64,000 nt of DNA from Cyanidioschyzon merolae (Eukaryota). Where the stretch lies: assembly GCA_000091205.1 (NCBI GenBank), contig AP006483.2; one strand, 5' to 3'. Both the position numbers and the translations under genes were made by a program. Under the pieces are notes generated by a model, which saw only the letters and a list, made by a program, of their open reading frames with translations, did not search any database and was not told where the DNA came from. Positions 1 through 64,000 of the stretch are shown piece by piece (positions within the stretch are counted from its first letter, which is position 1; the number at the start of each line of letters is the position of its first letter).

Positions 1-22
1 CCCCCCATTTCCCCCCATATCC
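1..22. repeat. Telomere-like motif: CCCCCCATT TCCCCCCAT ATCC (reverse complement AATGGGGGG-type)
   Basis: Read directly at window start. The motif matches the AATGGGGGG telomeric repeat I recall for Cyanidioschyzon-type red algae. Only about 2 units are present, followed by T-rich low-complexity DNA to about 1.1 kb. Confidence 0.4.
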
Positions 23-3000
23 TTCAACTCCTACAAGTCGCGATGCTTATTCTTGTCGGGAATTCTTTTAATGACCCATAATCTCGTTGGCGTTTCTTTT
101 TTTCATGGCTTTTTTTGTGGAATTTTTTTTACTAGGCGATTGCGGACTCTCGCTATCCAGTTATTTTGGAGCTGTGATCGATAGGCAACCGTGGTCACTT
201 GGAATCAACGCGAACTTTTGTTTGGATGCGACCCTAACTTTCGTAGCGATGCTGCAAACAAAACTCTAGCTTACTTGCACCTGTGCCCCTTACTATCAAC
301 CAAGTAATTATTTTTTGCAACTCCAGCATGTTTCAGTTCTTCACGATTACCACGCTCGAATTTGTTGGCTTACGTGTTTTTTTATCTCTTGGTTTTTTTT
401 CCTGGCCTCTCTTTGTCAACGACTGGTTATCTAGCCTTTCTTGTACTCCCGTTCGGGGATATGTCTTTGTGCTGATTTTCATCGAGGCGCTACGCATCCT
501 TACCCATGGGCTACGGCTCGTCACTAATTTTTTATCGATTAGGGTGCTGTGAAGCGATTGGTTTCGGTCTGTGTCTTTTTTCTTTTATTGTCATTGCCTG
601 GTGTGAGCCCTGTTTTTATTTCCGGGGCTGCAATGCCAAAGACAGCATTCGGCTTGGACGTTTTGGTTTATCTGTTGGCTTGCACCCAGCACGCTTTGGG
701 GCCCCGCCTGGAGAGCCCAGACTCCTCCGAGCACCCCCATGCTTTACGGGTTTGATGACTTTACCTTCCTATGACAATTCGTTATCTGGAACTGGCGATC
801 TCTTTGTTCGGTGCGTCCGTACACTTTTGTCGTTGCATGTTTTTGCGCCCAACATTTGGTGTTCGCAGCACTAAATATATGCATTTTTCTGTTGCAGATC
901 ATATCAAGCATGTCGTACGTTCCGCGGCGTATATTCAGTATAGAACGTCTTCTCATATTCATCATGGACTCCAACGCATTGCGCTCTCTTTAATGTTTCT
1001 GCGCAACAGTGTACGATTGCAGTGCTCTGCGGAACGATACTGCACTCGCGTGTACTACTTTGTTGTCCATTGGCTGCTATTGGAACTTTTACGTATGTCG
1101 CACTAGTGCAGGTATTGCATCGACTGCCATCGACTCACCGATGATCCATATTGCTTGTGTTCCGCTTTCCACATAATCTCCATCGTAGGCCTCTGGAATC
1201 TGCAAGAGGGACAAACTGTACCACCAGGTATCTTTTGCCTTTCGGGCTTCAGATGCCAATCTCTGGAATAGATATCGAATTCTTCGTGGGCTCCTACTCT
1301 ATTTGAGACTGTATATACTCAATAACATACTCTGTCACCCTTTTCATGGGCAAGATAACGCACACTACCATACCGCTTAGGAAAATGTGTGGCAGCAAAT
1401 ATGAGCGCCCAAATTCACAAATGAACATTCAGTACAGGCGTATACTTTCATTTGCTTGTCATGAAAGCCTTCATCACCATCGATGGATCTGCCTCCCTGG
1501 CCGCCGTTTCTCGAGAATCCGGAATCTTTGCTCTGATTCCGGTATCCTCTTCCAGAGATATCTCCATCTCTGCTGTCGAACTGGATCATCACCAGAACCT
1601 CCTTTACATCGCCAGACTGCAAGCTGCTATCCAAGTTTTTTCGTTTATGCTCGATGCCAGGCTGCTATCGCTGCACAAGATGCCTGATCATGCATTTTCA
1701 AGTGGCTACCGCTATCGATCCAACATCACCATTCCAACCATCATGAAGCAGACAGACAAGCTCTTTTGACCACTTTCAATATGCCAAGTCTATTGACTAT
1801 GACAAACTACTGCATTAGCGATCCATTCACCTCATCTGCAAGCACCTACTTCATGGCCGCCACGAATGAAGCGTAAATTTGCTGTTCCGCCCGTCCACGG
1901 CTGGTACTATCTTTCGGCTATCATCATGACACCCGCGGTATCCTTTCTGCCTAGGGTTGCATCTAAGTTCCGTCGCACCGGTGCTCGCAAGCGTGCCAGA
2001 GCCCAACGCACGCCATCCCTTGCGACGCATACTACCCGAAGAAATCAACTCTTGCACCGTCTACAACGAAGAGCCCCGATCACGCCGGCTATTCTTGCCT
2101 TCCGTCTACACTCAAAGCGATCCTGGTCGGCACTGCAGGGTCTCGCTAGTTCAGGTCAGCATCCAGGTTGGCGTCGCTTATTAAGATCATGTCTGCGAAA
2201 AGCACCTCAATCCTTTACACTATTAGTCGATAGCCCCCGCTAAGATATAGCTGCGATGTCCATCACATGACGAAGACTTCGGCAACTATGGAAATCGTGA
2301 AGCTTGAGATCTTTTTTATTCGTTACATCTTATTGTGCATCTCGGTTTTTTTCTTAACCGAAGGACAAGTGTCCATTCATCAGCAGTAGATTCAATCATA
2401 GGGTATCTCGCAACGAACTTGCACATAATCGATAGGTACGGTTACAGAAAGAAAGCTCTCAGGTTGCCTTCAATTCTAGTCGCCGTGCTGCGGTAACTTT
2501 CACTTTGGCTAGATTCGCCCCCTGGATCTCGCTGTGCGCTCTATCTTGCCTCTACGCTTTAGCACGCTTGCGGCATGTCCATGGTCTTACAGCGTACTTG
2601 CGCCCTCTGCTTGGAGTCATTTTCTCGACAACAAGCCCAAATCCGGGACTGCATCCCAACAGTGCGCTACAGTCGATTTTGTACACTTTTTGTCCAACAG
2701 ACAGCAGGTAAGAGTCTCAGAACTTCTGAGACGACCCTTCCGCATTTGGAGCAGGCAACATGCGCTTTCGATGCTAGAGCTGTACGTGCGCTGTGAGGCT
2801 GGTAGCTCTGCGACTTTCTTACTCAGCGACGCTGCTGCAGATGAAATGGATTCAGTGATATATACGCTTACCCTAGGAATACCGTATTCTGGTGAAATGT
2901 TCAGTTGCACGGATAGAATTGCACTTGCTCTGGAACTACTATTCGTGGGCAGAATCCATGCTAGTACACCAATCCTACAATGATTACATCCCTTTGCGTC

Positions 3001-3240
3001 GTCGCAGCAAAACTCACTAGTCGCTACCTGTGCACCGGGTTTCCAGGGCAACGAAGGCAAAGGTTTGCAACCCACCGACGTCGCCGTAAAAGCAATATTC
3101 ATAGGCACGCTCGTGCTCATAGGAAATCATTCCTCTACGTTCCGAGAGAGATTCCCAGTCCAGTCGTTCCATGTGTATCGCCTCTGAATCACGGCCCATG
3201 GGCAAGATTTCAGAGTGCTCTCCGCGCACATCTGTAGCCG

Positions 3241-3275
3241 CATTCATTCATTCGTTCGTTCGTTCATTCATTCGT
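3241..3275. repeat. (CATT/CGTT)n microsatellite
   Basis: cattcattcattcgttcgttcgttcattcattcg. Confidence 0.9.
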
Positions 3276-3374
3276 ATTCACCGATCTTGTGTACATGTCT
3301 GCAACATTGTCATAACAGAGGATCAGCATAGACATGATATAGACCTTAAACGACGTAAACGTCAACGCGCATAC

Positions 3375-6125
3375 TCAAGCAGAAACTGAAGCTGAACCCG
3401 AAACCGATGTTGACGCACTCGCAGACACCGCCGCAGAAGCTGTCGCAGACACCGTCGCAGAGGGTGTCGCTGTCGCAGCCACGGGACTCGGAGTCGGTGT
3501 TGAACTAATCACGACACACTGGTTGTTGATGCACTCCTCGTCAGCGCGGCAGCAACGCATCTTGTTCACAAGGTTATCCGAAGGGATCAGGTACGTCCCG
3601 CATTGCTTCGTAGGGTCCTTGCACACACAAAATGACGGCAGCAGCACCTGTTGTTGTTGCTGCTGTTGTTGCAATTGTTGCTGCTGTTGCAGGTTATTGT
3701 TGTTGCTGAACGGGATGTACGTGCAGTTCTGCGTCTCGGCGTCGCAGCACTCGGGGCCGCATACAGTATAGCTCGAGTTCGATACGTTGCTAGTGGTGCC
3801 GCTCAGCGAGTTCGACACAAACCCGTAGGTCTGGCACACGTACTCGGTAACCGGCTGGAAGCACTCGTTGCCGAGCCCCAGGCAGCAACCCGCCTCCAGA
3901 CACTGCTGCGGCGCGTAGCTCGTGCGCTGCGTCCCGTGCTGCTCTCCGTACAGGAGCGTGTTCAGCAGACGCACAAACTGGTTGTTGTTGATGTTATTGT
4001 TCAGCTGCTGGTTCTGATTCACCGCGTTCGTGCACGGCTGGCGCTCAAACTCACCCACCGCGCACGTCTTCTCGGGCTGGAAGCAGTACGGGTTCGACGC
4101 AAAGTCGCTCTGCTGCTTGCCGTTCTGCACCCACTGGTTCTGCGCCTGCGAGTCGTAGCAGCAGCCCTGGGCATAGCACGTAAACTGGTTGATACCCGCG
4201 TTACCACACGGCTGGCGCTGCGCTCCCGGTGATGGGCAGACGGGCACCGGTGCCTGCACCTCCTGCAGCGCTACAGAAGCCTGCGGTGCATGGTTGATGT
4301 CGTAGTAGCACCAGGGCGCGAGGATACCGTTCGCTGTGGGCTGCCAGCAGCATCCCGGTATCGCAGTGCACTCGTCAGGGTAGATATAGCTCCAGCCGCA
4401 GGGGACGCGCTGCGTCACTGGAACAGCGCTGCACGCCGCTGAGACGCTCTTCAGGGTGCACGCGTTGGTCTGGGCGTTGAAGCAGCACCCGACTTGCTCG
4501 CATGCGTCCTGGTTGATGTACTGTCCCGGGGAACCGCAGATCTCATTGGTGCACACCGGAGTAGATGTAGGCGTTGGCGTCAGTGTGAACGTCGAGGTCA
4601 CGGTTGCTGTTATCGTAGATGTAGCCGTAGATGAAGCGGTTACCGAGGATGTTGGGGTCGATGTCGGAGTTGGCGTTGATGTTGGCGTAGGCGTAGGGGT
4701 AGGCGTAAAGAACGTTTCACTCAGTGCGAAAACATCATTGAGATAGCCAATGCTAGTGTTTGAGTAACCCAATCCGCCAAATAGGATCGGATCTGTTCCA
4801 CTGGTGTTCCAGAAAGCTGGTCCTGCTCGACCGCCAGGTACAACACTCGAGCCGGACTCGTTCAAAACTCCATATACTGCTAAAGAATCAACCGCTGAGC
4901 TTCCATTGATCCACGCCCACTGACCAAGTGTGATATCAAATACCCAAAGATCGTTCAAAAAGCCAAAGGATGCGCTCGTATTGGCGACTCCCTCACCGCC
5001 AAACAGCTGTAGATTACCCAAAGGATCCACAAAACTCACGCCTGAGTCTCTTGCACTAGGGTAACTGGTTGGGGAGAAAGCACCGAGAGTTCCATATGAT
5101 CCTGGATTATTAATAGTGGTATTCCCTGTGATAAAAATCCATACGGATTGGCTTATATTGTAGACCCAGAGATCATTCAAGTCCCCTTGCCCTAGTGCTG
5201 TGCTGTTTCCGTAGCCATAGCCACCGAACAACCAGAGATTTCCTTCAAAATCTGTCCACGTATGCGAGAAGCCGCGCGCACCTGGAGCATTTGAGTTGCT
5301 CGCCACGCCAGGTGCACTATAGTTACCAGGCTGGTTAGCAAGTTGTGATCCGCCTCTGTATGCCCATTCGAATGTACCAGGGTTGAATGACCAGAGATCT
5401 GACAAATAATCCAGCTCATTATTTCTCTCACCACCAAACAACCAAAAAAGACCATCCGCGCCCCGCCAGAATGCCGCGCTATCTCGGCCTCCGGGATTGT
5501 AAGAGGGAAGGGAGACGTCTTTCGGCCCGTAAACGGGAGGAGCATCTGTTGTTTCGCTCCCGCTCACCCAGGTCCAGAATCCGCTCTCAGTATCGTATAG
5601 CCACATGTCGTTAAGCGCACCGAAGCTCGAATTCACATCGTAACCGTCGCCACCAAACAACCAGAAATGCTGCTCGTCCGCCTGCCAATATGCGCTTGCA
5701 TAACGACTGCCAGGTATATTGGCTGGGCTGCTTATGCCGAGTGTGCCATATACTCCTGGTTGGCCGGCTTCTGCGGAACCTCCTATCCACGTCCACTCGA
5801 GCGAGGTCAGGTTGAAGCTCCAAAAATCGTTGAGGTAGCTCTCTGATGTATTTCCAATCCCAAAGCCACCGAACATATACACCAAACTCGAACTTCCGAC
5901 CCAGGCTGCTGAAATTTGACGTCCACCAGGAACACTCTCTGGAGACGTCTGGTCCAACGATCCATACTTGCCAGAGTTATCTGTACCCGTCTCTCCACCT
6001 ATCCAGGTCCAGCTAACCGTACTCACAGGCGACAACGCAGCTACAAGCGACACGGAAAACGTCGCCGCCAACAATAGACAAACAGCTACTCCCAGGGCAC
6101 GTACCAGAGAGCGAGCACGAAACAT
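3375..6125 (-). CDS. Secreted Kelch-repeat (galactose-oxidase-type beta-propeller) / Thr-Pro linker / 4x Cys-rich trefoil-like module / polyQ mosaic protein
   Basis: 916-aa ORF. N-terminal hydrophobic signal (MFRARSLVRALGVAVCLLLAATFSVSLVAALS). At least 6 Kelch-like blades with recurring W(L/M)FGG...GxRxxxAxW motifs. A TPTPTPTPTSTPTPTSTPT linker. Four modules with C..C..GCC[FWY]..C spacing (e.g. PCGWSYIYPDECTAIPGCCWQP). A QQQQQLQQQQQQQQ / NNNINNN tract. A Ser/Ala/Thr-rich C-terminus. Confidence 0.7.
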   Translation of the reverse strand: MFRARSLVRALGVAVCLLLAATFSVSLVAALSPVSTVSWTWIGGETGTDNSGKYGSLDQTSPESVPGGRQISAAWVGSSSLVYMFGGFGIGNTSESYLNDFWSFNLTSLEWTWIGGSAEAGQPGVYGTLGISSPANIPGSRYASAYWQADEQHFWLFGGDGYDVNSSFGALNDMWLYDTESGFWTWVSGSETTDAPPVYGPKDVSLPSYNPGGRDSAAFWRGADGLFWLFGGERNNELDYLSDLWSFNPGTFEWAYRGGSQLANQPGNYSAPGVASNSNAPGARGFSHTWTDFEGNLWLFGGYGYGNSTALGQGDLNDLWVYNISQSVWIFITGNTTINNPGSYGTLGAFSPTSYPSARDSGVSFVDPLGNLQLFGGEGVANTSASFGFLNDLWVFDITLGQWAWINGSSAVDSLAVYGVLNESGSSVVPGGRAGPAFWNTSGTDPILFGGLGYSNTSIGYLNDVFALSETFFTPTPTPTPTSTPTPTSTPTSSVTASSTATSTITATVTSTFTLTPTPTSTPVCTNEICGSPGQYINQDACEQVGCCFNAQTNACTLKSVSAACSAVPVTQRVPCGWSYIYPDECTAIPGCCWQPTANGILAPWCYYDINHAPQASVALQEVQAPVPVCPSPGAQRQPCGNAGINQFTCYAQGCCYDSQAQNQWVQNGKQQSDFASNPYCFQPEKTCAVGEFERQPCTNAVNQNQQLNNNINNNQFVRLLNTLLYGEQHGTQRTSYAPQQCLEAGCCLGLGNECFQPVTEYVCQTYGFVSNSLSGTTSNVSNSSYTVCGPECCDAETQNCTYIPFSNNNNLQQQQQLQQQQQQQQVLLPSFCVCKDPTKQCGTYLIPSDNLVNKMRCCRADEECINNQCVVISSTPTPSPVAATATPSATVSATASAAVSASASTSVSGSASVSA
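3648..3715. repeat. (TGY)n / CAG-type coding microsatellite inside Kelch gene (polyQ)
   Basis: tgttgttgttgctgctgttgttgcaattgttgctgctgttgcagg. Confidence 0.9.
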
Positions 6126-8914
6126 CTCGTTCGACGCTCTCTCAGTCCAATAAATACGGATATTTGTTCTTTCTCGAGTGAATATATCTTCACTATTGTT
6201 TTTTCGTTATGGCCAACACGAACGTAACCGCCGTGTGTTGTGAAAGCCAGAACAACAACGCACAACGTGATAGCGCCAAAAACGCGAAACGCGCGCGCGC
6301 ACTGCAGAGGAATTTGAATTGGGGTCATCATGATGCGATGAAGAATTCACGTTGATGTCGAGACTGGAGCGTAACGGACGTAGGGAATTCGGGGTACATA
6401 GTCCGAAATATCCAAGTTGAAAGAGGTACTAAAAACTATATATGGGCTAGTGGGATTTCATTCGAATGAGTAACTCCCGAGTACTGCTCCTTCCAGGTGC
6501 GAGTCAGCAGGGTTCTGCAGGTCACGGCTCTGGGTAAGAAGGATAGCGAATAACGAACTATCGGTTGCTGAGGTTCGTCTTCCACCTGAAAGGCAGATGA
6601 ATCTCTAAGGCGTATTTTCTATTTTATATTTTAGGGAGACGATTGTAGTGGAAGTATTCGGTGTTAGATTTATTGTGTTGCAGTCCTGTTCTCGTGGTGA
6701 CAGCCAAGCTGAGTAGTTGGGAGGTTTATGTAGGTCTGTACCATTGGTATTTGTCTTAGATAAGAAACATTAACTAGTGAGCTCCAATATTTCTATTGCG
6801 AGGAATACTAAACAATATTGCTCGCGAGGAATGTGGTCTCTGATTCGGGACCCTCCCTCGTTGCTCGAAAACACCCGCACATGTCCGTACCCATGCTTCA
6901 GCTATCAACCCACGAAGTGGGAACTCGTAAGTCACTTTTTCATCTAACCTTATTCGGCGTAAGCTTTGAGCATGTATTTCAACTGCCGCTGGCAAGCCTT
7001 GCATCACCATGCATTTGCAGGGCTGGCGCAGACCAATGATCCGCGTAGAATACTTTCACAATCGGAGACTTCCTCACGTTTCACCCAATTTACCGAAAAA
7101 TCCTCCGTGGAGTGTATTTTTACATCCCCGCCCCGGAAAGAGAGCTCTGTTGCTGCAGATGACACTATCTACATGAATGTCGGCCTCGATCCGTAACCCG
7201 CCAAGGGCGTCATGACACCAATGAATATCCATGCTCGCATTTCGGAGTGGGAACTTGTTGAACTTTGAAAATGCTCTAGTCTGAATTGGTCTTTTGGCAG
7301 CAGCCAAGATAATGGTCCAACGTCTGGGGGCTCGAGAACTGAAATCAGATCATGTTTGCCTGCTTGATCAGAGTCGCTGAATGTGTAGCTGCTTTTTCAA
7401 GACGGTGCCTAGCATCATGAACAATTGTATTCCCAGAGGCGTCGTTCCGTAACTGTTTAGTTGAGTAGCGGGCAATTTATAAGTACCATATACACCTTTG
7501 GCGATCCGACAGTCTTCCCAGCAGGATCCACGAAAATCTCGGCATAGTTATCGAGCAAACAGCGAGAGTTGGCGACCAAGTCTACGGACAAATTCTGTCT
7601 CGAACTTCAACCGTGCTCAGGCAATGATGCCAGCACCTGTTTCGCAATGTGCTTTTCTTACAGCACATTGCCCAGTACATATCCTTTTTTCTTGAACGCT
7701 CTACCCAGACATATTGCCCTGGATTCCTTGTTCTCTTTTGTCCAATGATTCTCGGGAGGCACGATCACCGGCTCTGTCAGTGAGCGGAGCCATGATCCAT
7801 TCCTTGGGCCTCTCGCATTGTTCAGTGTTCGATGGCTCGCTGCTACGGCTTCATCGGAGTTTATTTGGATTTTCTCGCATGCGAAGGCGCGTTCTGGAGT
7901 TTAGAGCTTCTTCATGCTACGATCTAGCTTCTGAAATATTTTTCGCAATCTAACCTGCGGGCTGCTTGCGTGGTTCAGCTGCTTACCCTACAGTATCCAA
8001 AGAAAACAGAAAACAGAAGCTAAATACATGCTCGCAACTAGATATTCGCAATTTATCCCCCAGAGTAGAAGTTGAAAGCCGAAATCAACCTTCAATTTGA
8101 CGATTCGCCTTCTTGGCAGAATCTACCTCGAAAGGGTAAAATCTGTGGAGATGGTACATCCCGTTTCCTCGCCGTAGTGGCGGTGTTCAAACACGACCCA
8201 CGTTGCTCCTCTTCGGCACCGCTTTCCCAGTACACACGGGGAAGGCTGTGTTGGTCAGCACCGTGCCGTAGTAGTCTAGCTTCTTCTAGCCCGCCACTCG
8301 ATGGCTGTCGCTCGGCTGTCGCAGACTAATGACATGTCCTAGCGCACTGCCCGGAAGGTACGACCCACTAATATAACATGAGAGACCGCTCTGCAACTCG
8401 TAGAATCCATTCAAATTCGGAAGAGGGCACTCGTAGCATCCCCTGTACCCAGGCAGCTCCTAGGGACCAGGGAAATCCTGATTCCATGCATCTGTCTCAC
8501 GGCCGGAGCAAAAGAATCGGATGCATTTCATATTCACTACCAGGTCCCACGATGAGATTCAACAATAAATGTCCCTAATTCTGAACGCTTTCGCGTACAC
8601 TCCAGAGCGGATACGCTATATGCAGTGGCCGCACATATGCTCTACACTCACGGACGACCGATTTTAGCATACTCTGGCGCATTCGATGCGAAGTAGGTCA
8701 TAGCTATAGCTACATTAATCACTATTGCAGTACGCTTCATGACTCGCGGAGCGATTTTGGTTCACCACGTCAGGAGGAGTGCCCTCTCACCCGATCACTA
8801 TCCGAGTATGACTGTGGCATGCCGTCTCATCCGTACGCTGTTGCTCCCACATCCGCCCTTGACGCAGCGCTCTGCGCTCCGAAGCCCGCATCTCATTTTC
8901 ATCACTAACAAACC

Positions 8915-9973
8915 TTAGACAGGGGCCAAGTAATTCGACTTGAGGCTTCGCCGCCGCAACGCCTGGTCGATCAGATCAAGACTCAGTTCGTAAAGCTGAT
9001 CTGCCTTGTCGATTTCGTATGTTGGTTCAATAACCTGCGGTTTCGTCTTCTCTCGACCTTCCGTATACTTGCCACGCCACTGATAATACGAGCCCGAGTC
9101 CGAGAACTGTCCCTGGGTCGCCACTTCGGCTACGCGGCGGCCGGCCTCATCATTCGGAACGTATTGCCGAGTGATGTACTTCTGAAGAATCGGGAAGAAT
9201 ACGTAGCGGAACCAGCCACGCTTTTCGCGGAAGAGGTTGCTGTCGGCGACACATCCCGGAAAAATCGCCACAGAGGTCACCCCGTCGCGGCCGTATCGAT
9301 CACTAAGCGCCTTCATTGTCAACACGTTCGCGGCTTTGGCGTCTTTGTAGGCTTTTGTGGGCTCAAACGGGCCACTGTCCACCATGCCCGTCGTCTGCGG
9401 ACCAAGCCCCGCGGCTAGACCAGACAAATCACCGAGACGAGCCTGCGGGGGGATCTTTCCCGGCAACGAATTCGGCGAATGGGTCTGAGTCGTCAGAAAC
9501 ACAATGCGCCCGCGCGATATTTTCAGCTTCGGCAACAGCTCCCGACATAGAAGCAAATGGCTCAGATGGCATACCTGCATGGTTTTCTCGATGCCGTCCA
9601 CCGTGAAACGCGGTTTCTTGTCCCGCGGATGCCATATTGCGGCATTGCAGATCAGGGCATCCAGGTGATCGACGCGCGCCACACTCGATAGCGCTCTCAC
9701 AAACTTCAACACAGAGGCGAAATCAGCCAGATCACAATGCAGCACTGTATAGGCGTCCTTTGGAAGGTTTACGCTGTTTGCTGCGCGCTCCGCCCGGTCG
9801 ACGTCACGACATGCCATGACGATGTGCCAGTTGCCCTTGTTGATCAGAGCGCGAGCTGCATACAGACCAACTCCAGAGCACGCGCCTGTGATCACGGCGA
9901 TCTGCGACTGTTTCGGGCCCATACGAAGATGCAGCATACGATGCCGGCGCGCTACAGGCGAACGCTGCACCAC
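8915..9973 (-). CDS. Light-dependent protochlorophyllide oxidoreductase-like short-chain dehydrogenase (POR family)
   Basis: 352 aa. VITGACSGVGLYAARAL (Rossmann TGxxxGxG). NKGNWHIVMACRDVDRAERAANSV...KDAYTVLHCDLADFASV closely parallels the POR consensus GKWHVIMACRD...KDSYTVMHLDLASLDSV. YKDAKAANVLTMKAL (catalytic YxxxK). The C-terminal FPGCVADSNLFREKRGWFRYVFFPILQKYITRQYVPNDEAGRRVAEV block also matches the POR consensus. Confidence 0.8.
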   Translation of the reverse strand: MVQRSPVARRHRMLHLRMGPKQSQIAVITGACSGVGLYAARALINKGNWHIVMACRDVDRAERAANSVNLPKDAYTVLHCDLADFASVLKFVRALSSVARVDHLDALICNAAIWHPRDKKPRFTVDGIEKTMQVCHLSHLLLCRELLPKLKISRGRIVFLTTQTHSPNSLPGKIPPQARLGDLSGLAAGLGPQTTGMVDSGPFEPTKAYKDAKAANVLTMKALSDRYGRDGVTSVAIFPGCVADSNLFREKRGWFRYVFFPILQKYITRQYVPNDEAGRRVAEVATQGQFSDSGSYYQWRGKYTEGREKTKPQVIEPTYEIDKADQLYELSLDLIDQALRRRSLKSNYLAPV

Positions 9974-11299
9974 CTAGGGCAGCGGATGCTGACAGTGGTG
10001 ACGGTATCGAGCTGCGAAGCACCCGTCACGTGCGGTACGCCGCGGGAACCGTGCACGAGTTGCAGCGCGCGCGCGCGAAAAATGTGTCTTTCCTAGTACA
10101 GCGGAACAGAAACGAAAAGAGCTTGCATTTTCTTGGGATAGATTCTCTCCGATGCGGAAGCTGTCGATCGTTTCAACAACAAGAAACGTTCGCTTAAGTA
10201 TGCGTATCCAGTCAAAAACCTCTTTTGCGTAGCGGCACGAGTGATCGCCCGTCAATTGCCCAGAGTCCGAGCTAAATCTCCCGTAGATTGTCTAGCGTTC
10301 AGCGCAACTAGCACAAGCGCTCAATGCCTTTTCAGAAACTAGGCAGAACTCCGACCATTTCGAACAACAACTTCACCAGTACGTAGTGCCAAGGGTTCCG
10401 CAGTGCGGCGCTCAGAGATCACAACGATCGTAAATGGACTTCACCACAGCTCTCCGACGAATACCGTAGAGGAGGCATAAGGAAATTTCCTACGGTGCTC
10501 TGTATTTTTTGCAAACGTCTGCACGTCAGTTGGAGACTTCATGTCTAGGGCAGGTCATTCGGCATTATTGTACACCGCGGGCGGCAGCGTTTTTTTCAAA
10601 GGCATTCGTTGTTCGCTTTGTCGCTTCCGGGCTCGATGTTCGGGTTAGGCTCTTGAAACTAATCTTATAGAGTAGATCAGAATACAGTATGTGCTTTTGG
10701 CGGATGCCTCGGTCAAACGGAATGCTAAGTATAGACACTCTATGTATGCGATGCCTCTACCAAGATCACCGGATCCGGGAGAGTAGCAAGCACCATAACT
10801 TGGACAATGACGATAGCATGCAAATGGCTTGAACTGCCATCAGTACCAGCCTATGACGCAGGATCGAAGCACAATTCAGGTCAGTTCCTCATTGCAGCGT
10901 CCGTGCGGCATGCATAACAAGCATCACGAACAAACGTATATACGAGTTCAGGAACACTAACGTACCTTGTGTGGTTACGATCAATAAAACGAACGAAATC
11001 CCTAACGAGAAGATTGATGCATACCTCATCCAGACAACCGTAAGCCGCAGAGAACGCTACGCTTTTGATAGAAGCGTCGAGGGGTTTCGTGCCAGGCCCA
11101 ACAGCTCCATGTATGTCAGGGCGGTGCTGCGATGGGCAGTTGCGTCGGCACCAGCGACATAACCTCTAGCAAGAGACTGCTCTACGTGAGTTTCCGATCT
11201 ACGACACTTGACTTCCGCTGCAGCGCGATGCGAACACGCATGTGCCAAGGCGGTGCGTGGGACACGTGTCTTTCATCAATCGGGGAGGCGTCTCGCGCG

Positions 11300-14000
11300 G
11301 TGCACGCATCGCGCCGGTGAGCGCACCTGGGAGATCGGGCAGGCATGAGACACGACGTGTATGTCGCCGTTGATGGGAAACGTGATCTCGTTCAGAAGCG
11401 TGTTGTTCAGCTGTAAAAAGCTTTATTTGCGTTGGGGTCATAGCCAAGTGTAGTTTTCAGTCCATTTGTGTTTCAAACTTCAAACAAGTCTAGTCAAGTG
11501 TTTTTTCCCAGCATATACCACAAGCGTCCAAAGAGCGTTCTTTTTCAAAAAAAATAGGAAAGCTATGAAAAAGCAAGTCCACGATCCTGGAGGTCCAGTG
11601 TCGCCGGCTGCCAGAAAAAACAAAAACAATACCGAGCCCAGAAGATAAAGTAGAGAAAAAGAAGCAAATGGGGGAGGCCCCACGTCGAAGGCGGCAAGAA
11701 AGACAACTGGACAACGAGATGGTGGTTAAAGGCTGTCTTCTTAAAAATATCAAAGATTCCTAGAGGGAAAAGTTGGTAGACGCTATCAAAACACGTGTCG
11801 ACTCGTACTCCAAGAGCATTTTCAAGGCGTCGTCAGGACCGATGCATTTGGCGGGGGAGATGTATCGCGACGTGACGCACATCGAAACGGTCGAGATTCC
11901 AGACGAGTTTTTCGACGTGACCTTTATTCGTCACCTGATGCTTGGTACAGAGGAAGCGCGGATGGAAAATGAGCGGGTGCACGCCCTCCACGAAAAATAT
12001 CCCTCTTACAGCTTCGCGGGTACTCGAAACAAGGGGGACTGGAGTATTTACGACTATGGGGCGATGAAGTACCTCACGAATCTGAAGCAACATTTGACAA
12101 CGAACCTCGAATGTTTCATGATACGCGCCGTGGTTGCACTCTACCCGGACATCTCTCGCAAAGGAAAATCGGCGATTATCAATGGCATCAAGAACGATCG
12201 CAAGCATGAAGATGAGATCGAATTCGTCGGAGAGAAGGCGACAAACGAGAGCACAAAAGAAGCTTCTGTGATCCGTAAGGCTAGAGAAGAGCACCGAGCA
12301 CTCTTGGGTTGGCGAATCCAACAGAAAAGATATCAGAGTTGAAAAAAGATAAGGAAAGATACTATCGCCTCGTCCTGCGCTATTTCGTGTTTTTGGATCG
12401 TGAACTCAAACGCAAGGCGGAGATGAAGCTGAGTGGGGAAAAAATGAAGAGTGCGAGAGACGGACGGCTCTCCTAATGGGGAAGCGCTTCAAACAGTGGT
12501 TCCGTTGTGGAACATCAAGTCACATTTTGTGACTATCGATTCCAGAATCCTTCACGGCATCATGAAGTAGAACCGTCCGGATTTCAGTGTCAGCAGAGAC
12601 GATTTCTCCGGTGAAAATCGGGAAACGTACTGGAAGAATATCTTCGTTTCCGAACGTCTCAAAGTGAGCAAACAAAAGGTATTTATTGGGATGATCGAAA
12701 CCTATGGAGTAGCCATGTGTGTACACGATCGGCGCTTGAAGACAGATCGGACAGTTTCGTCCTCGGCTTCGCCCGCGACGAAGGATGAAGATGAGAAGAA
12801 GGCGGATCTTGCGACGCAGAAAGTGCACGAGAACAACATTGTCGTTGGTGCGGACCCCGGAAACACAAATATCATAAATATCGCAGCACCCAAGGGTGCG
12901 GAAGATCGCAATGACGGCAACTTTCGTCGGAAACACATGCGCCTTTTGAGGTTCTCGAGAGCGAGACACTATCTAGAATCCGGTATAATGAAGGCAAGGA
13001 AGAGGATTGACACGTGGAATGCAGGAGTGAAGGATCAGTTGGAAGCTTTGAACAAGGTGACGAGCTGAGGAGCGGACTTTGAAGTTTTTTGAAATTCATG
13101 GAAGCTCACGTTGCTCATTGGGAGACACTGTGGAAAAAGTATACCAAGCCCCGATGGGCCCGTCTGCGCACGAGTCTATAATGCGTGAAGCAGCGTGCAT
13201 TTGACAACTTTTCCAATTATTTGAACGCCCTAAAAGAGGATGAGGGTCAGAAGCTCGTTGTAGCGTACGGAGCAGGGCGCTGGATGACCCAAAAAGCGAC
13301 TGCGCCAGCTCCGTCAGCATGAAAGAACAAGGTGTGCGCAAGGCGTTTTGTTCCGAAACCGATAGATGAGTTTCGAACACCGTATACACACCATGAACTA
13401 GGCTGTACACTTCAAAGGGTCGTGATGGAAAAGTGCCTGCGGAGCCCTGAGGGTACAAAAAGTACGGAGCGTTGACGGAACAGCAAATGGAAAGCGGGCG
13501 AAAGTTCGAGGAATGCTTGCACTAGTGAGTACCGTAAATAGCAAGGAACGTGTGGAGTTTGTGAACCGAGACTTTAACTCTGCCATCAATATCAGACGGT
13601 GTGCAGTGATGTGGAAGAAACTTCCAAAGTTGACAAGAGAGAATTTTGTTGGGCAAACTCTCAAACTCGGACTATATGAGAAAAGAATGGAACCAGTAGT
13701 AGGAGGCCGGCCGAGAGCCTGGGAGGCTTCTGCACGTCAGTTGGGAACGTCTTGTCCAGAACGGATTCCTCGCCACTACTGTACACCGCGGGCGTCGTTC
13801 GACTTTTGGAAAGTGTTCGGTGTCAGGGGTGCCCACTCTAGACAACAACGATCGCGTGAACAGTTCATGTCCGTTGTGCAAGCATGGAGTCGCTTCAAGA
13901 GCTGGGCGCTGGGCCCGACTGGCCTGAAAACAACGCACGCTTGGGGGCCTATCTCGAACGCTGGTTTACCTTTGGCAGGTTTCGCAGACATTACGAAACC
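11300..14000 (+). mobile_element. TnpB/Fanzor-like element, copy 1 (degenerate); boundaries approximate
   Basis: Nucleotide homology to the 51.8-54.4 kb copy begins upstream of the ORF (about 11.3-11.5 kb) and fades past the C-terminal coding region (about 13.8-14.0 kb). Flanks differ between copies. Confidence 0.6.
11773..13830 (+). pseudogene. TnpB/Fanzor-like RuvC nuclease, interrupted (ORF pieces 11773-12342, about 12350-12640 in another frame, 12664-13068, 13513-13830)
   Basis: RuvC-I-like [17 protein letters not shown] (about 12848-12895). RuvC-III-like [15 protein letters not shown] (about 13555-13600). 60-70% aa identity to copy 2 across the N-terminal (IPDEFFD.TFIRHL.LGT), middle and C-terminal segments. 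Frame breaks fall at different places than in copy 2. Confidence 0.65.
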
Positions 14001-14625
14001 CCCCGAGAGTATCAGCGAAAACATGACGGCCGCTATGTGCATCTATTCGCTTCTTTTCATGCGGTTCGCGTGGCGAGTACAGCCGCGGAACTATCTACTC
14101 TTCGCCGTTCACTTCAGCAACGAGCTGATTCAGGCTTACCACTTGCAACGTATTTTGGGAGGATACGACTTTTACGCCGGAAAGTACGCCACTGCAGAAC
14201 GGGCCAAGTCTGAGGCTGTTCCGTCACCGTCGTCGTAGAACTCCCTGCAGATCCCCCGGAAGCATTCCGTTGGTTACCGTCATAAGCGGACGTGTTGTTG
14301 CCATATGGGAGCGAGACGCGGTGTCGTAAGCCTTGACTTGAATCCGAAACTTCTTCGACTCTTGATAGCGCACGAAGGTATGGAGCACTGCTGAGTCGAG
14401 GCCGAGCACCGATGCGAAACCAGCTTTGCGTTCGATAACGCAGGGTCCGCGCATTGCGCTTCTATCCGAATAGGATCATTTCTTAAATTTTCCGGATACT
14501 TCTGCAGATGATGCAAAGCACCTGACAGGGACGCTCTCTTGCACGGCTAACGTACAATATCAGGATCGCAAAACGTTAGCAGCGTCATGCAGCATTCAGC
14601 CTTGCCCCGCGATCATTCAGCAGTC

Positions 14626-15894
14626 TTATGAGCTATCTGCAGCCCACTCGCCCAGATCAATAACTTGGGCATCTGGTGGAGCAGTTCCGCCGGATTCGAG
14701 GAATCGGTACCACCACAGCTGCAGTAATTCATAGGCCAAAAGTGTAATACCAAACTGCGGAGCTGATCTCGCCATACGGGGGCCAAATCCCTTCCAAAAT
14801 GCCGTGCCACCTTCTTCTGCGTAAATATGTCGCACACAGTCCCACATGCCCCGGTAAACCTGAGACTGTGTGCCCCGATGCGCTTGCATCGTCGTCTTGA
14901 CCACGTCAAATGGAGTTGTAACACCAGCAGCGATAGATCCGGCAATGATTCCAGCCAACAAACTGTTCTGCAGATGAAGGCTACTCCCTGGCAAGGGACC
15001 TGCATCCTTCGACGGCACAGCAGCTGCCCGCTCGAGCTCTGATGCTGCTTTCGACTCGAGCGAACCCAGATCAGCGCCCTGTCCGGACGGATTCTTCGAA
15101 TGCCCATCGGACGAGCGCGTAAGACCAGCTGGTAATCGATCCCTCAATCTATAGTATAATGGAAAAAATATCGCCGCAAAGATGCTATCTCGAGCAAGGC
15201 ACGGCACACTGCCGGTGTAGAGGCCGCGAATACCCAGCTCACGAACGACATCCAATAGGCCTTTCGGTTGCACCGAGGTAGCACCCATTGAGGAAGCGAT
15301 TTCGCGCTGGAGGGCCAGTCGCACCATCAAAATTTCGCCAACATTCGTGAAAATAACTTGGGAGGCGCCTCCGCATGCACCGGCGCATACGTCTACTAGT
15401 AACTGCGCTGTGCTTGGCGAGAGGCCAGGACGAGCTTCTGCCAGCGCGGTTCTGTGTTCTATATCGCGTACCAGCGGCGACAGCGATGCCCGAATCGCGT
15501 CATTTACAGCAAGTTTAATGGCTTTCTCGGGCGCGACGCCGAGAATCTGCGGCACGACTCCTTGGAAAAGCCCCTGTACTCCGCGCGAATGAACAACTTT
15601 TCGGACGCAGTCCCATGCTCCCGTATACGACGTGCTGCCGACGCCAGGGGATCCACGGGCTCCCACAGTCCTCTTCTGGTACTGTAACTGCATCTTCACA
15701 AAGTTGATGGGATATGTGAAATAGGCGCCCACAGCACCGGCCACACCGCCGAGAAAAAAGTTTCGCAGCGACTCACCGAGCCACGGCGCTGGGAAGCCCC
15801 GCGCCAGCGTCTTCTCCGAGGTCGGTGCCAGGCCGATCACAGAGCTGTTGGCAGTCATTGCACAAAACCGACGCACGGTTACAGCAAGAGCCAC
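14626..15894 (-). CDS. Mitochondrial carrier family (solute carrier 25) protein
   Basis: 422 aa with three repeats. They carry the P-x-[DE]-x-x-[KR] signatures PINFVKMQLQ, PFDVVKTTMQ and a GLYTGSVPCLARD-type third repeat. There are six predicted TM helices. Confidence 0.8.
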   Translation of the reverse strand: MALAVTVRRFCAMTANSSVIGLAPTSEKTLARGFPAPWLGESLRNFFLGGVAGAVGAYFTYPINFVKMQLQYQKRTVGARGSPGVGSTSYTGAWDCVRKVVHSRGVQGLFQGVVPQILGVAPEKAIKLAVNDAIRASLSPLVRDIEHRTALAEARPGLSPSTAQLLVDVCAGACGGASQVIFTNVGEILMVRLALQREIASSMGATSVQPKGLLDVVRELGIRGLYTGSVPCLARDSIFAAIFFPLYYRLRDRLPAGLTRSSDGHSKNPSGQGADLGSLESKAASELERAAAVPSKDAGPLPGSSLHLQNSLLAGIIAGSIAAGVTTPFDVVKTTMQAHRGTQSQVYRGMWDCVRHIYAEEGGTAFWKGFGPRMARSAPQFGITLLAYELLQLWWYRFLESGGTAPPDAQVIDLGEWAADSS

Positions 15895-16506
15895 TCAGCA
15901 GCCCTATAAGTGATGTCGCGTACAAGCCTGGGCAAGTGCCCGCCCGCCACAACTCCTGGCGTGCGGGAAGCGCGCTCTCCGGGGACGCCCGTTGAGCCGC
16001 AGCTGGCCCCCGAGTGCTTGCCGTTACCGCGTGTGGACTTGTTCGCTCGGCGGACGGACACTGCTCCAGTTGCTTTAAGGTTCCGTACCCTCCGTGCCCT
16101 GGACTAGGAGAGCGCGACCTCTGAAACCCCGTACGCTCAGTACACAAACTTGACAGCGCGACTGCGCTTTTTGTGTTGCTATACGTAACGTCCTAGACGC
16201 GTTGGCGTTGCGGCCAGCGCGAGGTACCGCTGGCGTCCAGGTGTCGCGGAATTGTGTACAGCGTCTATGAACATTCATGTAAGAATAAACTGGAAAGCTC
16301 AAGTTAACGATCTCATTCGTCGAGAAAAAAGGTTCAGTTCTTGTTCTATTGTTATCGAAACCTCTGTTCGCGAGCTCTTTTCGTGACTGGTTTCTTTTCT
16401 TCTGTTTATCTCTGGCTTCCCATACGCCGGTGTCTCTTCTCCGTTCAAGTCCAAGATGAACGGTTGAAAGACGCAGATGACAGCATCAATGAAAGGTTTC
16501 AGATAC

Positions 16507-16540
16507 TTGTTGTTGTTGTTGTTTTTGTTGCTGCTGTTGT
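16507..16540. repeat. (GTT/GCT)n microsatellite
   Basis: gttgttgttgttgtttttgttgctgctgttgtc. Confidence 0.85.
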
Positions 16541-16549
16541 CGACGCATT

Positions 16550-17110
16550 TCATGTGCATGCGGAAGCTGCGATCCACGCTCCACTTTCCATTTTCATCTT
16601 CTTCGCATAGTGCCTCGATGCGCTCTTTGCAGCGATCACACTAGAATATGATAACAGATTCCAGTATGTCGACAGCGGTCTACCTACGACCGCTGTCGGA
16701 TAGCTCGTGAACACTTGCCGCATCCCTCGGTACATGCCGCTGACGGATACAGAACGCTGGCCTCGGCAACCGCCTCCGTTTCGGCACCCGGTCGCATACC
16801 CTCTAATCAAAGACTGTGCTGCGCGAATCCATTGGCTTGTGCACGCTCTTCTGTACACGCTAGCACATACTGTTGCATTCAAGAGAGGATTTGCGCTAAG
16901 CAACGTCGTCCACGGTGAAGTATGTATCGGAATGAAAATCCACGCTAAAGAACAGATCGAGAAATTTCGATCCGTCTTGGCTGCTGTCGAGCAAAGTGGT
17001 GACGCATTCTCCATTGAAAGCGATCACTGCAAGAGCTCAACGCCGAGTCCATGACTCTTTCCCGTGCAAACAGAAGAGACGGGAGCCTTATAGAGCATAC
17101 TCCCTGACAA
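16550..17110. repeat. Diverged paralogous segment A (pairs with 24430-25080)
   Basis: About 65% nt identity over about 500 bp with segment B, ending in the perfect 17-mer caaacagaagagacggg (17050-17066 vs 25020-25036). ORFs are conserved on both strands (MNTCRIPRYMPLTDTE vs MNTCFIARNVPLTITE; SVSGMYRGMRQVFTSYPTAVVG vs IVKGTFRAMKQVFMRYRTVLGD). Confidence 0.6.
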
Positions 17111-18551
17111 GTCTCTTTTTGCTAAAGAATGCGGCTTCGTCTGTGCCAATGTGGAAATGAGGATTTGTATTTCGAGGGGGGCTAGCTCCGGTTTCTGACA
17201 TGTCCAGTGATTTTTCGAGATGAGCTCTTGATCAGGTCGTCAACGAAGAACCTCGAGTAGCGTTTGCATGTCCATCTGATGGCGCCAAGTAATGTGCCAA
17301 AGAGATGCCCGGAAACAGCAAGACTGAATAATTGAAAAATATCTGAATCGAGCATACAACATACACGTATGGAGAGCAGAAGAAAGGAGGCTTATACGCA
17401 TGGATTGCCAAAAATGATTTGATCTAGTTCACGGACCTCTGCTGAAGGGCATTGCGAATCATCTTGATTCCAGTGACATACCGAATGCAAGCGGCAGAGC
17501 GTCGAAAGAGCCACACCCAAACACGATCGTGCATCCGAAACCCACGTATGAATCGGTAATTCTTTATCGCTGCACTTTAGATATCAATGCTGTTGGTATG
17601 AAACAAGTTCGGGAGGAAAAGTCCAGATCTATGAACAGAGCGACTCGTCCCACGTTCCATTTGCATCCCACCCGGGTGGAGCGCTTCATCGTCGATTTCC
17701 CAGGGCGCGTCACAAACTCAGCCATTATAGAATTTTGTGCAAATTTATGAAGATAAAACCCTCACGCAAGTGTGGCGAGCGCGCGTCCAGCATGCCATAC
17801 CAGTAAGCGCATCCGTTTGCCTGCTCGCGCCGATACCTTCATACATGGGTTCAGTCGACTTACCCAGAAAGAGACCCGGTCGCCACGTTCCCGTCGGTAT
17901 GCGTCCAAGTTGTGCAGCCCGAACGCCAACCGCGACACGTCATTCGCATGCGTACTCAGACAAATATCGATGCCAAGCGCCCAGCTGCATATGCGCGTGA
18001 CCGGCTGGACGCAGCGCACCCCTAGGCTTCTTCTCGCGTACCCAAGGCCGGTCCGTAATCGAGATTCGCATGTTCGTGCCTATCCCCGTTCACATAACGT
18101 ACCGAAACGAAGAAACGCTTGATCCATGAACAAGGTGCCGGTCCGCGGAACGGTGACGGTCCGAGCGAACGCGCGGGTCGCGAACCGGTTTGCCTTGCAC
18201 TTAGTCCGGTACCAATTAATGGACATGAATTTCGCTTGCAAAAAATCCACCTCGATGCATGATAAAAGCCCTTAACTTCTCTTCTGAACGACGACACATG
18301 CCACGGCTGTGGCGCTCCATATCTGCGAATGCAGGCTCTGCGTGCGATCACTCCGCAACCACAGCACACCGCGTATAACAGTCTCAGTCGCTAACGGTGA
18401 ACAGTGCGAATAGCGACTGCGCCTGTCCAACGCTGCCGTGTACATCGCACCGCCCATAGAGGCGTTCGCGACCGATCGCCCCTTCATAGCGGAGACGTTT
18501 CGAATTGCTGCATGATCCGTTCGCATCAAGTCGTAGCATCCACGCTAGACT

Positions 18552-19760
18552 TCAGATCGCATCGCCCAGATACCAATCCGTGGAACTATTCGAGTCCTCC
18601 GCATGCTGCCGAGCTCGATTAGTACTGTGAACGCGCGCTGCAGTCGCTGCACGCTGGTCCATTTCAAAGGCGGGATAGACGCCTTTGGGGTACGATAGTT
18701 TGCCGACCTCTCGAGCAGGGACCCCGCTGACAATCGTGTACGGCGGCACGTCCTTGAGTACCACCGAACTGGCCGTGATTTGAGCTCCATCGCCGATGCG
18801 AATATTCCCTAGAACCGTCGCACCAGCACCCAAAAGCACGCCACGGCCGACTTTAGGATGACGATCGCCAGCCTCTTTGCCGGTTCCACCAAGCGTGACG
18901 TTGTGCAGCATCGACACATCATTGCCCACAACAGCGGTTTCGCCAATAACAATGCCTGTCGCGTGGTCGATCATAACACCACTTCCGATCCGCGCTGCGG
19001 GGTGAATATCGACCGCGAAACACTTTGAGATCTCGCTCTGAAGAAAGAGTGCCAGAACTTTGCGATCCTGGCGCCAGAGCAGGTGTGCCAGTCGATAGGC
19101 CTGCAACGCAGCATAGCCCTTGCTATACATGAGCACCGCTACACAGTGTTTCATAGCGGGATCGCGGCGCACAACAGCGAGAAGATCCGCACGTATCGCC
19201 TCCCTATACGACTTGTCTTGATAAAGTGCGTCACGAAAAAGCTTCACGTATTGGGTTGCCTGAAAGAACGGTGAAGCAAGCTCATTCGCCAGATGAAAAG
19301 CCAGCGTATCCTCCAAGCATCGGTGGTTAAGTACCGTTGCGTATAGCGAGCTCGCAAGCTGCGGCTCGTTTGCAGCCCCTATCTCTGCCTCTCGTCGAAC
19401 GAGTTCCCAAACCGGGTCGCTCGAGTAGGTAAGCGTTCGAACCATATCGTCAACGGAAATCACAGGACCGAAACCTCCACCGATCTGCGGTGGTGACCCC
19501 AGCGGCCAGACAACTCTAGCCCCAACTGCAGCGCTGCGCGACGTTTCAGAACGTGTATCCGTTATGTGCTCGATGGCGGAATCGCGTGCCTCGGAAACGC
19601 CATCGTTGCTGGAACGGCCATGGCCCCGAACGTGCTGCAGGCGAGCGCTGCGCAGCGGACACTGCCCCCTGGAACGCACCCGTTTCCGAACAGACTGCAG
19701 CGCTCTGTGCGAAGGGTGCACACGCAGCGTTTGATACAATCTACCTGTTGTTGCGAACAT
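18552..19760 (-). CDS. cysE: Serine O-acetyltransferase (CysE family, left-handed beta-helix hexapeptide repeats) with N-terminal extension (putative organellar targeting)
   Basis: 402 aa. FAVDIHPAARIGSGVMIDHATGIVIGETAVVGNDVSMLHNVTLGGTG...HPKVGRGVLLGAGATVLGNIRIGDGAQITASSVV is a canonical SAT core. Upstream is the SATase N-terminal helical domain (YREAIRADLLAVVRRDPA). Confidence 0.85.
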   Translation of the reverse strand: MFATTGRLYQTLRVHPSHRALQSVRKRVRSRGQCPLRSARLQHVRGHGRSSNDGVSEARDSAIEHITDTRSETSRSAAVGARVVWPLGSPPQIGGGFGPVISVDDMVRTLTYSSDPVWELVRREAEIGAANEPQLASSLYATVLNHRCLEDTLAFHLANELASPFFQATQYVKLFRDALYQDKSYREAIRADLLAVVRRDPAMKHCVAVLMYSKGYAALQAYRLAHLLWRQDRKVLALFLQSEISKCFAVDIHPAARIGSGVMIDHATGIVIGETAVVGNDVSMLHNVTLGGTGKEAGDRHPKVGRGVLLGAGATVLGNIRIGDGAQITASSVVLKDVPPYTIVSGVPAREVGKLSYPKGVYPAFEMDQRAATAARVHSTNRARQHAEDSNSSTDWYLGDAI

Positions 19761-19849
19761 GTGCCACAGCGCAGTAGACGACTACGGACTCAGTGCTCCG
19801 ACTCCATAGATCGAGTAACACAAGCACTGGGCACCTTTCCGCGCCTCCG

Positions 19850-20870
19850 CGCTATCCAGGGACACGGCATCGATGCGTGCTGCGCATTGATGTCCAATAC
19901 ATACATGAATATACATATTCCTCCCATGTAGTTCGGAGGCTAGACGGCTGTCGCTATCCAGGGATACGGCATCGATGCGTGCTGCGCATTGATGTCCAAT
20001 ACATACATGAATATACATATTCCTCCCATGTATTTCGGAGGCTAGACGGCTGTCGCTATCCAGGGATACGGCATCGATGCGTGCTGCGCATTGATGTCCA
20101 ATACATACATGAATATACATATTCCTCCCATGTATTTCGGAGGCTAGACGGCTGTCGCTATCCAGGGATACGGCATCGATGGGTGCTGCGCATTGATGTC
20201 CAATACATACATGCATATACATATTCCTCCCATGTATTTCGGAGGCTAGACGGCTGTCGCTATCCAGGGACACGGCATCGATGCGTGCTGCGCATTGATG
20301 TCCAATACATACATGAATATACATATTCCTCCCATGTAGTTCGGAGGCTAGACGGCTGTCGCTATCCAGGGATACGGCATCGATGCGTGCTGCGCATTGA
20401 TGTCCAATACATACATGAATATACATATTCCTCCCATGTATTTCGGAGGCTAGACGGCTGTCGCAATCCAGGGATACGGCATCGATGCGTGCTGCGCATT
20501 GATGTCCAATACATACATGAATATACATATTCCTCCCATGTAGTTCGGAGGCTAGACGGCTGTCGCTATCCAGGGATACGGCATCGATGCGTGCTGCGCA
20601 TTGATGTCCAATACATACATGAATATACATATTCCTCCCATGTATTTCGGAGGCTAGACGGCTGTCGCTATCCAGGGATACGGCATCGATGGGTGCTGCG
20701 CATTGATGTCCAATACATACATGAATATACATATTCCTCCCATGTAGTTCGGAGGCTAGACGGCTGTCGCTATCCAGGGATACGGCATCGATGCGTGCTG
20801 CGCATTGATGTCCAATACATACATGAATATACATATTCCTCCCATGTATTTCGGAGGCTAAACGGCCTGT
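19850..20870. repeat. 102-bp minisatellite, about 10 tandem units with two alternating variants
   Basis: Unit cgctatccaggga[c/t]acggcatcgatg[c/g]gtgctgcgcattgatgtccaatacatacatgaatatacatattcctcccatgta[g/t]ttcggaggctagacggctgt. Period 102 counted from 19850, 19952, 20054 and onwards. It lies immediately 5' of the cysE-like start codon (19760). Confidence 0.9.
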
Positions 20871-22110
20871 GCTGGCAGCGCTACGCGGCGACTGTGTCGC
20901 ACAGCCGATGTACGGGCAGCAGGATTCCAGGGACGTGTCAGCAATTGGTTTGGCTGGGCGATGGACCTCAGCGCTTTCACAGAAAAGACCGGGTATAGCG
21001 TCAGCATCATCGTAAACGGCTGGCGATGACGGAGTTTGGCATGTGGTGCGCTCGTGCCGCCTGCGTTGCCCGTGCGGTTCATATTCGCGGGTAGTGCACG
21101 CGGTGGATGGAAGCGCTAGGTTGCTAGGTGCCCAGCCTCTGCAACAAGCTGCAACGTGTCCCAAGTACGGTCTCGTTTCGGGACAAGCGTCTGGGAGATA
21201 GCCAATGGAATCAATACGTGAGGCACCATGTCGCGCTTTGCTCTCGAAATGAACGAGCTCGGAGCGATAGCGGAGAGAGGGCCTAAGAACCCGATGCTGG
21301 CTTCGCGGCCGAAGTAGTAGAAAATGCGAAAGCGCATTGTCTTGGTCGGTTCACGCGATCTAGATTTGGTCTTTCGGCAAGTGCATGATGCCAAGATGCG
21401 GTACACTCGGACCGTGAGCATATGTCGACGAACCACAAGAATGAGCGGTGAATTTCGTGAGCGCTTCCCCATCGGCAATATCAAGCGCTAGCGAGTTGCT
21501 GGCTCTTGTGCATCTCTCAGTTTAAGCTGCATCCTGCGGACATGCATCCAATCGCTGTTGTTCAGAGAGGCGGCGCTCTGCCCGTAGACGCGGCATCTGT
21601 GCAGTGTGATACATCTGTGGCCACCTAGCAGACGCATGGACGACAGCGTCGCGTCGTCTACCCGGTGCTTGCGGGTCCAGGGCGCTGCGGCGAAGGCATC
21701 GTAGGTGTCCAAAAAGCCGCTGCCGGGGCAAGGCGGAGATCACCCTGACTACCGCCAGGATCCGACTTGACGGCACCCGCAGGACTTTCGCTGCTTTCGA
21801 TTCCCGGTTTCAGACTACGTGAGCGATGCTAGCCGAAACCGTATCCTGTGACGAAAAAGATGATCGCGCTCAGATCTGTTTTACACATCAGATCTATGTA
21901 TCCTTAAGAAGGGCGCTTTGCTCCGCATTCATTCGTGGGATGACATTGCGTTACAGATTCGACAATGAACCGCACGGCCTAACCTACATGGATCTTAACG
22001 TCCTAAAAATATCACCGAGACGTATGAGGAAGACCCAGGAGACCCGTTGCAACCAGGGACCAACGAAAACTTGGGGATACCCTCGGCCGTTGCAGTGAAG
22101 TGCACAAACG

Positions 22111-23334
22111 CTACTCTGGGATCGTCAGCATGACTTTCACTGCACCATTCGCGGCAGTGCGAGCTGTTTCAAATGCAGCTTCGAGGCTGGACTCCTCCAG
22201 GCCCATAAAACGATGTGTTATGAGCGGTTTCACATTCACCCGGCCCGAGGCTAGCAAAGCGATACACGTCGGATAAGTGTTGCTGTACCGGAAGACGCCG
22301 AAGATGTCAATCTCTCGACTCGAAGCATCAACAAGCGGGACATGCATCGCACTAGACCCCATGCCAACCAGACAAATACGTCCACCAGGCCGAACGACGT
22401 GCATCGCCAGTCGCATGGTCGACTCGAGCCCCGCGCAGTCTAAAGCGATGTCCGCTTGAGCGCCATCTAATGCTTGTTGCACAACCAGGGCAGCGTCGTG
22501 CTCGTCGAGATCACGGGTATTGATGACGGCATCGGCACCGGCATGCGTTTCAGCGAATGCCAACCGGCGATCATCAATATCGGTGACAACGATGATAGAG
22601 GCACCAAACGCTTTGGCAACCATGCAGTTTAGTAAACCGATCGGTCCAGCACCCAAAACAAGCACTAGGGAGCCTATCGTCGTTCCTGCACGTCGGTTTG
22701 CGTGTACTGCAACGCTCAGTGGCTCGCACATTGCACCCTCTTCGAGTGATACGGACTCGGGTAGGCGGTAGCACCAGGCGGCGGGATGGCAGACGTAGCG
22801 CGCCAGCGAGCCGTCTACAGGCGGTGTTGCAAAAAACTTAATGTTCGGACAGAGGTTGTAGCGACCCTCGCGACAGCGTTGACACTGTAAACAGGGAACG
22901 CCAGGTTCGAGCGCGACGCGGTCACCAACTTGGAGGCTCGTAACGCCCGCACCAAGCGCCTCAACGACGCCCGCCGACTCGTGGCCGATGATCATCGGAT
23001 CGTGGAGACGAAACGGGCCACAACTTCCGTGCCACCAGTAGTGCACGTCCGAACCACAGATACCTACGCAACGCATCTGGAGGCGTACCTCTCCAGGTGC
23101 TGGCGCTGGCACGCTCCGGAGCATGACGCGAAGCTCGCGCGGTCGCACCAGTACTCCACACGGGTTCGCCTTCTCGTTGAGAACCGAACCCGCATCCGAC
23201 TCTTCTAATTCGGTCTCCATTTCACTCATCACACCTAAGCAACACCTGATTTCGCCGGGAAACCTACCAGGCGGGTACCTGGTTCTCAAGAGACCAGCGA
23301 ACAACGACGAAACGTTTCGTTTGAACCTCCTCAC
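22111..23334 (-). CDS. Zinc-dependent medium-chain dehydrogenase, sorbitol/xylitol dehydrogenase type
   Basis: 407 aa. GHESAGVVEALGAGV (zinc-ADH signature), CLQCQRCREGRYNLC (structural Zn), KFFATPPVDGSLARY (SDH-specific), VLGAGPIGLL (NAD). The roughly 60-aa N-terminal extension may not be translated; internal Mets are at MSEMETE.. / MLRSVPAP... Confidence 0.8.
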   Translation of the reverse strand: MRRFKRNVSSLFAGLLRTRYPPGRFPGEIRCCLGVMSEMETELEESDAGSVLNEKANPCGVLVRPRELRVMLRSVPAPAPGEVRLQMRCVGICGSDVHYWWHGSCGPFRLHDPMIIGHESAGVVEALGAGVTSLQVGDRVALEPGVPCLQCQRCREGRYNLCPNIKFFATPPVDGSLARYVCHPAAWCYRLPESVSLEEGAMCEPLSVAVHANRRAGTTIGSLVLVLGAGPIGLLNCMVAKAFGASIIVVTDIDDRRLAFAETHAGADAVINTRDLDEHDAALVVQQALDGAQADIALDCAGLESTMRLAMHVVRPGGRICLVGMGSSAMHVPLVDASSREIDIFGVFRYSNTYPTCIALLASGRVNVKPLITHRFMGLEESSLEAAFETARTAANGAVKVMLTIPE

Positions 23335-24429
23335 GCTACAGACGCATCGCAGCGTGACGTCACTGCGGACGTGCTTTTTGCGTAGCGACTCGCGCGGCTA
23401 CCCGTAGTAGGTGTCTTCTGGTGCGATATTCTCAGGATGCGACGTCTATACCATTAAACGTATTCCGTCATATGAGATTACAGAAAAAAATAAATGAAAA
23501 GATGCTTCTCTGGTGTTGCGGCAGCGCCCTGGGGATAGCACTGGCCTCGCCTACCATGCTTTGCACGCTTGCTCATGAGCAGAAGCGCGAATAGGTCGTA
23601 GTCTCCAGGTGACACCGCAGCAATACGCACACTGAGCGTTGCAACGCTGATCACACACGAGTTGCTACGGCTGATGCCTGCTATCATCGCCAGCCTGTTT
23701 CTGGAATCAAAGTGGCTCTTGTCGACTCAATCGGCAGAAACGGTGTCAAAATCGTTCATGTCGGTAAAGCGCCCTGGGATTTCATCGAGACTGAACGCGG
23801 AGCAGCAGCCCAGCGACGGCACTTTGTATGATGTGAGTGCCAGGGTCTAGGATACTTGAGTCTCTGTGGGCTCGTGATTCGAGCGACATTCACCACTGTG
23901 ATATGTCGTGTGCTGAGCGGAGCTCGTGGAGCAGCACGCTTGCAGGTCCAGCTGTGTGCATGTGCGATGCAGTGAGACGTGCCGCTGGAGCCGAAACTGC
24001 TCAGCGCTGCTTGGGGATCGGATCCTATTTTCTGGACAGGTACGATAAATTTCGCTGGGCATGCTCAGAGATGCACGAGTGCGACATGTGCGCAATGAAG
24101 AGACCATTGAATCCCTTTCGAGGCTTCCTCTTTTCATACGGTAAGGACTAGTCCGCCTGATGCGCGATAGAGCTCGATCGATCCAGGAACAGAGGGTGCG
24201 GTGAACGCCCGCAGCTTACGGCTGCCGCTTGTTACGGTGCTTCACCCCTTTCAGAATAAAATGGAACAGGTCTTCGAGCATCCGTGCATGCAGTATAGTT
24301 TGGGTCTCTTGCTAAGGCCAAGACCACGAGCCTTTGCAGGCCTTTTCCGTGACTGGTGCCTTTTCCTGTCCCGCATCTACGGCTTCACACAGGCCGGTCT
24401 CTCGTTTCCCTTCAGCTCTGCTATCTGTG

Positions 24430-25080
24430 ATCAAGTGGTGTTGTTCGCGACGTTTAAGCCCGGATTTCGTTGTGCCTGGTAGTTGCCGACGCATCTGATG
24501 CAAACATGATATTCGTGATATGCGCGTCGCTTGCCACTTTTATCTACGTTGTACCCAGTCTCTGTGTACCTTAGGCAGCGGTGACAATCGTTCCGTAGAT
24601 AGCTGTTTTCCTGTGTCCACAGCATCTTCTCAGTCACCGAGGACCGTCCTGTAGCGCATGAACACTTGTTTCATCGCTCGGAACGTGCCCTTGACGATTA
24701 CAGAAGCATCCTCTCCGTGCCATTCTCTGTTTCCGTTCTCGGTGGCATGCCCTACGATCACGGTCTTCTTCTGGGCGTTCTCACTGGTGAGTACGTTGAT
24801 CAACGCCCGCTCGAGCACGAGATGTTCCAATCGACCTCGAATTACTTGAGCGCGACTTTATCCACACTGAAACACTGCCAGAATTCGAGTTCTGGCCGCA
24901 GTACAAGTCAGGAACTTTTGATCCGTTTACGCTAGCTTTGTGAAAAGCGGAATCGAACTCGACACTGGAAGCGATTAATGCGATGCATCATGCTGGAGAC
25001 TTATACCCTTTTCGATGCAAACAGAAGAGACGGGTAGTCTCTAGCAGCATATCCACCGAAGAGTATCATGCGGGGGTCGA
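24430..25080. repeat. Diverged paralogous segment B (pairs with 16550-17110)
   Basis: See segment A. Confidence 0.6.
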
Positions 25081-26136
25081 ATATAGCTTTGTCGATTCCA
25101 ATAAAAAAGAAGAGATTTGTCTCCCGAATGAAAACTATCGTTGGATGCGACAAGTTCAGCCAATAGCGGTCACGAGCTAGTGAATAAACCGTGGAGGGAT
25201 GATGTCGAGTAGTTTGCTCGTAAATCCAGCAGTACCATTCTCTTCAAGTTTGTTTTCGCTTGGGGCATGACGATCGAAAACCTGATGCATACGTGATTCG
25301 ACAATATTGTACGAAAGAAAAGGAGAAGCGTGGACGCTTGCATGTATGAACTGGAAAATCTTATCTGGTATTTTATGAGGTCCCGCTCGAGTGCCTGTTG
25401 AATCAGCATGATGGCGGTGGCATGACCTCCATTCCCGTGGCAGATACCCTCATTAGTATCAGTCGGAAAACACAACCGAAAATCGTTAAACAACCTACGA
25501 CGCAGTTATTTCGTACCACTGCACTCCCAGCATCAACACCGTTCATCTAAAAATGTTCCGAAGAATACAAAAAAAAACAAGAACAGAATATATCATTCAG
25601 AGTTCCTGACATGGGTGTGGATACGCCGCTGCCGCCACACTCGTTGTTCACAGGTAGGGCGGCTTCATGGTGCTTGCGCAAGTAGCTTATAGGGACGTGA
25701 ACTTTTTGACACAAGCAGCGGTTGCGTTTGCGCAACCAGGCACTTAAGCCACGTGGTTTGCTTGCCCCAGAGGCGCCCGTTGGCCTGGTGTTTTATGAAC
25801 AAGGCACCAGTCGCTGGCAGGGGAAACGAGCTTTATCACGTGGTACGCGTGTGCTGTTTGGATGTGTTTCCACGTTTGTGTCGCACGACTACACAACCGA
25901 AGCCTTTGACTTTACCAGTTTGCGTAGTACCTTCTGGGTATACCGCTCCGCGCAGCGAGAGCACGCTTTCGGGAGCTTCACGCCTTGAACGGCACCCGTA
26001 TGGCAAGACGAACACTACACGTCAGAAAACCCGCGAGCTAGAAGCAAGTGCACCGTGCCGTGTTCGTTGTAGGTTGAGGTGAACGCACAGAAGCGAGCCC
26101 GGTGATTGCTCCAGAGCCCCGCTTCAAGCAATTATC

Positions 26137-29079
26137 GTGTCGCAGAGCGCTGCAGGTCGCATACACGTGGGTCTCGTCAATAGCTCCGGGCTCGACGCTG
26201 CCGCAACATCTGCTTTTGCTCAGAGTGCCTGTCGGGTATACCTGCAACGCTCAACGTCTGTCTCCATGGATGCGGCTCTAGGCGCACTGCCACCCGGTCG
26301 CACGGGTCGCGTGCTGCTCTTGGACCCCGCCGCAACCGACACTTTCTCACTCTACGCCGAAACGATACCAGCCTGGCCCGCGGCATGGCACGTTTCGTAC
26401 TGTGCAGTGTTGGGAAAACGCCCCAGCAGCTGGAGCGTCCCCACAGATTACCACGCTAATCGCAACGGTTTGCAGATTGCAGCACTTCTGCATGCGAGCA
26501 ACGCCCGTGCAGTGACCTGGCTGCTCGAGTGGCTGGAAGATATTGGTGCGAAGGCAGCAGCACCACCGCTGCTGAGTCACAAACCCGCTGCACACCATCA
26601 AAGAGAAGCGGCATATGGGCAGATGCCAGCGGCAGCGCAAACTGCGCAGCCACAACATCGAGTCGTGTTCACTCCATGGATCTCGGAGAGCGCATTGCGT
26701 CGTCTCGCCAAAGCTGGATGGTTGAAAAACTGCTCCATTGGACTGCTGGAACCGCGATTCCATCGAGTGAGCCCAACATTGCTGACCCTAGGCTGGGTAT
26801 CGCTAACGTCACTATCGCACGCGTTTACCTACCAGTGCGATTATGCACAGGCGCTTGTGCGCGCACTTGGCTCTCTCGGGTATGCGTGGGAAGAGATACG
26901 AGCCCTGGGATCATTCTCTGAGAAGGTCGCCGAACAACTAGCCAGTGAATATGTCGATCAGCACCACACAGAGCGGCCACTTGAAGCGCGTAGCGCTCCG
27001 GAGACGTGTACTGAATCGGAAGCGGCAACAGCAACAGCAACAGCGGGTACAGATGCTGCGACAATCACTTGCACTGCCCACGTTGCCGATACCTCTCCCA
27101 CTGACAGTACGCCTGATTCAATGCGAGATGTTTCGCGTGTCTCGGCCACGGCTTGGCAACATCCTCGCGTAACGCGCTCAACACTTCACTCTTACACAGC
27201 GGCATCAAATGAGGTTGCACCTGATCACCCGTACCGTTCAGTGCGTTCATCACTGAGACATGACATCGGAGACTTGCTGACGCCCCGGGATGGGGTCCTG
27301 GAGCCGTGGCAACTGCTCGGTCACGGGTCGCTAGCAGACACCACCGGGCACCACAGTGCCCATGGACAAGATGCAGTCGACGCCAGCACGAAGCGCACGG
27401 CGGCTTGTTTCCGCCTCCCGGACCCGGCGCTACGCCACAACGGTACTGCCACTGCATGCGAACAGCAGCCACGAGGCCGCCTCGTTCTCCTCGATCGATG
27501 GTTAGATCCTATTACCCCGCTGCTCACGCCGATCACCGTGGAAGGCCTGGCGTACGAAATCTACAGGGAGCCGTTTTGGAAGCGCTGGCAATCGACAGAG
27601 CTCCAGTCCGGCACTGCGTTTCAACAGCAGCTCCAGGAACATGCGAAACGCATTCGTAGTGACCTGCATGCGGCTGCTCTAGCCGAAGCGAGCACTCCTG
27701 CTGCAACGGAGACCACTTCGTTTCGTCAGCGAGTGCAAACGATCTGTCGAGCGCCGTTTTTCGAGGCTACCGCTAAAATTGGCGAATGGGCTCGTCAGCT
27801 GAAGCGTTTTTCAGAGACGCGTCCCGATCCCAAGGAAGCCTCTATGGACGAAATGACCGCCTATGTTCGAGCGTTGCGCCACAACCAAGCAGAGCAGGCC
27901 GTGGTGTCTGCGCTCTTGCACATCGTCGAGCGTTTGAGTGCCGAAACCTTCGATCAGGCCTATTTTCGGGAGCTGCTCTCCCTAGAGCGCGATCTCCTGA
28001 CTGGCGAAGCGGAACGCCGCAGCGCTTCAGAGTCCGTTGCTGCACGCCTGGAGCGCCTACTGGCGGCGGTAGCTGCAGCTCCAGCTGACAGCTGGCTCGC
28101 TGACACTGCAGTCTTCTGGCGGCTCGTCCTGCTGCACGGTCTCTGCACCGGTTCTGATGAACTGCTTGATCGCTATCCGAGTCTGCTGCATACTGCTGTA
28201 TGTTGCTATGGACTCCAGCAATTGCGTTTGGACTGGCAGGCGCTCTGCGAATCTGACCTTTTAGCGCCCCTGACGCGTCGCCTCCAAGGTTTGCGGCACG
28301 GGGCTGGTTTTCTAGCCGCCAGCAACTTTGACTGGCCGCTCCTTCGAGAGGTGCTGGAGCTCACGGCAGTCGAACCGAGCGTGATGGACGCATACGCGGG
28401 GTATTTGCCGCTCAGTGCCGCCTTAGCTGTAGTCGCTTGCGATGGGAAGCGCTCGAGCCGCCATTCTGCAATGTCGCCGGCTCGAGAGCCGCGCAGCAAA
28501 CCTCCCGGCCAAAGTGCAGACGTCATGGAGCGGCATGACGAAGACAGCAATCCCCACGTTAAAAGCGTTGAGCACCAGCTGAGCGACATGAACGCTACTT
28601 CCCGGATGGATGCGAGTCTGGGGCGATCTTCCCGTTCAGAGAATGAGGCCTCCATGCGTCACGAGCTGCAGACCCTAGAGGCGGATCGCTCTCTGCTCAT
28701 TCTGCGTCAGACGCCTAATATCTTGCGCCCGGTACGTCCACGCGGATGGCATCACAGCGCTTTCGCCGAGCTTTGCCAGAGGGCGCTTCGATGCCGGAGT
28801 CGCCCGCTGCAGAGGCGGATTCCGCAGACGCCAAGGCAGCGGGCATCACGCTCGCCTCCGAGCACACAAAGCCCAACACCAGCCACCACGGAATGCATTG
28901 TCGTACTGGGTGGTTGTTCGCCAGTCGAAGCGCATTGCATAGCATCAACAGTGGCGCGCTGCAGGGGTAACGCGTGTGCTGTCCAGGTTCTGAGTACTGG
29001 TCTGTTTTCGAGTCGTGAGTGGCTCATCGCGGCCATCCACGACCACGATCGTCCGTCTTGGATGCATCCAGAGCCCTGA
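26137..29079 (+). CDS. Sec1/Munc18-like (SM family) protein with long C-terminal extension (tentative)
   Basis: 980 aa. RVLLLDPAATDTFSLYAE near the N-terminus and LVLLDRWLDPITPLLTPITVEGLAYEIY resemble SM-family domain-1/2 motifs (KVLVLD..., LLILDRxxDxxxPLLHxxTYQAL). The rest is low-complexity and unrecognised. Confidence 0.4.
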   Translation: MSQSAAGRIHVGLVNSSGLDAAATSAFAQSACRVYLQRSTSVSMDAALGALPPGRTGRVLLLDPAATDTFSLYAETIPAWPAAWHVSYCAVLGKRPSSWSVPTDYHANRNGLQIAALLHASNARAVTWLLEWLEDIGAKAAAPPLLSHKPAAHHQREAAYGQMPAAAQTAQPQHRVVFTPWISESALRRLAKAGWLKNCSIGLLEPRFHRVSPTLLTLGWVSLTSLSHAFTYQCDYAQALVRALGSLGYAWEEIRALGSFSEKVAEQLASEYVDQHHTERPLEARSAPETCTESEAATATATAGTDAATITCTAHVADTSPTDSTPDSMRDVSRVSATAWQHPRVTRSTLHSYTAASNEVAPDHPYRSVRSSLRHDIGDLLTPRDGVLEPWQLLGHGSLADTTGHHSAHGQDAVDASTKRTAACFRLPDPALRHNGTATACEQQPRGRLVLLDRWLDPITPLLTPITVEGLAYEIYREPFWKRWQSTELQSGTAFQQQLQEHAKRIRSDLHAAALAEASTPAATETTSFRQRVQTICRAPFFEATAKIGEWARQLKRFSETRPDPKEASMDEMTAYVRALRHNQAEQAVVSALLHIVERLSAETFDQAYFRELLSLERDLLTGEAERRSASESVAARLERLLAAVAAAPADSWLADTAVFWRLVLLHGLCTGSDELLDRYPSLLHTAVCCYGLQQLRLDWQALCESDLLAPLTRRLQGLRHGAGFLAASNFDWPLLREVLELTAVEPSVMDAYAGYLPLSAALAVVACDGKRSSRHSAMSPAREPRSKPPGQSADVMERHDEDSNPHVKSVEHQLSDMNATSRMDASLGRSSRSENEASMRHELQTLEADRSLLILRQTPNILRPVRPRGWHHSAFAELCQRALRCRSRPLQRRIPQTPRQRASRSPPSTQSPTPATTECIVVLGGCSPVEAHCIASTVARCRGNACAVQVLSTGLFSSREWLIAAIHDHDRPSWMHPEP

Positions 29080-31449
29080 AGTGCCTCGATGCACCAGCCA
29101 TTCTCGACGTGAACGTCGTGCTCATCATTGGGGTCTTCGGCGTCGTACACGCCACCGTTGCTGCAACAATGAATGGCAACTCTACAGCGATCTAACGTTG
29201 AGGTTGCGCGTTCAAGTCTCGGCCTGGTGCAGAGCCCTGCAGACTCCCCCTGGAGGACTCTGTTTTTGGAGGCGTACATACAGGCAGGTTCACGCTCGTC
29301 GAGCATCCGGCACATTGCGCTTGGCACCCAGAGGGTACTGTTCGGTGGGGATCGGAAGCCTCACGGGCTATGTGGTGATCAGTGCGACAACGACGCCCTC
29401 GATGATGCCTGTAGCCAATGTCGCAGTGGCAGCAACAACAGTGGTACGCGTGATCCAGGAACAACGACGCGTTGCGGTAATTTTTAGAGTTCCCTCGGTA
29501 ACGTTTGCGCGGTATTGTGTTGGGAACTTCGCCCCGTTATCTGTGTTGAATTAGGCAGGCAGATTCCATGAGGCGACTCAAAGACCAAATGAGATTCCTG
29601 TTACATATATGTAGACGTTCTATGCGACCGAGGACGTGTGATCGTCACGGGTAGCGGACTCGGGGTGCTCTCGACATCATGCAGTGCCTGCCGAGATACT
29701 GCACTTCAGATAGGAGTCGTGGAACGTCTACCACAACCTCAGTCATATTCGAACACCATTCGCTATGCTATATGCGCTGTCCATACCATAGCTACCGAGA
29801 AAGCTCCTTGGTATCTGCAGGAGCTAGAGCCTCAACCCTAACAAAAAGTCCTACTGGATCGCCCGAAGATGACTGCGTAGTGCAGGAACACGTTTTCTTG
29901 TGCCGCTGGAGTGCGATAGCCCTAGATAGGCGGAACGTCGCCGTTTTGCTAGCTGTAAGTTCTGGTTACGCCGCTGGACCTAAATTTTTCGGGGAAATCG
30001 ACTGCTTCAAACTTCGTAACGATACGTTCTCGAGGTCCATGTTTACCAATCTGATCCATGCGTCCTTAAATGGCGTCAAAACGTGCCGTCTCTCGCAACG
30101 CGTCACCTGGATCCGTTTCGGAGACTTTAAGTGAACGTTTGCCTTGTCATAAACGGCTCTCCCCCAGTGCTCCATTCACCACTTGTTTCCCTCTAGGCAC
30201 TTGACACTGTCCGGCTGGGCAGGTACGTCGCACAACACCGACATGCTTGCAGGCCACGTACAGCAATTCGAGATAATTTTTATTCACCCCTGCTCTCTGG
30301 AATAGAAAGCTATTTCGCAGTGTTCAGCAGGTGATCGAAATCACGATACGATGCACTGCACTGATCGAAGACGAATTGTCTGTAGAGTATTTTATTTACT
30401 AAACATTGCAATCAGGACAACATTCCTGCTTCAAATCACCCATATCACAGTATTCAGATGGTTGTGGAACATTGAAAGCAAGAAGTATATGCGCTCCGTA
30501 ACAAGAACCAATATTCTTGAGTACTCTTTGCGGTCAATGGTAGAGAACGACCCGTTGATCACCCTAGGGAAAGCACGAGCGACGATGGTAGCCGGCATGG
30601 GCGTCTCAGTTTTCCAGCAGCTTGTTTGCGTGGTCCTGAAAACGCTGGGGTATAGTCGCAAAAAATGAGTCCTAGTTCAATGACGGCCACTGTCTACCGA
30701 AATCACATCTACAGCAAAGTTCCTGGAATCTCACTATCGGTCTGATGTACAGGGATGTCATTGTTTTCTACAGTCGATGAGACTTGCTTCGAATGAAACG
30801 GTCAGAGCTTATGTGGATATTTGCGGAGCAGGGAGCCCGTTGTTTGTACGATCGATTTCGAAGAGAGCGATCATATCGTTATTTGGTCAAGCTGCAGTGG
30901 ATTCAAGTGACGGCCTCAGTTTGGCTCGCAGAGGAGGCTCATACAGGAACACCATCCACTTTGTCGAATGGTTGAAGACTATCGCTTGGTGTCTGGCGAC
31001 GTGTTTCTATTGATCAGAGTGAGATTTCAGCATCCCCGTCGCGTTCGAGCCTTTGCGGATTGTATCGGGGTAGAGCTGCTTTTCATTCTTCCGTACACTC
31101 TATGATTCAACCGCATTGAAAGAGTGATTTTAACCTTGAAACGCAAATGTTCCACCACTGGGCGGATCTCGCGAAGCGATCAGCACACGGTGACATACCA
31201 GGGACACATATCGCCTTTCTTCTGATAGTGCGTCTCCCCGCGGGAAGTCTCTTCCCGAAGGCCGTAAATGAGAGCGTCCATTTGAGGAAATAAAAAATCC
31301 GAGGCAAGGTATGGACATGGAAGTCGAGGATCCCCGAGGGCCGTCAACGCCGGCTGCCCGACAAGAACAAATGAAAAAAAACAACATCTTCTCGCTGACC
31401 GTCGAGCGAAGGAGAGCAAGTGACTGAGGCGAATAAGAAGTAGAGGGCA

Positions 31450-31760
31450 GATAGGCGAGAAAATGTATTTGCCCAGCGGGACGATGACGAGACGCTGGTG
31501 GCACAGAGGCCATGAGTTCGAAGAATCCTTGCTTGCACTGGTGCTTCATCCAGAGGCAATAAACCTATGGTTTTCGTGAATCGTGACTTCAGAGCTGCCC
31601 TCAAACTGAGACGGTGTGCGGTACAGAGTACGAGACCCGATGAGCTGACGCGATCCAACTTCCTGGGGCAGCCTCTCAGGCTCGGAGTCTACGTGGAAAA
31701 ACTCAAATCGATAGCAGGAGGCAGGTCAAACAAGGCTGGAAGGCGTCTGGACACAGACAC
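31450..31760 (+). pseudogene. Fragment of a third TnpB/Fanzor-like copy (C-terminal RuvC-III region only, degenerate)
   Basis: MVFVNRDFRAALKLRRCAV...SNFLGQPLRLGVYVEKLKSIAGGRS parallels copy1 [18 protein letters not shown]...[25 protein letters not shown]. The preceding frame gives ESLLALV, matching RGLLALVST in copy 2. The NAAxNI motif has decayed to RAALKL. Confidence 0.6.
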
Positions 31761-31935
31761 AACTACACACACACATGTGTATATCCATATCCGCTCGGTC
31801 ATTATAGAACGTTTTCGTGGCATTGGATATCCATGCATCGCTGGTCGACGCTAGTTCAGGGTGCGGCGTTCCGCGAGCCGCTCGCAACCGGAAAAGTGTT
31901 TGCGTTCTCTGGTGCCAGCACGCTAACGATAGCAT

Positions 31936-33372
31936 ATGGGAAACGCTACAGCTCTATTCTACCTGGTATTTCTGGCCTGGATCCTGCTGCTTCATTTGCC
32001 GCTGTGGCTGCGCTTGTCACCACGTGAGGCGTCAGTATCAAGGGGGAACCTGACTGCGGAAGCGATCGAAACCCTCCAGTCGTACCTGCGCATCGACACT
32101 GCCCAGCCACAACCTCAGTACCGTAAGGCAGTTCGCTTCATCAAGCAGGCCTGCAAACGAGCTGGTCTTGAAGGTTTCCACCAGTTCTCGTTTCAGCGTG
32201 GTCGACTCGGGGCGGTCTGTAGTGTCCAGGGACGCGAGCCGCACCTTGGAGCGGTGGTGCTGAACTCGCACATTGACGTCGTGCCGGCCGAGTCGTCCGC
32301 CTGGCGCCTGGCGCCTCCTTTCTCAGCAGCTATTGTCGACGGAAACGTGGTCGCTAGGGGCTCACAAGATATGAAGACGCAAGGAGTGCAGTACCTGGAG
32401 GCGCTGCGTCGGCTACGCGCACAGGCCGGCGACAAGTGGCCTATGCGGCGAACGGTCCACGTGCTCTTTGTGCCGGATGAGGAGGTCGGTGGTCGCACGG
32501 GGATGGCTTCGCTGGTGAACTCCAGTCTATGGCGTGATACATTGCGCCCGGCAGTGCTGATCGACGAGTGTCTTCCCGAGACTCGCCTCGGTGTCTACAA
32601 AGTATGCTATGGCGAGAGACAGCCCTGGTGGATGACCATTCGAACGAGCCATCACACTGCGCATGGCGGAACGCTCCCCGCAGATACGGCGATTCAACGT
32701 CTTTTTGCGCTGTTAGACAACGTACTTGCGTATCGAGAGCAACAGCGCCTTGCTGTAGAGAGCCAGAGGAAAGCGCTGGGCGAGGTGCTTGGCGTCAATG
32801 TGGTCCACTGGGCCAGCAGCGGCAACGGGAACGCCACCAATGTCATCCCGAGTGATGCAGAAATCCGACTGGATATGCGCGTCCCGCCACATATGTCTGA
32901 ACTGGAGGTACTTGCGCTGTTAGAGGAGTGGACACGAGGCTCGTGCAACTGGCACTCGCACAACGGCGAACTTTTGTGTGCGAATGCTACGTACCGTATC
33001 CAGTTCATTGATCGAGTCATTGCACCGTATCGCGAAGTGGTTGACGAGGCCGAGTCTATGCTCTATCGGGCGATTGCCATCGCAGGAAGAGCACGAAACA
33101 TCAGTCTCGAACCGTTTGTGTTCCCCATGAGTACGGACTCGCGGTATGTGCGTCAGGCGGGTGTCCCAGCGTATGGTATCATGGCGCTGGACGGGGTCCT
33201 GCAGGGAGCGCAGTTACATCAGCCTGATGAGTCTGTGCCACTGACTGCGTTCGAGCGAGGTATTTCGTTTTACATGGAATTGGTGCGTCAACTCGCCGAG
33301 GAAGCGCACTGGGAAGCAACCGCAGACGTTGCGAACGTAACTGCCCGTCGGCATACTTCGGATGAACTGTAG
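31936..33372 (+). CDS. M20-family metallopeptidase, aminoacylase-1 type, with N-terminal signal/anchor
   Basis: 478 aa. VLNSHIDVVPA, ARGSQDMK, HVLFVPDEEVGG parallel the ACY1 consensus LLNSHTDVVP / ARGAQDMK / PDEEVGG. The hydrophobic N-terminus is MGNATALFYLVFLAWILLLHLPLWL. Confidence 0.8.
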   Translation: MGNATALFYLVFLAWILLLHLPLWLRLSPREASVSRGNLTAEAIETLQSYLRIDTAQPQPQYRKAVRFIKQACKRAGLEGFHQFSFQRGRLGAVCSVQGREPHLGAVVLNSHIDVVPAESSAWRLAPPFSAAIVDGNVVARGSQDMKTQGVQYLEALRRLRAQAGDKWPMRRTVHVLFVPDEEVGGRTGMASLVNSSLWRDTLRPAVLIDECLPETRLGVYKVCYGERQPWWMTIRTSHHTAHGGTLPADTAIQRLFALLDNVLAYREQQRLAVESQRKALGEVLGVNVVHWASSGNGNATNVIPSDAEIRLDMRVPPHMSELEVLALLEEWTRGSCNWHSHNGELLCANATYRIQFIDRVIAPYREVVDEAESMLYRAIAIAGRARNISLEPFVFPMSTDSRYVRQAGVPAYGIMALDGVLQGAQLHQPDESVPLTAFERGISFYMELVRQLAEEAHWEATADVANVTARRHTSDEL

Positions 33373-33446
33373 CAGTGGTGCGGCATCGACGTCGTCGGTC
33401 GCATTATGGTGCGGATGTCCCGAATATGATCTTGAGTACCGCATTC

Positions 33447-34497
33447 GCGGTAGTAGCGAATCGCGGAATATCAGTATCGTTCCTGCAACCATTGCCCAGC
33501 AAATCCTTCCCAGTGTACCAGTACGGCGCTGTCGCCTTGGTGCAATGCTGAACACCACCGTACCCGTGCCAGGCTCCAGGCGGGAATCCAATGCCGTCTA
33601 TCCCGGGGTACGGATTCATTGGCATCGAAAGCCTTGCACATCCCAGCACAATGCCAATAACGTGTACCAAACAATCACCTTAGACGCCCGCTCGAGACAC
33701 AGCCGCTGGACGCCCCGAATGCCCCAGACTCTTCTTCCGAATGGTGATCGAGGTGTCCAGGTCTCGGTTCAGAGCGAAAACACTGGCCGGCACGGCGGCT
33801 ACTGGCATCACACCCTAGCAAGCATCTCACCAGGTCGAGTCCGTCGGTACATGACACTCGATCAGCTTACCGTACACCACAGAGTGTACCGGGCTCCGTT
33901 CTATCCGCATCTTGTCAGCCTGATTCAACGAGAACTCATGCTCGTAATGCAGGTATGTCGCCCTGGAGGCATCCACGGGTGTCTAACAAGAATCAGTCGC
34001 TGCACTTATCGTCCGGTCTCGTCCACGAGACGCGAATGGAGGCCACGCGCACTGCAACCCGTGCACCGTCACAGGCTACGACTCACAGAGGCGTCTTGCT
34101 AGTCACTTGGCTTCGTGCCGCTCACGGAATAAGTTCGTGAATGCACGCTCCTCGCTGCCGTACACGAGACGCAGTCTAGGACTCCAGCACTCTATCATGT
34201 ACGCCTGTCCAGGGATCGTCCGCAGGAGCCTGCGGGACGCTGAGGCACGCGCTGAAGCGCGGAATCCCTCGCATCAGTCTTCGTGTTTTTCGGTGGCATT
34301 CCGGTGAGCGGACAGCGCCTACATCAGGCGCGCTCCACACGGACTCGGTTACTCTTCTGGGTTTCGACTCTCGTTAGAAACGCTTTGGAGCTTGCCTCGA
34401 GTGTGCTGCAATCATTAGCATCGCTACTCGACGCGCCACTGTATTCGGGATCAGCTGGGCAACGTCGTTCGACGTGTTGCCAGCGTACTGCATCTCC
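33447..34497. repeat. Direct repeat copy 1 (about 1.05 kb, about 99% identical to 39274-40327)
   Basis: Starts right after the aminoacylase stop codon. Identity begins at ...cgcgg[t/g]a[g/a]tagcgaatcgcggaatatcag and ends at ...gttgccagcgtactgcatc. Embedded ORF translations differ at about 7 of 210 codons. Confidence 0.85.
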
Positions 34498-36499
34498 TGT
34501 CGTGAACGTTGGCTGCAGGGTCGCAACAGATCTCGATCAAAGTATTCCAGATACATGTGAGCAGCTGGTAGCTCTGGTCCTTCAATTCCGAAAAGCAATT
34601 GCGTGATAGAGGGCGGCATGCCAAGAGAAGCTGGGCAAGCCATCCTCGAATGACAATTTCCACGATTCCCAATGACGTGCGGAATCTCACGTTTTGGAGT
34701 ATCATCCCGGTTCATGTATCGAAGCATGGAGTTCTTGACAACGATTTGAGACTGGTGCTTGCGCACCCGCATGTCGCCGTTAGCGTCATTCCCCGTTGTT
34801 TTTTCGAGATCAGCCTTGTCTCCGTTGTGCGATGGTTTTCTGCTCTTTTCTCGTCTCCGCCTGCTCCTCACTTACTTGGCCAGGCAGCGTGGATGTGGTC
34901 GCTGGACTCTACACCCGACCTGGTTCCTCGCGATTCAGGTAGGCTCGATGGACAGCTGGGCTGATGCGTGCCCTCTGTATATACGTATGAATCTACTATT
35001 CATCAAATACCTTTTTGTCACCGTCTCCGTCGCGAGCAAGCCCAAAGACAGATGCGCATCATGCCGCTTCCCCGCAAGCCCGAGCAGCGGAGCGAGCAAG
35101 CGAGCGAGCGGTCCAAGACTGATCAAGGCAGAGGTCGGCTTGTCGGAGAACGGCTTCCCCATGGGTTTCGTTCCCACGAATGCGAACGACTGGTCCATTG
35201 ATCAGTGAACGTCAAAATGGCGTCACATAACAGCGGAGATGCTATCGACTTGATTGAAACAGGGATAACACGCTGGCTCGAAAAGCAGCTCATCACGAAT
35301 CTCAGCGATGTACTCCACGAGCGCGTTTGTGTGATGAACAGCGACACTGTCTTACAGCGGGACTCAGACGTATAGCGAGCAGCCGCCCCAGAATGTGCAT
35401 CGATGAGCGATGTGGTGTTGAGCGACTCTATCTGTCCAGGGATGTATAGACGAAGACGCGATTGACTCGCTGCTCGGGGATGCTGATGTCGATGCGCTCA
35501 CCTGCCCCTTCTCCACGAACCGTTGTGTGCTCAGTTTTGAGTACACGGATACAGGTCTCATCTCTCTCTGAAATGGACGTCCATCGAGTGAGACGAACAC
35601 CGGCCGTCGACTGGAAAACGCATGCGCGTTTCACTACGAACTCACTCACGTGATGCTCAACAAACGACAGTCTCTCAGGGAAGCACGTCCTTCTCTTTCC
35701 GCAAACGTGTCCCTCTATCACACGTTTGAACGAACGATACGGAAACGTTCATACGCTGGCTCCTTTGGAATTATTTCATGGATAACGGATGGAGTGAAAT
35801 TGATTTACGACAGGACAGTCACGCGTATACAGTTTGGTGCGTTCTGTTTGCGATGCCCGACATTCAACCCAGGGAGTTCGAGACGGGCGCTTCATCCACC
35901 ACCTGCTGACCGTAGAATGACTAACTTGCATCCGCAAGACAATTTTTAGCATCAGCAGCAGTGACAGCATAGAGTTTTTTCTGGCCTTTCCCCAATTCAC
36001 AGGATCCATTAGTTGCGTAGCATACCGTCGAGGAAAAAACAATAACGTCATATAGGGTGTACCGGTATCCACGGACCAGCATTCACTGCTCTGAACATAA
36101 CGCTTTGGACGGGCAGCATTCGTCATGCTAGCGTCCGTCTCACCTTAGATTCCAGCGATAAGCTTTGGCGTTCGTTCCGCGGACTGGAGCCGCTTTCTTC
36201 ACCATGACACCTTTCGGTAAACGCGAACTATTCGACGGGGCCAGTTACTCCGTTCCGCTGCGATATCAGAAAAAAGCAACACGCTCTACAGCGCGCAGGA
36301 TAGTACCTGGCGTCGACAAATCAAGACCTCGAAGCACGCGCACTCGCCACGAAGAGCCAGCAACCTTGATTTATATGGACTGAACAGTACAACGGCACAG
36401 CAAAGCGTGAACGTACCTCGAGCTGTACCCGATGAAGACTACTGCCTAACCGTACGAACCTCTGTAGTTTTTCCGTCGCCGCGCTGCGCTCTAACGAAA

Positions 36500-37060
36500 G
36501 CACCTGTGGACGCGTTTACACTCATTCAGCGTATGAGGTTCCAGAAGCACCGAACACAAACCCCAAATAAGCACCCCTGGCTAGCTCCGCATACTTCTGC
36601 GCTATTCCCGTGCGTACACTGCGCTTTGGGAAGCACCGGTGGACGCGTTTACACTCATCCAGCGTATGGGGTTCCAGAAGCACCGCACTCAAAACCAAAA
36701 ATAAGCACCCCTGGCTAGCTCCGCATCCTTCTGCGCTATTCCCGTGCGTACACTGCGTTTAGAGAAGCACCGGTGGACGCGTTTACACTCATCCAGCGTA
36801 TGGGGTTCCAGAAGCACCGAACACAAAACCAAAAATAAGCACCCCTGCCTAGCTCCGCATACTTCTGCGCTATTCTCGTATGTATACTGCGCTTTGGGAA
36901 GCACCGGTGGACGCGTTTACACTCATCCAGCGTATGGGGTTCCAGAAGCACCGAACACAAAACCAAAAATAAGCAACCCTGGCTAGCTCCGCATCCTTCT
37001 GCGCTATTCCCGTGCGTACACTGCGTTTAGAGAAGCACCGGTGGACGCGTTTACACTCAT
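36500..37060. repeat. 134-bp tandem repeat, about 4.2 units
   Basis: The core gcaccggtggacgcgtttacactcatccagcgtatggggttccagaagcaccgaacacaaaaccaaaaataagcacccctggctagctccgcat[a/c]cttctgcgctattcccgtgcgtacactgcg recurs at about 36508, 36641, 36775, 36909, 37043. It gives repeat-derived shadow ORFs on both strands. Confidence 0.9.
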
Positions 37061-37207
37061 GATCGTGCCCGACCCCAGCGACGACGACGGCAGCGGGTAC
37101 GCGCTGGGGGCGCACAGCGAGTCGACAGCGCCGCACCGCAGCACTCTGTAGCAGACGCGCTACCGTCTCGAGCAGCGTAACGTCGTCGCACGAGTGCCCC
37201 AACCGGT

Positions 37208-38230
37208 GTGCAGTGTTTTGTGGACGACAACCCGTCTTATACCCTTCGCCGTAACTGGGCTCATGAACTCATGTTTATTGGTCCTATAGGTGCACTAGGT
37301 TCAAACCGGGGCTCGCCTAGAGCAGCAAGCACCCGTCCTAAGCCGTCTGCAGCTGCAGGAAGCCGCTGTCGTTACTGCCGGCACCTGAGGACGGCGAGTG
37401 CCAACCAGCGCTTTTGGCAACAAGAGTACTCGGGGACCGGTCCGGGGGTGACAAGACGCTCGTCTGCTGCGCTACGACGCAGGTGTCGTGGAACACGCTG
37501 GACGCTTGCAGCACCGACGCCTGCACGACGGCCTGGTGAGCGGTTTGGACGTCTCCACTTTCTGGGGCGACAAGCGTTGCTGGGGACGTGTCGGCCTCTA
37601 ATAGAGGCACCTGCTCATAACTGTCGACGAATTGCTGCTGCAGTGCAGATTAGTGCACCGATTGCTGTTCTATGGAAGGTACTGACAGACTATAATCACT
37701 TGGCGGAGTTTATTCCGAACCTTGCTGTGTCCCGTACGTGCCCGCATCCGAGCGGCGGAATTCGGCTGCAGCAGGAAGGTATCCAGAACGTTTTTGGGTT
37801 CCGTTTTCGCGCCGCAGTGCTCATGGACATGAGTGAGGTGGTAGGCAACCCAGACGAGGTGCCGCAGCGACGGAGTATCTATTTTGACATGGTTCAAAGT
37901 CGGGACTTTAGTCGCTTCGAGGGTGAATGGTATCTCGAGGAAATAAGAGAAACCGCAGACGATGCTGGGAGCGTATCACCAGCAGAGGAGGATCGTGCAG
38001 CTGCCGAGGGCGGTGACGCTACACATCCTGTACCCAGTACGATCCTAGGCTACGTGGTTGAGATCGTACCCCGTCATATGGTTCCCGTGCGATTGGTAGA
38101 ATGGCGCATTCGGGAGGATCTCGTACCGAATCTACTCGCTGTGAAGCGCGAAGCTGAAAGAAGATATCTTGAAGCGTACCGATCGGAAGCGATGCTGCAA
38201 GCGCAGCGAGAATCACCACCTTCGGGCTGA
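37208..38230 (+). CDS. SRPBCC superfamily 'polyketide cyclase/dehydrase'-like protein (plant/algal plastid type) with Arg/Ser-rich N-terminus
   Basis: 340 aa. The central region ISAPIAVLWKVLTDYNHLAEFIPNLAVSRTCPHPSGGIRLQQEG...FRAAVLMDM...RDFSRFEGEWYLEEI has the Bet v1-like/Polyketide_cyc pattern (VW.VLTDYE.L..FIP.L..S). The N-terminal 120 aa is low complexity and the start is uncertain. Confidence 0.5.
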   Translation: MQCFVDDNPSYTLRRNWAHELMFIGPIGALGSNRGSPRAASTRPKPSAAAGSRCRYCRHLRTASANQRFWQQEYSGTGPGVTRRSSAALRRRCRGTRWTLAAPTPARRPGERFGRLHFLGRQALLGTCRPLIEAPAHNCRRIAAAVQISAPIAVLWKVLTDYNHLAEFIPNLAVSRTCPHPSGGIRLQQEGIQNVFGFRFRAAVLMDMSEVVGNPDEVPQRRSIYFDMVQSRDFSRFEGEWYLEEIRETADDAGSVSPAEEDRAAAEGGDATHPVPSTILGYVVEIVPRHMVPVRLVEWRIREDLVPNLLAVKREAERRYLEAYRSEAMLQAQRESPPSG

Positions 38231-39273
38231 ACGACTGCGGTTTTTGTCGGGCGTGGGTGCATACTGAGCTAGTGCGCAGGACAGCGTGCCGGCATGACGC
38301 TGCTTCCAAACTCGACGCTTGTCTCGTATAGTCGAAGATGCTGATCCGAACACTGGGCGTCCTATGGCTCCAATACGGGAACCAGATCGATTCGAATGCA
38401 CACGAAGGTGCTGCTGTGTGCACCAGAAGTTTCCCTCCTGCCAGCATGGGAAACGAGGATATGCTATTTAGCCTGATCATCGCGCAGAAGACATGCAGGG
38501 AGCATCACGCTCGACCGCAGATACCCAACTCCTACAGACAGACCGAACCAGGAAACAGTATGTGATTGCTGCTTCTTGGCACATGCAAGCGACGATGAGC
38601 ACGATAGCGCGACACGGGTCTTGGATTCTTTGGCACAGTGTGTGTCTCGCCAAGCTGTGTATCAGGCATTGGCAAAGCAGCAGTCACGCCAAAACCTGTG
38701 TCCCGAGTCACACTCTTGCGGCAGGTCGTGCTCGCGTAAACGGTTTCAGCTCTAACACGTTTCCGAAGTTGGAATCGTGGCAGATACGCATACTTGCAAA
38801 AACTTTCATCCATTGCGTCGCGCCTTGGTAAAGTAACGTAGCGTTGCTTTCGGTCCGAAAAAGCGCCGAGACGATGCCGTCGTCAAGACTCATACATCAT
38901 TCCAGAATATGATGCAGCGAGCGTGACTTGCCTCATTGCGCTGTGGATGGGTCATCAGTTAGCGCTGATCCACGTTCGGATGGAACCTAGAGAGGGCGCG
39001 TCGCGAGCGCAGCGCAGCCTGGGCGCCAGAGCCGCTGTCCAACACAAGGAGCGTGCAGCCTCGCTTGTATTGTCTCCTGAGAGATCTGCGATATGCGCAG
39101 CTCGCACGGCTCAACGATACAAGGCGCAAATATTAAGAGGAAAGAGCGAGCAGGTACAAAGCCCGTATCCGACAGCTACGGATTGTAGAGCGAAAAGATG
39201 GGATTCAAAAGGAAATTAAAAAAGAGAGATGTGTCGTTATAGAAAATATTCCGCAACCACGCCTCCATGCCTA

Positions 39274-40327
39274 TACGCGGGAATAGCGAATCGCGGAATA
39301 TCAGTATCGTTCCTGCAACCATTGCCCAGCAAATCCTTCCCAGTGTACCAGTACGGCGCTGTCGCCTTGGTGCAATGCTGAACACCACCGTACCCGTGCC
39401 AGGCTCCAGGCGGAAATCCAATGCCGTCTATCCCGGGGTACGGATTCATTGGCATCGAAAGCCTTGCGCATCCCAGCACAATGCCAATAACGTGTACCAA
39501 ACAATCACTTTAGACGCCCGCTCGAGACACAGCCGCTGGACGCCCCGAATGCCCCAGACTCTTCTTCCGAATGGTGATCGAGGTGTCCAGGTCTCGGTTC
39601 AGAGCGAAAACACTGGCCGGCACGGCGGCTACTGGCATCACACCCTAGCAAGCATCTCACCAGGTCGAGTCCGTCGGTACATGACACTCGATCAGCTTAC
39701 CGTACACCACAGAGTGTACCGGGCTCCGTTCTATCCGCATCTTGTCAGCCTGATTCAACGAGCACTCATGCTCGTAATGCAGGTATGTCGCCCTGGAGGC
39801 ATCCACGGGGGTCTAACAAGAATCAGTCGCTGCACTTATCGTCCGTTCTCGTCCACGGGACGCGAATGGAGGCCACGCGCACTGCAACCCGTGCACCGTC
39901 ACAGGCTACCACTCACAGAGGCGTCTTGCTAGTCATTTGGCTTCGTGCCGCTCACGGAATAAGTTCGTGAATGCACGCTCCTCGCTGCCGTACACGAGAC
40001 GCAGTCTAGGACTCCAGCACTCTATCATGTACGCCTGTCCAGGGATCGTCCGCAGGAGCCTGCGGGACGCTGACGCACGCGCTGAAGCGCGGAATCCCTC
40101 GCATCAGTCTTCGTGTTTTTCGGTGGCATTCCGGTGAGCGGACAGCGCCTACATCAGGCGCGCTCCACACGGACTCGGTTACTCTTCTGGGTTTCGACTC
40201 TCGTTAGAAACGCTTTGGAGCTTGCCTCGAGTGTGCTGCAATCATTAGCATCGCAACTCGACGCGCCACTGTATTCGGGATCAGCTGGGCAACGTCGTTC
40301 GACGTGTTGCCAGCGTACTGCATCGCT
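39274..40327. repeat. Direct repeat copy 2 (about 1.05 kb)
   Basis: See copy 1. There is a purine-rich stretch (aaaaggaaattaaaaaagagagatg) about 50 bp upstream. Confidence 0.85.
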
Positions 40328-41550
40328 GTTGGAGGCGTTATTCGGTCAGCATTGACCGAAGCACTCGAGTATCGTTTCAATTCAGTCCACGCCTGTGTCG
40401 GGATAGAAAGGAGCGCTTCCTCGAACATGAGCAGGCGCTCTGAATATTGCGTCGTTTTCTAATGTCATCAATACCTGGCTCTGAGTTTTTTGACTGCGAC
40501 TGCATCCTTTTCATCAACCGCGGTTGCCAGCAAGCGAGCGATACTACTGGCACTGTTATAGACGCGATTCGCTGCTTCCGGTTTTTCCCAACACATGCCA
40601 TGCACAGACAGATGATTCGATACGTGTGCTGCCTTTTATATCTATTTTGTTGTGCGTTTACACCCTCAGTGCCGCCTTCGCAGCGGTGACACATGACTAT
40701 GGGAATGCGTCCCTTGTGTCCGTCATACTATCTCCTTCGAGAACTGAACTGCGGCGCGTGAAGGCATGCTGTATTGTTCAGCACATGCTCGTGACGGCTA
40801 TCGAAATCGCTCCTGAGCGCTGTCCACGGTTTGCGCACCCTGTGCCGTACGCCATGATCACGACTTGCTCTGAGCGATGCGTCGTCAACGAGTCTGCTCA
40901 CTGCATCAACAAGCGCACTGCATCGCATTGGATAGAGCGTTTAGGGTATGCGACGTGCTCCACGATGAAATACGTACCGAAAGGAACAACCAGGCCGGAG
41001 CGACTCGAGAATTTTCGATCCATAGGCATGAGACTGGGAACCTCTCATCCACGGACGACGTCAACTAGAATGCCTCGTCGATTCAAAAAGTTCGATTTCC
41101 TGTGCCAACGAATTGCCTCGAAGCACAACATCGAAAATCTGAAAAATGCTGCATTCCAATATGCTGCACGCGAGAAGAGGTGAACACGCACGGGAGGCTT
41201 GTATGGATGCGCTTCTTCACAGTATCGGATTTTTTTCCAACGCTTGTTCCAGGGGGGTGCGAATCCTCTTGACGCTGGTGACGACACGAATTCCAGTGCA
41301 AGAACATCGAAACAGCCACTCCCAAGAGACAACCGAGCATCCCAAAACGATCGTTGAGTCCATAGGCCGGTAGTGCTGCACGTCGAATGTCGAGACTGTC
41401 CATCTAAAACACAACTGTAAACTTATGAACAAGATAGCACAGACCGCGTCATTCAGTGTCGCACTCGAATCCGACGTGTACGCAGTGGAGCAACGGACGC
41501 CATGCTACCGGTCGAGTCGATATCGAGACTCCGCACGTCCACGATGCACA

Positions 41551-44298
41551 TCATTCCAGAGGTGTTGCTCGTGGATCTCCAGTTTCATCAAGCTCCTCGG
41601 CACTGGTCCCAGGAACCCAGCGCGGAAACACTCGCTTGTACAAGCTCATGCAAACCGTATCACTGTGCAGGATCATTCCATCAAACGAGGCTTTCAGCGC
41701 TCCATGCGTACCGAGCGATTCCTCGATGCGTCCCAGACGACCGTGTTTTGTCCACAACGGTACGTGCCGGTAGTATTTCACATCTTCGGGATTAAAGAAC
41801 ATGTAGCGCACTGTTGCACGATTCTTGTGGGCGCGGTACGGTACCCCTGTGAGCACGATCCGTTTCAGCACAATCCGTTCGGGATTCGCACCCAGCACAG
41901 AGCCCCGAGCAACCAAGGCCGGCAGAACTGGAGTAGTGGCGGCAGTGCCTGCTGGACCAGTGCCGTGTGATGGGCGCGTCACCAGCACTGGTGCTGGCGG
42001 GAACGTCACCGGTGCGTAGAGCGAGGCTACGCTCCAGCGACCGGGCAATAGATAGCGTTCATAGCGATGCTTGTCGCATTTGGAATCAGCCTCGGAGAAT
42101 ATAGGACGAGCGAGAAGTCGGCGAAAGCCAATGTGGAAGCAAAGCAGCTGTCCAGCATGCACGAGTCCATTGTCTGGACAGGCCAACGCCGGGCTTTCGT
42201 TGTCTTCGGTGCTGGTCAAGTTGGTCATGACGTGATAGCGCTGTACCAGGCACTGCAGCACCGTGGGACGTTCTTCGTACGAAAGCAGGCACGACGCAAC
42301 CAGAGGGCCAGGCCAGCTCTCTAAGCGGCGCGCCTTCGGCTCGGCAATAGCATCCAGTACGAACGCGACAAAGCAGTGTGATTGCACGACTCCGTGGCAG
42401 GTTGCGTCCCGCGCTCGCTGGAACGCCTCGCGCGTCGCTCGTTGGAAGTGCTCGAACTGCACAATGCGTGCATACGCTGGCGGTAGACCAACGCTCGGAT
42501 CCCAGGGTGTTTTCCGAAACGAAGGCAACGGTCGATAGTTTGCGTACCGTTCCCGAACAGGGCAATCGGTGGGTGTATCGACCTCATCCGGAAAGAGGAG
42601 CTCGTCGCGTTCGACCTGCTGGGTATCGATCGCATCGAGCGAAGGTGTCTCCTCTGAAGACGTTTCCGCCTTTTCGGATGCAAGAGGCTCACGAGTCGCG
42701 CGTTGCCTGGAATGCGGAGCACTCGACGCATCGCTTGCAGTCCCTATGTCTGAAGCGTCATCGGATACCGAGTCGTCGTCGTCGTCGTCGTCATCGCTCG
42801 CAAGAGATGCGCTCCTGCTACCTGAGCCCATGCACGAATCCTCTGCTGCTTCCATTGGGGGTTTATCGTGCACCACAGCGACATTCTTTGTTGACGGTTC
42901 CAGAGGTACACCAGCCGCCGGTACACGGCCGTTCTGAGAAGGCATCTGGGAACGCTCGCTGGTTTCGAGCCATGCCGACTCGCACCTAAACGTTCCGGTT
43001 ATCGTTTCTACACGATTTTGGATATGAATGGCGCATCTTACCCGTGGGGGTTCGGTCTGCGACACGCTCCCTTGCCGGCACTGCATACCGGATAGAACGG
43101 CCGCCTCCATGGGGGATGACGATCCAAATGCCAGGCGCTCTGGAGCGTCATCTCCAAACGCAGGGAGTCCAGCAGCATCGGTTCCATCGGGAATGCGGAC
43201 TACAGGGTCCAAGCCTCCATTCCCAGCTGTTGGAAACGCAAATTTCGCACCATCAGATATGTCCATGGACGCGGGGTGATCAGTATACCCCCTGGGTGCC
43301 ATGTGTCGCGCATATGGCGCCTCGGCCCGCTCTAGACCCGCTACCACAAACGTGCCTACCCCAGTGATATGCAGTTGTTGGTGGACGCTGGCAGCGGCAC
43401 CCCGCAGCCATCCATAGAGCCGCACTCGACGACACGGTGCAGTCGGTGCCCGCTCACTGACGACACGTTCCACCAGGAGATACGAACGACTCGCTCGCCA
43501 GCGAATGGCTCGACGTTTGCCATATTCGAGCTGTCGTCGCGAATGCTCGACCTCGTCTGGATGACTTAGTACTCGAATGCGCACAGGTTCCTCTTTGGCA
43601 TCCAGAATCGACAGAGCGGCGAGACGTTGGTGACACTCGGCTAACCAGGTGGAGCTATCGGCAGCATGGGCAGAGCTCGCGTGCGCTCGGCCCCTGAATG
43701 GATGCTCGGAAACACCGGGGTGCTCTGCATCACATCGGTCAGCGTCCATCAGAGACTCGAGGGTGTTGGTGGCTCGTGGAAGCGCCACAGCGACGAAACT
43801 CAGGAGGCCTTGCGCTTGGATCGCCGCCAACCAGGAGTCGGCGACATCGTGCAGTCCCTCACCCTCGCCGTACACCAAGAGACCCAGATCAGCAACCTTG
43901 GCGGCGTCAAGCACCGCTTCAAGAGGAGCTTCAGCATCAAGGCATATCCACTGATGTACTAGACTGACTTGACGGGCGCGTCTGCGGGCCACTGTGTACC
44001 GCAGTCGATACCAGGGCGCAGTAGCGGGTTCGCCGCACTCCGTTGCCGTTGCCAGTGCCGTTGACTCCAACTGTTCGCCGGTCCGGCCACAGATTTCGGT
44101 ATATCCCCATTGCTTAAAGCAGTACGTCAGTGCCGGTGCGAGGCGTTGTGAAGAAGTGAGGCCCAAGACCACGATCAAAGTGGGGCTCGCGCCACTCGCC
44201 TCAGGACTTGTTGATACAGGTCGCTTGTTCGCACGCCGCTGTTTCCGTGCCAGGACCCTTTGGTGGACAACTGATCGCTGTCTTTTCCTCCCGGCCAT
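41551..44298 (-). CDS. TSR1: Ribosome biogenesis protein Tsr1 (Bms1/Tsr1 family, no P-loop)
   Basis: 915 aa. The C-terminal block VRYMFFNPEDVKYYRHVPLWTKHGRLGRIEESLGTHGALKASFDGMILHSDTVCMSLYKRVFPRWV matches the Bms1/Tsr1 C-terminal domain. The N-terminal GTPase-like fold lacks GKS/T (TLIVVLGLTSSQRL), which is typical of Tsr1. There is a basic N-terminus and an acidic DDDDDDDDS stretch. Confidence 0.7.
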   Translation of the reverse strand: MAGRKRQRSVVHQRVLARKQRRANKRPVSTSPEASGASPTLIVVLGLTSSQRLAPALTYCFKQWGYTEICGRTGEQLESTALATATECGEPATAPWYRLRYTVARRRARQVSLVHQWICLDAEAPLEAVLDAAKVADLGLLVYGEGEGLHDVADSWLAAIQAQGLLSFVAVALPRATNTLESLMDADRCDAEHPGVSEHPFRGRAHASSAHAADSSTWLAECHQRLAALSILDAKEEPVRIRVLSHPDEVEHSRRQLEYGKRRAIRWRASRSYLLVERVVSERAPTAPCRRVRLYGWLRGAAASVHQQLHITGVGTFVVAGLERAEAPYARHMAPRGYTDHPASMDISDGAKFAFPTAGNGGLDPVVRIPDGTDAAGLPAFGDDAPERLAFGSSSPMEAAVLSGMQCRQGSVSQTEPPRVRCAIHIQNRVETITGTFRCESAWLETSERSQMPSQNGRVPAAGVPLEPSTKNVAVVHDKPPMEAAEDSCMGSGSRSASLASDDDDDDDDSVSDDASDIGTASDASSAPHSRQRATREPLASEKAETSSEETPSLDAIDTQQVERDELLFPDEVDTPTDCPVRERYANYRPLPSFRKTPWDPSVGLPPAYARIVQFEHFQRATREAFQRARDATCHGVVQSHCFVAFVLDAIAEPKARRLESWPGPLVASCLLSYEERPTVLQCLVQRYHVMTNLTSTEDNESPALACPDNGLVHAGQLLCFHIGFRRLLARPIFSEADSKCDKHRYERYLLPGRWSVASLYAPVTFPPAPVLVTRPSHGTGPAGTAATTPVLPALVARGSVLGANPERIVLKRIVLTGVPYRAHKNRATVRYMFFNPEDVKYYRHVPLWTKHGRLGRIEESLGTHGALKASFDGMILHSDTVCMSLYKRVFPRWVPGTSAEELDETGDPRATPLE

Positions 44299-44497
44299 GA
44301 ACTTAGTAAACTGCTATGATGCAGGCACTCAAAGCGTTCTAGGAACAAAGCGGTTGCGACAAACGTCTGAGCACGAGAGTCGACGTCCGCGTCGCAGTAC
44401 GCGCCGCAGACTGCTCCGCAGCGGCGACGTCCTCTGACTGCTTTTGTTACGCTGTTGACTGGAGTGCTGCTCGCGCTCGGTGTGAAGCACCTGAACG

Positions 44498-44610
44498 GAC
44501 GGACAGACAGACAGATAGATAGAGAGGCAGAGAGGCAGACAGACAGACAGACAGAGAGGCAGAGAGGCAGACAGACAGACAGAGAGATAGATAGAGAGGC
44601 AGAGAGAGGT
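44498..44610. repeat. (CAGA)n/(GAGAGGCA)n compound microsatellite
   Basis: gacagacagacagatagatagagaggcagagaggcagacagacagacagacagagaggcagagaggcagacagacagacagagagatagatagagaggcagagagagg. Confidence 0.9.
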
Positions 44611-45355
44611 TTGGTGTTCGCTTTCGTCGCAGAACAAGGGGTTACTGGAGAAGCTGGTGGATGCAGAAGGAGTAGCGCACACGCCTGAGCAGCGACTGGT
44701 GTAGAGAGCGTCCACGGTACGATCGCGCTAGTGCAAGCGAGTTGCAGAGCGACAGAACAGTAGAGAAGCAGTGCACGGGGTTTCGTTCCACACTTGTGTG
44801 AGTCACTGCTGAGATCGCGTTTCAGTTATATATAAGTCGTTGTAGGAACATCACCGGAAGTTTCAACGGTCTCCGAGCGGACTGCAGACGTTTCGCCGTA
44901 CACACGGCAGCGGCTGAGCGCTGTTCCCGAGCAGTGCGCGCTCGAGGTGCTCTCCTTGTGCTCGCGAAGGACGCTGATCTACTTCAGCTGCCACTGGGAA
45001 CACTCGGAAGGTCGTTCGGTACTCGAGGCGGGAAACGTTGTGACTCGTGAGCATCGAACGGAGTCTGGTCGGCGTCGTTGCAGCGAGCCTTCAGCACACG
45101 ACTCTTGTACGTAGGTAGCGGACGGGAGTTTCTCGGGGTGCGTTCATCCTCTCGGACACGCTGCCAACTGGCCTCCCAAGACTCATCTTTGGTTTGTTGG
45201 CGCTTCCGGGACCTAGCAGCAATTAGGAACGGCTTGTTCTTTGCTGCTGTCGCCGTTGTCGTTGCGCTCCTGGGGAAGACGCCGCTGAACGGTGTACTGT
45301 GCCGGCCCGCAAGACAACTTGCTGCTGCGTGAACACAATCCTTCTATAATAAATT

Positions 45356-45952
45356 ATGAACGGAACGGAACTACGAGAGACACTGGAGGATCTGATCAAA
45401 GAGGTGGTGCAAGCATCGCGGGAAGCGTTGGATACCCAGGGAGAGCTGAATGAGCGCAATGAAGCAGCCTTGCGCACGCTAGAGGCGCAGTGGAGGCAGC
45501 GCCTCATCGAAGAGCTGCACGAACAAGGCTCCTTACGAGTGGTACTCTGCAGGACGGATCTACTGGTACCGGGTTCTGGAGCAACTGGCACGACTACCAC
45601 GAATAGAACGGATCCGCTTCGTTACGTGTATGAAACTTTACGTCAAAGGGATCCCCGTGAGCGTCGACGGAGCTTACCGCCCGAACGTTCATCCCAGTCT
45701 TCAGAACTTGAGGATACCGGTACAGACTCAGGGGAAGCGCTTTCCTCTGGTGACGATGATGACGAGATATCCCAAGTTGCCGGCCAGCCAGAACCGGAAA
45801 CTGCGAATTACGTGCTTTCTCAGTACGAACGGGTTTTGGCACCTTCTACAAACAAGCAACGAATCTGGCGAGTCTTCCTTCGTGACGCTATGGTACACAT
45901 CAATGGCCAAGACCTTCTACTGAACCAACTTCAGTGTCAGTTCGACTGGTAG
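45356..45952 (+). CDS. Hypothetical acidic/Ser-rich protein (no recognisable domain)
   Basis: 198-aa ORF in an otherwise gene-free stretch. Coiled-coil-like N-terminus and a DDDDE tract. Called only from ORF length and codon usage. Confidence 0.2.
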   Translation: MNGTELRETLEDLIKEVVQASREALDTQGELNERNEAALRTLEAQWRQRLIEELHEQGSLRVVLCRTDLLVPGSGATGTTTTNRTDPLRYVYETLRQRDPRERRRSLPPERSSQSSELEDTGTDSGEALSSGDDDDEISQVAGQPEPETANYVLSQYERVLAPSTNKQRIWRVFLRDAMVHINGQDLLLNQLQCQFDW

Positions 45953-48900
45953 CGGTTTCGACGGCTGGAAACGCACCTCTCATGCATTCATGGAGATGCT
46001 GCTGGTGACACGTGTATCGCCTCTCGAACGTGGGTGCTTCAGGCACTCATTTGAACTCTAGAACATCGACACGAAGAGTGATCCTGGTAGCAGAAGTCGT
46101 ATTCATGCACGCAGGAATGAGCGAACGGGTCTCACGGGTGGATCAGCGTGTTCGACGCACCAGCGCGTCCTCGCGGCTGCAAGTGACGTCCCCAAAATGA
46201 ATTGGATCATGAGCAACCTCGTATTCATGGACGCTGGAACACGAGGAATGCGTCGACGAGTGCATCAGTGTGGATGGCGTACCGCTGACTTGGCCCCGCT
46301 GGAAACTCCTCTAGAGCTGCCGCTTGAGGCAATCAGGTATCCGCGCGGAACGTCTTGAACGCGCAGTGCATACCACTTTGAGTTTCAACACCGAGTGTGC
46401 GGGTAGGCTCATGATCGCTTGTAGCATTTTGCTTAGAAAATATTCGGACTTGACCAAGTATTGTTTTTTCTTGCGTCATATTCGAGACTCCTGGCCCAGA
46501 GTTTTGAGGTAAGTGGTGTCGCAAACGCGTGCACGACGCGGGGTATGTGCGACGTGCCTGGCCTCGGCGGCCCTGTTTGGCAATCAGACCCGCTCGCGAC
46601 TACGCCCTTTGCATACCGTCGTCTGGAGTTCTGAAATATGACCTAGAAGCTCCGCATCTCGTTGAGATAATCGTAAAACGGAAAATGATCGCGAGGTGCC
46701 CATGTCGCTCTGCACGCCAGTGTGCATGCTTTATACCCGTATGCGAAACTAACGCAGCAGGGTCCGCGTACTCGGGCGTACAACGTAGATCTTTGGTCTG
46801 TGGGTTCTGTCGTCAGTGCCAGCCTTTGCGGGATTTCTGGACTGCAGTTCCTCTTCCTATCTGTTATCTTCGGCCGGAGGTAAGCCGGTTTCTGCTTTCC
46901 CTGCCAGCTCGATTGTCAGCAGTTGAGGGATGTCGATGGCAGCGTTCACGTCCCGATGTCACCGCTTTCTGCCCTGAGCGACGTATCCCATACGTAGGCA
47001 AAAGGTGCGAGCGATGATTTGCTTGATGAGTTTCGATACGTATAGTCCATGTTCGCGCTTCGCAGCGGAGACCCATTATTGTATGTACGTACTCCATTGT
47101 GTACACGAGCGCGACTCTGCAAAGAGCCGCCTTATGGCCTCGTAACGCTTGATCCATTGATTGGTACAAGTGATCAATGGGTACTGAGTGCTCCGCTTGG
47201 TGCCTTGCTCCGTTTCCGTGCACAGTACCGTGCTCAAAAATCATGGGTTTCATTCGGACAATCCCCTGGGCGAGTGCGCTGTCCGCTGTATACCAAAGCG
47301 CACACTATTCAATTCGATAACTCGTTACCAGCTTCCGAGCACGCTCGTCGTATGCTGTGTACGCTCCCCGCGAAACGTGTCCACGCGCATCAAGGGCATC
47401 AAGGCATGCCTCCAATTCGTGGGCAAAATGTGCACATGGCAGAGCGACTTGCGAGAATGCGTCCCAGACTTGTGAGACTCTTTTCGGTTTCGTTCGCACG
47501 CTCGTCGTTCTGTTCTTTTTATGTGCCTCCATCCGGTGAAACCAAGATGAGAGACGCGCGAGTACCACATAACGACAGTGGGTGCATTTTGGTGAATTTG
47601 GCAATCATGGCTATGAAGCGTCGCCGGTGTCAACAAGTCGTGTTCTTGTTGTTGGTGGCTTTTTTGTGTTTCAGGCTCCGCTTTGGGTCTAACGGAGGCG
47701 CAGGTGTAGAGATTCGCGCTACTGCGGCCTGCACCGATGCTCACCGCACTGCAGACCAACTTCTCGAGGCAAACGCATCTGCTTGGACATGGGAACTCCA
47801 CGTATTTCCTTATCTGAGCTTGGGGAGCGTTTCCGCTCCGAGACGGATCGTAAAGTGTCCGCGACACTCGCGTTGACGACCATGCATACTGGTATACACA
47901 GCACCGGTCTCGATAGCGGGCAGCAGGCCTCGTTGCCGACGTGCGAGCATCTCGCTGGTCCACATTTCCTCGCCTTTCGCATCTTTCTCTGTGCTCCGCC
48001 GATCTCGTTTCACCAATGGTTCACGAATTGCTTCGAATTTTTGTACAAAAAATTTACAGTCCACTTTATGAACGTGATAGCGCTGCTCAGCTCCTATTTG
48101 CTCGCCTCGAGTCTCTTGGTCTCCATCAAACGATGTTGTACCGACTATGCACAAGCGATTCCCTCTACAACGAAACGAAAAATGCACGAATCGAGGTGCT
48201 GGTGCAAGCGACCTGGAGACGCATTCGGAGCTGCATAAAAAGTCTATACTCATCAGGGGCGCTCTGAAAAAGCATACCAGACCCAGAAGCACAACGTCCT
48301 GCCTAGGTGGACTACACGCCAGCGGCAGCTGCATGTTCTCCTGAGTATCTTCGAGTCTGGGGAGTCTTCGATGACGTTTTCTCGTGTTCTCCATATGCGC
48401 CGAGTCGATGCTCTTCGGGATAGCGCCGGTTCTGAAGAGGTTCCTCATGCCGTCCCAGTCTAGTGACAGAATCGTCGCTCGTTTGCCAGCGCTGCATCGT
48501 ATCCATCACTGGCCGATGGCAGTGAGCACCCAGGTTATTCAGGACCGCAGTGCGTACTTTTCGGTCTTCGTGCTTGTCTGGAGAAAGCAGACCCCAGAGA
48601 ATTCGATGTGTCTCCTCGCTGTTCTTGCGTCGTGATGAAGGACTCTTCACAGTCATCGATCACTGCTGCCCAATGCCATATCGTCGATGGCAACAAATAG
48701 AGGAGCATGTGCCTCTCGAACGGAGTCGATTCTTTGACGTGACACGTTCATTGAGCTTTCGGTATGATCCTATGGACGAATCTTCACGAGATGACGTCAT
48801 GTTTGCTCTCCGTGTCAGTCCCGAAGCGCGAAGAACTGCACCCATTCGTTGCCATGGAACAGAGAGATCGAAACCTTGAGGAATGCGTGATATGAGTGTG

Positions 48901-49957
48901 CTGAACGTAGGAAAAAAAGAGAAGCGCAGAGGGTTGTACGTATGCCTTGAAAAATAATACAATTCGTTATCTTACGAACACTTGTTTGACGGCGTACTGA
49001 ATCACTTTGACAAAGGTGAGGTCACGAACTTCAGCGGTAAAGCATCGAGAGCGCCTCCCCGGAAACACAACCGAGAATCCAGAAACTGCATGTGCGTCCA
49101 TGAATCCTTTCTATTGCGGCACTTGGCATGTCGATACTGTACATCTAGCCAAACCTCCGAAAACCTGCAAATCACGCACAATTCGAGTGAATTTGTGTCC
49201 CACGTAAATCGAACACCGGTGCAGCCTCGAGCGCGACTCCCTACGAAGCCTCCAGGGCTAGGGGTCCGGAAATCTGCACGCGCGTCTCCCTGCTCCTGGT
49301 CGTTGAACGGGTACAGTGCCTATGGATCCAAATCATTTCAGCTGCTGGCATATAGGCACCATCCACACGACGAGAGAACGACCCTGGCGCCCGGCTTTGA
49401 CTAGTTGTGCGCCCTCGAGCGCATTTCGGGTACCAGGCATCGCGTGATCGATCGGCTATCGCCTTCTATGCACAAAAGGGTGTCGTTCGAGAAACCGTCC
49501 AGGGCCCCGAGCGGCTGGGAATTCCCCGGTACAAGCGGCGACGACCACGGCTTCAACGCAATCCAGTGGTTGCGTCTTAGGCTGCTTTGATCTTTTAGGG
49601 TCAATACATGCATCCCGAAATCTGTACTGAGACAGCAGATGGAGAAGGATCCATAGAAGCAGCAGCGCACTGCTTGGAAACGGACGAACAACTAATGAAC
49701 ATACATACTGTGTGTGTGCGCGTTCGCGTGTGCATGTACACCTGCCACAAACGCAGGCACCCCACACGAGCGACAAATGCGGTGTTGCGCAGTGCACTCC
49801 AAGTCTGCACTGAGCGCGACATCATAGGCGACCAGGATACGAACACACCCGGATGAAACTGCGAAAAGCAGCATACAGACAGGTCGGACGTACCGTGCTC
49901 GCGTTGAAACACGAGCCTAGTGCGAGAGCTGTGCACCGCATCACCAGGCACTGGAGA

Positions 49958-51628
49958 TTAGAAGCGAGCCGTCTTGGGTCGATGGTTGCGCAAATCATCC
50001 GACGGGGTGCCGTCGATGTCCGTCTCGGACTTGGCACCGCGCGGGACTCGTTCCAGGGTAGCGACCAATGCCTGCGCGACTTTCTCTTGCCGTGCACGAA
50101 CGTACTTATCGCTGACCTGCATCCGTTTGTAATAGCCATCGATTTCAACGGACTTGAGGCCTGCCGCAGAACAGATCGCTCGCTTCACTCGAGCTGCAAA
50201 CTCGGCGGCCGATTCATTCGGTTGTTGTTTCATGGGCTCCAGGAAGTAGACGTCAGCAACTAACGCCCAACTCGTCCAGATACGAAAGAGATGCCAAAGA
50301 AACGACTCCTCCATGGAGTTCCAGAACGCGTCCGCGAAAAGCTTGTTGTACTTGATTGCAACCGGGTAAATGACGGCATCCTTCATCTCGAAGGCGCCCT
50401 TCTTAAACATTAAGCAGTATTCATTGTTCACACAGGTACCCTCGGGAAAAATGAGCAGTGGTGGAACATTCGGCTTCTGAAGGTGTTCTTCGATCCGTTT
50501 CCGTACAAGCTGTCGATCCTGGAGGTCGTCGCGCGAGAACCAGATGCATCCAAGACACTCGAGGACGTGCTTTTGGAGCAAGCCCACGATACCACCGTGT
50601 GCCTGGCCAACGGTCGCAAACGGACACAGTTGCTGGAGCACAATCAAATCGATCAGCGACGAGTGATTCGCAACGTAAATCGCATGCGGTCGCATTCGTG
50701 GACGAGTTCCATGATACGCGATAACGCCGCTCATAGACATGATCCAGCACGCTGAGTACAAGACAATAAGCTTTCTTTCCAGCTCGTGACGACGTTCTGG
50801 ATTTCTTCGATAGAGCCATTTGGTTATGGAGAACGCGAGCGCGAAAAGCACGCTCCCACTCACGAGGCAGAGTACGCGCAAAGGCAGTAGGATGCCGTAT
50901 CGGATAACGACACCGAATACCCATGGTAAGAAAAGGTACACGTTCCAGTTCCACGCAGGGACAGGGGTCCGTTTGAAGCACCGCGAAAACTCATCTTCAA
51001 CCACATCCTCCATAGCTTCCGTCGCGAATGTCAGCGGAGCAAAGAGAAGCGGTAACCCGCTGACAGGCATTGCCTCTGTCCCGAGCACCTCCATGAGCGC
51101 CCGCTCGAAGCGCTCTTGCACGCGTTCGCGATCAGAGGAGGCATCCAGGTCACCACGTACCATTCCAGCAAGGTCGGCCCAGGATTCGCTTGCTCTCTGG
51201 AGCGCCAGTTTCGTGCGAGTCTGTCCTCGGGTAAGCAGACCCTCGCGCGGACCCTGGCTCCTTGCCGACGGCGACGCCTGCGCAGCATTCATCAAGACCG
51301 TAGATAACTCCTGGGTCACGGCCAGCGGCGAAGCGCGCTCCACTTGTTTTCCTTGACCTCGCATTGTCTGGGTGATGTCGTAGGCAGCGGGCCGCTCTTG
51401 AGGCGCCTCGATCAGAGGGGTTGGAGGTCTCTCCCTACTCAGTGGCGGTGCCGTTGCAGGTGACGTGTTCCGATCTCCGTCATCGAACACCTTATCTTGC
51501 GCTTTCGCGAAAGAACCAGTTCTCTTTTCAGCGTCGAGGTACTGGGCCACACGCGCGTCCACCGGAACGGGCTCTTCCCCAGGGTTCTCGCCCAGAGGCG
51601 GCTGTGCTTTGGCGGTGGTCGCTGCCAT
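49958..51628 (-). CDS. Glycerol-3-phosphate acyltransferase, GPAT9 / GPAT3-4 (AGPAT6) type
   Basis: 556 aa. VANHSSLIDLIVL (HxxxxD acyltransferase motif I), GGIVGLLQKHVLECLGCIWFSR, LLIFPEGTCVNNEYCLMFKKGAFE (motif III-IV), AIKYNKLFADAFWNS. Strong resemblance to the GPAT9 consensus NHTSMIDFI.L...GWVGLLQ...GCIWF.R / FPEGTCVNN. Confidence 0.8.
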   Translation of the reverse strand: MAATTAKAQPPLGENPGEEPVPVDARVAQYLDAEKRTGSFAKAQDKVFDDGDRNTSPATAPPLSRERPPTPLIEAPQERPAAYDITQTMRGQGKQVERASPLAVTQELSTVLMNAAQASPSARSQGPREGLLTRGQTRTKLALQRASESWADLAGMVRGDLDASSDRERVQERFERALMEVLGTEAMPVSGLPLLFAPLTFATEAMEDVVEDEFSRCFKRTPVPAWNWNVYLFLPWVFGVVIRYGILLPLRVLCLVSGSVLFALAFSITKWLYRRNPERRHELERKLIVLYSACWIMSMSGVIAYHGTRPRMRPHAIYVANHSSLIDLIVLQQLCPFATVGQAHGGIVGLLQKHVLECLGCIWFSRDDLQDRQLVRKRIEEHLQKPNVPPLLIFPEGTCVNNEYCLMFKKGAFEMKDAVIYPVAIKYNKLFADAFWNSMEESFLWHLFRIWTSWALVADVYFLEPMKQQPNESAAEFAARVKRAICSAAGLKSVEIDGYYKRMQVSDKYVRARQEKVAQALVATLERVPRGAKSETDIDGTPSDDLRNHRPKTARF

Positions 51629-51759
51629 GCCTCACCGACACCGTTCAGAACCAGGCGGAAGCTGCAGAAGCTGGATTCGCCACCGAAAACCCGACGGACG
51701 AAAGACTTGAGTCACGTCGGACCCGTCTCTGGAATAGAGAAAAAAGGTTTTGGCCAGTT

Positions 51760-54420
51760 TATCGTGACGTTGTCGAGCAGGCGTGCGCTGCGCCTCAGGG
51801 CGTGTGCTCCAGAGGCAACGCCAGTGCCGATTGGTGCCGGCGCACCGTATACCGCACTCAACTGAAGCGTGTTCCACACAAAGGTGTGTGGAAGTCGATG
51901 CTTTTTTCGTTGTATGTAGCAGACGCTATCGCAGGTCGTTCATTAGACGTGATAAAAAAATCTAAGGGAATGGTATGGGGGTGCTATGCGGAAATCCCGG
52001 AAGGCTTTCATTGCCGGGTTGAACAAAACTGGAAAGCCGTGCCGAGCATAGAGGAACGGGAAAGGACGATGCAGCAGAAGCAATCGCGCGAGGCCGGACG
52101 TTGAAAAGGATCTCGAAAGACGACAGTACGACGGGATGGTGGTGAAAGCCTCTTTTCTTGGCCATAGCTAGTATCCCTACAAAAAAAAGTTACGAGAAAC
52201 GATCAGAAACCTTGTCGAGTCGTATTCAATGAGTATTATTGAGGCTTCTTCGGGACTGGTGCATATGGCGAAGGAGATGTACGACAATGTGACGGACATT
52301 CGAAGAGTCAAGATTCCGGACGAGTTTTTCGACAAGACCTTTATTCGTCACCTTGTGCTTGGTACAGGGGATGCGCGGGGTGAAAATGAGCGGGTGCACG
52401 TCCTCCACGAAAACTTTGCAGAATTCCGCTTCGAGGGTAATCGATACAGGGGTGACGCGGATGCTTACATATACGGGGCGATGAAGTATCTCACGAATCT
52501 GAAGAACCATTTGACAATGAACGTCGAACGTTTCATGATACGCCCCGTGTTTGCACTTTACGCGGGCATCTCTCGCAAAGGAATATGGGCAATTATCAAT
52601 GGCTTTACAAACAATCCCCAGCATGAAGATGAGGTTGAATTCGTCGACAAGAAGGCGTCACACAGGAGAAGGAATGAAGCTTCTGTAATCCGTGCGCCTA
52701 CTAAAGAGCACCGCGCAGAATTGGGACTGGCGAATCCAGCAGAAAAGATATCAGAGTTGAAAACAGATACGGAAAGATACTAATATCTCATCCTGCGGTA
52801 TTTCGTGTTTTTGGACCGCGAGCTCGAACGCAAGGCGGAGATGATGCTAAGTGAGGAAAAAATGAAGTGCGGGAGAGACGGAAGGCTTTCCGAATGGGGG
52901 AGCGCTCCAACATCGTTCCGTTGTGCAACATCAAGTCACATTTTGTGCGTATTGATTCCGGCGTCCTTTACGGCATCATGAAGGGGATCTGTCCGGGGTT
53001 CGATGTAAGGAAGACAGAGTTCTCCGGTGAAACCCAGGAGACGTACTGGAAGAATATCTTCGATATCAAACGTCTCAAAGTGAGCAAGAAAAAGAAATTC
53101 ACTGGGATGATAGAAACTGATGGACTAGCCATATGTGTACACTATCGGCGGTTCAAGACAGATCGGCATGTTCCGTCTTCGGCTTTGCCCGAGACGAAGC
53201 ATGAAGATGAGAAGGAGGAGGATCCTGCGATGCAGAACGTGCAGAAGAACGACTTTTTCGTTGGCGCGGACCCCGGGAACACGAACATCGTAACCATCGC
53301 AGTACGCAGGCGTGCGGAAGATGGTACTGATGGTACCTTGCGTCGGAAAGAAATGCGTCTATTGAGATTCTCTAGAGCGAGATACGATCGAGAATGGGGA
53401 ATCATGAATGCGAGGAGGAAAATCGAGACTTGGAATGCAGGAGTGAAAGAGCACCTGGAAGCTATGAGCGAAGTGACGAGCCGCGAAGCAGACTTGAAAG
53501 CTTTTCGGGAGTCCATGGAAGTTCGCGTTGCGCATTGGGAGGCGCTGTGGGCGGCGGAGTATACAAAGCCCCGGTGGGCTCGTTTGCGAATGAATTTGTA
53601 TTTTGGGAAACAGCGTGCATTCGCGAATTTTTTTTCAATGAGTTGAGCGCCTTGAAGGAGGATGAAAGTCAGAGGCTCCTAGTAGCATACGGAGCAGGGC
53701 GATGGAAGATCCAAAAAGAAACTATGCCAGCTCCAACGACGAGAACATTCAAAGAGTGCGCAAGGCGCTTCGTTACGATACCTGTAGATGAGTTCCGAAT
53801 GTCCTACACACACCATGAACTGGGATGTACACTTCAGAACGTCGAGATGGAAAAGTGCCAGCGGAGCCCTGAGGAGGATATAGCAAAATATGGACCGCTG
53901 GCGGAAGAGCAAATGGAAAGGAGAGCGAAAGCTCGAGGACTACTTGCATTAGTAAGTACAACCAACGATGGCAAGAAACGGATGGAGTTTGTGAATCGAG
54001 ACTTGAACGCCGCGATCAATATACGGGGATGGGCGGTGATGGAGCATAAACCTCCAGACAGGACAAGAGTGAACTTTATCGGACAATCACTTCAAGTCGA
54101 ACTATATGAGAAAAAGTTGAAACCAGTAGTCGTTGGCCGGTCCAAAAAACTGGGAGGCGTCTGCACGTCACTTGGAGACTTCTTGTCTAGGGCAGGCTTC
54201 TCGCCACTATTGTACCACTGGCAGCAGCGTTTGTCTTTTGAAAGGCGTTTGTTGTTGGAGGTGGGCGTGAACGAAGGCCACTGTGAAAAGTCTGCGTCAA
54301 GTCGCTTTTTCTTTCGTACTCCCAGGCCTTCTGCAGCTGAGCAAACTACTGAACCGAGCGCTTAGGGCGACTCGGGTTTCTGTGAGAGGCAGCCCGCGGT
54401 TGGTATCATGGTGCGGCACA
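51760..54420 (+). mobile_element. TnpB/Fanzor-like element, copy 2 (more intact); boundaries approximate
   Basis: Homology with copy 1 starts in the GPAT9 5' flank (about 51.78-51.9 kb: ctgaagcgtgttccacac vs cagaagcgtgttgttcag). It runs past the end of the coding frame to about 54.3-54.4 kb (e.g. ctgggaggc[g/t]tctgcacgtca[c/g]ttgg...ctcgccacta[t/c]tgtac). Confidence 0.6.
52229..54365 (+). pseudogene. TnpB/Fanzor-like RuvC-family nuclease (IS605 OrfB/TnpB superfamily), about 700 codons across three frames; either disabled or intron-containing
   Basis: ORF pieces are 52229-52783, 52867-53646 and 53394-54365. RuvC-I-like [17 protein letters not shown] (about 53255-53305). A helical Arg-rich segment [16 protein letters not shown] Zn-finger-like PVDEFRMSYTHHELGCTLQNVEMEKCQRS. 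RuvC-III MEFVNRDLNAAINIRGWAV (about 53982-54038), i.e. the D-x-N-A-A-x-N-I hallmark. A TAA stop follows ...KTDTERY at 52781 (copy 1 reads ERYYRLVLRY through). Frame switches occur near 52905 and 53640. Confidence 0.65.
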
Positions 54421-56816
54421 CGCCTCGGCGAGGTTCGGGTGTGGGCACTGCAGCCCCAGCGGTTGCGTCCACATCCAGAGCAAAGCACGGACCTGTTGCT
54501 GCAACAGCGGTGCCACAGCAGGCATCCACACCCCCGTGCGATGTCTCTGGAGAGGACCATGCGTCCCAGCCAGGCGCCTCAGCGGAGACGCTTGAGGTGC
54601 CCAGCGACTTTGGGTGCGACGACTTGCGCCCTGCAGCAAGCGCAACCCGGGATTCGGGCAAGCACCTGGAGCCGGACGCCGAACGGTTTGGCTCTTTGGA
54701 ACAGGTGCGTCAGGAAGCCGAAGCAGGAACGGAACTGACGCGCTCTGCACTGGGTCCTCGCCAAGTGCGGAAGCGAGTGGTGCAGCGTCGGTCCGCGACA
54801 GGCGCTGCAGAGCGAGCCCCAGTGAGTACGCACCCGCCGTCTGATGCGGCTCCAAGGAGCGGCACCTCTGTCGGAGGAACCAACACAGGACAGAGCGGGC
54901 AGGATGCTTGGCACCCAGCGGGTGCTTCTGGACCGGATGCCCCGGAAACCCCAGCTGCGTTCATCACCAGTGCTGCTGTTCCCGAAAGCACCGGTGCTGA
55001 TCTTCGTTGGACGCCTGCTCCCTCATCGGAGCATCTCACCAGAGGCGCTGTCGTCATGCGTTCGCCACAGGTCGACGGACCGGCCACAGCCGTCATCAAG
55101 CGCTGTCCGAACTGCGGGGGTGATGATCTCGAGTTTGGTAGCAGTTCGGGCCAAACAGCGTGCATGCTCTGCGGACATGTCGTTGAGGAGAACACCGTAG
55201 TCAATGAGCTCCAGTTCGTAGAGGGTGCTGGCGGTCACAGTGCCGTCGTAGGTCAGTTCGTACGCACCGGCAGCAGCGGAGCAGCGTCGCTGGGCGCAGC
55301 CGCTGCAGCCACCGCAGCCGGTGCGTCGCTGCTCTATAACGCATCCACGGCCGGTGTGACGCGTCTCACCATAGGGCATCGGGAGTCGCGGGAACTCACG
55401 TACGCAGCCGGACGCCGGAGAATCGCCACCATCGCTTCGCAGTTACACCTGCCGCCGCGGTTTGTGGATGCAGCGCATCGTTTGTTCACGCTGGCTGTCC
55501 AGCACAATTTCGTGCAGGGCAGGCGTACCCAGACGGTGGCGGCTGCAGCGCTCTACATTGTCTGTCGACGGGAGAAGACGCCGCATCTGCTCATTGACTT
55601 TAGCGATACGCTGCGTATCAATGTGTACGTCCTGGGTCATACTTATCTGAAATTGTGCCGCGTTCTGCATTTGGCATTGCCGATCATTGATCCTTCGTTT
55701 TACATTCACCGGTTTGCAAGTCGGTTAGATCTGGGCGAGAAGCAGAATGCAGTAGCGCAAACCGCACTGCGTCTGATCAGTCGAATGAAGAGGGACTGGA
55801 TCCATACTGGGCGGCGTCCGGCTGGTCTCTGTGGGGCAGCACTGCTCATTGCAGCTCGTATGCACGGCTTCCGTCGCTCGCAGCGTGAAATAGGTGCCGT
55901 CGTTCGTGTCGGTGATATGACCATTCGCCAGCGACTCTGTGAGATCGAAGAGACGCCCACTGGAACGCTCACTGGTCGAGAGCTTGCCGCCGAGTCGGGC
56001 TTGATCGAATCCGTTGCCGAGGAAGACACCACCGAGGCGCCTCTGGCGGCAACCGCGGATACCTCCGCAAACGCAGTGTCACCTGAGGCAGTTGACACAC
56101 TCGACGGCTGCGACCCGCCAGCGTTCCGGCGCCGGCACGCGTTGTCGTCGTCGTCGTCATTGGAGTGGCTCGAGCAGCAACACCACGTCCTGGAACAGAG
56201 CAAGGCAGCTGAACAGGACATTGTCGCGGATACCTCGCTTACCGAGCAGGAGCGAGCTTTTCTGGAAGCCTCCGCCACTGCCGAGGGCGAGCGCGTACCC
56301 GTAACGGTACTGGTGGCACCGGCAACGTCCCACGGTGCAGTCTCGAACTACGTCGGCTCGGTGAGGCGCGAGGCCTCGGGACCCCTGGCCCCGCTTGGCG
56401 CTGCAGCGGATGAGCGTGCCGCAAACCCGGTGACAACGGGCGTTATCGCTGGTACATCTGGTCTGTCGACGCGATCCGGCCCCGAGGGCGGAGCGAATTA
56501 TCGCTGGCTAAGCGACCGAGTCGAAGAGCTCAGCGACCTCGACTCCGAGGAGGAGGCTATGTTCGTGTGCACGCCCGAGGAAACTGCCTTTCGGGAGAAA
56601 ATATGGACGGCGATGAACCAGGAATGGATCGAGCGTGAGGCTGAAATCGCTCGTTGGGAACGCGACGATCCCGAGCGGTACCAGCGTCTCATGCGCAAAC
56701 GAGAGTACATGCGTGGTTTCTACAAATCCAACGCCAGCAACAGCGCCGCTGCTGAAGCGCCCTGGAGTCACAGCGCCACAGCAACAGCAGCAGCAGCAGC
56801 AGTTGCAACAACAACG

Positions 56817-56861
<45 letters not shown>

Positions 56862-57269
56862 CCTGGTGGCGAGCGTCCCAGTACAGTTGCACCTGCCGCA
56901 GTCGAGGCGGTCGTGCGCTCCGTACGCGACGCTGTGCGCAGCGCAGTGACGCACTCGAAGCGTACGAGCAAGAAAATCAACTATGATGCCCTAGAACAGT
57001 ACGACCTTGGCGGCCGTGGCGACTCGATTCCAACAAACGATGCCGAAACAGTCGCAGTCGCAGATGCTGCCGGGCGTCCATCGCAGCCAGCACCGAGTCT
57101 GTTTGACTTTGGTGATCAACCTGCACCCGAGAGACGACCACCGGTTGCGCAGTCGTCGATACCAGCACCAACGCGCGTAGCGAAACGCGTTGTTCGGCAG
57201 CAGCAGCACCATCAACAACAACAACAACGCGCCGCCTCCGCTACCCCTCAACCGACGCACCAGACATGA
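54408..57269 (+). CDS. BRF1: Transcription factor IIIB subunit Brf1 (TFIIB-related factor)
   Basis: 953-aa ORF. The TFIIB zinc ribbon is KRCPNCGGDDLEFGSSSGQTACMLCGHVVEEN. Two cyclin-fold repeats (RRIATIASQLHLPPRFVDAAHRLFTLAV...QGRRTQTVAAAALYIVCRREKTPHLLIDFSDTL...; ...ALRLISRMKRDWIHTGRRPAGLCGAALLIAARMHGFRRSQREIG). Brf1-specific C-terminal extension with polyA/polyQ. The first about 216 codons are Ala/Ser-rich and overlap the Fanzor-like element tail, so the true start may be the Met at about 55056 (MRSPQVDG...). Confidence 0.85.
56778..56860. repeat. (CAG)n coding microsatellite in Brf1 (polyQ/polyA depending on frame)
   Basis: cagcaacagcagcagcagcagcagttgcaacaacaacgacagcagcagcagcagcagcagcagcagcagcagcagcagc. 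Confidence 0.9.
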
Positions 57270-57705
57270 CGGAGCTAGGCGACGGAGCGTGCAGCAATCC
57301 AGGACGTTTCGTAATACATGGTGTTTAGGTACGGATCCGAGCGCATGACGGATACAAGGCTTACGCGTGTGCTGCTTCCGTTTCCCCGTATGCGCCTCGG
57401 ATGACTTGCGCAATAGACGGGACATATCCAGCTGCTTGGTGTAAACTCTGCTCGATGCTGCGTAGCGCCTGTGGACGTGAACCAGGCAAAGGCACGTGCA
57501 GGTCGGAACCTACCAACACCATCATCCTTGGATGCGAGGCTGGTGTTCGTGACCCTGAAGGTGGCGCGCGGGCCGGTGGATCACGGATGTCGCGTGCCTT
57601 CCTCCAGCGCGCAGCGCGAACGCAACGTATGACAGTAGCTAGCGGTGGTAGAGGCGAGTTGTTTCTGAACGCCTCGCGCGATACACGAGTCGAATGCGGG
57701 AGCGT

Positions 57706-60126
57706 TCAGTGATCCAGTGAGAAACTGCGGGAGAGCTCGCGAGAGCTTGCATCTGTCACCATGGAGATACGAGGCAAATCCGACGATGATTGCCTCGCGC
57801 GTGTCTTCTCCTGATGGCATCGAGGGCAGGCTTTCCATTCGGGCGGCAACCTTCGGACTTTTTCTGCGGTGACAATTTCTTCGACGCAAGCAGCTGCGTC
57901 TTCATCGCTTTCGTCGCCGGTGGTGTTCTCGGCATCGTCATGGTCATCATCATCATCATCATCGTCATCATCGTCGTCGTTATCATCGATCGCAGACGGT
58001 GTATACGACGACATGGCTCGTTGATTGGCCGTGTTCGACGTTAGTGTCGGTATATCGTCCATGGAATCGTCGAACGAGTGTCGTGCTTCATCTATCGTTC
58101 GAACCGATTCGATACTTGTCCGGTTCGTCTCGCCAAGCTGTGCGCTTTCCGAGCGCTCCATCCCTCGAGTTTTGCACATATCATTCTCACTACTTATGGT
58201 CGCCAGCACTGCCAGGAGCTGTTCTTTCGCGGGTCCGCGGATGACACCGTCACGTGGCCATTCTACATCGAATTCAATAAAAAGATCTCCATAGTCGAGC
58301 GGTGTACTTGCATATCTTCGCCGTTTTGGCATGCCCTTGTGCGGGATCCGTTTCACCGTGCCGGGGCGTGTCACGCTGCCGTCACGACTCTGCACCATGA
58401 TGGTGCGTCCGTCCAGAAGTTTCAGCGTAAACGAGAACCCGCACAACGCCTCTGCCAGTGTGAGCTTCTTGCGCATTCGCAAATCATCGCCTACACGGGT
58501 GAAGCGCGGATGCGGCTTCTCTCGCAGAACGAAGATGACAGCGCCGGCTTCCGCCCCTGGATACGCGGCGTTTCCGCATCCGGGGAATTCCACCCGATCG
58601 CCATCGCGCATGCCAGGTTCCACCCGGATCGTGAGCGCGCACTCCTCGCGGCAAGGTCGTCCGTCTAACCCAAAGCCCGATCTCTCAATCGCAACGCGTA
58701 TCGCCCGACCCCGGTAAAAGTCTGCCAGATCAAAAGCGAGCTCGTGCACGATGTTGTGCACAGCTGTTGCGTTGCTCGTCGATTTCGTGGCCCGCTGGCC
58801 ATCACCACGATCCGTGCCCTCGGTGCCAGTGCTCGCGCTCGAAGACAGGCTGTGCCCAGACCACAAGCTGAGCTTTTCAGGTTGCGAGGCAGAATCTGAC
58901 ACAGTATCACAGGGCATCTTGTGGAGGCACCGATCGAGACCTTGACGTTCCGCTATCGACGCGCTGCATCCGTTATCCCACCAGCCGTATGCGGGACCCC
59001 CAGCGCCAGTGAAACCGTACGGAGTCGTGGTCGCTGCATTAGCCGTCCCCTGATCAGTGCTAGCGTGATCGCCAGCGTTCGGTCCACTGCGATTCCGTGA
59101 GGCACGGAGCACCCGCTCCCGAAGCTGCCGAGTTTTCAAACTGCGACATCGAATGAAATCGCTCAGTTGCAGAATCATGTTCAAGAGACGCCGATCCCGC
59201 ACGCAGCGGTAACCAAACGTATCGTAGACGCGACGGCGCTCGGGGTCACTGATCGTCTCAAAGGCAAGTTGAATCTCTTGCGTTCGATCCACATACGCCT
59301 TTCGAATGTTCTCCAAACGTTCCAAGCCCTGCTCCGTCGTCTCTCTGCTGCAGTGAGCATGTTCACTACATCGTCGGTACGCGTTCATTAAGGCCGTTAT
59401 GCGATCTGGATGGTACTTGCATATCTCTCGAAGATACGCGTTCCGAATCTGACGCAAATTATGCATATCCCGCGGTATCCCAAGGACCTGATACAACCGG
59501 TCACGCTCCTCGGTCAGCGGCGGGGGCATTTGCAGCTGCTCGATCGAGTTCAGCACGGACGTGAGCCGTTGGGGTGCCTCTAGGTTGGCGCCTGAGTGCC
59601 CGTCCAGACAAGAAGCAGTTGCCTCCATCGATGCATGCTGCTCCGTTGAGGAATCGGAGTTTTGCGAGGACCGCAAACCGTTGGTCGCGCCATGCTCCAG
59701 CAAGTTACGCACACCAACGCCGAAAGGCGCCTGTGCCCTCGCCACGTTCGTTGTGCCTTGCGGTGCTTGCTCGCCGCCGGTCGGCCCATACAAGGACCCA
59801 AGGTCCTGCTGCCGCAAGGCGATATCCGGGAACGCGTTCACAGCGATGGCGGGACTCTCGGATATCGCACGTACAGCAGACGCCACCGGTCTCCCGAGCG
59901 TCTTGAACTGGGGCGTCCCCGACGGACGCATAGCGCGACGGACCGCACGCGCAGGGCTCCCGTCATGACCGAGCCGTTCATCGCTCCCGGAGTTTATCAT
60001 CCTGGTCTGTCCAGAAGCGTGAACAGAAGCCGCAGGTAACCTAGCGCTACCCGTCAAGTGGTGTGAAGCTCCGTCGCCCCCCAGCTCCATTCTGTTTCCC
60101 CCAAACCGTTCACCAGTGGGCAACAT
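57706..60126 (-). CDS. DnaJ/Hsp40-family protein with J domain and DnaJ C-terminal substrate-binding domain; long low-complexity N-terminus and polyD tail
   Basis: 806-aa ORF. J-domain LYQVLGIPRDMHNLRQIRNAYLREICKYHPDR (HPD present). DnaJ_C-like DLADFYRGRAIRVAIERS...CALTIRVEPGMRDGDRVEFPGCGNAAYPGAEAGAVIFVLREKPHPRFTRVGDDLRMRKKLTLAEALCGFSFTLKLLDGRTIMV. C-terminal DDNDDDDDDDDDDDDHDD. Confidence 0.75.
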   Translation of the reverse strand: MLPTGERFGGNRMELGGDGASHHLTGSARLPAASVHASGQTRMINSGSDERLGHDGSPARAVRRAMRPSGTPQFKTLGRPVASAVRAISESPAIAVNAFPDIALRQQDLGSLYGPTGGEQAPQGTTNVARAQAPFGVGVRNLLEHGATNGLRSSQNSDSSTEQHASMEATASCLDGHSGANLEAPQRLTSVLNSIEQLQMPPPLTEERDRLYQVLGIPRDMHNLRQIRNAYLREICKYHPDRITALMNAYRRCSEHAHCSRETTEQGLERLENIRKAYVDRTQEIQLAFETISDPERRRVYDTFGYRCVRDRRLLNMILQLSDFIRCRSLKTRQLRERVLRASRNRSGPNAGDHASTDQGTANAATTTPYGFTGAGGPAYGWWDNGCSASIAERQGLDRCLHKMPCDTVSDSASQPEKLSLWSGHSLSSSASTGTEGTDRGDGQRATKSTSNATAVHNIVHELAFDLADFYRGRAIRVAIERSGFGLDGRPCREECALTIRVEPGMRDGDRVEFPGCGNAAYPGAEAGAVIFVLREKPHPRFTRVGDDLRMRKKLTLAEALCGFSFTLKLLDGRTIMVQSRDGSVTRPGTVKRIPHKGMPKRRRYASTPLDYGDLFIEFDVEWPRDGVIRGPAKEQLLAVLATISSENDMCKTRGMERSESAQLGETNRTSIESVRTIDEARHSFDDSMDDIPTLTSNTANQRAMSSYTPSAIDDNDDDDDDDDDDDDHDDAENTTGDESDEDAAACVEEIVTAEKVRRLPPEWKACPRCHQEKTRARQSSSDLPRISMVTDASSRELSRSFSLDH

Positions 60127-60294
60127 TCAAACGCCAGCTCTGCCCTAGCCGCAATACATTCAAACCCTCGTTAATCCAATCACAAAAGCAGAAGAACAAT
60201 CCTCTAAACCGAGAAGCGCACACAAAACAAAAGCAAAGCACCTGCTCTAGACGACAGGGAAGCGCGCAGAGACGCACGCACCGACGTGTTCGTT

Positions 60295-60325
60295 ATGCGT
60301 GCGTGCGTGCGTGCGTGCGTGCATC
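60295..60325. repeat. (GCGT)n microsatellite
   Basis: gcgtgcgtgcgtgcgtgcgtgcgtgc within a GC-rich low-complexity 60.2-60.7 kb region that generates spurious ORFs on both strands. Confidence 0.9.
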
Positions 60326-62004
60326 TGCGCGTCCATGCGTGCAAATCGATCCGCGCCAGCCACGGAACTGGAGACGACGGCGTCTGGAAGGCATCCAAAG
60401 TGCGTCTCGATCGCGCGCGCGCGCACGCAGGCGTGGGCCCCCAGAGCGCGATGCGCGCGAGCAACAGCAGCAGCGGCGGCGAGCGCGCGCGCGACGCATC
60501 ATCACGCCTTCGATCGCCGCCAGTGCATCGTGCAGGCAGGCGCTGAGATTGCGAGCGCGCTCCTACGACGCTCATGCGGATCGAAGCGGCACTGCTGCGT
60601 GAACGTGCGCTGGCGCGACGATTTGCAGCTGCGTGCCCCTGCGATCTCATCTGTCATCGAGAGACGCATCACGCATCACCGCAGGGACACGTGTCGCGCT
60701 CCGAGTGTTTTATTGCAGGCAGTAGGCTGCGAGGCGTACCTCGATTCGGACGGGCAGCTCGGTGGATATCTGCAGCACCACGTACGTTACTGCTTGGACC
60801 TGCTAGTATTTCTGGGTTGCTGGATAGTGCTCGTGCATGCCTATTTTCACGAGGCTGCTTCGGAAGCGCTCTCCACGCAATGTAGCCGCTGTTGGTAAGC
60901 GGTGTGGATAGCGAAATATGTGCGGCTGCGCTGCTGTCTGCTGCTTGGTTGAGTTTCACGATGAGCAAGAAAAGATGATTTTTCACCTGTTGCTTTACTG
61001 ATGCCTTGCTTGGTATTGGAATGCATCGCGCAAGCAAGGTCAAGTTGGGACATCCAGTACGACGCACTGCTGCATTGCTTGCGGCTTGCGCATGACGTAT
61101 GGGTGCGCGCTGCCGCATGCCCTGCTAGGCGCGATAGAGCACGCGGTCCACGACACCGGAGCTCGCGCAGTCACACCGGCACCGCTGCACTGCAAACAAT
61201 GGAAGCGTTGCTTGCAACATGGAAGAAATCGGATACGTCTGCTAGAAGAGTGCATCGCCCAAAAGCGCTATGATAGAGGTGTCCTGCTCGGTCGCGCACA
61301 GGCACCAGTCGCTGCACCTAGCAGCCTCCAATGGCAAATCAAACCAACCTAAAGCATTTATTAGCCTCTTTGATCCAAGCGTTCGACATACGCCCCACAG
61401 AGTACTTGGATATAGCTGTTCAAGGTGGTGCGTCGACGAGGCTTGCCGCTCCTGTCGTCCAGTCCCGTACGACGTGATATCGAGACTGAGCACCAATGAG
61501 CCCGATTCGTGAGGACGCTGAACTTTTGGATTGAGTCCAGAATCACCCGGGCTACCGAAAGACTTTCCAATGTACGTTTTACACACTTTGTGCAATGCAC
61601 TGACCTCGACGAAGCGTATGCTCCCCGACTCGGCCGCGGAAGAGCGAGCGGGCGCCTGCCGCCCAGCCGCCGGTCATGCCGCCGCGCACACCGCTGCACC
61701 CCAGCGCAGGCGCTGGTTTCGCGGCGGCTGCAACGCCTGCCAGCAAACACGATAGCGAGACGGCTGAAGCGCTGGCGAGCTTGCAGACAAGAACGCGTGC
61801 GTTGAGCTGTTTCGCCTCAGCACGTCGTTCTGTGCTTTCAGTTACGTCAGAGTGGGATTGCGTGCGGTGGCCAATTGTGCTGACGTGGAACGATCTCGTT
61901 GGCTTTGTCGTACACGAAAGCCATTCAAGTAGGTTAGGCGTTGGAGGTAGAGGTGCGCGAAGGGCGTTGGACTCGCAGCTGCTTGTCAGCGTTCATACAA
62001 TAGT

Positions 62005-63936
62005 ATGAGTTTGCTGTTTTCGTCCGCAGCTGCCTACAGCTCTGCCCGCGGACAGCGGCAGGCACTGGCGAGGGTTTCTTGCTGCCACGGTAGCTGGCGT
62101 TCGGAGCGAGCCCCACACCTGCCGTCAGCCGCCACCAGCAGGGTGCAGCCGCGCGCAGCTCGTCTGCCTTGGCGCATGGGAACGGACGCGCCTCCGCGGT
62201 CTGCTGAACCGGCTCCCGACTGGGATGGGCACCAAACTTTGCCCCGGTCTCATAAGAGTCCCTCTTTCCCACCGGACGGTCCGGAGAGTACCAGCGATGA
62301 GCGCACACGAGTTCTGGCGTTGGCGAACGAAAACGAACCTGAGCGAGCGCTTGCGCTCTGCACCACGCTCTATCAGCGCGGCGTTGCTGTGGATACACAT
62401 GCGTACACGTCTATTCTGAACGCCTACCGCCACAGAGGTGACGCTGACGGAGTGGTGCACGTGCTAGGAGTGATGGCGGCGCGCGGCGTGCCTGCGAGCG
62501 ACGTTACCGCACTGCTCGCTTTTCGAGCACTTCGAGATGCCCGCCGAGCAGACGCAGTGGTGCGCGCTGTGCAGCTCATTGAGAGTTCAGGTGGCACCAT
62601 TGGCCTTCGAGGATGGAGTAACGCGCTCTCCTGCCTTGCCGAAAGGATCCGCTCGTTACCCGCCTCACATCCGGACCTGGACACCTATACCAAAGCGGGC
62701 TGGACGGTACTAGCGCGCATGCAGCGCATGCGACAGCATCGGAAGCCGAATGCATATGTATTCAACTCGTGGATGGCAATGTACGCGTCTCGAGGCGACT
62801 GGGACGGCGCAATGGCAGTGTTCGGAGCTATGGTTGCCGGTGCTCGGGTATGTCCCGATGTTGTCAGCTACAACATCCTCTTTGAATGCCTTGCGCGCCG
62901 CTTTGCACGAACAAGGGTTCCGGCAGAGCGCGATGCCTGTCGAAAACTTGAAGCAGCGCTGGTGGAGTCCATGCGCTTGCACGGTATTGAACCAGATGCG
63001 CGGACGCTGTCGGCTCAGTTACGACTTGTTGAGCATGACCTCCACGCCGTACGCGCGATCGAGAGACGTGCCCTCTGGTACGGCGTCCGACTTGATTCTT
63101 TCTACGTGAACGCTTTAATTGATGCCTACGCTCGTATTGGTGAGCCAGCCGTAGCAGCAACCGTGCTGGAACGCCTCGCCGTCCACCATGATCAATGTCA
63201 AGCGGCAGCAGCGCAGGGACGATTCTCAGCGGAAACCGCCGCCTGTCCAACGGCGCTGCCGCCGATCACTGCCTACGCTCTGAACGGCGTGCTGAAAGCG
63301 TGTGCGCGAACCGGTGACGCTGAGCGTGCCTGGAAACTCGTACAAGGGATGGAGGAACGTTTCGGCATTCAACCAGATGCCATCTCGTTTACCTGTGCCA
63401 TAACAGCAGCGGGCAAGGCGTACGCGACGACGCTTGCACGCCATCTCTACGAACAGGCACGCGAACGCCTTTCCGACAAGGCGAACGTACGCTTGGCGAC
63501 TGCTGCGATCTTGGCAGAGCACGAAGATCCGGAGCCTGCCATTCGAGTATTCGAGCGGTTGCTACGCGATGCCGAGAAACTTCCATCAGCAGGCGCGTCT
63601 CTGTCTGGGTCATCCGCATCCGGCTCCATGGACCTCAGGGTACCTGTGCAGGCGCTTGTGCGCGTGTGTGGTCGAGCCCGTGCTCCTGCGCGAGCCAGAG
63701 AGATAATTTTAGCTGTCAAGCGGAGGCGCCTCTGTTTTATTGACTTGACCTATTACCAGTCGTTCATGAAAGGTGTTCAGGAATCGCAGGAACGTCGTCG
63801 CAAGCAGGGCATACGCGATCTGACGCCCCTGTCACCGCTCTCTGCACCATCACTCTACCTCTTGAAACTAGAGTGCACTGCACTCGGAGACACCCCGAAG
63901 ATTGGTAACTATGGTTCATCGTGGACGATTCGGTAA
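62005..63936 (+). CDS. Pentatricopeptide-repeat (PPR) protein, probably organelle-targeted
   Basis: 643 aa with at least 8 degenerate 35-aa helical repeats of PPR type (THAYTSILNAYRHRGDADGVVHVLGVMAARGVPAS; VVSYNILFECLARR; FYVNALIDAYARIGEPAVAATVLERL; YALNGVLKACARTGDAERAWKLVQGMEERFGIQPDAISFTCAITAA). Arg/Ser-rich N-terminus. Confidence 0.7.
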   Translation: MSLLFSSAAAYSSARGQRQALARVSCCHGSWRSERAPHLPSAATSRVQPRAARLPWRMGTDAPPRSAEPAPDWDGHQTLPRSHKSPSFPPDGPESTSDERTRVLALANENEPERALALCTTLYQRGVAVDTHAYTSILNAYRHRGDADGVVHVLGVMAARGVPASDVTALLAFRALRDARRADAVVRAVQLIESSGGTIGLRGWSNALSCLAERIRSLPASHPDLDTYTKAGWTVLARMQRMRQHRKPNAYVFNSWMAMYASRGDWDGAMAVFGAMVAGARVCPDVVSYNILFECLARRFARTRVPAERDACRKLEAALVESMRLHGIEPDARTLSAQLRLVEHDLHAVRAIERRALWYGVRLDSFYVNALIDAYARIGEPAVAATVLERLAVHHDQCQAAAAQGRFSAETAACPTALPPITAYALNGVLKACARTGDAERAWKLVQGMEERFGIQPDAISFTCAITAAGKAYATTLARHLYEQARERLSDKANVRLATAAILAEHEDPEPAIRVFERLLRDAEKLPSAGASLSGSSASGSMDLRVPVQALVRVCGRARAPARAREIILAVKRRRLCFIDLTYYQSFMKGVQESQERRRKQGIRDLTPLSPLSAPSLYLLKLECTALGDTPKIGNYGSSWTIR

Positions 63937-64000
63937 TGCCGTCCGACGCGAGGCTGTCGTCGATCCGTGGTGCCGCTACGGCTCTAGTCTAGAGGTTGCG

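What the first reader, a model, noticed from the sequence alone, without database searches (positions are those of the whole stretch)
1..1100. Window starts with a CCCCCCATT-type motif: possible chromosome end with a T-rich subtelomeric block
Bases 1-22 read CCCCCCATTTCCCCCCATATCC, i.e. two units whose complement is AATGGGGGG. That is the telomeric repeat reported for Cyanidioschyzon-type red algae. The motif is followed by about 1 kb of T-rich, low-complexity DNA with no credible ORF. The window also fits such a host in its mid-50s %GC, almost complete lack of introns, and plastid-function genes. It may therefore begin at or very near a chromosome terminus. That would also fit the accumulation of three Fanzor-like copies, duplications and satellites seen here.
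Basis: partly seen in the sequence, partly recalled or inferred. Interest (0 to 1): 0.5.

Follow-up and report, generated by a model that had tools for sequence, protein, structure and literature searches.

The report
Known red-alga chromosome 1 left end

Summary
Observation confirmed and interpretation supported, but all of it is already published. Bases 1-22 read CCCCCCATT-T-CCCCCCATAT-CC: one exact and one variant C-strand unit of the AATGGGGGG telomere repeat, in the orientation expected at a left end. Eight window ORFs are 100% identical to C. merolae 10D proteins BAM78730-78742, all on a 422,616-bp contig, which is the length of chromosome 1. CYME_CMA010C lies at 26.3 kb. The published primer specific for end 1L matches window 401-422 exactly and points towards base 1. 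Primers for ends 4R (exact) and 2R/18L (one mismatch) also map inside the T-rich block, so the block belongs to a subtelomeric element shared between ends. The first two genes are the published terminal genes T (Kelch+trefoil) and P (POR-like). Four shotgun metagenome contigs are colinear with the window from base 1 and stop in more CCCCCCATT-like units. The short stub fits Nozaki et al. 2007, who could sequence at most 2.5 units per end. Bases 23-1100 are the most T-over-A skewed part of the window, carry oligo-T tracts and are non-coding, but are only weakly low-complexity. The idea that Fanzor-like copies pile up because this is a chromosome end is not supported.

The parts
1..22 (+). Stub of the telomere repeat, C-rich strand. 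It reads CCCCCCATT (canonical), T, CCCCCCATAT (10-nt variant), CC. Bases 1-9 may come from the telomere PCR primer. The variant unit is native.
   Evidence: The same variant unit is in metagenome contig L007, and canonical units lie upstream of the same junction in L004 and L005. Primer 3' end ATTCCCCCCATT.
23..1100 (.). Telomere-adjacent T-rich non-coding block with oligo-T tracts on the C-strand. It is part of a subtelomeric element shared with other chromosome ends.
   Evidence: Composition and T runs. Most extreme AT skew in the window. ORFs broken in relatives. No Pfam or Rfam match. End primers for 1L, 4R and 2R/18L map here.
215..234 (-). Exact match to the published 4R end primer c926t_Inv_F, pointing to the terminus. 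This shows the block is shared with end 4R.
401..422 (-). Exact match to the published chromosome 1L-specific end primer 839-3 (TCGTTGACAAAGAGAGGCCAGG), pointing to base 1.
679..699 (-). One-mismatch match to the published 2R/18L end primer 898-2, pointing to the terminus.
1101..3374 (.). Rest of the subtelomeric spacer between the T-rich block and the first gene. It looks mostly non-coding. ORF 2617-3120 (-) is the only candidate small gene.
   Evidence: Frame-breaking indels at 1397, 1526, 1697 and 2235 against L004. ORF 2617-3120 is intact in L004 and L005 with an excess of third-position changes. No Pfam hit.
3375..6125 (-). Terminal gene 'T': a secreted Kelch beta-propeller plus trefoil (P-type) domain protein, transcribed towards the telomere.
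   Evidence: Pfam Kelch families and Trefoil. Nozaki 2007 Fig. 3 legend lists the trefoil factor first among terminal genes. The Cyanidiococcus orthologue (68% identity) is also the last gene before a telomere. K+TFF genes are reported as subtelomeric in PMC13353863.
8915..9937 (-). Second gene 'P': an NADPH:protochlorophyllide oxidoreductase-like short-chain dehydrogenase.
   Evidence: Pfam adh_short. NCBIfam TIGR01289 LPOR, 308.8 bits over the full profile, just below the 331-bit cut-off. Nozaki 2007 Fig. 3 legend.

Best explanation
Window base 1 is the left terminus (1L) of chromosome 1 of Cyanidioschyzon merolae strain 10D, as deposited in the '100% complete' genome.

Bases 1-22 are the innermost one or two units of the C-strand of the (AATGGGGGG)n telomere. 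In the cell, telomerase maintains this array at about 400-700 bp. The record holds only a stub because long arrays could not be cloned or sequenced, and because the ends were obtained by PCR from a primer that anneals inside the repeat.

Bases 23 to about 1100 are the distal, T-rich, non-coding part of a subtelomeric element shared with several other chromosome ends. About 2.3 kb more spacer follows, then the published terminal genes T (Kelch+trefoil) and P (POR-like).

Shown here: the organism, the chromosome, the end, the junction, the non-coding nature of the block, and its sharing between ends. Inferred only: any function of the T-rich block. My best guess is a nucleosome-poor buffer or boundary, possibly with origin activity, between the telomere and the first gene. 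Neutral strand-biased drift is equally possible.
For: - Eight ORFs are 100% identical to C. merolae 10D proteins BAM78730, 78731, 78733, 78734 (CYME_CMA010C), 78735, 78736, 78737 and 78742. All lie on a 422,616-bp contig, which is the length of chromosome 1.
- The 1L-specific primer is exact at 401-422 (-), pointing outward.
- The window start differs from the reverse complement of the reported 1R end (AATGGGGGGAATGGGGGGAATGGG), and the low locus tag CMA010C sits at 26 kb. So this is 1L and not 1R.
- The gene order T then P matches the terminal genes of Nozaki 2007.
- The motif is at base 1 in the correct strand orientation.
- Metagenome contigs L004-L007 align colinearly from window base 1 (86.5-91.5% identity). 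They stop 7-117 nt upstream of the 24-nt query in CCCCCCATT-like units. L004 has three units.
- Nozaki 2007 states that at most 2.5 units could be sequenced, against 400-700 bp measured by Southern blot.
- In Cyanidiococcus the orthologous K+TFF gene is the last gene before an (AATGGGGGG)n contig end, and the telomere-adjacent 500 nt have the same T-rich composition.
Against: - I could not align the window directly to AP006483/NC_010127, because no tool holds that record. That base 1 equals record base 1 is therefore inferred, although from several independent lines.
- Only one canonical unit is present, and it coincides with the 3' end of the telomere PCR primer, so it is weak as native sequence.
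- The T and P proteins were not found by exact look-up, presumably because the gene models differ.
- Contigs L004-L007 are only 84-95% identical in the block, so they may be paralogous ends or other strains rather than 1L itself.
Confidence: 0.97

Rival explanations
1. The location is a real terminus, but bases 1-9 (CCCCCCATT) are not native. They would be the 3' end of the telomere-specific PCR primer (…ATTCCCCCCATT) used to obtain all chromosome ends, left in the deposited record. This refines the main explanation and does not contradict it.
For: The supplementary methods of Nozaki 2007 give the primer sequence and the asymmetric PCR strategy. The record starts exactly with the last nine primer bases. 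A primer that anneals anywhere in the array favours the shortest, most proximal product, which would explain why at most 2.5 units were ever recovered.
Against: Shotgun metagenome contig L004 shows canonical CCCCCCATT units natively at the same place. So even if these bases are primer-derived, they copy what is really there. Six ends came from shotgun reads, and I do not know which six.
Confidence: 0.35
2. An interstitial telomere-like sequence, or a chance C6ATT motif, that happens to lie at an arbitrary window boundary inside a chromosome.
For: One exact 9-mer in 64 kb is not rare by itself: 21 of 100 shuffles have at least one. Only about two degenerate units are present.
Against: - The probability of the motif at base 1 is about 5e-6.
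- The 1L end primer lies 400 nt inward and points outward.
- CMA010C is at 26 kb.
- The terminal genes T and P come next.
- All four related contigs terminate here in telomere units.
Confidence: 0.01
3. The CCCCCCAUU-bearing sequence is the template region of a telomerase RNA gene and not a telomere.
For: The telomerase RNA template must contain CCCCCCAUU. The surrounding DNA is non-coding.
Against: Nozaki 2007 found the template in only two transcripts, on chromosomes 13 and 16. Rfam gives no significant match in 1-3400; the only hit is a miRNA model at E=0.99, far below its threshold. The motif is at the very end of the sequence.
Confidence: 0.005
4. The T-rich block is a degraded coding sequence or a transposon remnant rather than a dedicated subtelomeric spacer.
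For: Three overlapping ORFs of 89-122 aa lie on the + strand. The window does contain transposon-like repeats elsewhere.
Against: No Pfam hit. No similarity to any other part of the window on either strand. Frame-breaking 1-nt indels and stops in relatives, and no third-position excess. Published end primers show it is the shared telomere-adjacent element.
Confidence: 0.03

Closest known systems
Left end of chromosome 1 in the C. merolae 10D complete genome (Nozaki et al. 2007, BMC Biol 5:28; AP006483)
   Same: Identical proteins, chromosome length, 1L primer site, telomere motif, a stub of no more than 2.5 units, and T and P as the terminal genes.
   Different: Nothing detectable. By all the evidence this is that very sequence. 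Direct base-by-base comparison with the record was not possible with the tools.
Homologous subtelomeric elements of C. merolae (eight types, up to 20 kb; Nozaki 2007 Fig. 3)
   Same: The block lies directly next to the telomere repeat and carries T and P genes. Primers for 4R (exact), 2R/18L (1 mismatch) and possibly 5L (3 mismatches) map in it in the same outward orientation.
   Different: I cannot say which named element type 1L carries, because the figure is not held. The extent of homology with the other ends was not measurable.
Cyanidiococcus yangmingshanensis chromosome ends (Cho et al. 2023 assembly GCA_026122185.1)
   Same: The same AATGGGGGG repeat. A K+TFF (68% identical) or K+Hog gene is the last gene and is transcribed towards the end. 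The 500 nt next to the telomere have T about 38%, A about 14%, and oligo-T runs on the C-strand.
   Different: No detectable nucleotide similarity to the window's block. The T-rich stretch is shorter, about 0.5 kb, and is followed by GC-rich DNA. One of the two contig ends (L009) lacks assembled telomere repeats.
Yeast subtelomeric core X / Y' elements
   Same: Repeated elements shared between chromosome ends, immediately internal to the telomere repeats, containing T-rich tracts. This rests on general knowledge and is only an analogy.
   Different: In C. merolae no single element is present at all ends, as Nozaki 2007 states. No ARS or protein-binding function was shown here.

Membership tests
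Cyanidioschyzon-type telomere, (AATGGGGGG)n chromosome terminus | Tandem AATGGGGGG / CCCCCCATT units | tested here: met
   One exact unit plus one 10-nt variant unit at 1-22. Related contigs carry 3-4 units (L004, L005) at the same junction. The stub is no longer than the 2.5-unit maximum reported for the reference.
Cyanidioschyzon-type telomere, (AATGGGGGG)n chromosome terminus | C-rich strand 5' at a left end, so that the G-rich strand runs 3' outward | tested here: met
   The + strand starts with CCCCCC at base 1. The right-end contig L008 ends in (AATGGGGGG)n on its + strand.
Cyanidioschyzon-type telomere, (AATGGGGGG)n chromosome terminus | Lies at the physical end of the chromosome | tested here: met
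   1L primer at 401-422 pointing outward. CMA010C at 26 kb. Four related contigs end here. Direct alignment to AP006483 was not possible.
Cyanidioschyzon-type telomere, (AATGGGGGG)n chromosome terminus | Array of 400-700 bp in vivo | not testable with these tools
   The length is known only from Southern blots in Nozaki 2007. The window holds 22 nt.
Cyanidioschyzon-type telomere, (AATGGGGGG)n chromosome terminus | The host is Cyanidioschyzon or Cyanidiococcus | tested here: met
   Eight proteins are 100% identical to C. merolae 10D. AATGGGGGG is listed for both genera in PMC13353863.
C. merolae homologous subtelomeric element (Nozaki 2007) | Adjacent to the telomere repeat and homologous to other chromosome ends | tested here: met
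   Primers published for ends 4R (0 mismatches), 2R/18L (1 mismatch) and 5L (3 mismatches) map at 215-234, 679-699 and 1112-1132, all on the minus strand. 1L is not among the nine ends listed as unique.
C. merolae homologous subtelomeric element (Nozaki 2007) | Characteristic gene content (T trefoil factor, P POR) | tested here: met
   Kelch+Trefoil protein at 3375-6125. LPOR-like protein at 8915-9937. Fig. 3 legend.
Interstitial telomeric sequence | Telomere-like units flanked on both sides by unique chromosomal DNA | tested here: not met
   Nothing lies upstream in the window. Related contigs show only telomere-like or poly-C sequence upstream of the junction.
Telomerase RNA gene | Transcript with the CCCCCCAUU template and telomerase RNA structure | tested here: not met
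   No Rfam match above noise in 1-3400. The candidates reported are on chromosomes 13 and 16 only.

The most novel reading that the evidence does not exclude
The telomere-adjacent block may be a conserved functional module of Cyanidioschyzon and Cyanidiococcus chromosome ends rather than neutral spacer. It is strand-asymmetric, with T about 37-38%, A about 14-18%, and oligo-T tracts always on the telomeric C-strand. Possible roles are a nucleosome-free boundary, a terminal replication origin, or the promoter of a TERRA-like transcript.

The composition is the same at all three ends I could examine in the two genera, although the sequences are unalignable. The one Cyanidium end has a C-rich satellite instead. 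All four ends are pyrimidine-rich on the C-strand.
Probability: 0.15. Interest if true: 0.35.

Novelty: already known. Interest (0 to 1): 0.08.

Why it matters
It matters mainly as an anchor for the rest of the scan. It fixes the window as C. merolae 10D chromosome 1, bases 1-64,000, so every other finding in this window can be read against a fully annotated reference genome. It also shows that the repeats elsewhere in the window are the known genome-wide interspersed element and not a subtelomeric accumulation. Biologically, the telomere motif, the short sequenced stub, the shared subtelomeric elements and the terminal Kelch+trefoil and POR-like genes were all described in 2007 and revisited in 2023-2026. 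The only open point is whether the compositionally conserved T-rich block next to the telomere has a function.

Tried and rejected
- Exact look-ups of window proteins in the gene-position index (T gene, Tsr1, aminoacylase and the C. merolae entry P0003) found nothing. The reference genome is not in that index, so the parent record could not be fetched.
- Exact cluster look-up of the T, P and Brf1 ORFs failed, probably because the gene models differ.
- The protein search with the T gene returned no C. merolae entry. The best hit is Cyanidiococcus at 68% identity. Low-complexity segments filled the candidate list.
- Self-BLAST of 1-3374 against the rest of the window, both strands, gave no hit. 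BLAST against the Cyanidiococcus subtelomere gave nothing significant.
- Rfam on 1-3400 gave only a chance-level miRNA match at E=0.99.
- Pfam on ten ORFs in 1-3374 gave nothing below E=0.06.
- A literature search for locus tags CMA001C-CMA006C found no paper.
- Pfam and PDB sequence searches of the TnpB/Fanzor-like ORFs gave no hit, so that label rests on motifs read by eye.
- I rejected the idea that the metagenome contig L005 shows unique DNA upstream. Its extra 96 nt are degenerate C6ATT units, a run of about 32 C and a short T-rich tail. I read this as an assembly or read artefact, not chromosomal continuation.

Full report
**What is in the sequence.** Bases 1-22 read CCCCCCATTTCCCCCCATATCC.
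- The first nine bases are the exact reverse complement of AATGGGGGG. The second unit is a 10-nt variant, CCCCCCATAT. Tandem Repeats Finder reports period 10, 2.2 copies.
- CCCCCCATT occurs nowhere else in the 64 kb on either strand. One hit somewhere in the window is not remarkable by itself: 0.22 are expected and 21 of 100 shuffles have at least one.
- The significance comes from three things. The motif sits at base 1 (iid probability about 5e-6). A second unit follows immediately (a two-unit pattern with up to 3 mismatches is expected 0.04 times). The C-rich strand is 5' at the left end, which is the correct orientation.

**The T-rich block.**
- Bases 23-1100 are T 36.7% and A 18.1%. There are eight T runs of at least 6 in the first 600 nt and no A runs, against 0.39 T runs per kb window-wide.
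- All 500-nt windows with |AT skew| >= 0.35 start between 51 and 451, so this is the most strand-skewed DNA in the window.
- It is not truly low-complexity. The 3-mer entropy ranks 18th lowest of 253 one-kb windows, compressibility is average, and there is no tandem repeat.

**Which genome this is.**
- The Tsr1 ORF (41551-44298, minus strand) is 915/915 identical to C. merolae 10D BAM78737.1.
- Seven more ORFs are exact matches to BAM78730, 78731, 78733, 78734 (locus tag CYME_CMA010C, window 26266-29079), 78735, 78736 and 78742.
- All of these lie on a contig of 422,616 bp, which is the published length of chromosome 1 (Nozaki et al. 2007, PMC1955436, Table 1).
- The accession numbers rise with window coordinate, and the tenth locus tag of the chromosome is at 26 kb. 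The window therefore covers the low-coordinate end.

**Direct proof that this is end 1L.**
- Additional file 2 of Nozaki 2007 lists the chromosome-specific primers used to amplify each terminus.
- The 1L primer 839-3 (TCGTTGACAAAGAGAGGCCAGG) matches window 401-422 exactly, on the minus strand, pointing towards base 1.
- The window start is not the reverse complement of the reported 1R end, AATGGGGGGAATGGGGGGAATGGG.
- The same paper says AATGGGGGG caps all 40 ends and that arrays are 400-700 bp by Southern blot, but that at most 2.5 units could be sequenced. That explains the short stub.
- The ends were amplified with a telomere primer ending in ATTCCCCCCATT. Bases 1-9 may therefore be primer-derived. 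This is my inference.
- The variant unit at 11-20 is native, because it recurs in an independent shotgun contig (L007).

**Independent evidence from other assemblies.** A 24-mer from bases 23-46 found four JGI metagenome contigs.
- All four are colinear with the window from its first bases, at 86.5-91.5% identity. L004 covers window 1-6174.
- All four stop 7-117 nt upstream of the 24-mer. What lies upstream is telomere-like:
  - L004 has TT-CCCCCCATT-CCCCCCATT-T-CCCCCCATT-T.
  - L007 has T-CCCCCCATAT.
  - L005 has three or four degenerate units, then a poly-C run that I read as an artefact.
- No contig continues into unique sequence.

**Subtelomere anatomy.**
- The first gene (3375-6125, minus strand) encodes a secreted Kelch-propeller plus trefoil-domain protein.
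- The second gene (8915-9937, minus strand) is POR-like: TIGR01289, 308.8 bits over the full profile, just under the cut-off.
- These are 'T' and 'P', the first two terminal genes named in the Fig. 3 legend of Nozaki 2007. A 2026 paper confirms that K+TFF and K+Hog genes are subtelomeric across Cyanidiophyceae (PMC13353863).
- Primers published for other ends also map in the T-rich block, all pointing outward: 4R exact at 215-234, 2R/18L with one mismatch at 679-699, and 5L with three mismatches at 1112-1132.
- So the block belongs to one of the published homologous subtelomeric elements shared between ends. This also means L004-L007 may be paralogous ends or other strains.

**Coding potential.**
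- Against L004, the region 1-3374 has indels of 1, 1, 1, 1, 4, 2 and 2 nt. The T gene has indels in multiples of three.
- Each of the three ORFs in 283-1106 is interrupted by a frameshift or a stop in at least one relative, and none shows a third-position excess. None has a Pfam hit.
- Rfam finds nothing above noise.
- The spacer has no similarity to the rest of the window.

**Comparison with sister genera.**
- In Cyanidiococcus, the 68%-identical K+TFF orthologue is the last gene on a 714,848-bp contig. That contig ends in about eight AATGGGGGG-type units.
- The 500 nt inside that telomere have T 38.6% and A 14.4%, with four oligo-T runs on the C-strand. They show no alignable similarity to the window.
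- A second Cyanidiococcus contig end, next to a K+Hog gene, has the same composition but no assembled telomere repeats.
- One Cyanidium end has (CCCCCCCATT)n followed by a C-rich satellite instead.
- With only three or four ends, this is a hint of a compositional rule and not a result.

**How it most likely works.**
- Shown: this is the chromosome 1L terminus. It consists of a telomere stub, a shared non-coding T-rich element, and then the T and P genes.
- From established knowledge: telomerase extends the G-strand with AATGGGGGG. TERT is CMD110C and the candidate RNA genes are on chromosomes 13 and 16.
- Inferred: the oligo-T block is a nucleosome-poor buffer or boundary, or possibly an origin. 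Neutral strand-biased drift at a region that is always replicated outward is an equally good alternative.

The observation and the main interpretation are correct. The added suggestion is not supported, namely that the chromosome end explains the Fanzor-like copies, duplications and satellites.
- The 3.2-kb interspersed element has 253 copies spread over all chromosomes, about one per 65 kb.
- The window has two diverged copies at 10.5-13.8 kb and 52.1-54.3 kb plus fragments. That is not a clear excess.

**Novelty.** Already known (Matsuzaki 2004, Nozaki 2007). Interest is low. The value of the result is that it anchors the window to a reference coordinate system.

Noticed in passing
window 10516-13831 and 52076-54263; fragments at 31489-31740 (+) and 39567-39809 (-): Two diverged copies (77.5% nt over 2.2 kb) of an interspersed element. 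Their broken ORFs carry GADPGNTNI and FVNRD(F/L)NxAINIR motifs, which look like TnpB/Fanzor RuvC-I and RuvC-III motifs by eye. There is no Pfam or PDB sequence hit. This is probably the 253-copy, 3.2-kb 'WSV486-like' element of Nozaki 2007.
   Followed up: partly
window 33443-34494 and 39273-40324: A 1,052-bp direct duplication at 98.7% identity, flanking the 134-bp satellite and the COQ10/START-domain gene.
   Followed up: no
window 19850-20866 and 36498-37060: A 102-bp x 10 tandem satellite (97% matches) lying inside long ORFs on both strands, and a 134-bp x 4.2 satellite.
   Followed up: no
window 2617-3120 (-): A 167-aa ORF in the subtelomeric spacer. It is intact, with no stops or indels, in both related contigs L004 and L005. 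Substitutions are enriched at third codon positions (26 against 15 and 12). It has no Pfam hit and may be a small unannotated gene.
   Followed up: partly
window 4750-6000 (Kelch half of the T gene) compared with L004: The Kelch-propeller half of the terminal gene is only 70-80% nt identical to the metagenome relative. The trefoil half and the flanking non-coding DNA are 82-97% identical. This suggests diversifying selection or recombination between paralogous ends.
   Followed up: no
L008 (Cyanidiococcus contig 4 right end), L009 (contig 3 right end), L010 (Cyanidium contig 6 left end): The telomere-adjacent 0.5 kb is T-rich with oligo-T on the C-strand at both Cyanidiococcus ends, without sequence similarity to the window. 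Cyanidium has a C-rich satellite instead. All four ends examined are pyrimidine-rich on the telomeric C-strand.
   Followed up: partly
window 13513-14238 (+), aa 133-216: A mitochondrial pyruvate carrier (MPC) domain (E=4.6e-28) is read through from the 3' end of the TnpB-like element's ORF. The real MPC gene probably starts at an internal Met near 13.87 kb.
   Followed up: no
L002 (JGI Ga0604745_000102, 91,886 bp): A metagenome contig from a related but distinct cyanidiophyte (Tsr1 67% identical). It keeps the window's gene order M20 - START - Tsr1 - acyltransferase - Brf1 - DnaJ.
   Followed up: no

Follow-up and report, generated by a model that had tools for sequence, protein, structure and literature searches.

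A chromosome-end gene and the architecture of its product

The DNA analysed here is a 64,000-nucleotide stretch of the Cyanidioschyzon merolae genome (the window), which opens directly with telomere repeat (Table 1). The telomere unit of C. merolae is AATGGGGGG, and sequencing covered no more than about 2.5 copies of it at each chromosome end (PMC1955436). The repeat found at the start of the window is reported in the literature only from Cyanidioschyzon merolae. The first gene from this chromosome end, 3.4 kb in, encodes the protein described below, and the next one is an LPOR-like 'P' gene, which is among those listed for C. merolae chromosome ends. No match was obtained when the window was scanned in full for Rfam families and tRNAs. 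An open frame of this length would arise by chance with a probability of about 1e-16 (0.96^916, stop codons making up about 4%), and the alignment with the Cyanidiococcus homologue CCYA04G1438 (P0001) runs uninterrupted at 68% identity over 95% of the length, from which we conclude that the gene is free of introns. An exact-sequence look-up of the 916-residue protein in the searched collection returned no identical entry.

Table 1. Features of the K+T gene and of the chromosome end in the window.
Feature	Residues	Position (nt)	Strand	Description
Telomere repeat, C-rich strand		1..20	.	CCCCCCATT TCCCCCCAT; sequence read; left chromosome end
K+T gene	1-916	3375..6125	-	ATG start, 916 codons plus stop, no introns; transcription points to the telomere
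Signal peptide	1-30	6036..6125	-	predicted cleavage after VAA
Kelch beta-propeller, six-bladed	39-477	4695..6011	-	Pfam matches and six aligned repeats
Thr/Ser/Pro mucin-like stalk (47 residues)	478-524	4554..4694	-	composition
Cys module 1	525-556	4458..4553	-	shortened trefoil-like; C525-x4-C-x11-C-x4-CC-x7-C556
Cys module 2	565-606	4308..4433	-	canonical P-type (trefoil); C565-x10-C-x9-C-x5-CC-x12-C606
Cys module 3	630-681	4083..4238	-	P-type, 24-residue third loop; C630-x9-C-x9-C-x4-CC-x24-C681
Cys module 4	688-755	3861..4064	-	degenerate trefoil-like; C688-x9-C-x43-C-x4-CC-x6-C755
C-terminal family-specific Cys region	764-870	3516..3836	-	5 Cys (764-801) and 7 Cys (833-870)
Ala/Ser/Val/Thr-rich tail	871-916	3378..3515	-	composition

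The N-terminus (MFRARSLVRALGVAVCLLLAATFSVSLVAA|LSP) combines a basic n-region, a hydrophobic stretch and small residues at -3/-1, and Kyte-Doolittle values above 1.5 occur in the whole protein only here, in windows starting at residues 1-19; signal peptides are also annotated for related proteins (PMC9812998). The signal peptide, the lack of any other hydrophobic segment and the presence of 15 N-x-S/T sequons, 12 of them in the propeller, together point to an extracellular location. The stalk following the propeller consists of 44% Thr, 18% Ser and 16% Pro, its coding region carries degenerate 6-18-bp DNA repeats (4614-4707), and it is the counterpart of the Thr/Pro/Ala linker described for the K+T family (PMC9812998). 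Within the C-terminal Cys region lies a Q/N tract of the form N4-L-Q5-L-Q8 (residues 808-826, nt 3648-3704) with CAG/CAA-type repeats at 3648-3691. The Cyanidium homologues lack the tail, in which Ala makes up 33%, Ser 31% and Val and Thr 14% each, and whose coding sequence has 12- and 24-bp DNA repeats at 3419-3470. A GPI signal would be recognised by a hydrophobic C-terminal stretch behind a small-residue omega site that orthologues share. An anchor of the GPI or transmembrane type seems unlikely, because no hydropathy window exceeds 1.5 outside the signal peptide and the 15-residue maximum of the tail is 1.09. A preliminary description of this DNA had proposed a single 916-codon frame encoding a signal peptide, a TPTPTPTSTPT hinge, a polyQ/polyN tract and an S/A/T-rich C-terminus, and had named a split of the frame by introns as the finding that would overturn it; all of these elements are present in one unbroken frame, and to read the product as secreted and probably glycosylated is fair.

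The same description did not recognise the combination of Kelch and trefoil-like modules from any characterised family, which is wrong for the Cyanidiales. In these algae the combination is already known as the subtelomeric K+T ('trefoil factor-like') family with its Thr/Pro/Ala linker, published in papers of 2007, 2023, 2025 and 2026 (PMC1955436, PMC9812998, PMC13353863, PMC12112623), with Nozaki 2007, Cho et al. 2023 (PMC9812998) and a Plant Cell life-cycle paper of 2026 as sources. The gene studied here is one copy of this family, since its architecture, its position at the chromosome end and its terminal-gene homologues at 68% and 50% identity all match. These homologues, CCYA04G1438 from Cyanidiococcus yangmingshanensis and CDCA06G1732 from Cyanidium caldarium, respectively, share the signal peptide, the six-blade Kelch propeller, the Thr/Pro-rich linker and the 36-Cys trefoil region, and the homologues P0001 and P0015 are likewise terminal genes adjoining AATGGGGGG repeats (loci L001 and L002). 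They differ in linker length, in the Q/N tracts, in the Ala/Ser tail and in the insert of module 4, which Cyanidium lacks, and their flanking genes are not syntenic with those of the window. Near-identical variants with 84-97% identity are found in hot-spring metagenomes.

Since subtelomeric regions carry H3K27me3 (PMC9812998), the copy could be silent. A silent or decaying copy having no current function would fit its place beside the telomere, where the chromatin is reportedly rich in this mark (PMC9812998), and its low-complexity Q/N and Ala/Ser expansions, but the 916 codons are intact, conservation extends to the 36 Cys and to all six blade motifs, near-identical variants occur in hot-spring metagenomes, and both transcripts and proteome detections are reported for family members (PMC12112623, PMC13353863), making this reading very improbable.

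The six-bladed propeller and its relatives

The repeat alignment resolves the propeller into exactly six repeats of 70-75 residues, each showing the blade motif W-x-W-x-x-G ... YG ... PG-x-R ... [WL]-x-FGG ... LND-x-W, where at least six blades had been proposed before. Pfam supports the earlier Kelch assignment by scores well above the respective cut-offs (PF24681, 100.9 against 50 bits; Kelch_4, 61.3 against 21.6; Kelch_3, 60.1 against 22; Kelch_6, 43.3 against 25.3). Judged from its repeats, the region is a Kelch beta-propeller with a closable number of blades. It holds 12 N-x-S/T sequons, no Cys, two His and two Lys.

Galactose oxidase and the other AA5 enzymes have seven blades, a Cys-Tyr cross-link and a copper site formed by two His and two Tyr. 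Reading the protein as an enzyme, either a copper-radical oxidase of the galactose/glyoxal oxidase type or a sugar mutarotase of the NanM type, whose trefoil modules would serve as carbohydrate-binding modules, is suggested by names: the matching Pfam families include 'Galactose oxidase, central domain', the domain is called 'identified as galactose oxidase' in PMC9812998, and bacterial relatives are named 'N-acetylneuraminic acid mutarotase' by JGI. These names stem from generic Kelch repeat models. The propeller has six instead of seven blades; without a single Cys it cannot form the Tyr-Cys cofactor, which excludes a copper-radical oxidase; neither of its two His is conserved among four Cyanidiales propellers; and galactose oxidase is absent from the PDB sequence matches (E<=1e-3). 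Galactose oxidase (AA5) is thus ruled out by blade number, Cys and His, and the label 'galactose oxidase' on the K+T propeller is a Pfam family name only, the catalytic residues being missing. The NanM/YjhT sialic-acid mutarotase was rejected by scores far below the cut-offs (TIGR03547, 23.1 against 256.35 bits; NF010730, 19.6 against 416). We regard any enzymatic reading as extremely improbable.

Outside the algae, the propeller is matched by secreted multi-blade bacterial Kelch proteins from Bacteroidota, Acidobacteriota and Planctomycetota MAGs, having a blade of about 72 residues with the same motifs as K+T. They share 33-42% identity with the algal propeller at 187-271 bits per single propeller-length match, a similarity that no solved eukaryotic Kelch protein approaches (KLHDC3, 34.8 bits). 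The very low E-values of the bacterial matches are inflated by repeat number, and the ranking is biased towards many-blade bacterial proteins. The bacterial proteins usually have at least 12 blades, often carry T9SS, Ig-like or FN3 domains and lack trefoil or Hint modules. A bacterial origin of the algal propeller by horizontal gene transfer was considered.

Two genuine trefoil domains within a 36-cysteine region

All 36 Cys of the mature protein lie within the 346 residues from 525 to 870, allowing up to 18 disulfides. Every Cys is invariant across three genera, and the identity of the region to Cyanidium is 57-63%. The P-type framework is C-x9/10-C-x9-C-x4-CC-x10-C with the disulfide connectivity 1-5, 2-4, 3-6. 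Modules 2 and 3 fit this six-Cys framework and modules 1 and 4 are variants of it. The framework is common to modules 2 and 3 and to vertebrate TFF1-3, the P-type domains of GH31 alpha-glucosidases (MGAM, SI, GAA) and ZP1, and so are the motifs R-x-x-CG, GCC[FWY] and PWC[FY].

The whole protein matches Pfam Trefoil (PF00088) with 48.3 bits at a cut-off of 21. The preliminary description had counted four trefoil-like modules, which stands for module 2 (45.5 bits, all six Cys aligning to TFF3) and module 3 (31.8 bits), is borderline for module 1 (21.0 bits, exactly the cut-off, in a partial match to profile positions 12-33 only) and fails for module 4. The latter has no Pfam match at that cut-off as it stands because a 43-residue Asn/Gln-rich insert (residues 699-741) splits it; its halves match separately. 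With the insert removed module 4 still stays under the cut-off (14.8 bits), as do the insert-free Cyanidium versions (12.8-14.1 bits). The last 12 Cys (residues 764-870) have no Pfam or PDB match and are invariant in those rows of alignment A1 that cover them intact.

A reverse profile built from 300 non-Cyanidiales trefoil domains scored module 2 at 46.9 bits, module 3 at 35.2 bits and module 1 at 20.8 bits, compared with 0.7±4.5, 6.5±5.1 and 1.6±3.3 bits, respectively, for controls in which the Cys were fixed and the other residues shuffled. As these shuffles score far lower, the trefoil match exceeds what Cys spacing provides. In the PDB, the profile of alignment A1 matched trefoil structures only (TFF3 at 5.9e-5, PSP and MGAM); local comparisons with human TFF, MGAM and GAA sequences serve only as support for this independent result. 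A profile built solely from the algal modules matched 967 proteins, the named ones including a fungal GH31 as well as P-type proteins of cnidarians and integumentary-mucin-like proteins of reptiles and amphibians. Homologues of the complete Cys region were retrieved only from Cyanidiales and as hot-spring metagenome copies, and a word-indexed homologue search with the single-module alignment A2 gave no candidates.

The trefoil fold has three loops, with one short helix and an antiparallel sheet of two strands. In the AF2 model of module 2 (pLDDT 70.5), positions 21-25 form a helix and positions 30-33 and 43-46 form strands. The top six Foldseek PDB matches of this model are all trefoil domains, which would make the predicted fold similar (TM 0.55-0.61, probabilities up to 0.89), but at E-values of 0.18-2.3 that are not significant. 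For the whole 360-residue Cys region modelled from an 8-sequence alignment the pLDDT of 47 renders the model unusable, its best Foldseek match being TFF3 at E=1.2. The structure prediction that had been proposed as a check thus yielded a helix and hairpin for module 2 and nothing usable for the region as a whole, the proposed Pfam check recovered Trefoil, and no match to another known fold, named beforehand as a possible refutation, was found. We conclude that, of the modules in the 36-Cys region, two are genuine P-type (trefoil) domains and two are degenerate ones, and that the Cys-rich end is specific to the family. The sequences favour common descent or transfer over convergence with the P-type domains of animals, cnidarians and fungal GH31 enzymes, because the match goes well beyond the Cys pattern.

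In TFF1 and TFF3, the Asp/Asn preceding Cys2 is essential for binding the disaccharide GlcNAc-alpha-1,4-Gal, with Asp20 and Trp47 of TFF3 being the binding Asp and the stacking Trp, which precedes Cys6 (PMC7221086). The corresponding residues of modules 1-4 are I, P, P, P before Cys2 and A, W, Y, E before Cys6, leaving the stacking Trp only in module 2; among 555 other trefoil domains the position before Cys2 is D/E/N/Q in 82% and Pro in 2%, and the one before Cys6 is W in 62%. Lectin activity is therefore not transferable by homology, and the carbohydrate-binding or adhesin-like role suggested in the preliminary description is no more than a possibility. A vertebrate-TFF-like lectin for GlcNAc-alpha-1,4-Gal-type glycans, cross-linking a mucin-like coat into an acid shield, along the lines of the convergent-TFF idea raised in PMC13353863, would draw on the genuine P-type domains, on tandem modules supplying the multivalency that TFF cross-linking needs (PMC7221086), on a habitat of pH 0.05-4 (PMC12112623) and on the acid stability of a disulfide-rich fold. 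We nevertheless consider it quite unlikely, given that the essential Asp/Asn is replaced by Ile or Pro in four of four modules, that the Trp is retained in one, that these algae have no known mucin partner, and that the premises 'convergent' and 'vertebrate-only' are weakened by the similarity beyond Cys and by the P-type domains of cnidarians and of a fungal GH31. TFFs are also proteins of 7-12 kDa with one or two domains, whereas the K+T protein fuses four modules to a propeller, does not retain the sugar-binding Asp/Asn and has atypical loop lengths in modules 1 and 4.

A putative wall or surface binding protein and its family

Most likely, the gene product is not an enzyme but a glycosylated protein, stable in acid, that serves for binding or cross-linking outside the cells of the walled diploid stage. 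After secretion, the propeller would be heavily N-glycosylated and the stalk O-glycosylated, giving an acid- and protease-resistant, multivalent binding protein outside the cell. By its disulfide-knotted trefoil array the protein would attach itself to cell-wall or surface-coat glycans or polymers, and the stalk would hold the propeller outward as a second interaction surface. The protein would work mainly in the cell-walled diploid phase, because 13 of the 15 Cz. merolae TFF-like genes are expressed predominantly in walled diploid cells (PMC13353863), figures which are those of the K+T family and may not hold for the present copy. The subtelomeric position may make it easier for the genes to duplicate, to shuffle their domains (K, T, K+T, K+H) and to vary in linker length. 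Taken as a whole, a subtelomeric K+T copy encoding a secreted, non-enzymatic, multivalent wall or surface binder used mainly in the diploid phase is the best explanation, which we hold with modest confidence. Members of the family also respond to nickel stress (PMC12112623), a response that a wall-structural role does not predict and that speaks against it.

A second group of proteins carries a related propeller. The K+Hog protein CCYA03G1141 (P0069) has a signal peptide, a six-blade propeller (57% identity) and a Thr/Pro linker as in K+T, and where K+T has the trefoil array it ends in an autoprocessing Hint module (127 bits). K+Hog proteins were formerly annotated as 'hedgehog protein'. Their genes are also subtelomeric (PMC9812998), with expression mostly in the wall-less haploid cells and not in diploids (PMC13353863). 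This K+Hint paralogue with its identical layout, the multi-copy subtelomeric family with variable linkers (PMC9812998) and the expression bias by life-cycle phase (PMC13353863) would also suit a secreted recognition or signalling protein acting in cell-cell contact, mating or environmental sensing, with the propeller as the active ligand and subtelomeric duplication diversifying its specificities in parallel to the K+Hint (Hog) paralogues. We judge this unlikely: the strong conservation of the Cys region across three genera, with every Cys invariant, is unlike rapid diversification, no receptor is known, and vegetative diploids, not gametes, are where the TFF-like genes are mainly expressed (PMC13353863).

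Beyond the preferred reading as a wall or surface binder, we suggest, as a speculation of low probability, that K+T and K+Hog proteins represent the phase-specific display of one propeller-on-stalk via two interchangeable anchors, the algal P-type modules being true homologues of the animal and fungal ones. In wall-less haploids, self-cleavage would release the Hint/Hog module and put a lipid on the stalk, leaving the propeller membrane-tethered, and in walled diploids the propeller would be held non-covalently at wall glycans by the disulfide-knotted trefoil array. If true, the 'vertebrate-only' view would underestimate the age or the mobility of the P-type domain.

As the sugar-binding residue of the TFFs is not conserved, the ligand of the K+T Cys region is not to be assumed. 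Trefoil domains outside animals are an evolutionary puzzle, and K+T is among the few gene families that have expanded in the very small genomes of Cyanidiales, marking chromosome ends, switching with the life-cycle phase and responding to metal stress.

The Kelch–trefoil gene at the chromosome end

We show that the single ORF noted in the preliminary description encodes a non-catalytic propeller behind a predicted signal peptide, followed by a mucin-like stalk and a Cys-dense array containing P-type domains. A homologue aligning at 68% identity across 95% of the length indicates that the ORF needs no introns, arguing against a split into separate genes. As expected for the proposed signal peptide, the N-terminus MFRARSLVRALGVAVCLLLAATFSVSLVAA/LSP contains a strongly hydrophobic stretch, the sole one in the protein, with three Arg in front of it and small residues at -3/-1 behind it. 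The propeller, described as having at least six blades, consists of exactly six repeats of 70-75 residues (aa 39-477) aligned on W-x-W-x-x-G, YG, PG-x-R, FGG and LND-x-W. Thr makes up 44% of the linker that follows (aa 478-524), with Ser at 18% and Pro at 16%. The mature protein has 36 cysteines, all confined to aa 525-870, and the Gln/Asn tracts and the Ala/Ser/Val/Thr tail were found as described. A whole-protein Pfam scan bore out both anticipated domains, with Kelch families reaching 100.9 bits and Trefoil PF00088 scoring 48.3 bits (cut-off 21).

Features of the chromosome end and of the Kelch–trefoil (K+T) protein; positions are nucleotides of the window unless marked aa
Feature	Position	Strand	Observation
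Telomere repeat	1-20		about two units of the C-rich repeat (CCCCCCATT)
(CATT)8 microsatellite	3241-3273		about 100 bp 3' of the K+T stop codon
K+T ORF	3375-6125	minus	916 codons, ATG start
Propeller-encoding part	4695-6011	minus	
Module 1	aa 525-556		21.0 bits, single-module Pfam scan; partial, exactly at cut-off
Module 2	aa 565-606		45.5 bits, single-module Pfam scan
Module 3	aa 630-681		31.8 bits, single-module Pfam scan
Module 4	aa 688-755		no Pfam match in single-module scan
LPOR-like gene	8915-9973	minus	second gene from telomere; light-dependent protochlorophyllide reductase-like SDR
102-bp tandem repeat	19850-20866		10.0 copies, 97% identity

The window starts with CCCCCCATTTCCCCCCAT, the complement of AATGGGGGG, a telomere repeat reported for Cyanidioschyzon merolae alone, whose assembly holds at most ~2.5 telomere units per end (PMC1955436); the window thus represents the very end of a chromosome, with the K+T gene as its first gene. 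The 3.35 kb between repeat and gene are low in GC (0.465 at 1-2000), show a strong negative AT skew (-0.22) and contain no convincing ORF. The LPOR-like gene scores 308.7 bits against TIGR01289, just below the equivalog cut-off of 331.35, and is possibly a subtelomeric POR copy that has diverged, the 'P' gene of Nozaki 2007. Both 'P' (protochlorophyllide oxidoreductase) and 'T' (trefoil factor) appear in the list of C. merolae chromosome-end genes (PMC1955436). The remaining window carries ordinary intronless eukaryotic genes, e.g. for a mitochondrial carrier, Sec1, Tsr1, Brf1, DnaJ and PPR proteins. The 102-bp repeat lies between genes for serine acetyltransferase and Zn-alcohol dehydrogenase. 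Both of its strands have an open frame (460 and 401 aa), and it would encode a 34-residue unit, SRLASE[IL]HGRNMYIHVCIGHQCAARIDAVSLDSD, whose Pfam matches look spurious.

The domain combination, which the preliminary description did not recognise from characterised families, is real but already in print: among the duplicated subtelomeric families of Cyanidiales, Cho et al. 2023 found exactly this architecture to be the most prevalent, with Kelch joined via a Thr/Pro/Ala linker to trefoil (K+T) or Hint (K+H), and declared its function unassignable (PMC9812998). The feature is a member of this known family, an identification we hold with high confidence. The earlier observation is thus confirmed and its interpretation partly supported. 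The homologues in Cyanidiococcus (L001 10001-12694, chromosome 4 right end, beside Peptidase_A22B and Sec7) and Cyanidium (L002 5222-7831, chromosome 6 left end, beside an ABC transporter) are likewise terminal genes, with telomere repeats 5-6 kb away and unrelated neighbours; position is conserved across genera while synteny is not. The Cyanidiococcus paralogue P0069 (CCYA03G1141) shares the signal peptide, propeller (57% identity) and linker, with a Hint module (127 bits) at its C-terminal end in place of the trefoil array. The Kelch propeller is thus an N-terminal cassette common to proteins whose C-terminal parts are exchangeable. A 2025 study reported nickel-responsive expression of K+T family genes (PMC12112623).

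Propeller relatives and composition

The propeller has been labelled 'galactose oxidase' (PMC9812998), and 'N-acetylneuraminic acid mutarotase' is met as a database label among its relatives; both names stem from generic Kelch models. Galactose oxidase is ruled out by the six blades, the lack of cysteine and two histidines unconserved among the four Cyanidiales propellers compared, making a Cys-Tyr copper-radical site impossible; the enzyme is also absent from the PDB sequence matches of the propeller at E<=1e-3, the best being KLHDC3 (34.8 bits). A NanM/YjhT mutarotase is rejected as well, these models giving 19.6-23.1 bits against cut-offs of 256-416. Outside the algae, the propeller is closest to secreted Kelch proteins of bacteria (33-42% identity, 187-271 bits per propeller-length match), encoded in metagenome-assembled genomes of Holophagales, Chitinophagaceae, Flavobacteriales, Planctomycetota and others; their extreme E-values result from at least 12 blades per protein. 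Sequence similarity suggests horizontal transfer of the propeller from bacteria as a possibility. Among its 447 residues the propeller has only 2 Lys and 2 His and no Cys, and its calculated pI is ~4.05; such a composition could reflect adaptation to an environment of pH 0-4.

P-type domains in the cysteine-rich region

Of the four trefoil-like modules proposed earlier, modules 2 and 3 stand clearly above the Pfam cut-off, module 1 only reaches it and module 4 fails to match. In module 4 the second and third Cys are separated by a 43-residue Asn/Gln-rich insert; without it, or in the Cyanidium versions lacking it, the Trefoil score is only 12.8-14.8 bits. The last two Cys groups (5 and 7 Cys, aa 764-870) match nothing in Pfam or among solved structures. 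All Cys columns are conserved in rows covering them intact (8-sequence alignment of the Cys region), and modules 1-4 from four species share six invariant Cys and the Gly preceding the CC pair (14-sequence alignment).

Searched against the PDB, the algal Cys-region profile matched only trefoil-containing chains (TFF3 at 5.9e-5, porcine spasmolytic polypeptide, MGAM, sucrase-isomaltase, TFF1), with all six Cys of module 2 aligned to TFF3. The 14-sequence module profile found 967 proteins at E<=1e-3 among 1.84 billion representatives, the named top matches coming from cnidarians ('P-type domain-containing' proteins), snake and newt (integumentary-mucin-like proteins) and the fungus Piromyces (a GH31 glycoside hydrolase). 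The remark that TFFs outside Cyanidiophyceae occur in vertebrates only (PMC13353863) is therefore too narrow for the trefoil domain as such. In the reverse direction, a profile of 300 trefoil domains taken from the non-Cyanidiales proteins matched by the algal profile scored modules 2, 3 and 1 at 46.9, 35.2 and 20.8 bits, collapsing to 0.7±4.5, 6.5±5.1 and 1.6±3.3 bits when Cys were fixed and other residues shuffled, showing that the similarity goes beyond cysteine spacing. The AF2 model of module 2 (pLDDT 70.5) contains the expected short helix and hairpin, and its best six Foldseek matches in the PDB are trefoil domains (TFF1, ZP1, PSP, GAA; TM 0.55-0.61), with E-values non-significant for so short a domain. 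We read modules 2 and 3 as genuine P-type domains and modules 1 and 4 as degenerate derivatives.

Several unnamed metagenome proteins (P0136, P0134, P0140 and others) contain 4-7 tandem P-type domains, P0136 having long third loops and Ser/Thr-rich spacers like algal module 3 and the linker. P0129, from a JGI 1.6-kb contig, combines C2 and Ribosomal_L39 domains with a match to the trefoil region's C-terminal half (90% identity) and is probably a chimeric assembly or fused gene call, not a real architecture.

Proposed role and anchoring

The architecture suggests a secreted protein, its propeller N-glycosylated at 12 sequons and its stalk O-glycosylated, that would act in extracellular binding or cross-linking at very low pH: the putatively disulfide-knotted array may attach to wall or coat glycans, the stalk holding the propeller out as a second interaction surface. 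The binding residues argue against a TFF mechanism simply carried over. In TFF1 and TFF3, the Asp/Asn preceding the second Cys holds GlcNAc (PMC7221086); modules 1-4 all have Ile or Pro there, against D/E/N/Q in 82% of 555 other trefoil domains, and module 2 alone keeps the stacking Trp. Any glycan specificity is thus likely different from that of TFF. We put the extracellular binding or cross-linking mechanism forward tentatively, at somewhat below even odds, while identity and mechanism taken together appear slightly favoured.

A role mainly in the walled diploid stage would be consistent with a 2026 Plant Cell paper on Cz. merolae, in which 13 of 15 TFF-like genes are mainly expressed in cell-walled diploids and Hog genes mostly in haploid cells (PMC13353863). 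Given this opposite expression and the signal peptide, propeller and linker shared with P0069, we speculate that K+Hog and K+T could be alternative anchoring modes of one propeller, which would be held by lipid attachment in wall-less cells (K+Hog) and by glycan binding in walled cells (K+T).

Follow-up and report, generated by a model that had tools for sequence, protein, structure and literature searches.

The only Fanzor1 family listed for Cyanidioschyzon merolae is CMe-1A (Bao & Jurka 2013, Mobile DNA 4:12; PMC3627910). Its consensus of 3169 bp encodes a protein of 734 aa classed as Fanzor1, and the family was reported to comprise about 150 copies that each match this consensus at roughly 80%, with no TIRs, TSDs undetermined and the TE class unknown; the 5' 635 bp of the consensus are another repeat, TE-N2_CMe (PMC3627910). 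A rearranged RuvC-II, in which the canonical site is occupied by an inert Gly or Pro and an alternative Glu lies downstream, has been described for Fanzors (PMC10530073). Here we analysed 64,000 nucleotides of C. merolae chromosome 1 (NCBI GenBank assembly GCA_000091205.1, contig AP006483.2; the window), in which a first-pass annotation had noticed two decayed copies of a TnpB/Fanzor-like element, referred to below as copy 1 and copy 2. Both turn out to be pseudogenised members of the family published in 2013, and the feature is in this sense already known. We consider it very likely that the region from about 10646 to 13835 is a full-length pseudogenised CMe-1 Fanzor1 member and that 52021-54265 is a 5'-truncated member at an unrelated locus.

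The window was compared with the published CMe-1A consensus sequence (Additional file 2 of Bao & Jurka 2013), whose ORF at positions 906-3110 runs uninterrupted for 734 codons. Using blastn, copy 1 (11321-13794) aligned with consensus positions 660-3145 at 83.5% identity over 2491 columns, and copy 2 (52021-54247) aligned with positions 955-3169 at 85.4% over 2233 columns; both copies thus align collinearly with the consensus at the level of about 80% by which members of this repeat family are recognised. The window copies come from the same organism as CMe-1A and share with it 83-85% collinear nucleotide identity across the Fanzor ORF and 3' end, the same 734-codon ORF layout, the lack of TIRs and the family's roughly 80% identity level. 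In contrast to CMe-1A, copy 1 carries another repeated 5' module of ~650 bp, copy 2 is truncated and neither has TE-N2_CMe; no blastn match to consensus positions 1-635 was found anywhere in the window. The absence of this 5' part indicates that both copies belong to another CMe-1 subfamily or structure and not to the 'A' form. The features placed on the window are as follows.

10516..10613, + strand: solo 3'-terminal fragment of another CMe-1 copy (10516-10603 = consensus 3078-3168 at 81% by blastn, plus ~10 nt)
10646..11297, + strand: alternative 5' module of copy 1, repeated upstream of the core in paralogous loci
11298..13835, + strand: copy 1 core (consensus about 636-3169 plus a short 3' extension)
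11565..13759, + strand: remains of the copy 1 Fanzor1 ORF, from codon-aware comparison with the consensus
13786..13835, + strand: 3' terminal region of copy 1 with a degraded hairpin (folding, MFE -1.9 kcal/mol)
31288..31752, + strand: internally deleted CMe-1 copy (consensus 888-966 joined to 2889-3086)
52021..54265, + strand: copy 2 (consensus 955-3169 plus a short extension)

The first-pass annotation had placed copy 1 at 11300-14000, an interval that covers the Fanzor core; the probable start of the element, however, lies about 650 bp further left, at ~10646. Copy 1 probably extends from about 10646 to 13835, making it a full-length subfamily member of ~3.2 kb with a different 5' module. 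The ~650 bp upstream of its core are found directly before the core in five other loci (L029, L010, L031, L067 and L055) at 77-83% identity, and one of these, L029, matches the window without a break over 10646-13822 and has unrelated flanks. Because the module recurs before the core in other loci, we read copy 1 as full-length rather than as a truncated CMe-1A, and an earlier candidate, in which copy 1 was 5'-truncated at consensus position 660, was discarded. The left limit of the module is approximate, as its starts in other loci are staggered over the equivalent of 10646-10869 in the window. Many family copies begin, like copy 1, at consensus position ~640-690, and the sequence upstream of the core start falls into at least four repeated classes across copies. 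Upstream of 52021 in copy 2, weak collinear similarity could be followed back to about 51903 and was not significant in a shuffle test.

As regards the termini, which the first-pass annotation had left for exact definition, the 3' ends could be placed approximately, and TIRs and TSDs were looked for and not found. Eighty related loci taken from metagenomes, and alignments of 56 3' ends, put the actual 3' end of the element ~10-25 nt beyond that of the published consensus (...GAAAGRCGTTTGTTTYCAGGGGTG), at about 13831-13840 in copy 1, about 54263 in copy 2 and about 10613 in the solo fragment. Copies 1 and 2 differ in the subtype of their 3' end and in their 5' structure. Neither copy has terminal TIRs, and 10 full-length metagenome loci gave no TSDs above chance 5-7-mers. 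The TIRs and TSDs that mark a classical cut-and-paste DNA transposon were therefore not found, in line with the published description (PMC3627910).

Further observations concern the surroundings of the copies. The solo 3' fragment is separated by 33 bp from the 5' module of copy 1 downstream of it, and it is similar to the 3' termini of both copies as well as to those of dozens of copies in metagenomes. The internally deleted copy is composed of 31288-31371 (consensus 888-966) and 31555-31752 (consensus 2889-3086), with blastn identities of 75% and 68%; family proteins matched its C-terminal RuvC-III part in tblastn with E values of 1e-9 to 1e-11, and it ends 184 bp upstream of an aminoacylase gene (31936-33372) whose protein is identical to BAM78735.1. 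Copy 1 ends about 30 bp before the annotated start codon at 13867 of the mitochondrial pyruvate carrier gene (MPC, 13867-14238; protein identical to BAM78729.1). An ORF at 13513-14238, in which the relic is fused in frame to MPC, corresponds to a 241-aa 'hypothetical protein' of metagenome gene callers and is an artefact. On the minus strand, the ORF at 41551-44298 encodes a Tsr1 protein of 915 aa that is 100% identical to XP_005535023.1 of C. merolae 10D; with the MPC and aminoacylase identities, this assigns the window to chromosome 1 of that strain.

The proximity of these relics to genes suggests that the dead nucleases might have been co-opted as promoters or 5'-UTRs of the downstream genes, an explanation that is compatible with their being pseudogenes. 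Three CMe-1 3' ends point toward the next ATG from about 30-185 bp upstream, the start codons being those of MPC (13867), aminoacylase (31936) and Brf1 (54408), and the 3' end of copy 1, which abuts the MPC start codon, could on its position in the sequence be a candidate for an acquired cis-regulatory role. However, a shared orientation in three of three cases carries little statistical weight, and because the intergenic spacers of this compact genome are so short, insertions that are tolerated lie near start codons in any case. Furthermore, the GPAT-Brf1 spacer of a related species (L086), where GPAT-Brf1-Tsr1 synteny is kept, has no trace of copy 2. Taken together, we regard co-option as distinctly improbable, and we treat the copies below as pseudogenised CMe-1 members. 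The same related locus was considered as an empty site for fixing the insertion boundaries and was set aside, its flanks being too diverged for the junction to be recognised.

Comparison of the two copies supports the interpretation that both are decayed and that they belong to one Fanzor-carrying repeat family with insertions at separate loci. A blastn search of the window against itself aligned 11660-13831 with 52076-54263 on the same (+) strand, collinearly, at 77.5% nucleotide identity over 2191 columns (E = 0), and in a pairwise MAFFT alignment the similarity was unbroken and collinear rather than in motif patches. Smaller matches in the self-comparison pointed to more pieces of this repeat at 10516-10613 and about 31290-31750. 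The proposal that the similarity would extend collinearly over about 2.5 kb, as opposed to short motifs, is borne out by this 2.2-kb blastn match and the continuous alignment. Amino-acid identity had been put at 60-70%; with frames corrected in the consensus reading frame we measured 62.6% (442/706), alongside 77.8% nucleotide identity, and all peptides quoted in the first-pass annotation were located in three-frame translations. The flanking genes do differ, with SDR and MPC around copy 1 and GPAT and Brf1 around copy 2. That the family was mobile agrees with the presence of decayed members at different loci and with the ~150 copies in the published survey (PMC3627910).

An alternative to independent transposition is segmental duplication of a single ancient insertion, and 65 derived substitutions and one frameshift position that the copies have in common, together with a recent 1-kb duplication elsewhere in the window (33443-34494 / 39273-40324), would fit such an origin. 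The homology between the copies nevertheless stops at the element ends with unrelated flanks beyond, the 3'-end subtypes and 5' structures differ, and the family has about 150 dispersed genomic copies (PMC3627910) and hundreds in metagenomes with many different flanks, so that this origin has very little probability left and separate insertions of CMe-1 members are preferred.

Lesions were scored codon-aware against the published CMe-1A consensus. In copy 1 the frame is shifted by eight indels (at about 11620, 12308, 12438, 12493, 13090, 13457, 13493 and 13712) and interrupted by five in-frame stops (11761, 12568, 13066, 13179 and 13320). For copy 2 we counted three to five frameshifts (~52103, 52856, 53628, 54143 and possibly 52017), of which three are certain and two are near the ends, and two to three stops (52169 and 52781 certain, 52102 possible). 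Copy 2 has also lost its start codon, with nothing recognisable upstream of codon ~17. The codons for the RuvC-I D, the alternative RuvC-II E and the RuvC-III D are kept in copy 1 (12853, 13368 and 13570) and in copy 2 (53269, 53790 and 54000). Despite these catalytic codons neither ORF is translatable, as neither has the uninterrupted reading frame of a functional Fanzor gene, and both window copies are, on their sequence, presumably functionless fossils now.

Several individual lesions had been named before. The stop 'ERY*' of copy 2, where copy 1 reads through, is a TAT>TAA change at codon 268 that, of the two, occurs in copy 2 only, and the frameshift of copy 1 after '...EHRALLG' was traced to a 1-nt deletion at about 12308. 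A stop is indeed present at 'GRLS*' near 12470, yet it is no nonsense substitution: it lies out of frame, downstream of a 1-nt deletion at ~12438 in an A7 run. The lesions had further been described as not shared, which holds for nearly all of them and fails at one position, where both copies have lost one A from this A7 run (consensus position 1783). In 60 other copies the run is interrupted or measures A4 to A7, with frequent losses of 1-2 nt, and in L053, which occupies the position of copy 1 in a related strain, it is A5, unlike in copy 1. Since the run length varies and L053 differs, the coincidence is probably homoplasy at a slippage hotspot. Its interpretation as a lesion of a common ancestor, or as a programmed slip, was dropped for the same reasons.

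The C. merolae genome is very compact, with about 27 introns in all. As the consensus ORF is uninterrupted and introns are so few genome-wide, the frame breaks are mutations and not introns; decay after insertion, as originally proposed against shared introns, accords with the private lesions and the uninterrupted consensus ORF. The weakest alternative, that these are live genes in which introns, programmed frameshifting or RNA editing bypass the apparent frameshifts and stops, has in its favour that a -1 shift would be needed at the same A-run (GAAAAAATGAAG) in both copies and that the three catalytic codons are intact in both, but its probability is close to negligible given that the consensus, the near-intact P0001 and the intact P0049 and P0052 read through every break point, that neither the seven other frameshifts and five stops in copy 1 nor the breaks in copy 2, which lie at different positions, have a GT...AG context, that the A-run is A4 to A7 or interrupted across the family and has another length in L053 than in copy 1, and that copy 2 lacks the start codon region in a genome of ~27 introns.

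Substitutions relative to the consensus were distributed over the three codon positions as 113/84/127 in copy 1 (p = 0.012) and 91/80/132 in copy 2 (p = 0.0006). About 65 derived substitutions are common to both copies, and about 240 are private to copy 1 and 211 to copy 2. The moderate enrichment of third positions and the ~65 shared substitutions indicate that part of the divergence predates insertion and arose under selection. The ~15% divergence from the consensus would accordingly have begun in a lineage that was still active, before insertion, and have built up mostly through neutral decay after it. L053 matches the window from 9277 to 13822 at 81% identity, through the SDR gene (90% amino-acid identity to that of the window), the solo 3' fragment, the 5' module and the core. 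Because this match takes in the upstream flank as well as the element, the insertion of copy 1 appears old. The downstream flank of L053 is unlike that of copy 1, a difference that may stem from rearrangement or from a chimeric assembly.

A frame-corrected translation of copy 2 had 80 homologues, mostly broken ORFs from hot-spring metagenomes with 55-78% identity, and including some intact proteins of 650-700 aa with 30-40% identity. We found 344 related stretches in hot-spring metagenomes; among the best 80, almost all are broken and only two have an open frame of more than 750 codons. A profile of 18 family proteins matched the Fanzor1 structures 9cf0 (E 1.6e-15) and 8gkh (E 6e-14). In the alignment of these 18 members the D of GADPG, the E of VDEF and the D of RD.NAA.NI are invariant, and a Gly (AYGAG) occupies the canonical RuvC-II site. 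Homology to established Fanzor1 proteins is thus combined with the rearranged RuvC triad, as expected of a Fanzor1. Pfam scans of the reconstructed protein and its close relatives gave no match, and for this reason the family was placed by PDB sequence profiles and the published consensus. The sole Pfam-type signal was a weak precomputed match to DUF8286, and PF07282 (Cas12f1-like TNB domain) was scored only by the distant members P0077 and P0079. The zinc-finger region of the CMe-1 clade reads THHELGC...EKC with no second Cys pair, a degenerate form (HH...C...C) of the C4 finger that belongs to the original Fanzor/TnpB motif between RuvC-II and RuvC-III.

Compared with Fanzor1 of Spizellomyces punctatus (SpuFz1, 8gkh) and Parasitella parasitica (9cf0), CMe-1 has in common the DPG-type Asp of RuvC-I, the Gly at canonical RuvC-II, the alternative Glu in D-E-F/Y-x-T and RD.NAA.N at RuvC-III. 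In contrast to these proteins, CMe-1 shows low identity and a match over the C-terminal two thirds only, members of its clade mostly lack the zinc-finger cysteines, and the window copies are pseudogenes. With bacterial TnpB (IS200/IS605, e.g. ISDra2) CMe-1 shares a homologous RuvC nuclease as accessory cargo, an element without TIRs, a hairpin at the element end and the expectation of a guide RNA from the 3' end. Unlike ISDra2-type TnpB, it has no associated TnpA-like (Y1/HUH) or other transposase, its catalytic Glu is rearranged, its host is eukaryotic and it has an NLS-like N-terminus and variable 5' modules. An intact element would encode a Fanzor1 of 734 aa whose N-terminus has a basic NLS-like tract and whose RuvC domain bears the rearranged triad typical of Fanzors. 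Judged by its homologues, the intact ancestor would have encoded an RNA-guided dsDNA endonuclease of Fanzor1 type, with a guide RNA made from the element's 3' end; this nuclease and guide-RNA mechanism we infer from Fanzor1 relatives that have been solved and tested.

The 3' end is the best-conserved non-coding part of the element. Per-copy folding revealed a terminal hairpin just inside the 3' end in most copies, with stems that are specific to the subtype (ACGUUUUUC-UUUU-GAAAGGCGU in subtype A, CGYCGUUCGA-CUU-UCGAACGGCG in subtype B), a median energy of -8 kcal/mol and z < -1.5 in 23 of 40 copies. In the window this hairpin is partly degraded in copy 2 and fully degraded in copy 1. No global RNA structure was found by RNAalifold over 40 3' ends (-2.2 kcal/mol), an all-pairs covariation scan of the 3' ends gave no convincing long helices with covariation support, and the 3' end had no match in Rfam. 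Of the structures looked for in a putative omega RNA, the terminal hairpin alone holds up.

Fanzor and TnpB are cargo nucleases, not transposases, and for this reason ORF decay is silent on when mobility stopped. A constant core and hairpin 3' terminus joined to at least four different repeated 5' modules, with staggered 5' starts and neither TIRs nor TSDs, might point to mobilisation defined by the 3' end, and the divergent relic noted below to a separate second Fanzor lineage, although we hold this combined reading to be a possible but rather unlikely one. If it were true, mobilisation could follow a rolling-circle/HUH-like route or proceed through RNA, with 5' truncation or template switching; such a mode would be undescribed for Fanzor1 carriers, and the second lineage is not among the C. 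merolae families of the 2013 survey (PMC3627910). Overall, the finding adds little to the biology beyond confirming that fossils of the one high-copy Fanzor family on record occupy the un-annotated spacers of C. merolae chromosome 1; its practical use lies in annotation, where CMe-1 relics should be masked in these spacers. Four points extend the literature slightly, namely the different 5' modules, the hairpin at the 3' terminus, a published consensus that stops short of the real 3' end, and the second, divergent Fanzor relic, and they could help studies of mobility or the reconstruction of an active red-algal Fanzor1.

The window also contains a 1-kb duplication (33443-34494 / 39273-40324) whose two units are 98.7% identical. 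A second, divergent Fanzor relic lies within this duplication, at 33.4-34.5 and 39.3-40.3 kb, and relics of this lineage as a whole were placed at 33.4-34.8 kb and 39.3-40.3 kb.

Within the window, CMe-1 3' ends (three out of three) are directed at the start codon of the next gene, namely the mitochondrial pyruvate carrier gene (MPC) beside copy 1, Brf1 beside copy 2 and an aminoacylase gene, with a gap of ~30-185 bp to that codon in all three cases. The third end belongs to an internally deleted copy in which the start-codon region is fused to the final ~200 bp of the element. The CMe-1 pieces, the spacers and an ORF that overlaps one of them are as follows.

13835-13867: spacer, copy 1 3' end to MPC start codon
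54265-54408: spacer, copy 2 3' end to Brf1 start codon
31752-31936: spacer, 3' end of the internally deleted copy to aminoacylase start codon
31288-31752: internally deleted CMe-1 copy, same orientation as the aminoacylase gene (BAM78735.1) and 184 bp upstream of it
10516-10613: solo CMe-1 3' end, ~95 bp, 33 bp upstream of the copy 1 5' module
13513-14238: ORF of 241 aa, tail of the copy 1 relic in frame with MPC

The orientation of the three 3' ends could reflect chance in a compact genome, promoter-proximal insertion or co-option. At MPC, the 241-aa ORF appears in metagenome gene calls as P0219, labelled 'hypothetical protein'. In C. merolae the curated MPC protein has 123 aa, with its start at 13867; the 241-aa reading is an artefact of annotation.

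A counterpart of the copy 1 locus was found in a related strain (L053, Ga0080006_1178247). Its match to window positions 9277-13822 takes in both the 5' module and the core, as well as the solo fragment and the SDR gene, and the arrangement of solo 3' end plus 5' module is again present (L053 1234-1329). The two sequences part company exactly at the 3' end of the copy 1 element, downstream of which L053 is without MPC. This break reflects either a rearrangement at the repeat or a chimeric metagenome assembly.

Among the hot-spring metagenome loci, CMe-1 copies in L013, L051, L054 and L062 are paired head-to-head with their 5' sides only ~15-25 bp apart, and many cores (L016, L023-25, L034-35, L039, L069, L083-84) have inverted fragments of the separate repeat TE-N2_CMe ~140 bp upstream. 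Comparison of 5' flanks in full-length loci (L008, L017, L032, L033, L047, L050 and L077) revealed T-rich sequence immediately before consensus position 1 in every case, with TGATTTYTTT recurring. Either this is a target preference or the published consensus is slightly short at its 5' end too. In many CMe-1 copies, consensus 2117-2196 (~80 bp, ~26 aa) is also present as 1-4 additional tandem units, inserted in frame just upstream of the RuvC-I motif (for example L001 7221-7376, L006 3775-4005 and L032 3648-3874); the unit is single in the window copies.

A strongly decayed Fanzor-like relic of a lineage other than CMe-1 lies inside a direct repeat.

33443-34494 and 39273-40324: direct repeat of 1052 bp, 98.7% identical, units 5.8 kb apart
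minus strand, inside the repeat: Fanzor-like relic, reaching ~34787 at the first unit

The relic shares ~30% amino acid identity with the intact homologous protein P0049 and only 22-24% with the near-intact, CMe-1-like P0001, and contains a RuvC-III-like 'FALNRDLDTSITIRK'. For C. merolae, a 2013 survey recorded a single Fanzor family (PMC3627910).

Follow-up and report, generated by a model that had tools for sequence, protein, structure and literature searches.

What is the short stretch of Fanzor-like sequence directly upstream of an aminoacylase gene in Cyanidioschyzon merolae, and how did it acquire its present form? It lies in a stretch of 64,000 nucleotides that was analysed as a whole (the window; all positions are counted from its first letter), in which two longer copies of the same kind of sequence occur at some distance on either side. 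A reading of the letters of the window, made from the sequence only, had described it as the third insertion of one family, reduced to about 300 bp. Five proteins encoded in the window are exact matches to proteins of C. merolae 10D, and the gene downstream of the fragment encodes the “probable aminoacylase I” BAM78735.1 (exact protein match). Our results indicate that positions 31247-31752 are most probably a dead, internally deleted copy of the Fanzor1 repeat of C. merolae (the WSV486-like repeat or CMe-1A). This explanation builds on homology, anatomy, a deletion shared with a second copy, absence from the sister genus and a neutral level of polymorphism, all of which were observed directly.

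The homology of the fragment was established at the DNA and the protein level. A DNA profile built from 21 full copies of the element (2,846 positions) matches 31498-31752 of the window on the + strand at profile positions 2415-2669 (nhmmer, E = 2e-27), and in a six-frame search of the window 31516-31698 aligns with positions 611-668 of the 673 positions of the family protein HMM, i.e., over 58 collinear positions (E = 3.2e-14, 49 bits). The same piece is found with the intact homolog P0001 (tblastn, E = 3e-11), is 66% identical over 242 nt to the first long copy (31515-31752 versus 13503-13735; blastn, E~1e-8) and was tied by a repeat scan of the window (31553-31725) to 13538-13710 and 53968-54140, where the two members of a 2.2-kb repeat pair have their 3' ends. 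Further upstream there is another piece in collinear order, in which 31270-31371 corresponds to profile positions 300-399 (nhmmer, E = 3e-8); with a longer 5' profile its start is found at 31247 (E = 7.5e-9). Matches were detected by blastn at ~25 loci for the 3' piece and at ~18 loci for the 5' piece, the best of the latter being L013 (83%). The peptides read from the letters are indeed present: ...EFEESLLALVLHPEAINL in the frame of ORF 31463-31579 and MVFVNRDFRAALKLRRCAVQSTRPDELTRSNFLGQPLRLGVYVEKLKSIAGGRSNK in that of ORF 31567-31854, in which MVFVNRDFRAALKLRRCAV...SNFLGQPLRLGVYVEKLKSIAGGRSNK is also read. Since the first two are in the frames of different ORFs, a frameshift lies between them.

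That this likeness arose by chance and is confined to the RuvC-III motif has a practically negligible probability. The shortness of the conserved motif is the one point in favor of such a reading; against it stand the DNA match over 255 nt (E = 2e-27), the 58 protein positions (E = 3e-14) and the independent match of the 5' piece (E = 3e-8). The likeness is, therefore, not limited to a motif of ~15 amino acids but comprises the 255-nt match and, in addition, a collinear 5' piece. The sequence-only reading was thus right in assigning the fragment to the family of the two longer copies, as nhmmer, the protein HMM and blastn all bear out, and in regarding it as collinear with their C-terminal RuvC-III region. 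It underestimated what is left, which is not ~300 bp but ~505 bp (31247-31752), made up of a 5' and a 3' piece.

The 5' piece (31247-31497, + strand) comprises the leader, the start-codon region and a decayed N-terminal coding stretch that reaches approximately ...DE[M/T]VV. An ATG at 31311 opens a 38-aa ORF that reads MDMEVEDPRGPSTPAARQEQ... where the consensus reads MKKQVDDPGGPGSPAARKKQ..., and 31379-31439 is 78.7% identical to the 5' piece of another locus, L018 (profile 217-453), while the assignment of 31440-31497 to the 5' piece was made by eye only. The piece runs to a patch like ...DEMVVK, after which the sequence jumps to profile position ~2415. The junction of the internal deletion is located within 31475-31500 (+ strand), where profile ~455-505 is joined to ~2400-2415 and ~1.9 kb is gone; around it the two parent regions look alike over a short distance (…GACGAGATGGTGGTGAAAG versus …GACGGAAGAGCAAATGGAAAGG), which makes a base-exact placement impossible. 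The 3' piece (31498-31752, + strand), recovered by nhmmer, protein HMM and tblastn, is the decayed C-terminal coding region around RuvC-III. It reads …LLALV…, then, after the frameshift, …FVNRDFRAALKLRRCAV…NFLGQPLRLGVYVEKLKSIAGGRS…, and has its terminus at …GGCGTCTG.

The RuvC-III motif of the fragment is NRDFRAALKL. Its catalytic motif had been said to have decayed to RAALKL, which holds for the part that reads NAAxNI elsewhere in the family but not for the RuvC-III aspartate, which is retained and aligns with the invariant Asp of the family (D725 of P0001). In all, what the fragment keeps of the 5' part is the leader and the start codon with some 40-55 codons of the N-terminal end, joined to the last ~80 codons; it is ~73% identical to the consensus, with a frameshift and stops. 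RuvC-I and RuvC-II are gone through the ~1.9-kb internal deletion. Also missing are profile ~60-285 towards the 5' end and, towards the 3' end, the ~110 nt with which the element closes (the “tail”, ~25 nt inside which the consensus ORF has its stop codon), and a check of the flanks for homology to the element ends showed that neither canonical end is kept. As RuvC-I, RuvC-II and the tail with the true stop codon and a terminal hairpin are lacking, the fragment cannot encode a nuclease, and with the tail any 3'-terminal RNA module has been lost. A 95-aa ORF (31567-31854, + strand), which runs from the RuvC-III remnant into flanking DNA, occurs as a “hypothetical protein” of automated metagenome pipelines only; it had no NCBI source or accession in our look-up and is probably a spurious gene call.

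The family to which the fragment belongs had been presented as a discovery, but it has been described from C. merolae before (PMC3627910, PMC1955436). Nozaki et al. (2007; PMC1955436) reported 253 copies of a “WSV486-like” interspersed repeat with a mean length of 3.2 kb, which carries a truncated ORF resembling the WSSV protein WSV486 and is transcribed; its copies are randomly distributed over all chromosomes and account for about 5% of the genome. Bao and Jurka (2013, Mob DNA 4:12; PMC3627910) reclassified this repeat as Fanzor1 “CMe-1A”, with about 150 copies of ~3 kb that are about 80% identical to the consensus, without TIRs, with TSDs undetermined and with 5' 635 bp that equal TE-N2_CMe. 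Both the family and its Fanzor1 nature have thus been published and the locus studied here is one more dead copy. Our assignment to CMe-1A rests on the host genome, size, copy divergence, the Fanzor1 ORF and the published description: the genome is the same, the repeat measures ~2.5-3.2 kb and has a single TnpB-like ORF, no terminal inverted repeats were found, copies are ~80% alike (77.5% for the long copies in the window), the extra ~650-nt 5' part of some copies fits the published 635 bp, and the fragment matches the profile of family copies as given above. It differs from CMe-1A as described in being a deleted derivative of an older, divergent sub-lineage and in stopping ~110 nt short of where the main lineage has its 3' end.

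The relationship with the Fanzor nucleases was examined using intact relatives. The frame-corrected translation of the second long copy leads to intact homologs from hot-spring metagenomes, e.g., P0001 (752 aa, 61% identity), and a family profile made from an alignment of 13 intact homologs matched only two among all PDB sequences, i.e., PpFz1 (9cf0, E = 6.4e-8) and SpuFz1 (8gkh, E = 4.5e-7), with alignments that pass through the RuvC-II (dEfrTS) and RuvC-III (nrD) motifs. D484, E656, and D725 (P0001 numbering) of RuvC-I, RuvC-II, and RuvC-III, respectively, are invariant in the 13-sequence alignment. The corresponding VGADPG, VDEFRTS, and NRDFNAAINI are visible in both long copies of the window, while the fragment keeps only the NRDF context; the TnpB/Fanzor hallmarks of the long copies include VDEFRxSYTHHELGC and FVNRDxNxAINI, with stops interrupting copy 1 and frameshifts copy 2. 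When an AF2 model of P0001 (pLDDT 68.8, pTM 0.54) was compared with the PDB using Foldseek, the top seven matches were all Fanzor structures (SpuFz, PpFz, and GtFz; E 1e-14 to 1e-11, TM 0.4-0.57), followed by Cas12f, Cas12h, and Cas12i with E-values of at least 0.02. The sequence profile thus confirms the family as Fanzor1 and the predicted fold confirms it as Fanzor. In precomputed data the only Pfam label of the family is DUF8286; a Pfam search with the decayed ORF pieces and the intact homologs gave no match, and for P0063, a distant member, a match to Cas12f1-like_TNB (E = 8e-5) fell short of the curated cut-off.

Intact family members share the D-E-D triad, profile similarity and fold with SpuFz1 (8GKH), PpFz1 (9CF0), and GtFz (9CER). 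Unlike these Fanzor1 nucleases, CMe-1A proteins appear not to possess the CxxC...CxxC cysteines of the zinc ribbon (…DEFRTSYTHHELGC…RGLLALVSTT…): CMe-1A-type proteins read DEFRTSYTHHELGCTL...EKCQ...RGLLALVSTT, without paired CxxC between RuvC-II and RuvC-III, and the distant member P0063 reads DEYLTSQCCWRCH...FCDSRTCGC. Judging from these sequences, the zinc ribbon of CMe-1A may be degenerate or may use other ligands. The fragment differs further from these nucleases in that the RuvC-III neighbourhood is all that it has of them.

The description of the three insertions as being at “different stages of decay” implied that a full-length element had inserted upstream of the aminoacylase gene and was then eroded in place to a C-terminal stub. 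The state of the copy is compatible with this, since it is heavily mutated (~73% to the consensus, with a frameshift and stops), and both long copies in the window are likewise pseudogenes. However, its 5' and 3' pieces meet at one clean internal junction, and L018 has both the deletion and the 3' stop in common with it. This locus belongs to a sample of 81 loci with relatives, about 0.6 Mb and thus part of the genome, in which only these two copies have the deletion in common; most of the 81 loci are probably paralogs that come from C. merolae-type genomes, as confirmed for L018 and L082-L086 only. On the minus strand of L018, profile 217-453 is followed after 14 nt by profile 2415-2666, so that the internal join and the 3' stop are common to L018 and the window copy (2415-2669). 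The junction consists of GAGACGCTGGTGG joined to CACAGAGG in the window versus GAGACTGTAGTGG joined to CACAGAGG in L018, and the junction 13-mers are identical at 10 of 13 positions. The G3PDH gene neighbouring L018 is identical at 687 of 689 positions to C. merolae BAM80805.1, located on an 859-kb chromosome, while the window is on the 422,616-bp chromosome of C. merolae 10D; the counterpart of L018 is thus on another chromosome.

Over the 3' piece the window copy and L018 are 72% alike, each being 72-73% identical to the consensus. Because both are ~60% identical to everything over this piece, a count of shared derived states replaced the comparison of distances. The two copies share 34 derived states in 242 aligned nt, three-fold more than the 11.3 expected under independent divergence from the consensus; for comparison, the window copy shares 4 with copy 2 and 15 with copy 1. 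The presence of the same junction and 3' stop on another chromosome and the excess of shared derived bases indicate that the deletion is older than the arrival or separation of the copies. It seems, therefore, unlikely that the fragment was eroded in place, and the window copy probably arrived already deleted. Recurrent, independent deletion in the similarity patch of the junction is conceivable, but the shared derived bases and the shared 3' stop argue against it.

Two further loci, L056 (1592-1741, corresponding to profile 2517-2666) and L013, also show an excess of derived states in common with the window copy and L018. Pieces of this group are ~60% identical to main-lineage copies, which are ~81% identical among themselves. 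The excess of shared derived states indicates that the pieces of the window, L018, L056 and L013 form an old, divergent sub-lineage. The window copy, L018 and L056 all stop at …GGCGTCTG against three unrelated flanks, and this position looks like the genuine 3' terminus of the sub-lineage, not a random truncation. Their 5' ends differ (profile position 217 or lower in L018, ~290 in the window). Two other ideas concerning the 3' end were discarded: a sub-lineage-specific 3' tail beyond 31752, based on a motif seen by eye, gave alignment scores equal to those of shuffled controls (p = 0.17-0.59), and a hairpin near profile position 2660 (H1), considered as the cause of a fragile breakpoint, was no stabler than its shuffles (median z -0.4).

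The copies with the shared deletion may owe their spread to a larger block that was segmentally duplicated or recombined ectopically, and not to transposition, a possibility that we regard as serious but clearly minor. Blocks of this kind recur: the block with a POR-like gene upstream of copy 1 is found at ~80% in L033, L070, L071, L074, L005, and L061, a 1,052-bp duplication at 33443/39273 is recent, and ~890 nt of the 5' flank of the window copy (30392-31283) is shared with L013 at 70% identity. In contrast, the window copy and L018 have unrelated flanks on both sides (no relatedness was found for either the 5' or the 3' flank), and the common end point of the window copy, L018 and L056 is a position in the element. 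The element piece of L013 is contiguous (profile 2320-2490) and has an internal structure unlike that of the window copy, which means that L013 is not another carrier of this junction. Sharing its flank with L013 but its deletion with L018, the window copy requires recombination, gene conversion or an unsampled intermediate. The ~890-nt block itself is unrelated to the flank of L018 (p = 0.69), and the idea that it is a diverged 5' part of the element was dropped, as a profile of the long 5' part gave no match.

We thus favor a history in which a single deletion event, probably between two short look-alike patches, would have created the shortened element, which would subsequently have reached at least two loci, on different chromosomes, through mobilisation in trans or through duplication. 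The product resembles the MITE-like, internally deleted non-autonomous derivatives of DNA transposons, in that a single internal deletion connects its 5' region with its 3' region and at least two such copies exist at different loci. It differs from them in that it does not keep both canonical ends of the parent, the 5' ends vary and only two copies are known. No TSD or TIR was seen at the deleted copies; the family has been published as being without TIRs (PMC3627910).

The boundaries of the main-lineage element bear on how such copies may be made. Coverage of copy 1 by the sampled loci places the main 5' boundary at ~11300-11360 and the 3' boundary at ~13790-13830. A minority of copies reaches further in the 5' direction, to 11105, 10868, 10704, or 10645, and these longer extents fit the published 635-bp 5' module. 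Main-lineage copies thus end uniformly on the 3' side but extend to different points on the 5' side. The ~110-nt tail follows the end of the RuvC-III coding region in nearly every locus. RNAalifold revealed no global consensus structure for 26 3' ends; the last ~65 nt of the tail form an exceptionally stable hairpin (median z -2.2, with 57% of the copies below -2, versus a median z of -0.2 and 12% below -2 for coding controls), of which the stem is, as judged by eye, kept in each of two sequence variants of the tail. A fixed 3' end with variable 5' ends would, if it applies genome-wide, point to copying from the 3' end. One could thus speculate that in these TIR-less and TSD-less Fanzor1 elements, including the ~0.5-kb non-coding “mini” derivative, copying begins at the 3' end, with mobilisation in trans by the non-LTR retrotransposons of the alga or a rolling-circle-like mechanism as candidates and with the ~110-nt hairpin tail as a separable module gained in the main lineage. 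We consider this rather unlikely, but, if true, it would offer a first handle on the movement of this unclassified Fanzor1 family. Followed across the genome, the constant 3' ends, the varying 5' ends and the copies with a common deletion could show how the family spreads.

The arrival of the fragment can be placed by comparison with relatives. Synteny with Cyanidiococcus yangmingshanensis is conserved around the locus (Sec1, aminoacylase, a polyketide-cyclase-like gene, and TSR1), but in that species the spacer between Sec1 and the aminoacylase gene measures 704 bp (2,857 bp in the window), and searches of this orthologous spacer with the DNA and the protein profiles gave no Fanzor signal. 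A more distant relative (L088) also has no Fanzor sequence. The deleted copy may, consequently, have entered the Sec1-aminoacylase spacer once the C. merolae and Cyanidiococcus lineages had separated, or it may have been lost in the latter, and has presumably been subject to neutral drift since. In the five C. merolae-type contigs the fragment is always kept (98.6-99.4% identical to the window). Its proportion of variable sites (2.16%, i.e., 11 sites) is that of nearby intergenic DNA (2.0-2.4%), coding sequences showing 0.9-1.7%.

With polymorphism at the intergenic level, an ORF known from pipelines only and no match to any Rfam family in the window, we conclude that the fragment is neutral debris; that it has no present function is deduced from polymorphism at no more than 11 sites. 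It is very unlikely that the remnant has been co-opted, be it as promoter, 5' UTR or regulatory DNA of the aminoacylase gene 184 bp downstream, as a 95-aa or 38-aa peptide or as a small RNA. Its fixation in all five contigs sampled, its location directly 5' of the aminoacylase gene and the transcription of the repeat family (Nozaki et al., 2007; PMC1955436) would be in line with such a role. However, its polymorphism equals that of the flanking intergenic DNA, the 95-aa ORF leaves the element into unrelated DNA and yielded no NCBI record in the look-up, Rfam gave no match, and the ortholog in Cyanidiococcus has its 704-bp spacer without the element.

The window contains more Fanzor-derived sequence than the three insertions counted previously, i.e., at least five pieces and a solo 3' tail. 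Copy 1 (11236-13832, + strand) is a pseudogene with several in-frame stops, a RuvC-II region reading VDEFRTPYTHHELGC and its 3' tail at 13729-13831; copy 2 (51893-54281, + strand) is a pseudogene with two frameshifts. By local BLAST the two (11660-13831 and 52076-54263) are 77.5% identical over 2,191 nt. The solo 3' tail (10512-10632, + strand; profile 2657-2777, nhmmer E = 4e-17) is of the main lineage and is found a short way 5' of where copy 1 begins at its longest extent; the block around it was duplicated together with it in L005, L033, L053, and L061. Just downstream of the aminoacylase gene, a fourth, much diverged Fanzor1 remnant occupies ~33644-34829 on the minus strand, with collinear N- and C-terminal pieces (34521-34829, corresponding to HMM positions 4-106, E = 5e-6; 33851-33979, E = 1.5e-3; hmmsearch). 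It is closest to the P0050/P0052 subfamily (tblastn with P0052 589-697, E = 1e-8) and has a partial duplicate at ~39474-40016 (minus strand), which is due to the recent 1,052-bp duplication (33443-34494 and 39273-40324, 98.7% identity). The view that this region is a chromosome-end sink for the element finds no support: the published distribution is random, three copies are no significant excess and no telomere repeat (AATGGGGGG) is present in the 64-kb window. With 253 copies in 16.5 Mb, ~1 copy per 64 kb is expected and the Poisson probability of at least three is ~0.08, before correction for post-hoc selection.

The importance of the locus is limited, as the repeat was reported in 2007 and identified as Fanzor1 in 2013. 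Debris of this kind has enlarged the intergenic spacers of the aminoacylase gene approximately four-fold relative to Cyanidiococcus. It also affects annotation, since pipelines call spurious or chimeric proteins over Fanzor remnants, as illustrated by the 95-aa ORF. Other such automated calls are fusions: one of 241 aa combines a Fanzor C-terminus with a mitochondrial pyruvate carrier, and another of 801 aa involves G3PDH.

The main-lineage Fanzor1 copies, compared across the fetched loci (L001-L081) and the window (10645-11360 and 13790-13830), share a single 3' end, while their 5' extents are graded and fall, in the coordinates of copy 1 (the long pseudogene at 11236-13832), at 10645, 10704, 10868, 11105 and approximately 11300-11360. 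The combination of variable 5' ends with a fixed 3' end is unusual in a cut-and-paste element and may have a bearing on the mechanism by which these elements transpose. The window also contains a solo copy of the ~110-nt main-lineage 3' tail (10512-10632; positions 2657-2777 of the DNA profile of full copies, E = 4e-17). It is separated by ~700 bp from the main 5' boundary of copy 1, downstream at ~11300, and directly adjoins the longest 5' extent of that copy (~10645). This arrangement recurs in four other loci (L005, L033, L053, and L061), with conserved sequence to the left of the tail. Since the old-lineage copies end at …GGCGTCTG, where the tail begins, the tail acts like a module that is separable.

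At the 3' extremity of the element, the final ~65 nt fold into a stable hairpin (13770-13830, 54200-54265 and the tails of ~68 loci), with a median dG of -23 kcal/mol and a z of -2.2; a GT-rich run comes after it. By eye, the stem is kept in both sequence variants of the tail, …CGTTCGAC-TTT-CGAACG… and …CGTTTTTC-TTTT-GAAAGGCG…. The hairpin is a candidate for a structure, of RNA or DNA, that marks the terminus.

A highly diverged Fanzor1 remnant (33644-34829, minus strand) lies directly downstream of the aminoacylase gene, so that this gene is bordered by Fanzor debris on both sides. Its nearest subfamily is that of the proteins P0050 and P0052 (~27-32% amino acid identity). A partial second copy of this remnant (39474-40016, minus strand) stems from a recent 1,052-bp duplication (33443-34494 and 39273-40324, 98.7% identical). 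Directly 5' of the fragment upstream of the aminoacylase gene, a stretch of ~890 nt (30392-31283) is 70% identical to L013 189-1070 (minus strand), which also adjoins an old-lineage Fanzor remnant, although one with an internal structure unlike that of the fragment. Compared with the known 5' part of the element and with the flank of L018, the copy that shares the fragment's internal deletion, this block proved unrelated to either. Further upstream, window positions 30298-30377 match L018 8170-8249 in an orientation inverted relative to the fragment.

Host DNA has also been copied. A short-chain dehydrogenase gene resembling protochlorophyllide reductase is found again, together with the DNA around it (7591-11300, including the minus-strand ORF 8915-9973), at ~80% identity beside Fanzor copies in L033, L070, L071, L074, L005, and L061. 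The repeat and host DNA have, therefore, been duplicated together, in blocks no shorter than 3 kb.

Decayed Fanzor C-termini also affect gene calls. One ORF continues from such a C-terminus into the mitochondrial pyruvate carrier gene (BAM78729.1; window 13513-14238) and another into a G3P dehydrogenase gene (L018 4143-6548), which explains chimeric proteins of 241 and 801 aa in metagenome pipelines. In the NCBI/UniRef record, the aminoacylase ortholog of Cyanidiococcus yangmingshanensis (VWRR01000020.1, L087 5001-6437), which has Peptidase_M20 domains and shows 70% identity, bears the name “adenylate cyclase”, probably a misannotation.

Within the Fanzor ORF, a segment of ~72-79 nt is tandemly repeated, with a unit number that varies among copies (e.g., window 12774-12853 and L001 7221-7374). 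The intact homolog P0001 carries several KHEE…DPATQ(E/K)V(Q/E)DND(L/F)(V/I)VD repeats immediately ahead of RuvC-I, a region predicted to be disordered in the AlphaFold model (residues 373-471). The window carries three further kinds of repeat, at 19748-20965, 36498-37060, and 44490-44609: ten near-identical 102-nt tandem units within long ORFs that overlap, a 134-nt unit repeated 3-4 times in tandem, and a microsatellite of GACA/GAGG, to which some weak, spurious HMM matches are due.

Follow-up and report, generated by a model that had tools for sequence, protein, structure and literature searches.

Near-identical direct repeats of about 1 kb, here called R1 and R2, bracket a short segment of chromosome 1 of the red alga Cyanidioschyzon merolae 10D (the Tsr1 ORF in the right flank is 100% identical to BAM78737.1), and their arrangement raises the question of how such a pair came to surround a gene. 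The initial annotation of this DNA offered three candidates: a non-autonomous, LARD-like LTR element with a ‘captured’ SRPBCC gene in its interior; a segmental duplication; and a recombination substrate that could loop the gene out. We weigh these, along with further readings, in what we call the window (the whole stretch of 64,000 nucleotides that was analysed) and against metagenome and protein databases.

The repeat pair and its surroundings

Self-BLAST of the window returns the pair as a single HSP of 1,052 bp at 98.67% identity (14 mismatches, 0 gaps), in direct orientation and with a spacing of 5,830 bp; an in-register alignment shows sharp loss of homology beyond the ends of R1 and R2 on both sides (Table 1). 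This confirms the direct pair of ~1.05 kb and ~99% identity already noted, with coordinates that were off by only 1-4 bp. R1 had been placed ‘right after’ the stop codon of the aminoacylase gene (33370-33372); it does adjoin that gene, but starts 71 bp downstream. Similarly, the tandem array described as five copies of 134 bp has the unit length given, but amounts to 4.2 copies by TRF.

Table 1. Features of the locus, in positions of the window
Feature	Position	Strand	Remarks and basis
Probable aminoacylase I (M20 peptidase), BAM78735.1; left flank	31936..33372	+	Pfam, protein match
R1, upstream 1,052-bp direct repeat copy	33443..34494		Non-coding; left end of older unit E; self-BLAST, in-register alignment
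E, older ~2.7-kb non-coding unit, apparently low-copy	33443..36120 (right end approximate)		R1 plus ~1.6 kb of interior; nhmmer paralog
Istart (interior-start), unique non-coding	34495..36497		34495 to ~36120 is part of E
134-bp minisatellite, 4.2 copies	36498..37060		TRF; ~210 bp upstream of SRPBCC start codon
SRPBCC / COQ10-like START-domain gene, BAM78736.1, 319 aa	37271..38230	+	Pfam Polyketide_cyc
Iend (interior-end), unique non-coding, SRPBCC stop codon to R2	38231..39272		No Pfam domain, no other similarity in window
R2, downstream repeat copy	39273..40324		Probable derived partial copy of left 1,052 bp of E
fR, right flank between R2 and Tsr1 3' end	40325..41550		
Tsr1 ribosome-biogenesis protein, BAM78737.1; right flank	41551..44298	-	Pfam, protein match

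Each copy of R embeds an open reading frame (33362-34102, 246 aa, in R1; 39267-39932, 221 aa, in R2), and the two translations differ at 7 residues, in keeping with the ~7 codon differences reported initially. R1 and R2 are non-coding, because the embedded frame has a negative codon-usage score (-0.02 to -0.03; 11 real genes score between +0.09 and +0.16), 7 of the 8 substitutions inside it are non-synonymous, R yields no Pfam domain in six frames, no Rfam family and no tRNA, and no annotated protein falls between BAM78735, BAM78736 and BAM78737. Istart likewise has no other similarity within the window, no Pfam domain and no annotated protein (BAM78736 directly follows BAM78735 in the accession series), and a six-frame Pfam search of 33373-41550 finds nothing besides Polyketide_cyc, the domain of the SRPBCC gene, whose product matches BAM78736.1/XP_005535022.1 exactly. 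In fR, the right flank, there are faint traces of old similarity to intergenic sequence elsewhere in the window.

The bracketed gene and the case for an LTR element

The arrangement of the same genes in a distant cyanidiophyte speaks to the supposed capture of the SRPBCC gene. On two contigs of this relative (L002/L003), the M20 gene is followed after 844 bp by SRPBCC and, after a further 1,072 bp, by Tsr1, in the order and orientation seen in the window, and no homolog of R was found there, the syntenic intergenic regions included. Because the gene is syntenic where the repeats are missing, these comparisons indicate that its position between the aminoacylase and Tsr1 genes is ancestral and predates the bracketing by R; the gene was correctly called host-like, and was wrongly called captured.

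It is extremely improbable that R1 and R2 are the LTRs of a non-autonomous (LARD- or TRIM-like) retroelement, the 4.8-kb interior of which was inserted together with them, SRPBCC gene included. What the pair shares with such elements is its layout, in which long direct repeats enclose an interior of a few kb without pol. A candidate start of a primer-binding site is a minus-strand TGG at a distance of 5 nt from R2's inner edge (TGGAGGCGTGGTTGCGG); in the plus orientation the first TGG lies 15 nt from the R1 edge, and there is no tRNA gene in the window. The ends, however, are AT..TC on the plus strand and GA..AT on the minus strand, rather than TG..CA (R starts ATTCGCGG / ATACGCGG and ends ...CTGCATC; its reverse complement starts GATGCAG and ends ...CGCGAAT). 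No 4-6 bp target-site duplication beyond chance is present within +/-15 bp of the two outer edges, where a scan gave four 4-mers against 3.5 expected and one 5-mer against 0.9 expected, none of them at the homology boundaries. Nor is there a polypurine tract at either inner edge: the sequence upstream of R2 (AACCACGCCTCCATGCCT) is pyrimidine-rich, its minus-strand equivalent (ACGTTCACGACAGGA) having 10 purines in 15.

Six-frame Pfam searches of the interior reveal no relic of RT, IN or gag, in agreement with the initial report that it lacks a gag/pol-like ORF, and the metagenome and protein searches returned no further copies, solo LTRs or autonomous partner. Unlike an LTR retrotransposon, LARD or TRIM, the segment encloses a host gene that is ancestral, and in an older paralog (see below) R1 is joined to its flanking sequence and runs on into Istart, such that its right edge is not an LTR boundary internal to an element. 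We therefore set the LARD-like candidate aside, mostly as a false lead removed; the locus leaves unchanged the reports that LTR elements and TRIMs are absent from the C. merolae genome (PMC1955436, PMC10025401, PMC4717578).

A DNA transposon, MITE or composite transposon was also considered and rejected, as R lacks terminal inverted repeats and no transposase domain is present.

An older unit and the direction of copying

In an nhmmer comparison, window positions 33522-36101 are colinear with positions 9922-12358 of contig L025 (E-value ~1e-100, ~50-57% identity), an old match that delineates the unit E. The paralog is present in L025, L026 and L027, at another C. merolae-type locus, and its similarity to E is weak in every frame by tblastx. 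We infer that L025 and the window are of one species: the samples are the same, the best cluster for its transporter is 99% identical, the next match is Cyanidiococcus at 60%, and a 10D entry separate from these does not appear. At R2, the L025 homology begins at approximately the left boundary of R and ends with R, none of it extending into 40325-41550. Because R1 and Istart together are colinear with the paralog and the right flank of R2 is not, this comparison indicates that R1 is the parental context and R2 a partial copy of the left end of E. The path from Iend through R2 and fR to Tsr1 is reproduced in an independent assembly (L015).

As to copy number, all loci of R in the metagenome scan map to the positions of R1 or R2 only. 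A word-indexed protein search with the R ORF gave one cluster, with listed members of 246 aa (R1 context), 221 aa (R2 context) and, in one case, 242 aa, to which an exhaustive HMMER search of 1.8 billion representatives added one remote ORF match. R and E thus appear to be low-copy, with two near-identical copies of R and one old paralog known, a call that is based on metagenome and protein databases of uneven coverage of the 10D genome. C. merolae also carries an interspersed element of ~3.2 kb in 253 copies (Nozaki et al. 2007, PMC1955436), whose truncated ORF has weak similarity to WSV486 of WSSV. E is akin to that element in being a kb-scale, dispersed, non-coding repeat of intergenic DNA, and differs from it in its apparent low copy number, with one remote match. 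The 253-copy family is more plausibly represented by a 2.1-kb pair elsewhere in the window (11698-13784 / 52115-54215), which has no relation to R or E.

Might E itself be mobile? It could be read as a non-autonomous element on the minus strand, of which R2 would be a retro-copy of the 3' end, 5'-truncated and made through non-LTR machinery; alternatively, R1 and R2 could be independent insertions. Such a reading accommodates the at least one diverged copy of E at an unrelated locus, the retention at R2 of one end of E without the remainder, as 5' truncation predicts, and the start of the L025 homology to R2 at about the left boundary of R, and C. merolae does have 26 non-LTR RT elements (PMC1955436). 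We nevertheless regard it as distinctly unlikely: the left boundary has no poly(A) or simple-repeat tail, with no run of A or T at either boundary; no target-site duplication surrounds R1 or R2 singly; metagenome and protein searches show two loci only and no family; and the left end of E is undefinable, with R1 abutting a gene. Moreover, source and copy have the same orientation and are only 5.8 kb apart, as one would rather expect of local copying at the DNA level.

Concerted evolution in wild haplotypes

Wild assemblies carry both contexts of the repeat: left flank, R and Istart in L005 and L007, and Iend, R and fR in L015. R1 and R2 agree with each other at R positions 74, 79 and 106, among others: 10D-like haplotypes have a given allele in both copies, and the rest of the wild haplotypes have a different one, again in both. 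Alleles at positions 3 and 638 follow the copy rather than the strain. The number of differing sites is 9-14 between paralogs and 16-19 between orthologs. Because haplogroup alleles are common to both copies and paralog distance is smaller than ortholog distance, the pattern argues that R1 and R2 evolve in concert via interlocus gene conversion. Metagenome assemblies of near-identical repeats may be consensus mixtures, which could inflate such allele sharing; the sharing sites at 74-106, however, lie within ~100 bp of unique left flanks, which counters this worry.

Since the copies appear to evolve in concert, their 98.7% identity is not evidence that the duplication is recent, as had initially been concluded; wild haplotypes hold both copies at matching places, the copies have probably been converted, and repeat identity is a poor clock at R1/R2. 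Between 10D and the wild contigs, R diverges by 1.4-2.4% and adjacent unique non-coding DNA by 0.6-1.5%, and the minisatellite differs in copy number among wild haplotypes (~3 in L004, ~8 in L007 and ~6 in L011).

These comparisons also bear on whether selection maintains two copies of R for some non-coding function, be it as a terminator, a 3'-UTR, an insulator or a unit of long non-coding RNA. Each copy does follow a plus-strand gene on its 3' side, and in one orientation: R1 begins 71 bp after M20 and R2 1,042 bp after SRPBCC, and both are kept in all wild haplotypes sampled. Selection of this kind is very unlikely, though, in view of the greater variation of R among strains than of the unique non-coding DNA beside it, the lack of a match in Rfam, the lack of an R homolog in the relative's syntenic intergenic regions, and an old paralog that, at 50-57% identity, has no strongly conserved block within R.

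A probable segmental duplication and its scope for recombination

We conclude that non-coding intergenic DNA was very probably duplicated here within one chromosome, as a small segmental duplication (low-copy repeat) whose copies have been kept alike through gene conversion. Such duplications are usually defined operationally by a length of 1 kb or more and an identity of 90% or more, high-copy transposable elements being left out; the pair, with 1,052 bp at 98.67%, falls within these bounds, and the second of the initial candidates is supported with the refinement that R2 would be a partial copy of a ~2.7-kb unit starting with R1.

Synthesising these findings, we propose a model in which the starting state was the older ~2.7-kb unit E, next to the aminoacylase gene on its downstream side. 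The leftmost 1,052 bp of E (R1) would then have been copied at the DNA level into the SRPBCC-Tsr1 intergenic region, giving rise to R2, most likely through break repair or template switching; the R1 and R2 junctions show no microhomology clearly pointing to a duplication mechanism. We suggest that this event is older than the split of strain 10D and the wild haplotypes, and that the copies subsequently traded sequence by interlocus gene conversion, which would have kept identity at ~98.7%. Direct repeats of 1 kb, together with efficient homologous recombination, may provide a substrate for unequal exchange or for pop-out of the 5.83-kb unit, with loss of the SRPBCC gene presumably selected against.

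Elsewhere, for instance in humans (PMC10172114, PMC3790853), low-copy repeats and segmental duplications are known to drive non-allelic homologous recombination and to be subject to interlocus gene conversion. This pair resembles them in its direct copies on either side of a single-copy gene, in alleles that are strain-specific yet common to the paralogs, and in a duplicated segment that varies more than its flanks. The C. merolae pair differs from typical cases in being tiny (1 kb), in having rearrangement products that are candidates only, and in residing in a 16.5-Mb genome noted for little redundancy.

Turning to the third candidate, a role as recombination substrate, with loop-out as a predicted product, is plausible, given concerted evolution and the precedent for pop-out. 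Cassette excision through direct-repeat recombination is in established use as a tool for C. merolae 10D (PMC13353863), and the engineered cassettes (two tUBQ copies flanking CAT-HSVtk; PMC13353863) likewise consist of direct repeats around a few kb in the same organism; the natural repeats, by contrast, flank a conserved gene whose loss is probably counter-selected, and excision is here predicted only.

Four metagenome contigs from four samples (L004, L009, L010 and L014) contain a junction that runs from Iend through R into Istart, as a circle or tandem array would, the L004 contig with a 121-bp circular overlap. Were R1/R2 an active natural cassette, with the 5.7-5.8-kb unit (R plus interior, carrying the COQ10-like START gene and the variable minisatellite) existing as extrachromosomal circles or tandem arrays in wild Cyanidioschyzon, this would explain the junction contigs, the overlap and the absence of the reciprocal deletion junction from all four. 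We hold this to be unlikely; an assembly (graph-cycle) artefact is the more likely source of the junction contigs, because L014 is a chimera of two haplotypes, each of which is seen separately elsewhere.

As a segmental duplication, R1/R2 is a low-copy repeat of modest interest; it provides a clean, datable case of a repeat that appears to evolve in concert, in a genome famed for scant redundancy, and a natural 1-kb direct-repeat pair around a conserved COQ10-like START gene, which could serve to measure spontaneous intrachromosomal recombination or copy-number change in a model alga.

A low-copy repeat pair around an ancestral gene

The two R copies are an ordinary small segmental duplication (a low-copy repeat), non-coding and concerted, that flanks an ancestral gene. 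Self-BLAST of the window aligns them in one ungapped match of 1,052 bp with 14 mismatches (98.67%) at a spacing of 5,830 bp, with similarity stopping abruptly at either end and the upstream copy beginning 71 bp beyond the end of the aminoacylase ORF; self-BLAST and boundary alignment thus agree with the initial annotation's description of the pair to within a few bases. The tandem array described between the repeats does have a 134-bp unit, with 4.2 copies in 10D rather than five. It lies ~210 bp before the ATG of the SRPBCC gene, and wild haplotypes differ in its copy number (about 3, about 8 and about 6; loci L004, L007, L011, L014).

Features of the repeat locus and of other repeats in the window
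Feature	Position	Strand	Remarks
Aminoacylase ORF	31936-33372		BAM78735.1, exact match
R1	33443-34494		upstream copy
Unit E	33443 to about 36120		R1 plus ~1.6 kb of interior
Istart	34495-36497		start of interior
Conserved island in E	34987-35044		58 bp
Minisatellite	36498-37060		134-bp unit
SRPBCC ORF	ATG at 37271		BAM78736.1, exact match
Iend	38231-39272		end of interior
Segment beside R2 inner edge	39251-39267	-	reads TGGAGGCGTGGTTGCGG
R2	39273-40324		downstream copy
Right flank	40325-41550		between R2 and Tsr1
Tsr1 ORF	41551-44298	-	915 aa; BAM78737.1/XP_005535023.1, 100% identity
Short tandem repeat	44498-44607		unit ~32-40 bp, 87-95% identical
2.1-kb dispersed repeat	11698-13784; 52115-54215		direct, 78.6% identical
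MPC ORF	13513-14238		
Serine acetyltransferase gene	18552-19760	-	
102-bp tandem array	19850-20873		~10 copies, 97-98% identity
ORF over 102-bp array	19782-21164	-	
ORF over 102-bp array	19793-20998	+	
Weak similarity, first set	41101-41471; 48849-49210; 17293-17605; 25197-25603		56-62% to the first
Weak similarity, second set	40568-40876; 24466-24777		56-62%

The three genes of the locus correspond to known C. merolae 10D proteins with consecutive accessions, so that no annotated protein-coding gene lies between them. The SRPBCC product carries the Pfam Polyketide_cyc domain, and the window, with 54% G+C and long intron-less ORFs, is in keeping with the C. merolae genome. The short tandem repeat listed in the table sits just upstream of the Tsr1 start codon.

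R itself is non-coding. Its ORF (246/221 aa) scores -0.02 to -0.03 in log-likelihood per codon, as compared with +0.10 for the SRPBCC gene and +0.09 to +0.16 for 11 bona fide genes of the window, and seven of the eight substitutions that fall within this ORF alter the amino acid. A six-frame Pfam search of 33373-41550 on X-masked translations (E <= 1) returned the SRPBCC domain only, with no reverse transcriptase, integrase, protease, gag or transposase, and neither an Rfam nor a tRNA scan of the full window gave a match.

R is also confined to this locus in the metagenome and word-indexed protein searches. A metagenome scan seeded with its ORF found three loci, each of which falls in this region, and a word-indexed protein search gave one cluster of 40 members, whose 15 listed proteins are of 246 aa (R1 context) or 221 aa (R2 context), plus one of 242 aa; the contigs retrieved from it map solely here. 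With relaxed BLASTN, neither R nor Istart nor Iend had a match in the remainder of the window, R had no BLASTN match in plasmid and phage collections, and hence no sign of foreign origin, and a study of highly diverged dispersed repeats (PMC11050394) held nothing specific to this locus.

Retroelement-like architecture and the inner gene

The repeat pair is neither an LTR element nor a LARD, the reading that its LTR-like layout had invited; this founders on termini, flanking matches, polypurine tract and inner-gene synteny alike. The ends of R are not TG..CA, nor are they inverted repeats; across all boundary offsets scanned, short flanking matches occur at chance rate, with no target-site duplication at the boundaries, and the sequence adjoining the inner edges of R1 and R2 is not polypurine. 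The sole LTR-like detail is a minus-strand TGG 5 nt from the R2 inner edge, which resembles the start of a primer-binding site. Nozaki et al. detected no LTR retrotransposon in the completed C. merolae genome (PMC1955436), the PlantLTRdb pipeline reports no intact LTR-RT (PMC10025401), and a TRIM survey found none in this species (PMC4717578).

In a distant cyanidiophyte, whose Tsr1 is 67% identical to that of the window, two contigs (L002, from a JGI metagenome, and L003, from Logan) read M20, 844 bp, SRPBCC, 1,072 bp, Tsr1, in the order and orientation of the window, with similarity confined to the three genes (BLASTN, tblastx); the corresponding C. merolae spacers measure 3.9 and 3.3 kb, and each contains one R copy. 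The SRPBCC gene, which the initial annotation had considered captured, is therefore already syntenic between M20 and Tsr1 in this relative, and insertion of R, interior and R as one element cannot explain its presence. Campbell-type integration of a circle bearing SRPBCC is rejected on the same synteny.

An older unit and the direction of duplication

An exhaustive HMMER search gave one remote match (P0060, E = 2.6e-6), whose gene lies on 67-103-kb contigs of the same samples, between TPT/DMT transporter and RF-1 genes. Window positions 33522-36101 are colinear with 9922-12358 of contig L025 (nhmmer, E about 1e-100, about 50-57% identity), in an alignment that crosses the right edge of R1 unbroken into the interior, whereas that of R2 extends over R only. 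This comparison indicates that R1 and ~1.6 kb beyond it form an older, low-copy unit of ~2.7 kb, E, with R2 a partial copy of its left end; it is in this form that segmental duplication, one of the candidates first put forward, is borne out. A diverged E copy (L025 9839-12378; also in L026 and L027) takes up almost all of the 3.2-kb spacer that separates the 3' ends of the transporter and RF-1 genes. Similarity of E to L025 by tblastx is weak in every frame, so that the unit is non-coding, and a 58-bp island (L025 11278-11335) stands out at 81% identity against a background of ~52%. The L025 transporter falls in a 99% cluster, its next match, from Cyanidiococcus, is at 60%, and 10D does not appear as a separate entry; we infer that L025 comes from a C. 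merolae-type genome.

Origin by tandem duplication of all 5.83 kb and later deletion is rejected, since homology breaks off sharply at 34494/40324 and R2 is not followed by any remnant of Istart. The R1 left flank resembles the 3' end of R over 11 bp (9/11 matches, marginal significance).

Age and concerted evolution

Assemblies of wild origin match the window at 98.3-98.8% identity and carry R both between aminoacylase and interior (L005, L007) and between SRPBCC and Tsr1 (L015); since both contexts recur in independent assemblies, an artefact of the reference assembly is rejected as the source of the pair. At R positions 74, 79, 106 and several others, one allele is common to both 10D copies and to 10D-like wild copies (L018, L019), and the alternative occurs in both copies of other wild haplotypes, with the caveat that metagenome assemblies of near-identical repeats can mix copies; at positions 3 and 638 the alleles track copy, not strain. 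There are 9-14 differing sites between paralogs and 16-19 between orthologs. Such sharing across copies, with paralogs closer than orthologs, argues that the R duplication predates the strain split and that the copies have since been partly homogenised by gene conversion. The 'recent' duplication of the initial annotation does not hold: with haplogroup alleles common to both copies, the 98.7% identity is no guide to its age. Between 10D and wild contigs, R has diverged by 1.4-2.4% and adjacent unique non-coding DNA by 0.6-1.5%, and in this elevated variation R is like duplicated DNA under interlocus conversion, for which raised variation has been reported (PMC10172114).

Possible recombination products

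Four metagenome contigs from four samples (L004, L009, L010, L014) join interior end, R and interior start, the junction expected from a popped-out circle or a tandem array, and in L004 an exact 121-bp terminal overlap gives a circle-like path of 5,694 bp. For C. merolae 10D, excision between direct repeats is an established method (PMC13353863). L014 combines two haplotypes seen separately in other samples, and carries the 36315-36497 segment twice, each copy of a different haplotype. Collapsed repeats produce cycles in assembly graphs and, taken with the chimaeric L014, this makes the four junction contigs probable artefacts. The reciprocal deletion junction (aminoacylase, R, Tsr1) is in no contig, and natural circle formation or amplification of the unit retains a modest residual possibility.

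Other repeats in the window

A 2.1-kb dispersed repeat, unrelated to R and E, differs between its copies by many indels as well as substitutions and has a purine-rich + strand (GC skew as high as +0.22, AT skew as high as +0.21); the ORFs of its second copy lack Pfam domains. This repeat is a possible member of the 253-copy, ~3.2-kb interspersed element reported from C. merolae (PMC1955436). The end of the first copy overlaps the 5' part of an ORF whose C-terminal half has a mitochondrial pyruvate carrier (MPC) domain, and the true start codon of this ORF is therefore probably further downstream. The 102-bp array adjoins the serine acetyltransferase gene and is spanned by a long ORF on each strand, with scattered and apparently spurious Pfam matches. 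Finally, two stretches of the right flank have old, weak similarity to stretches elsewhere in the window, which suggests that these 300-400-bp intergenic sequences are a degraded family of short dispersed repeats in C. merolae.
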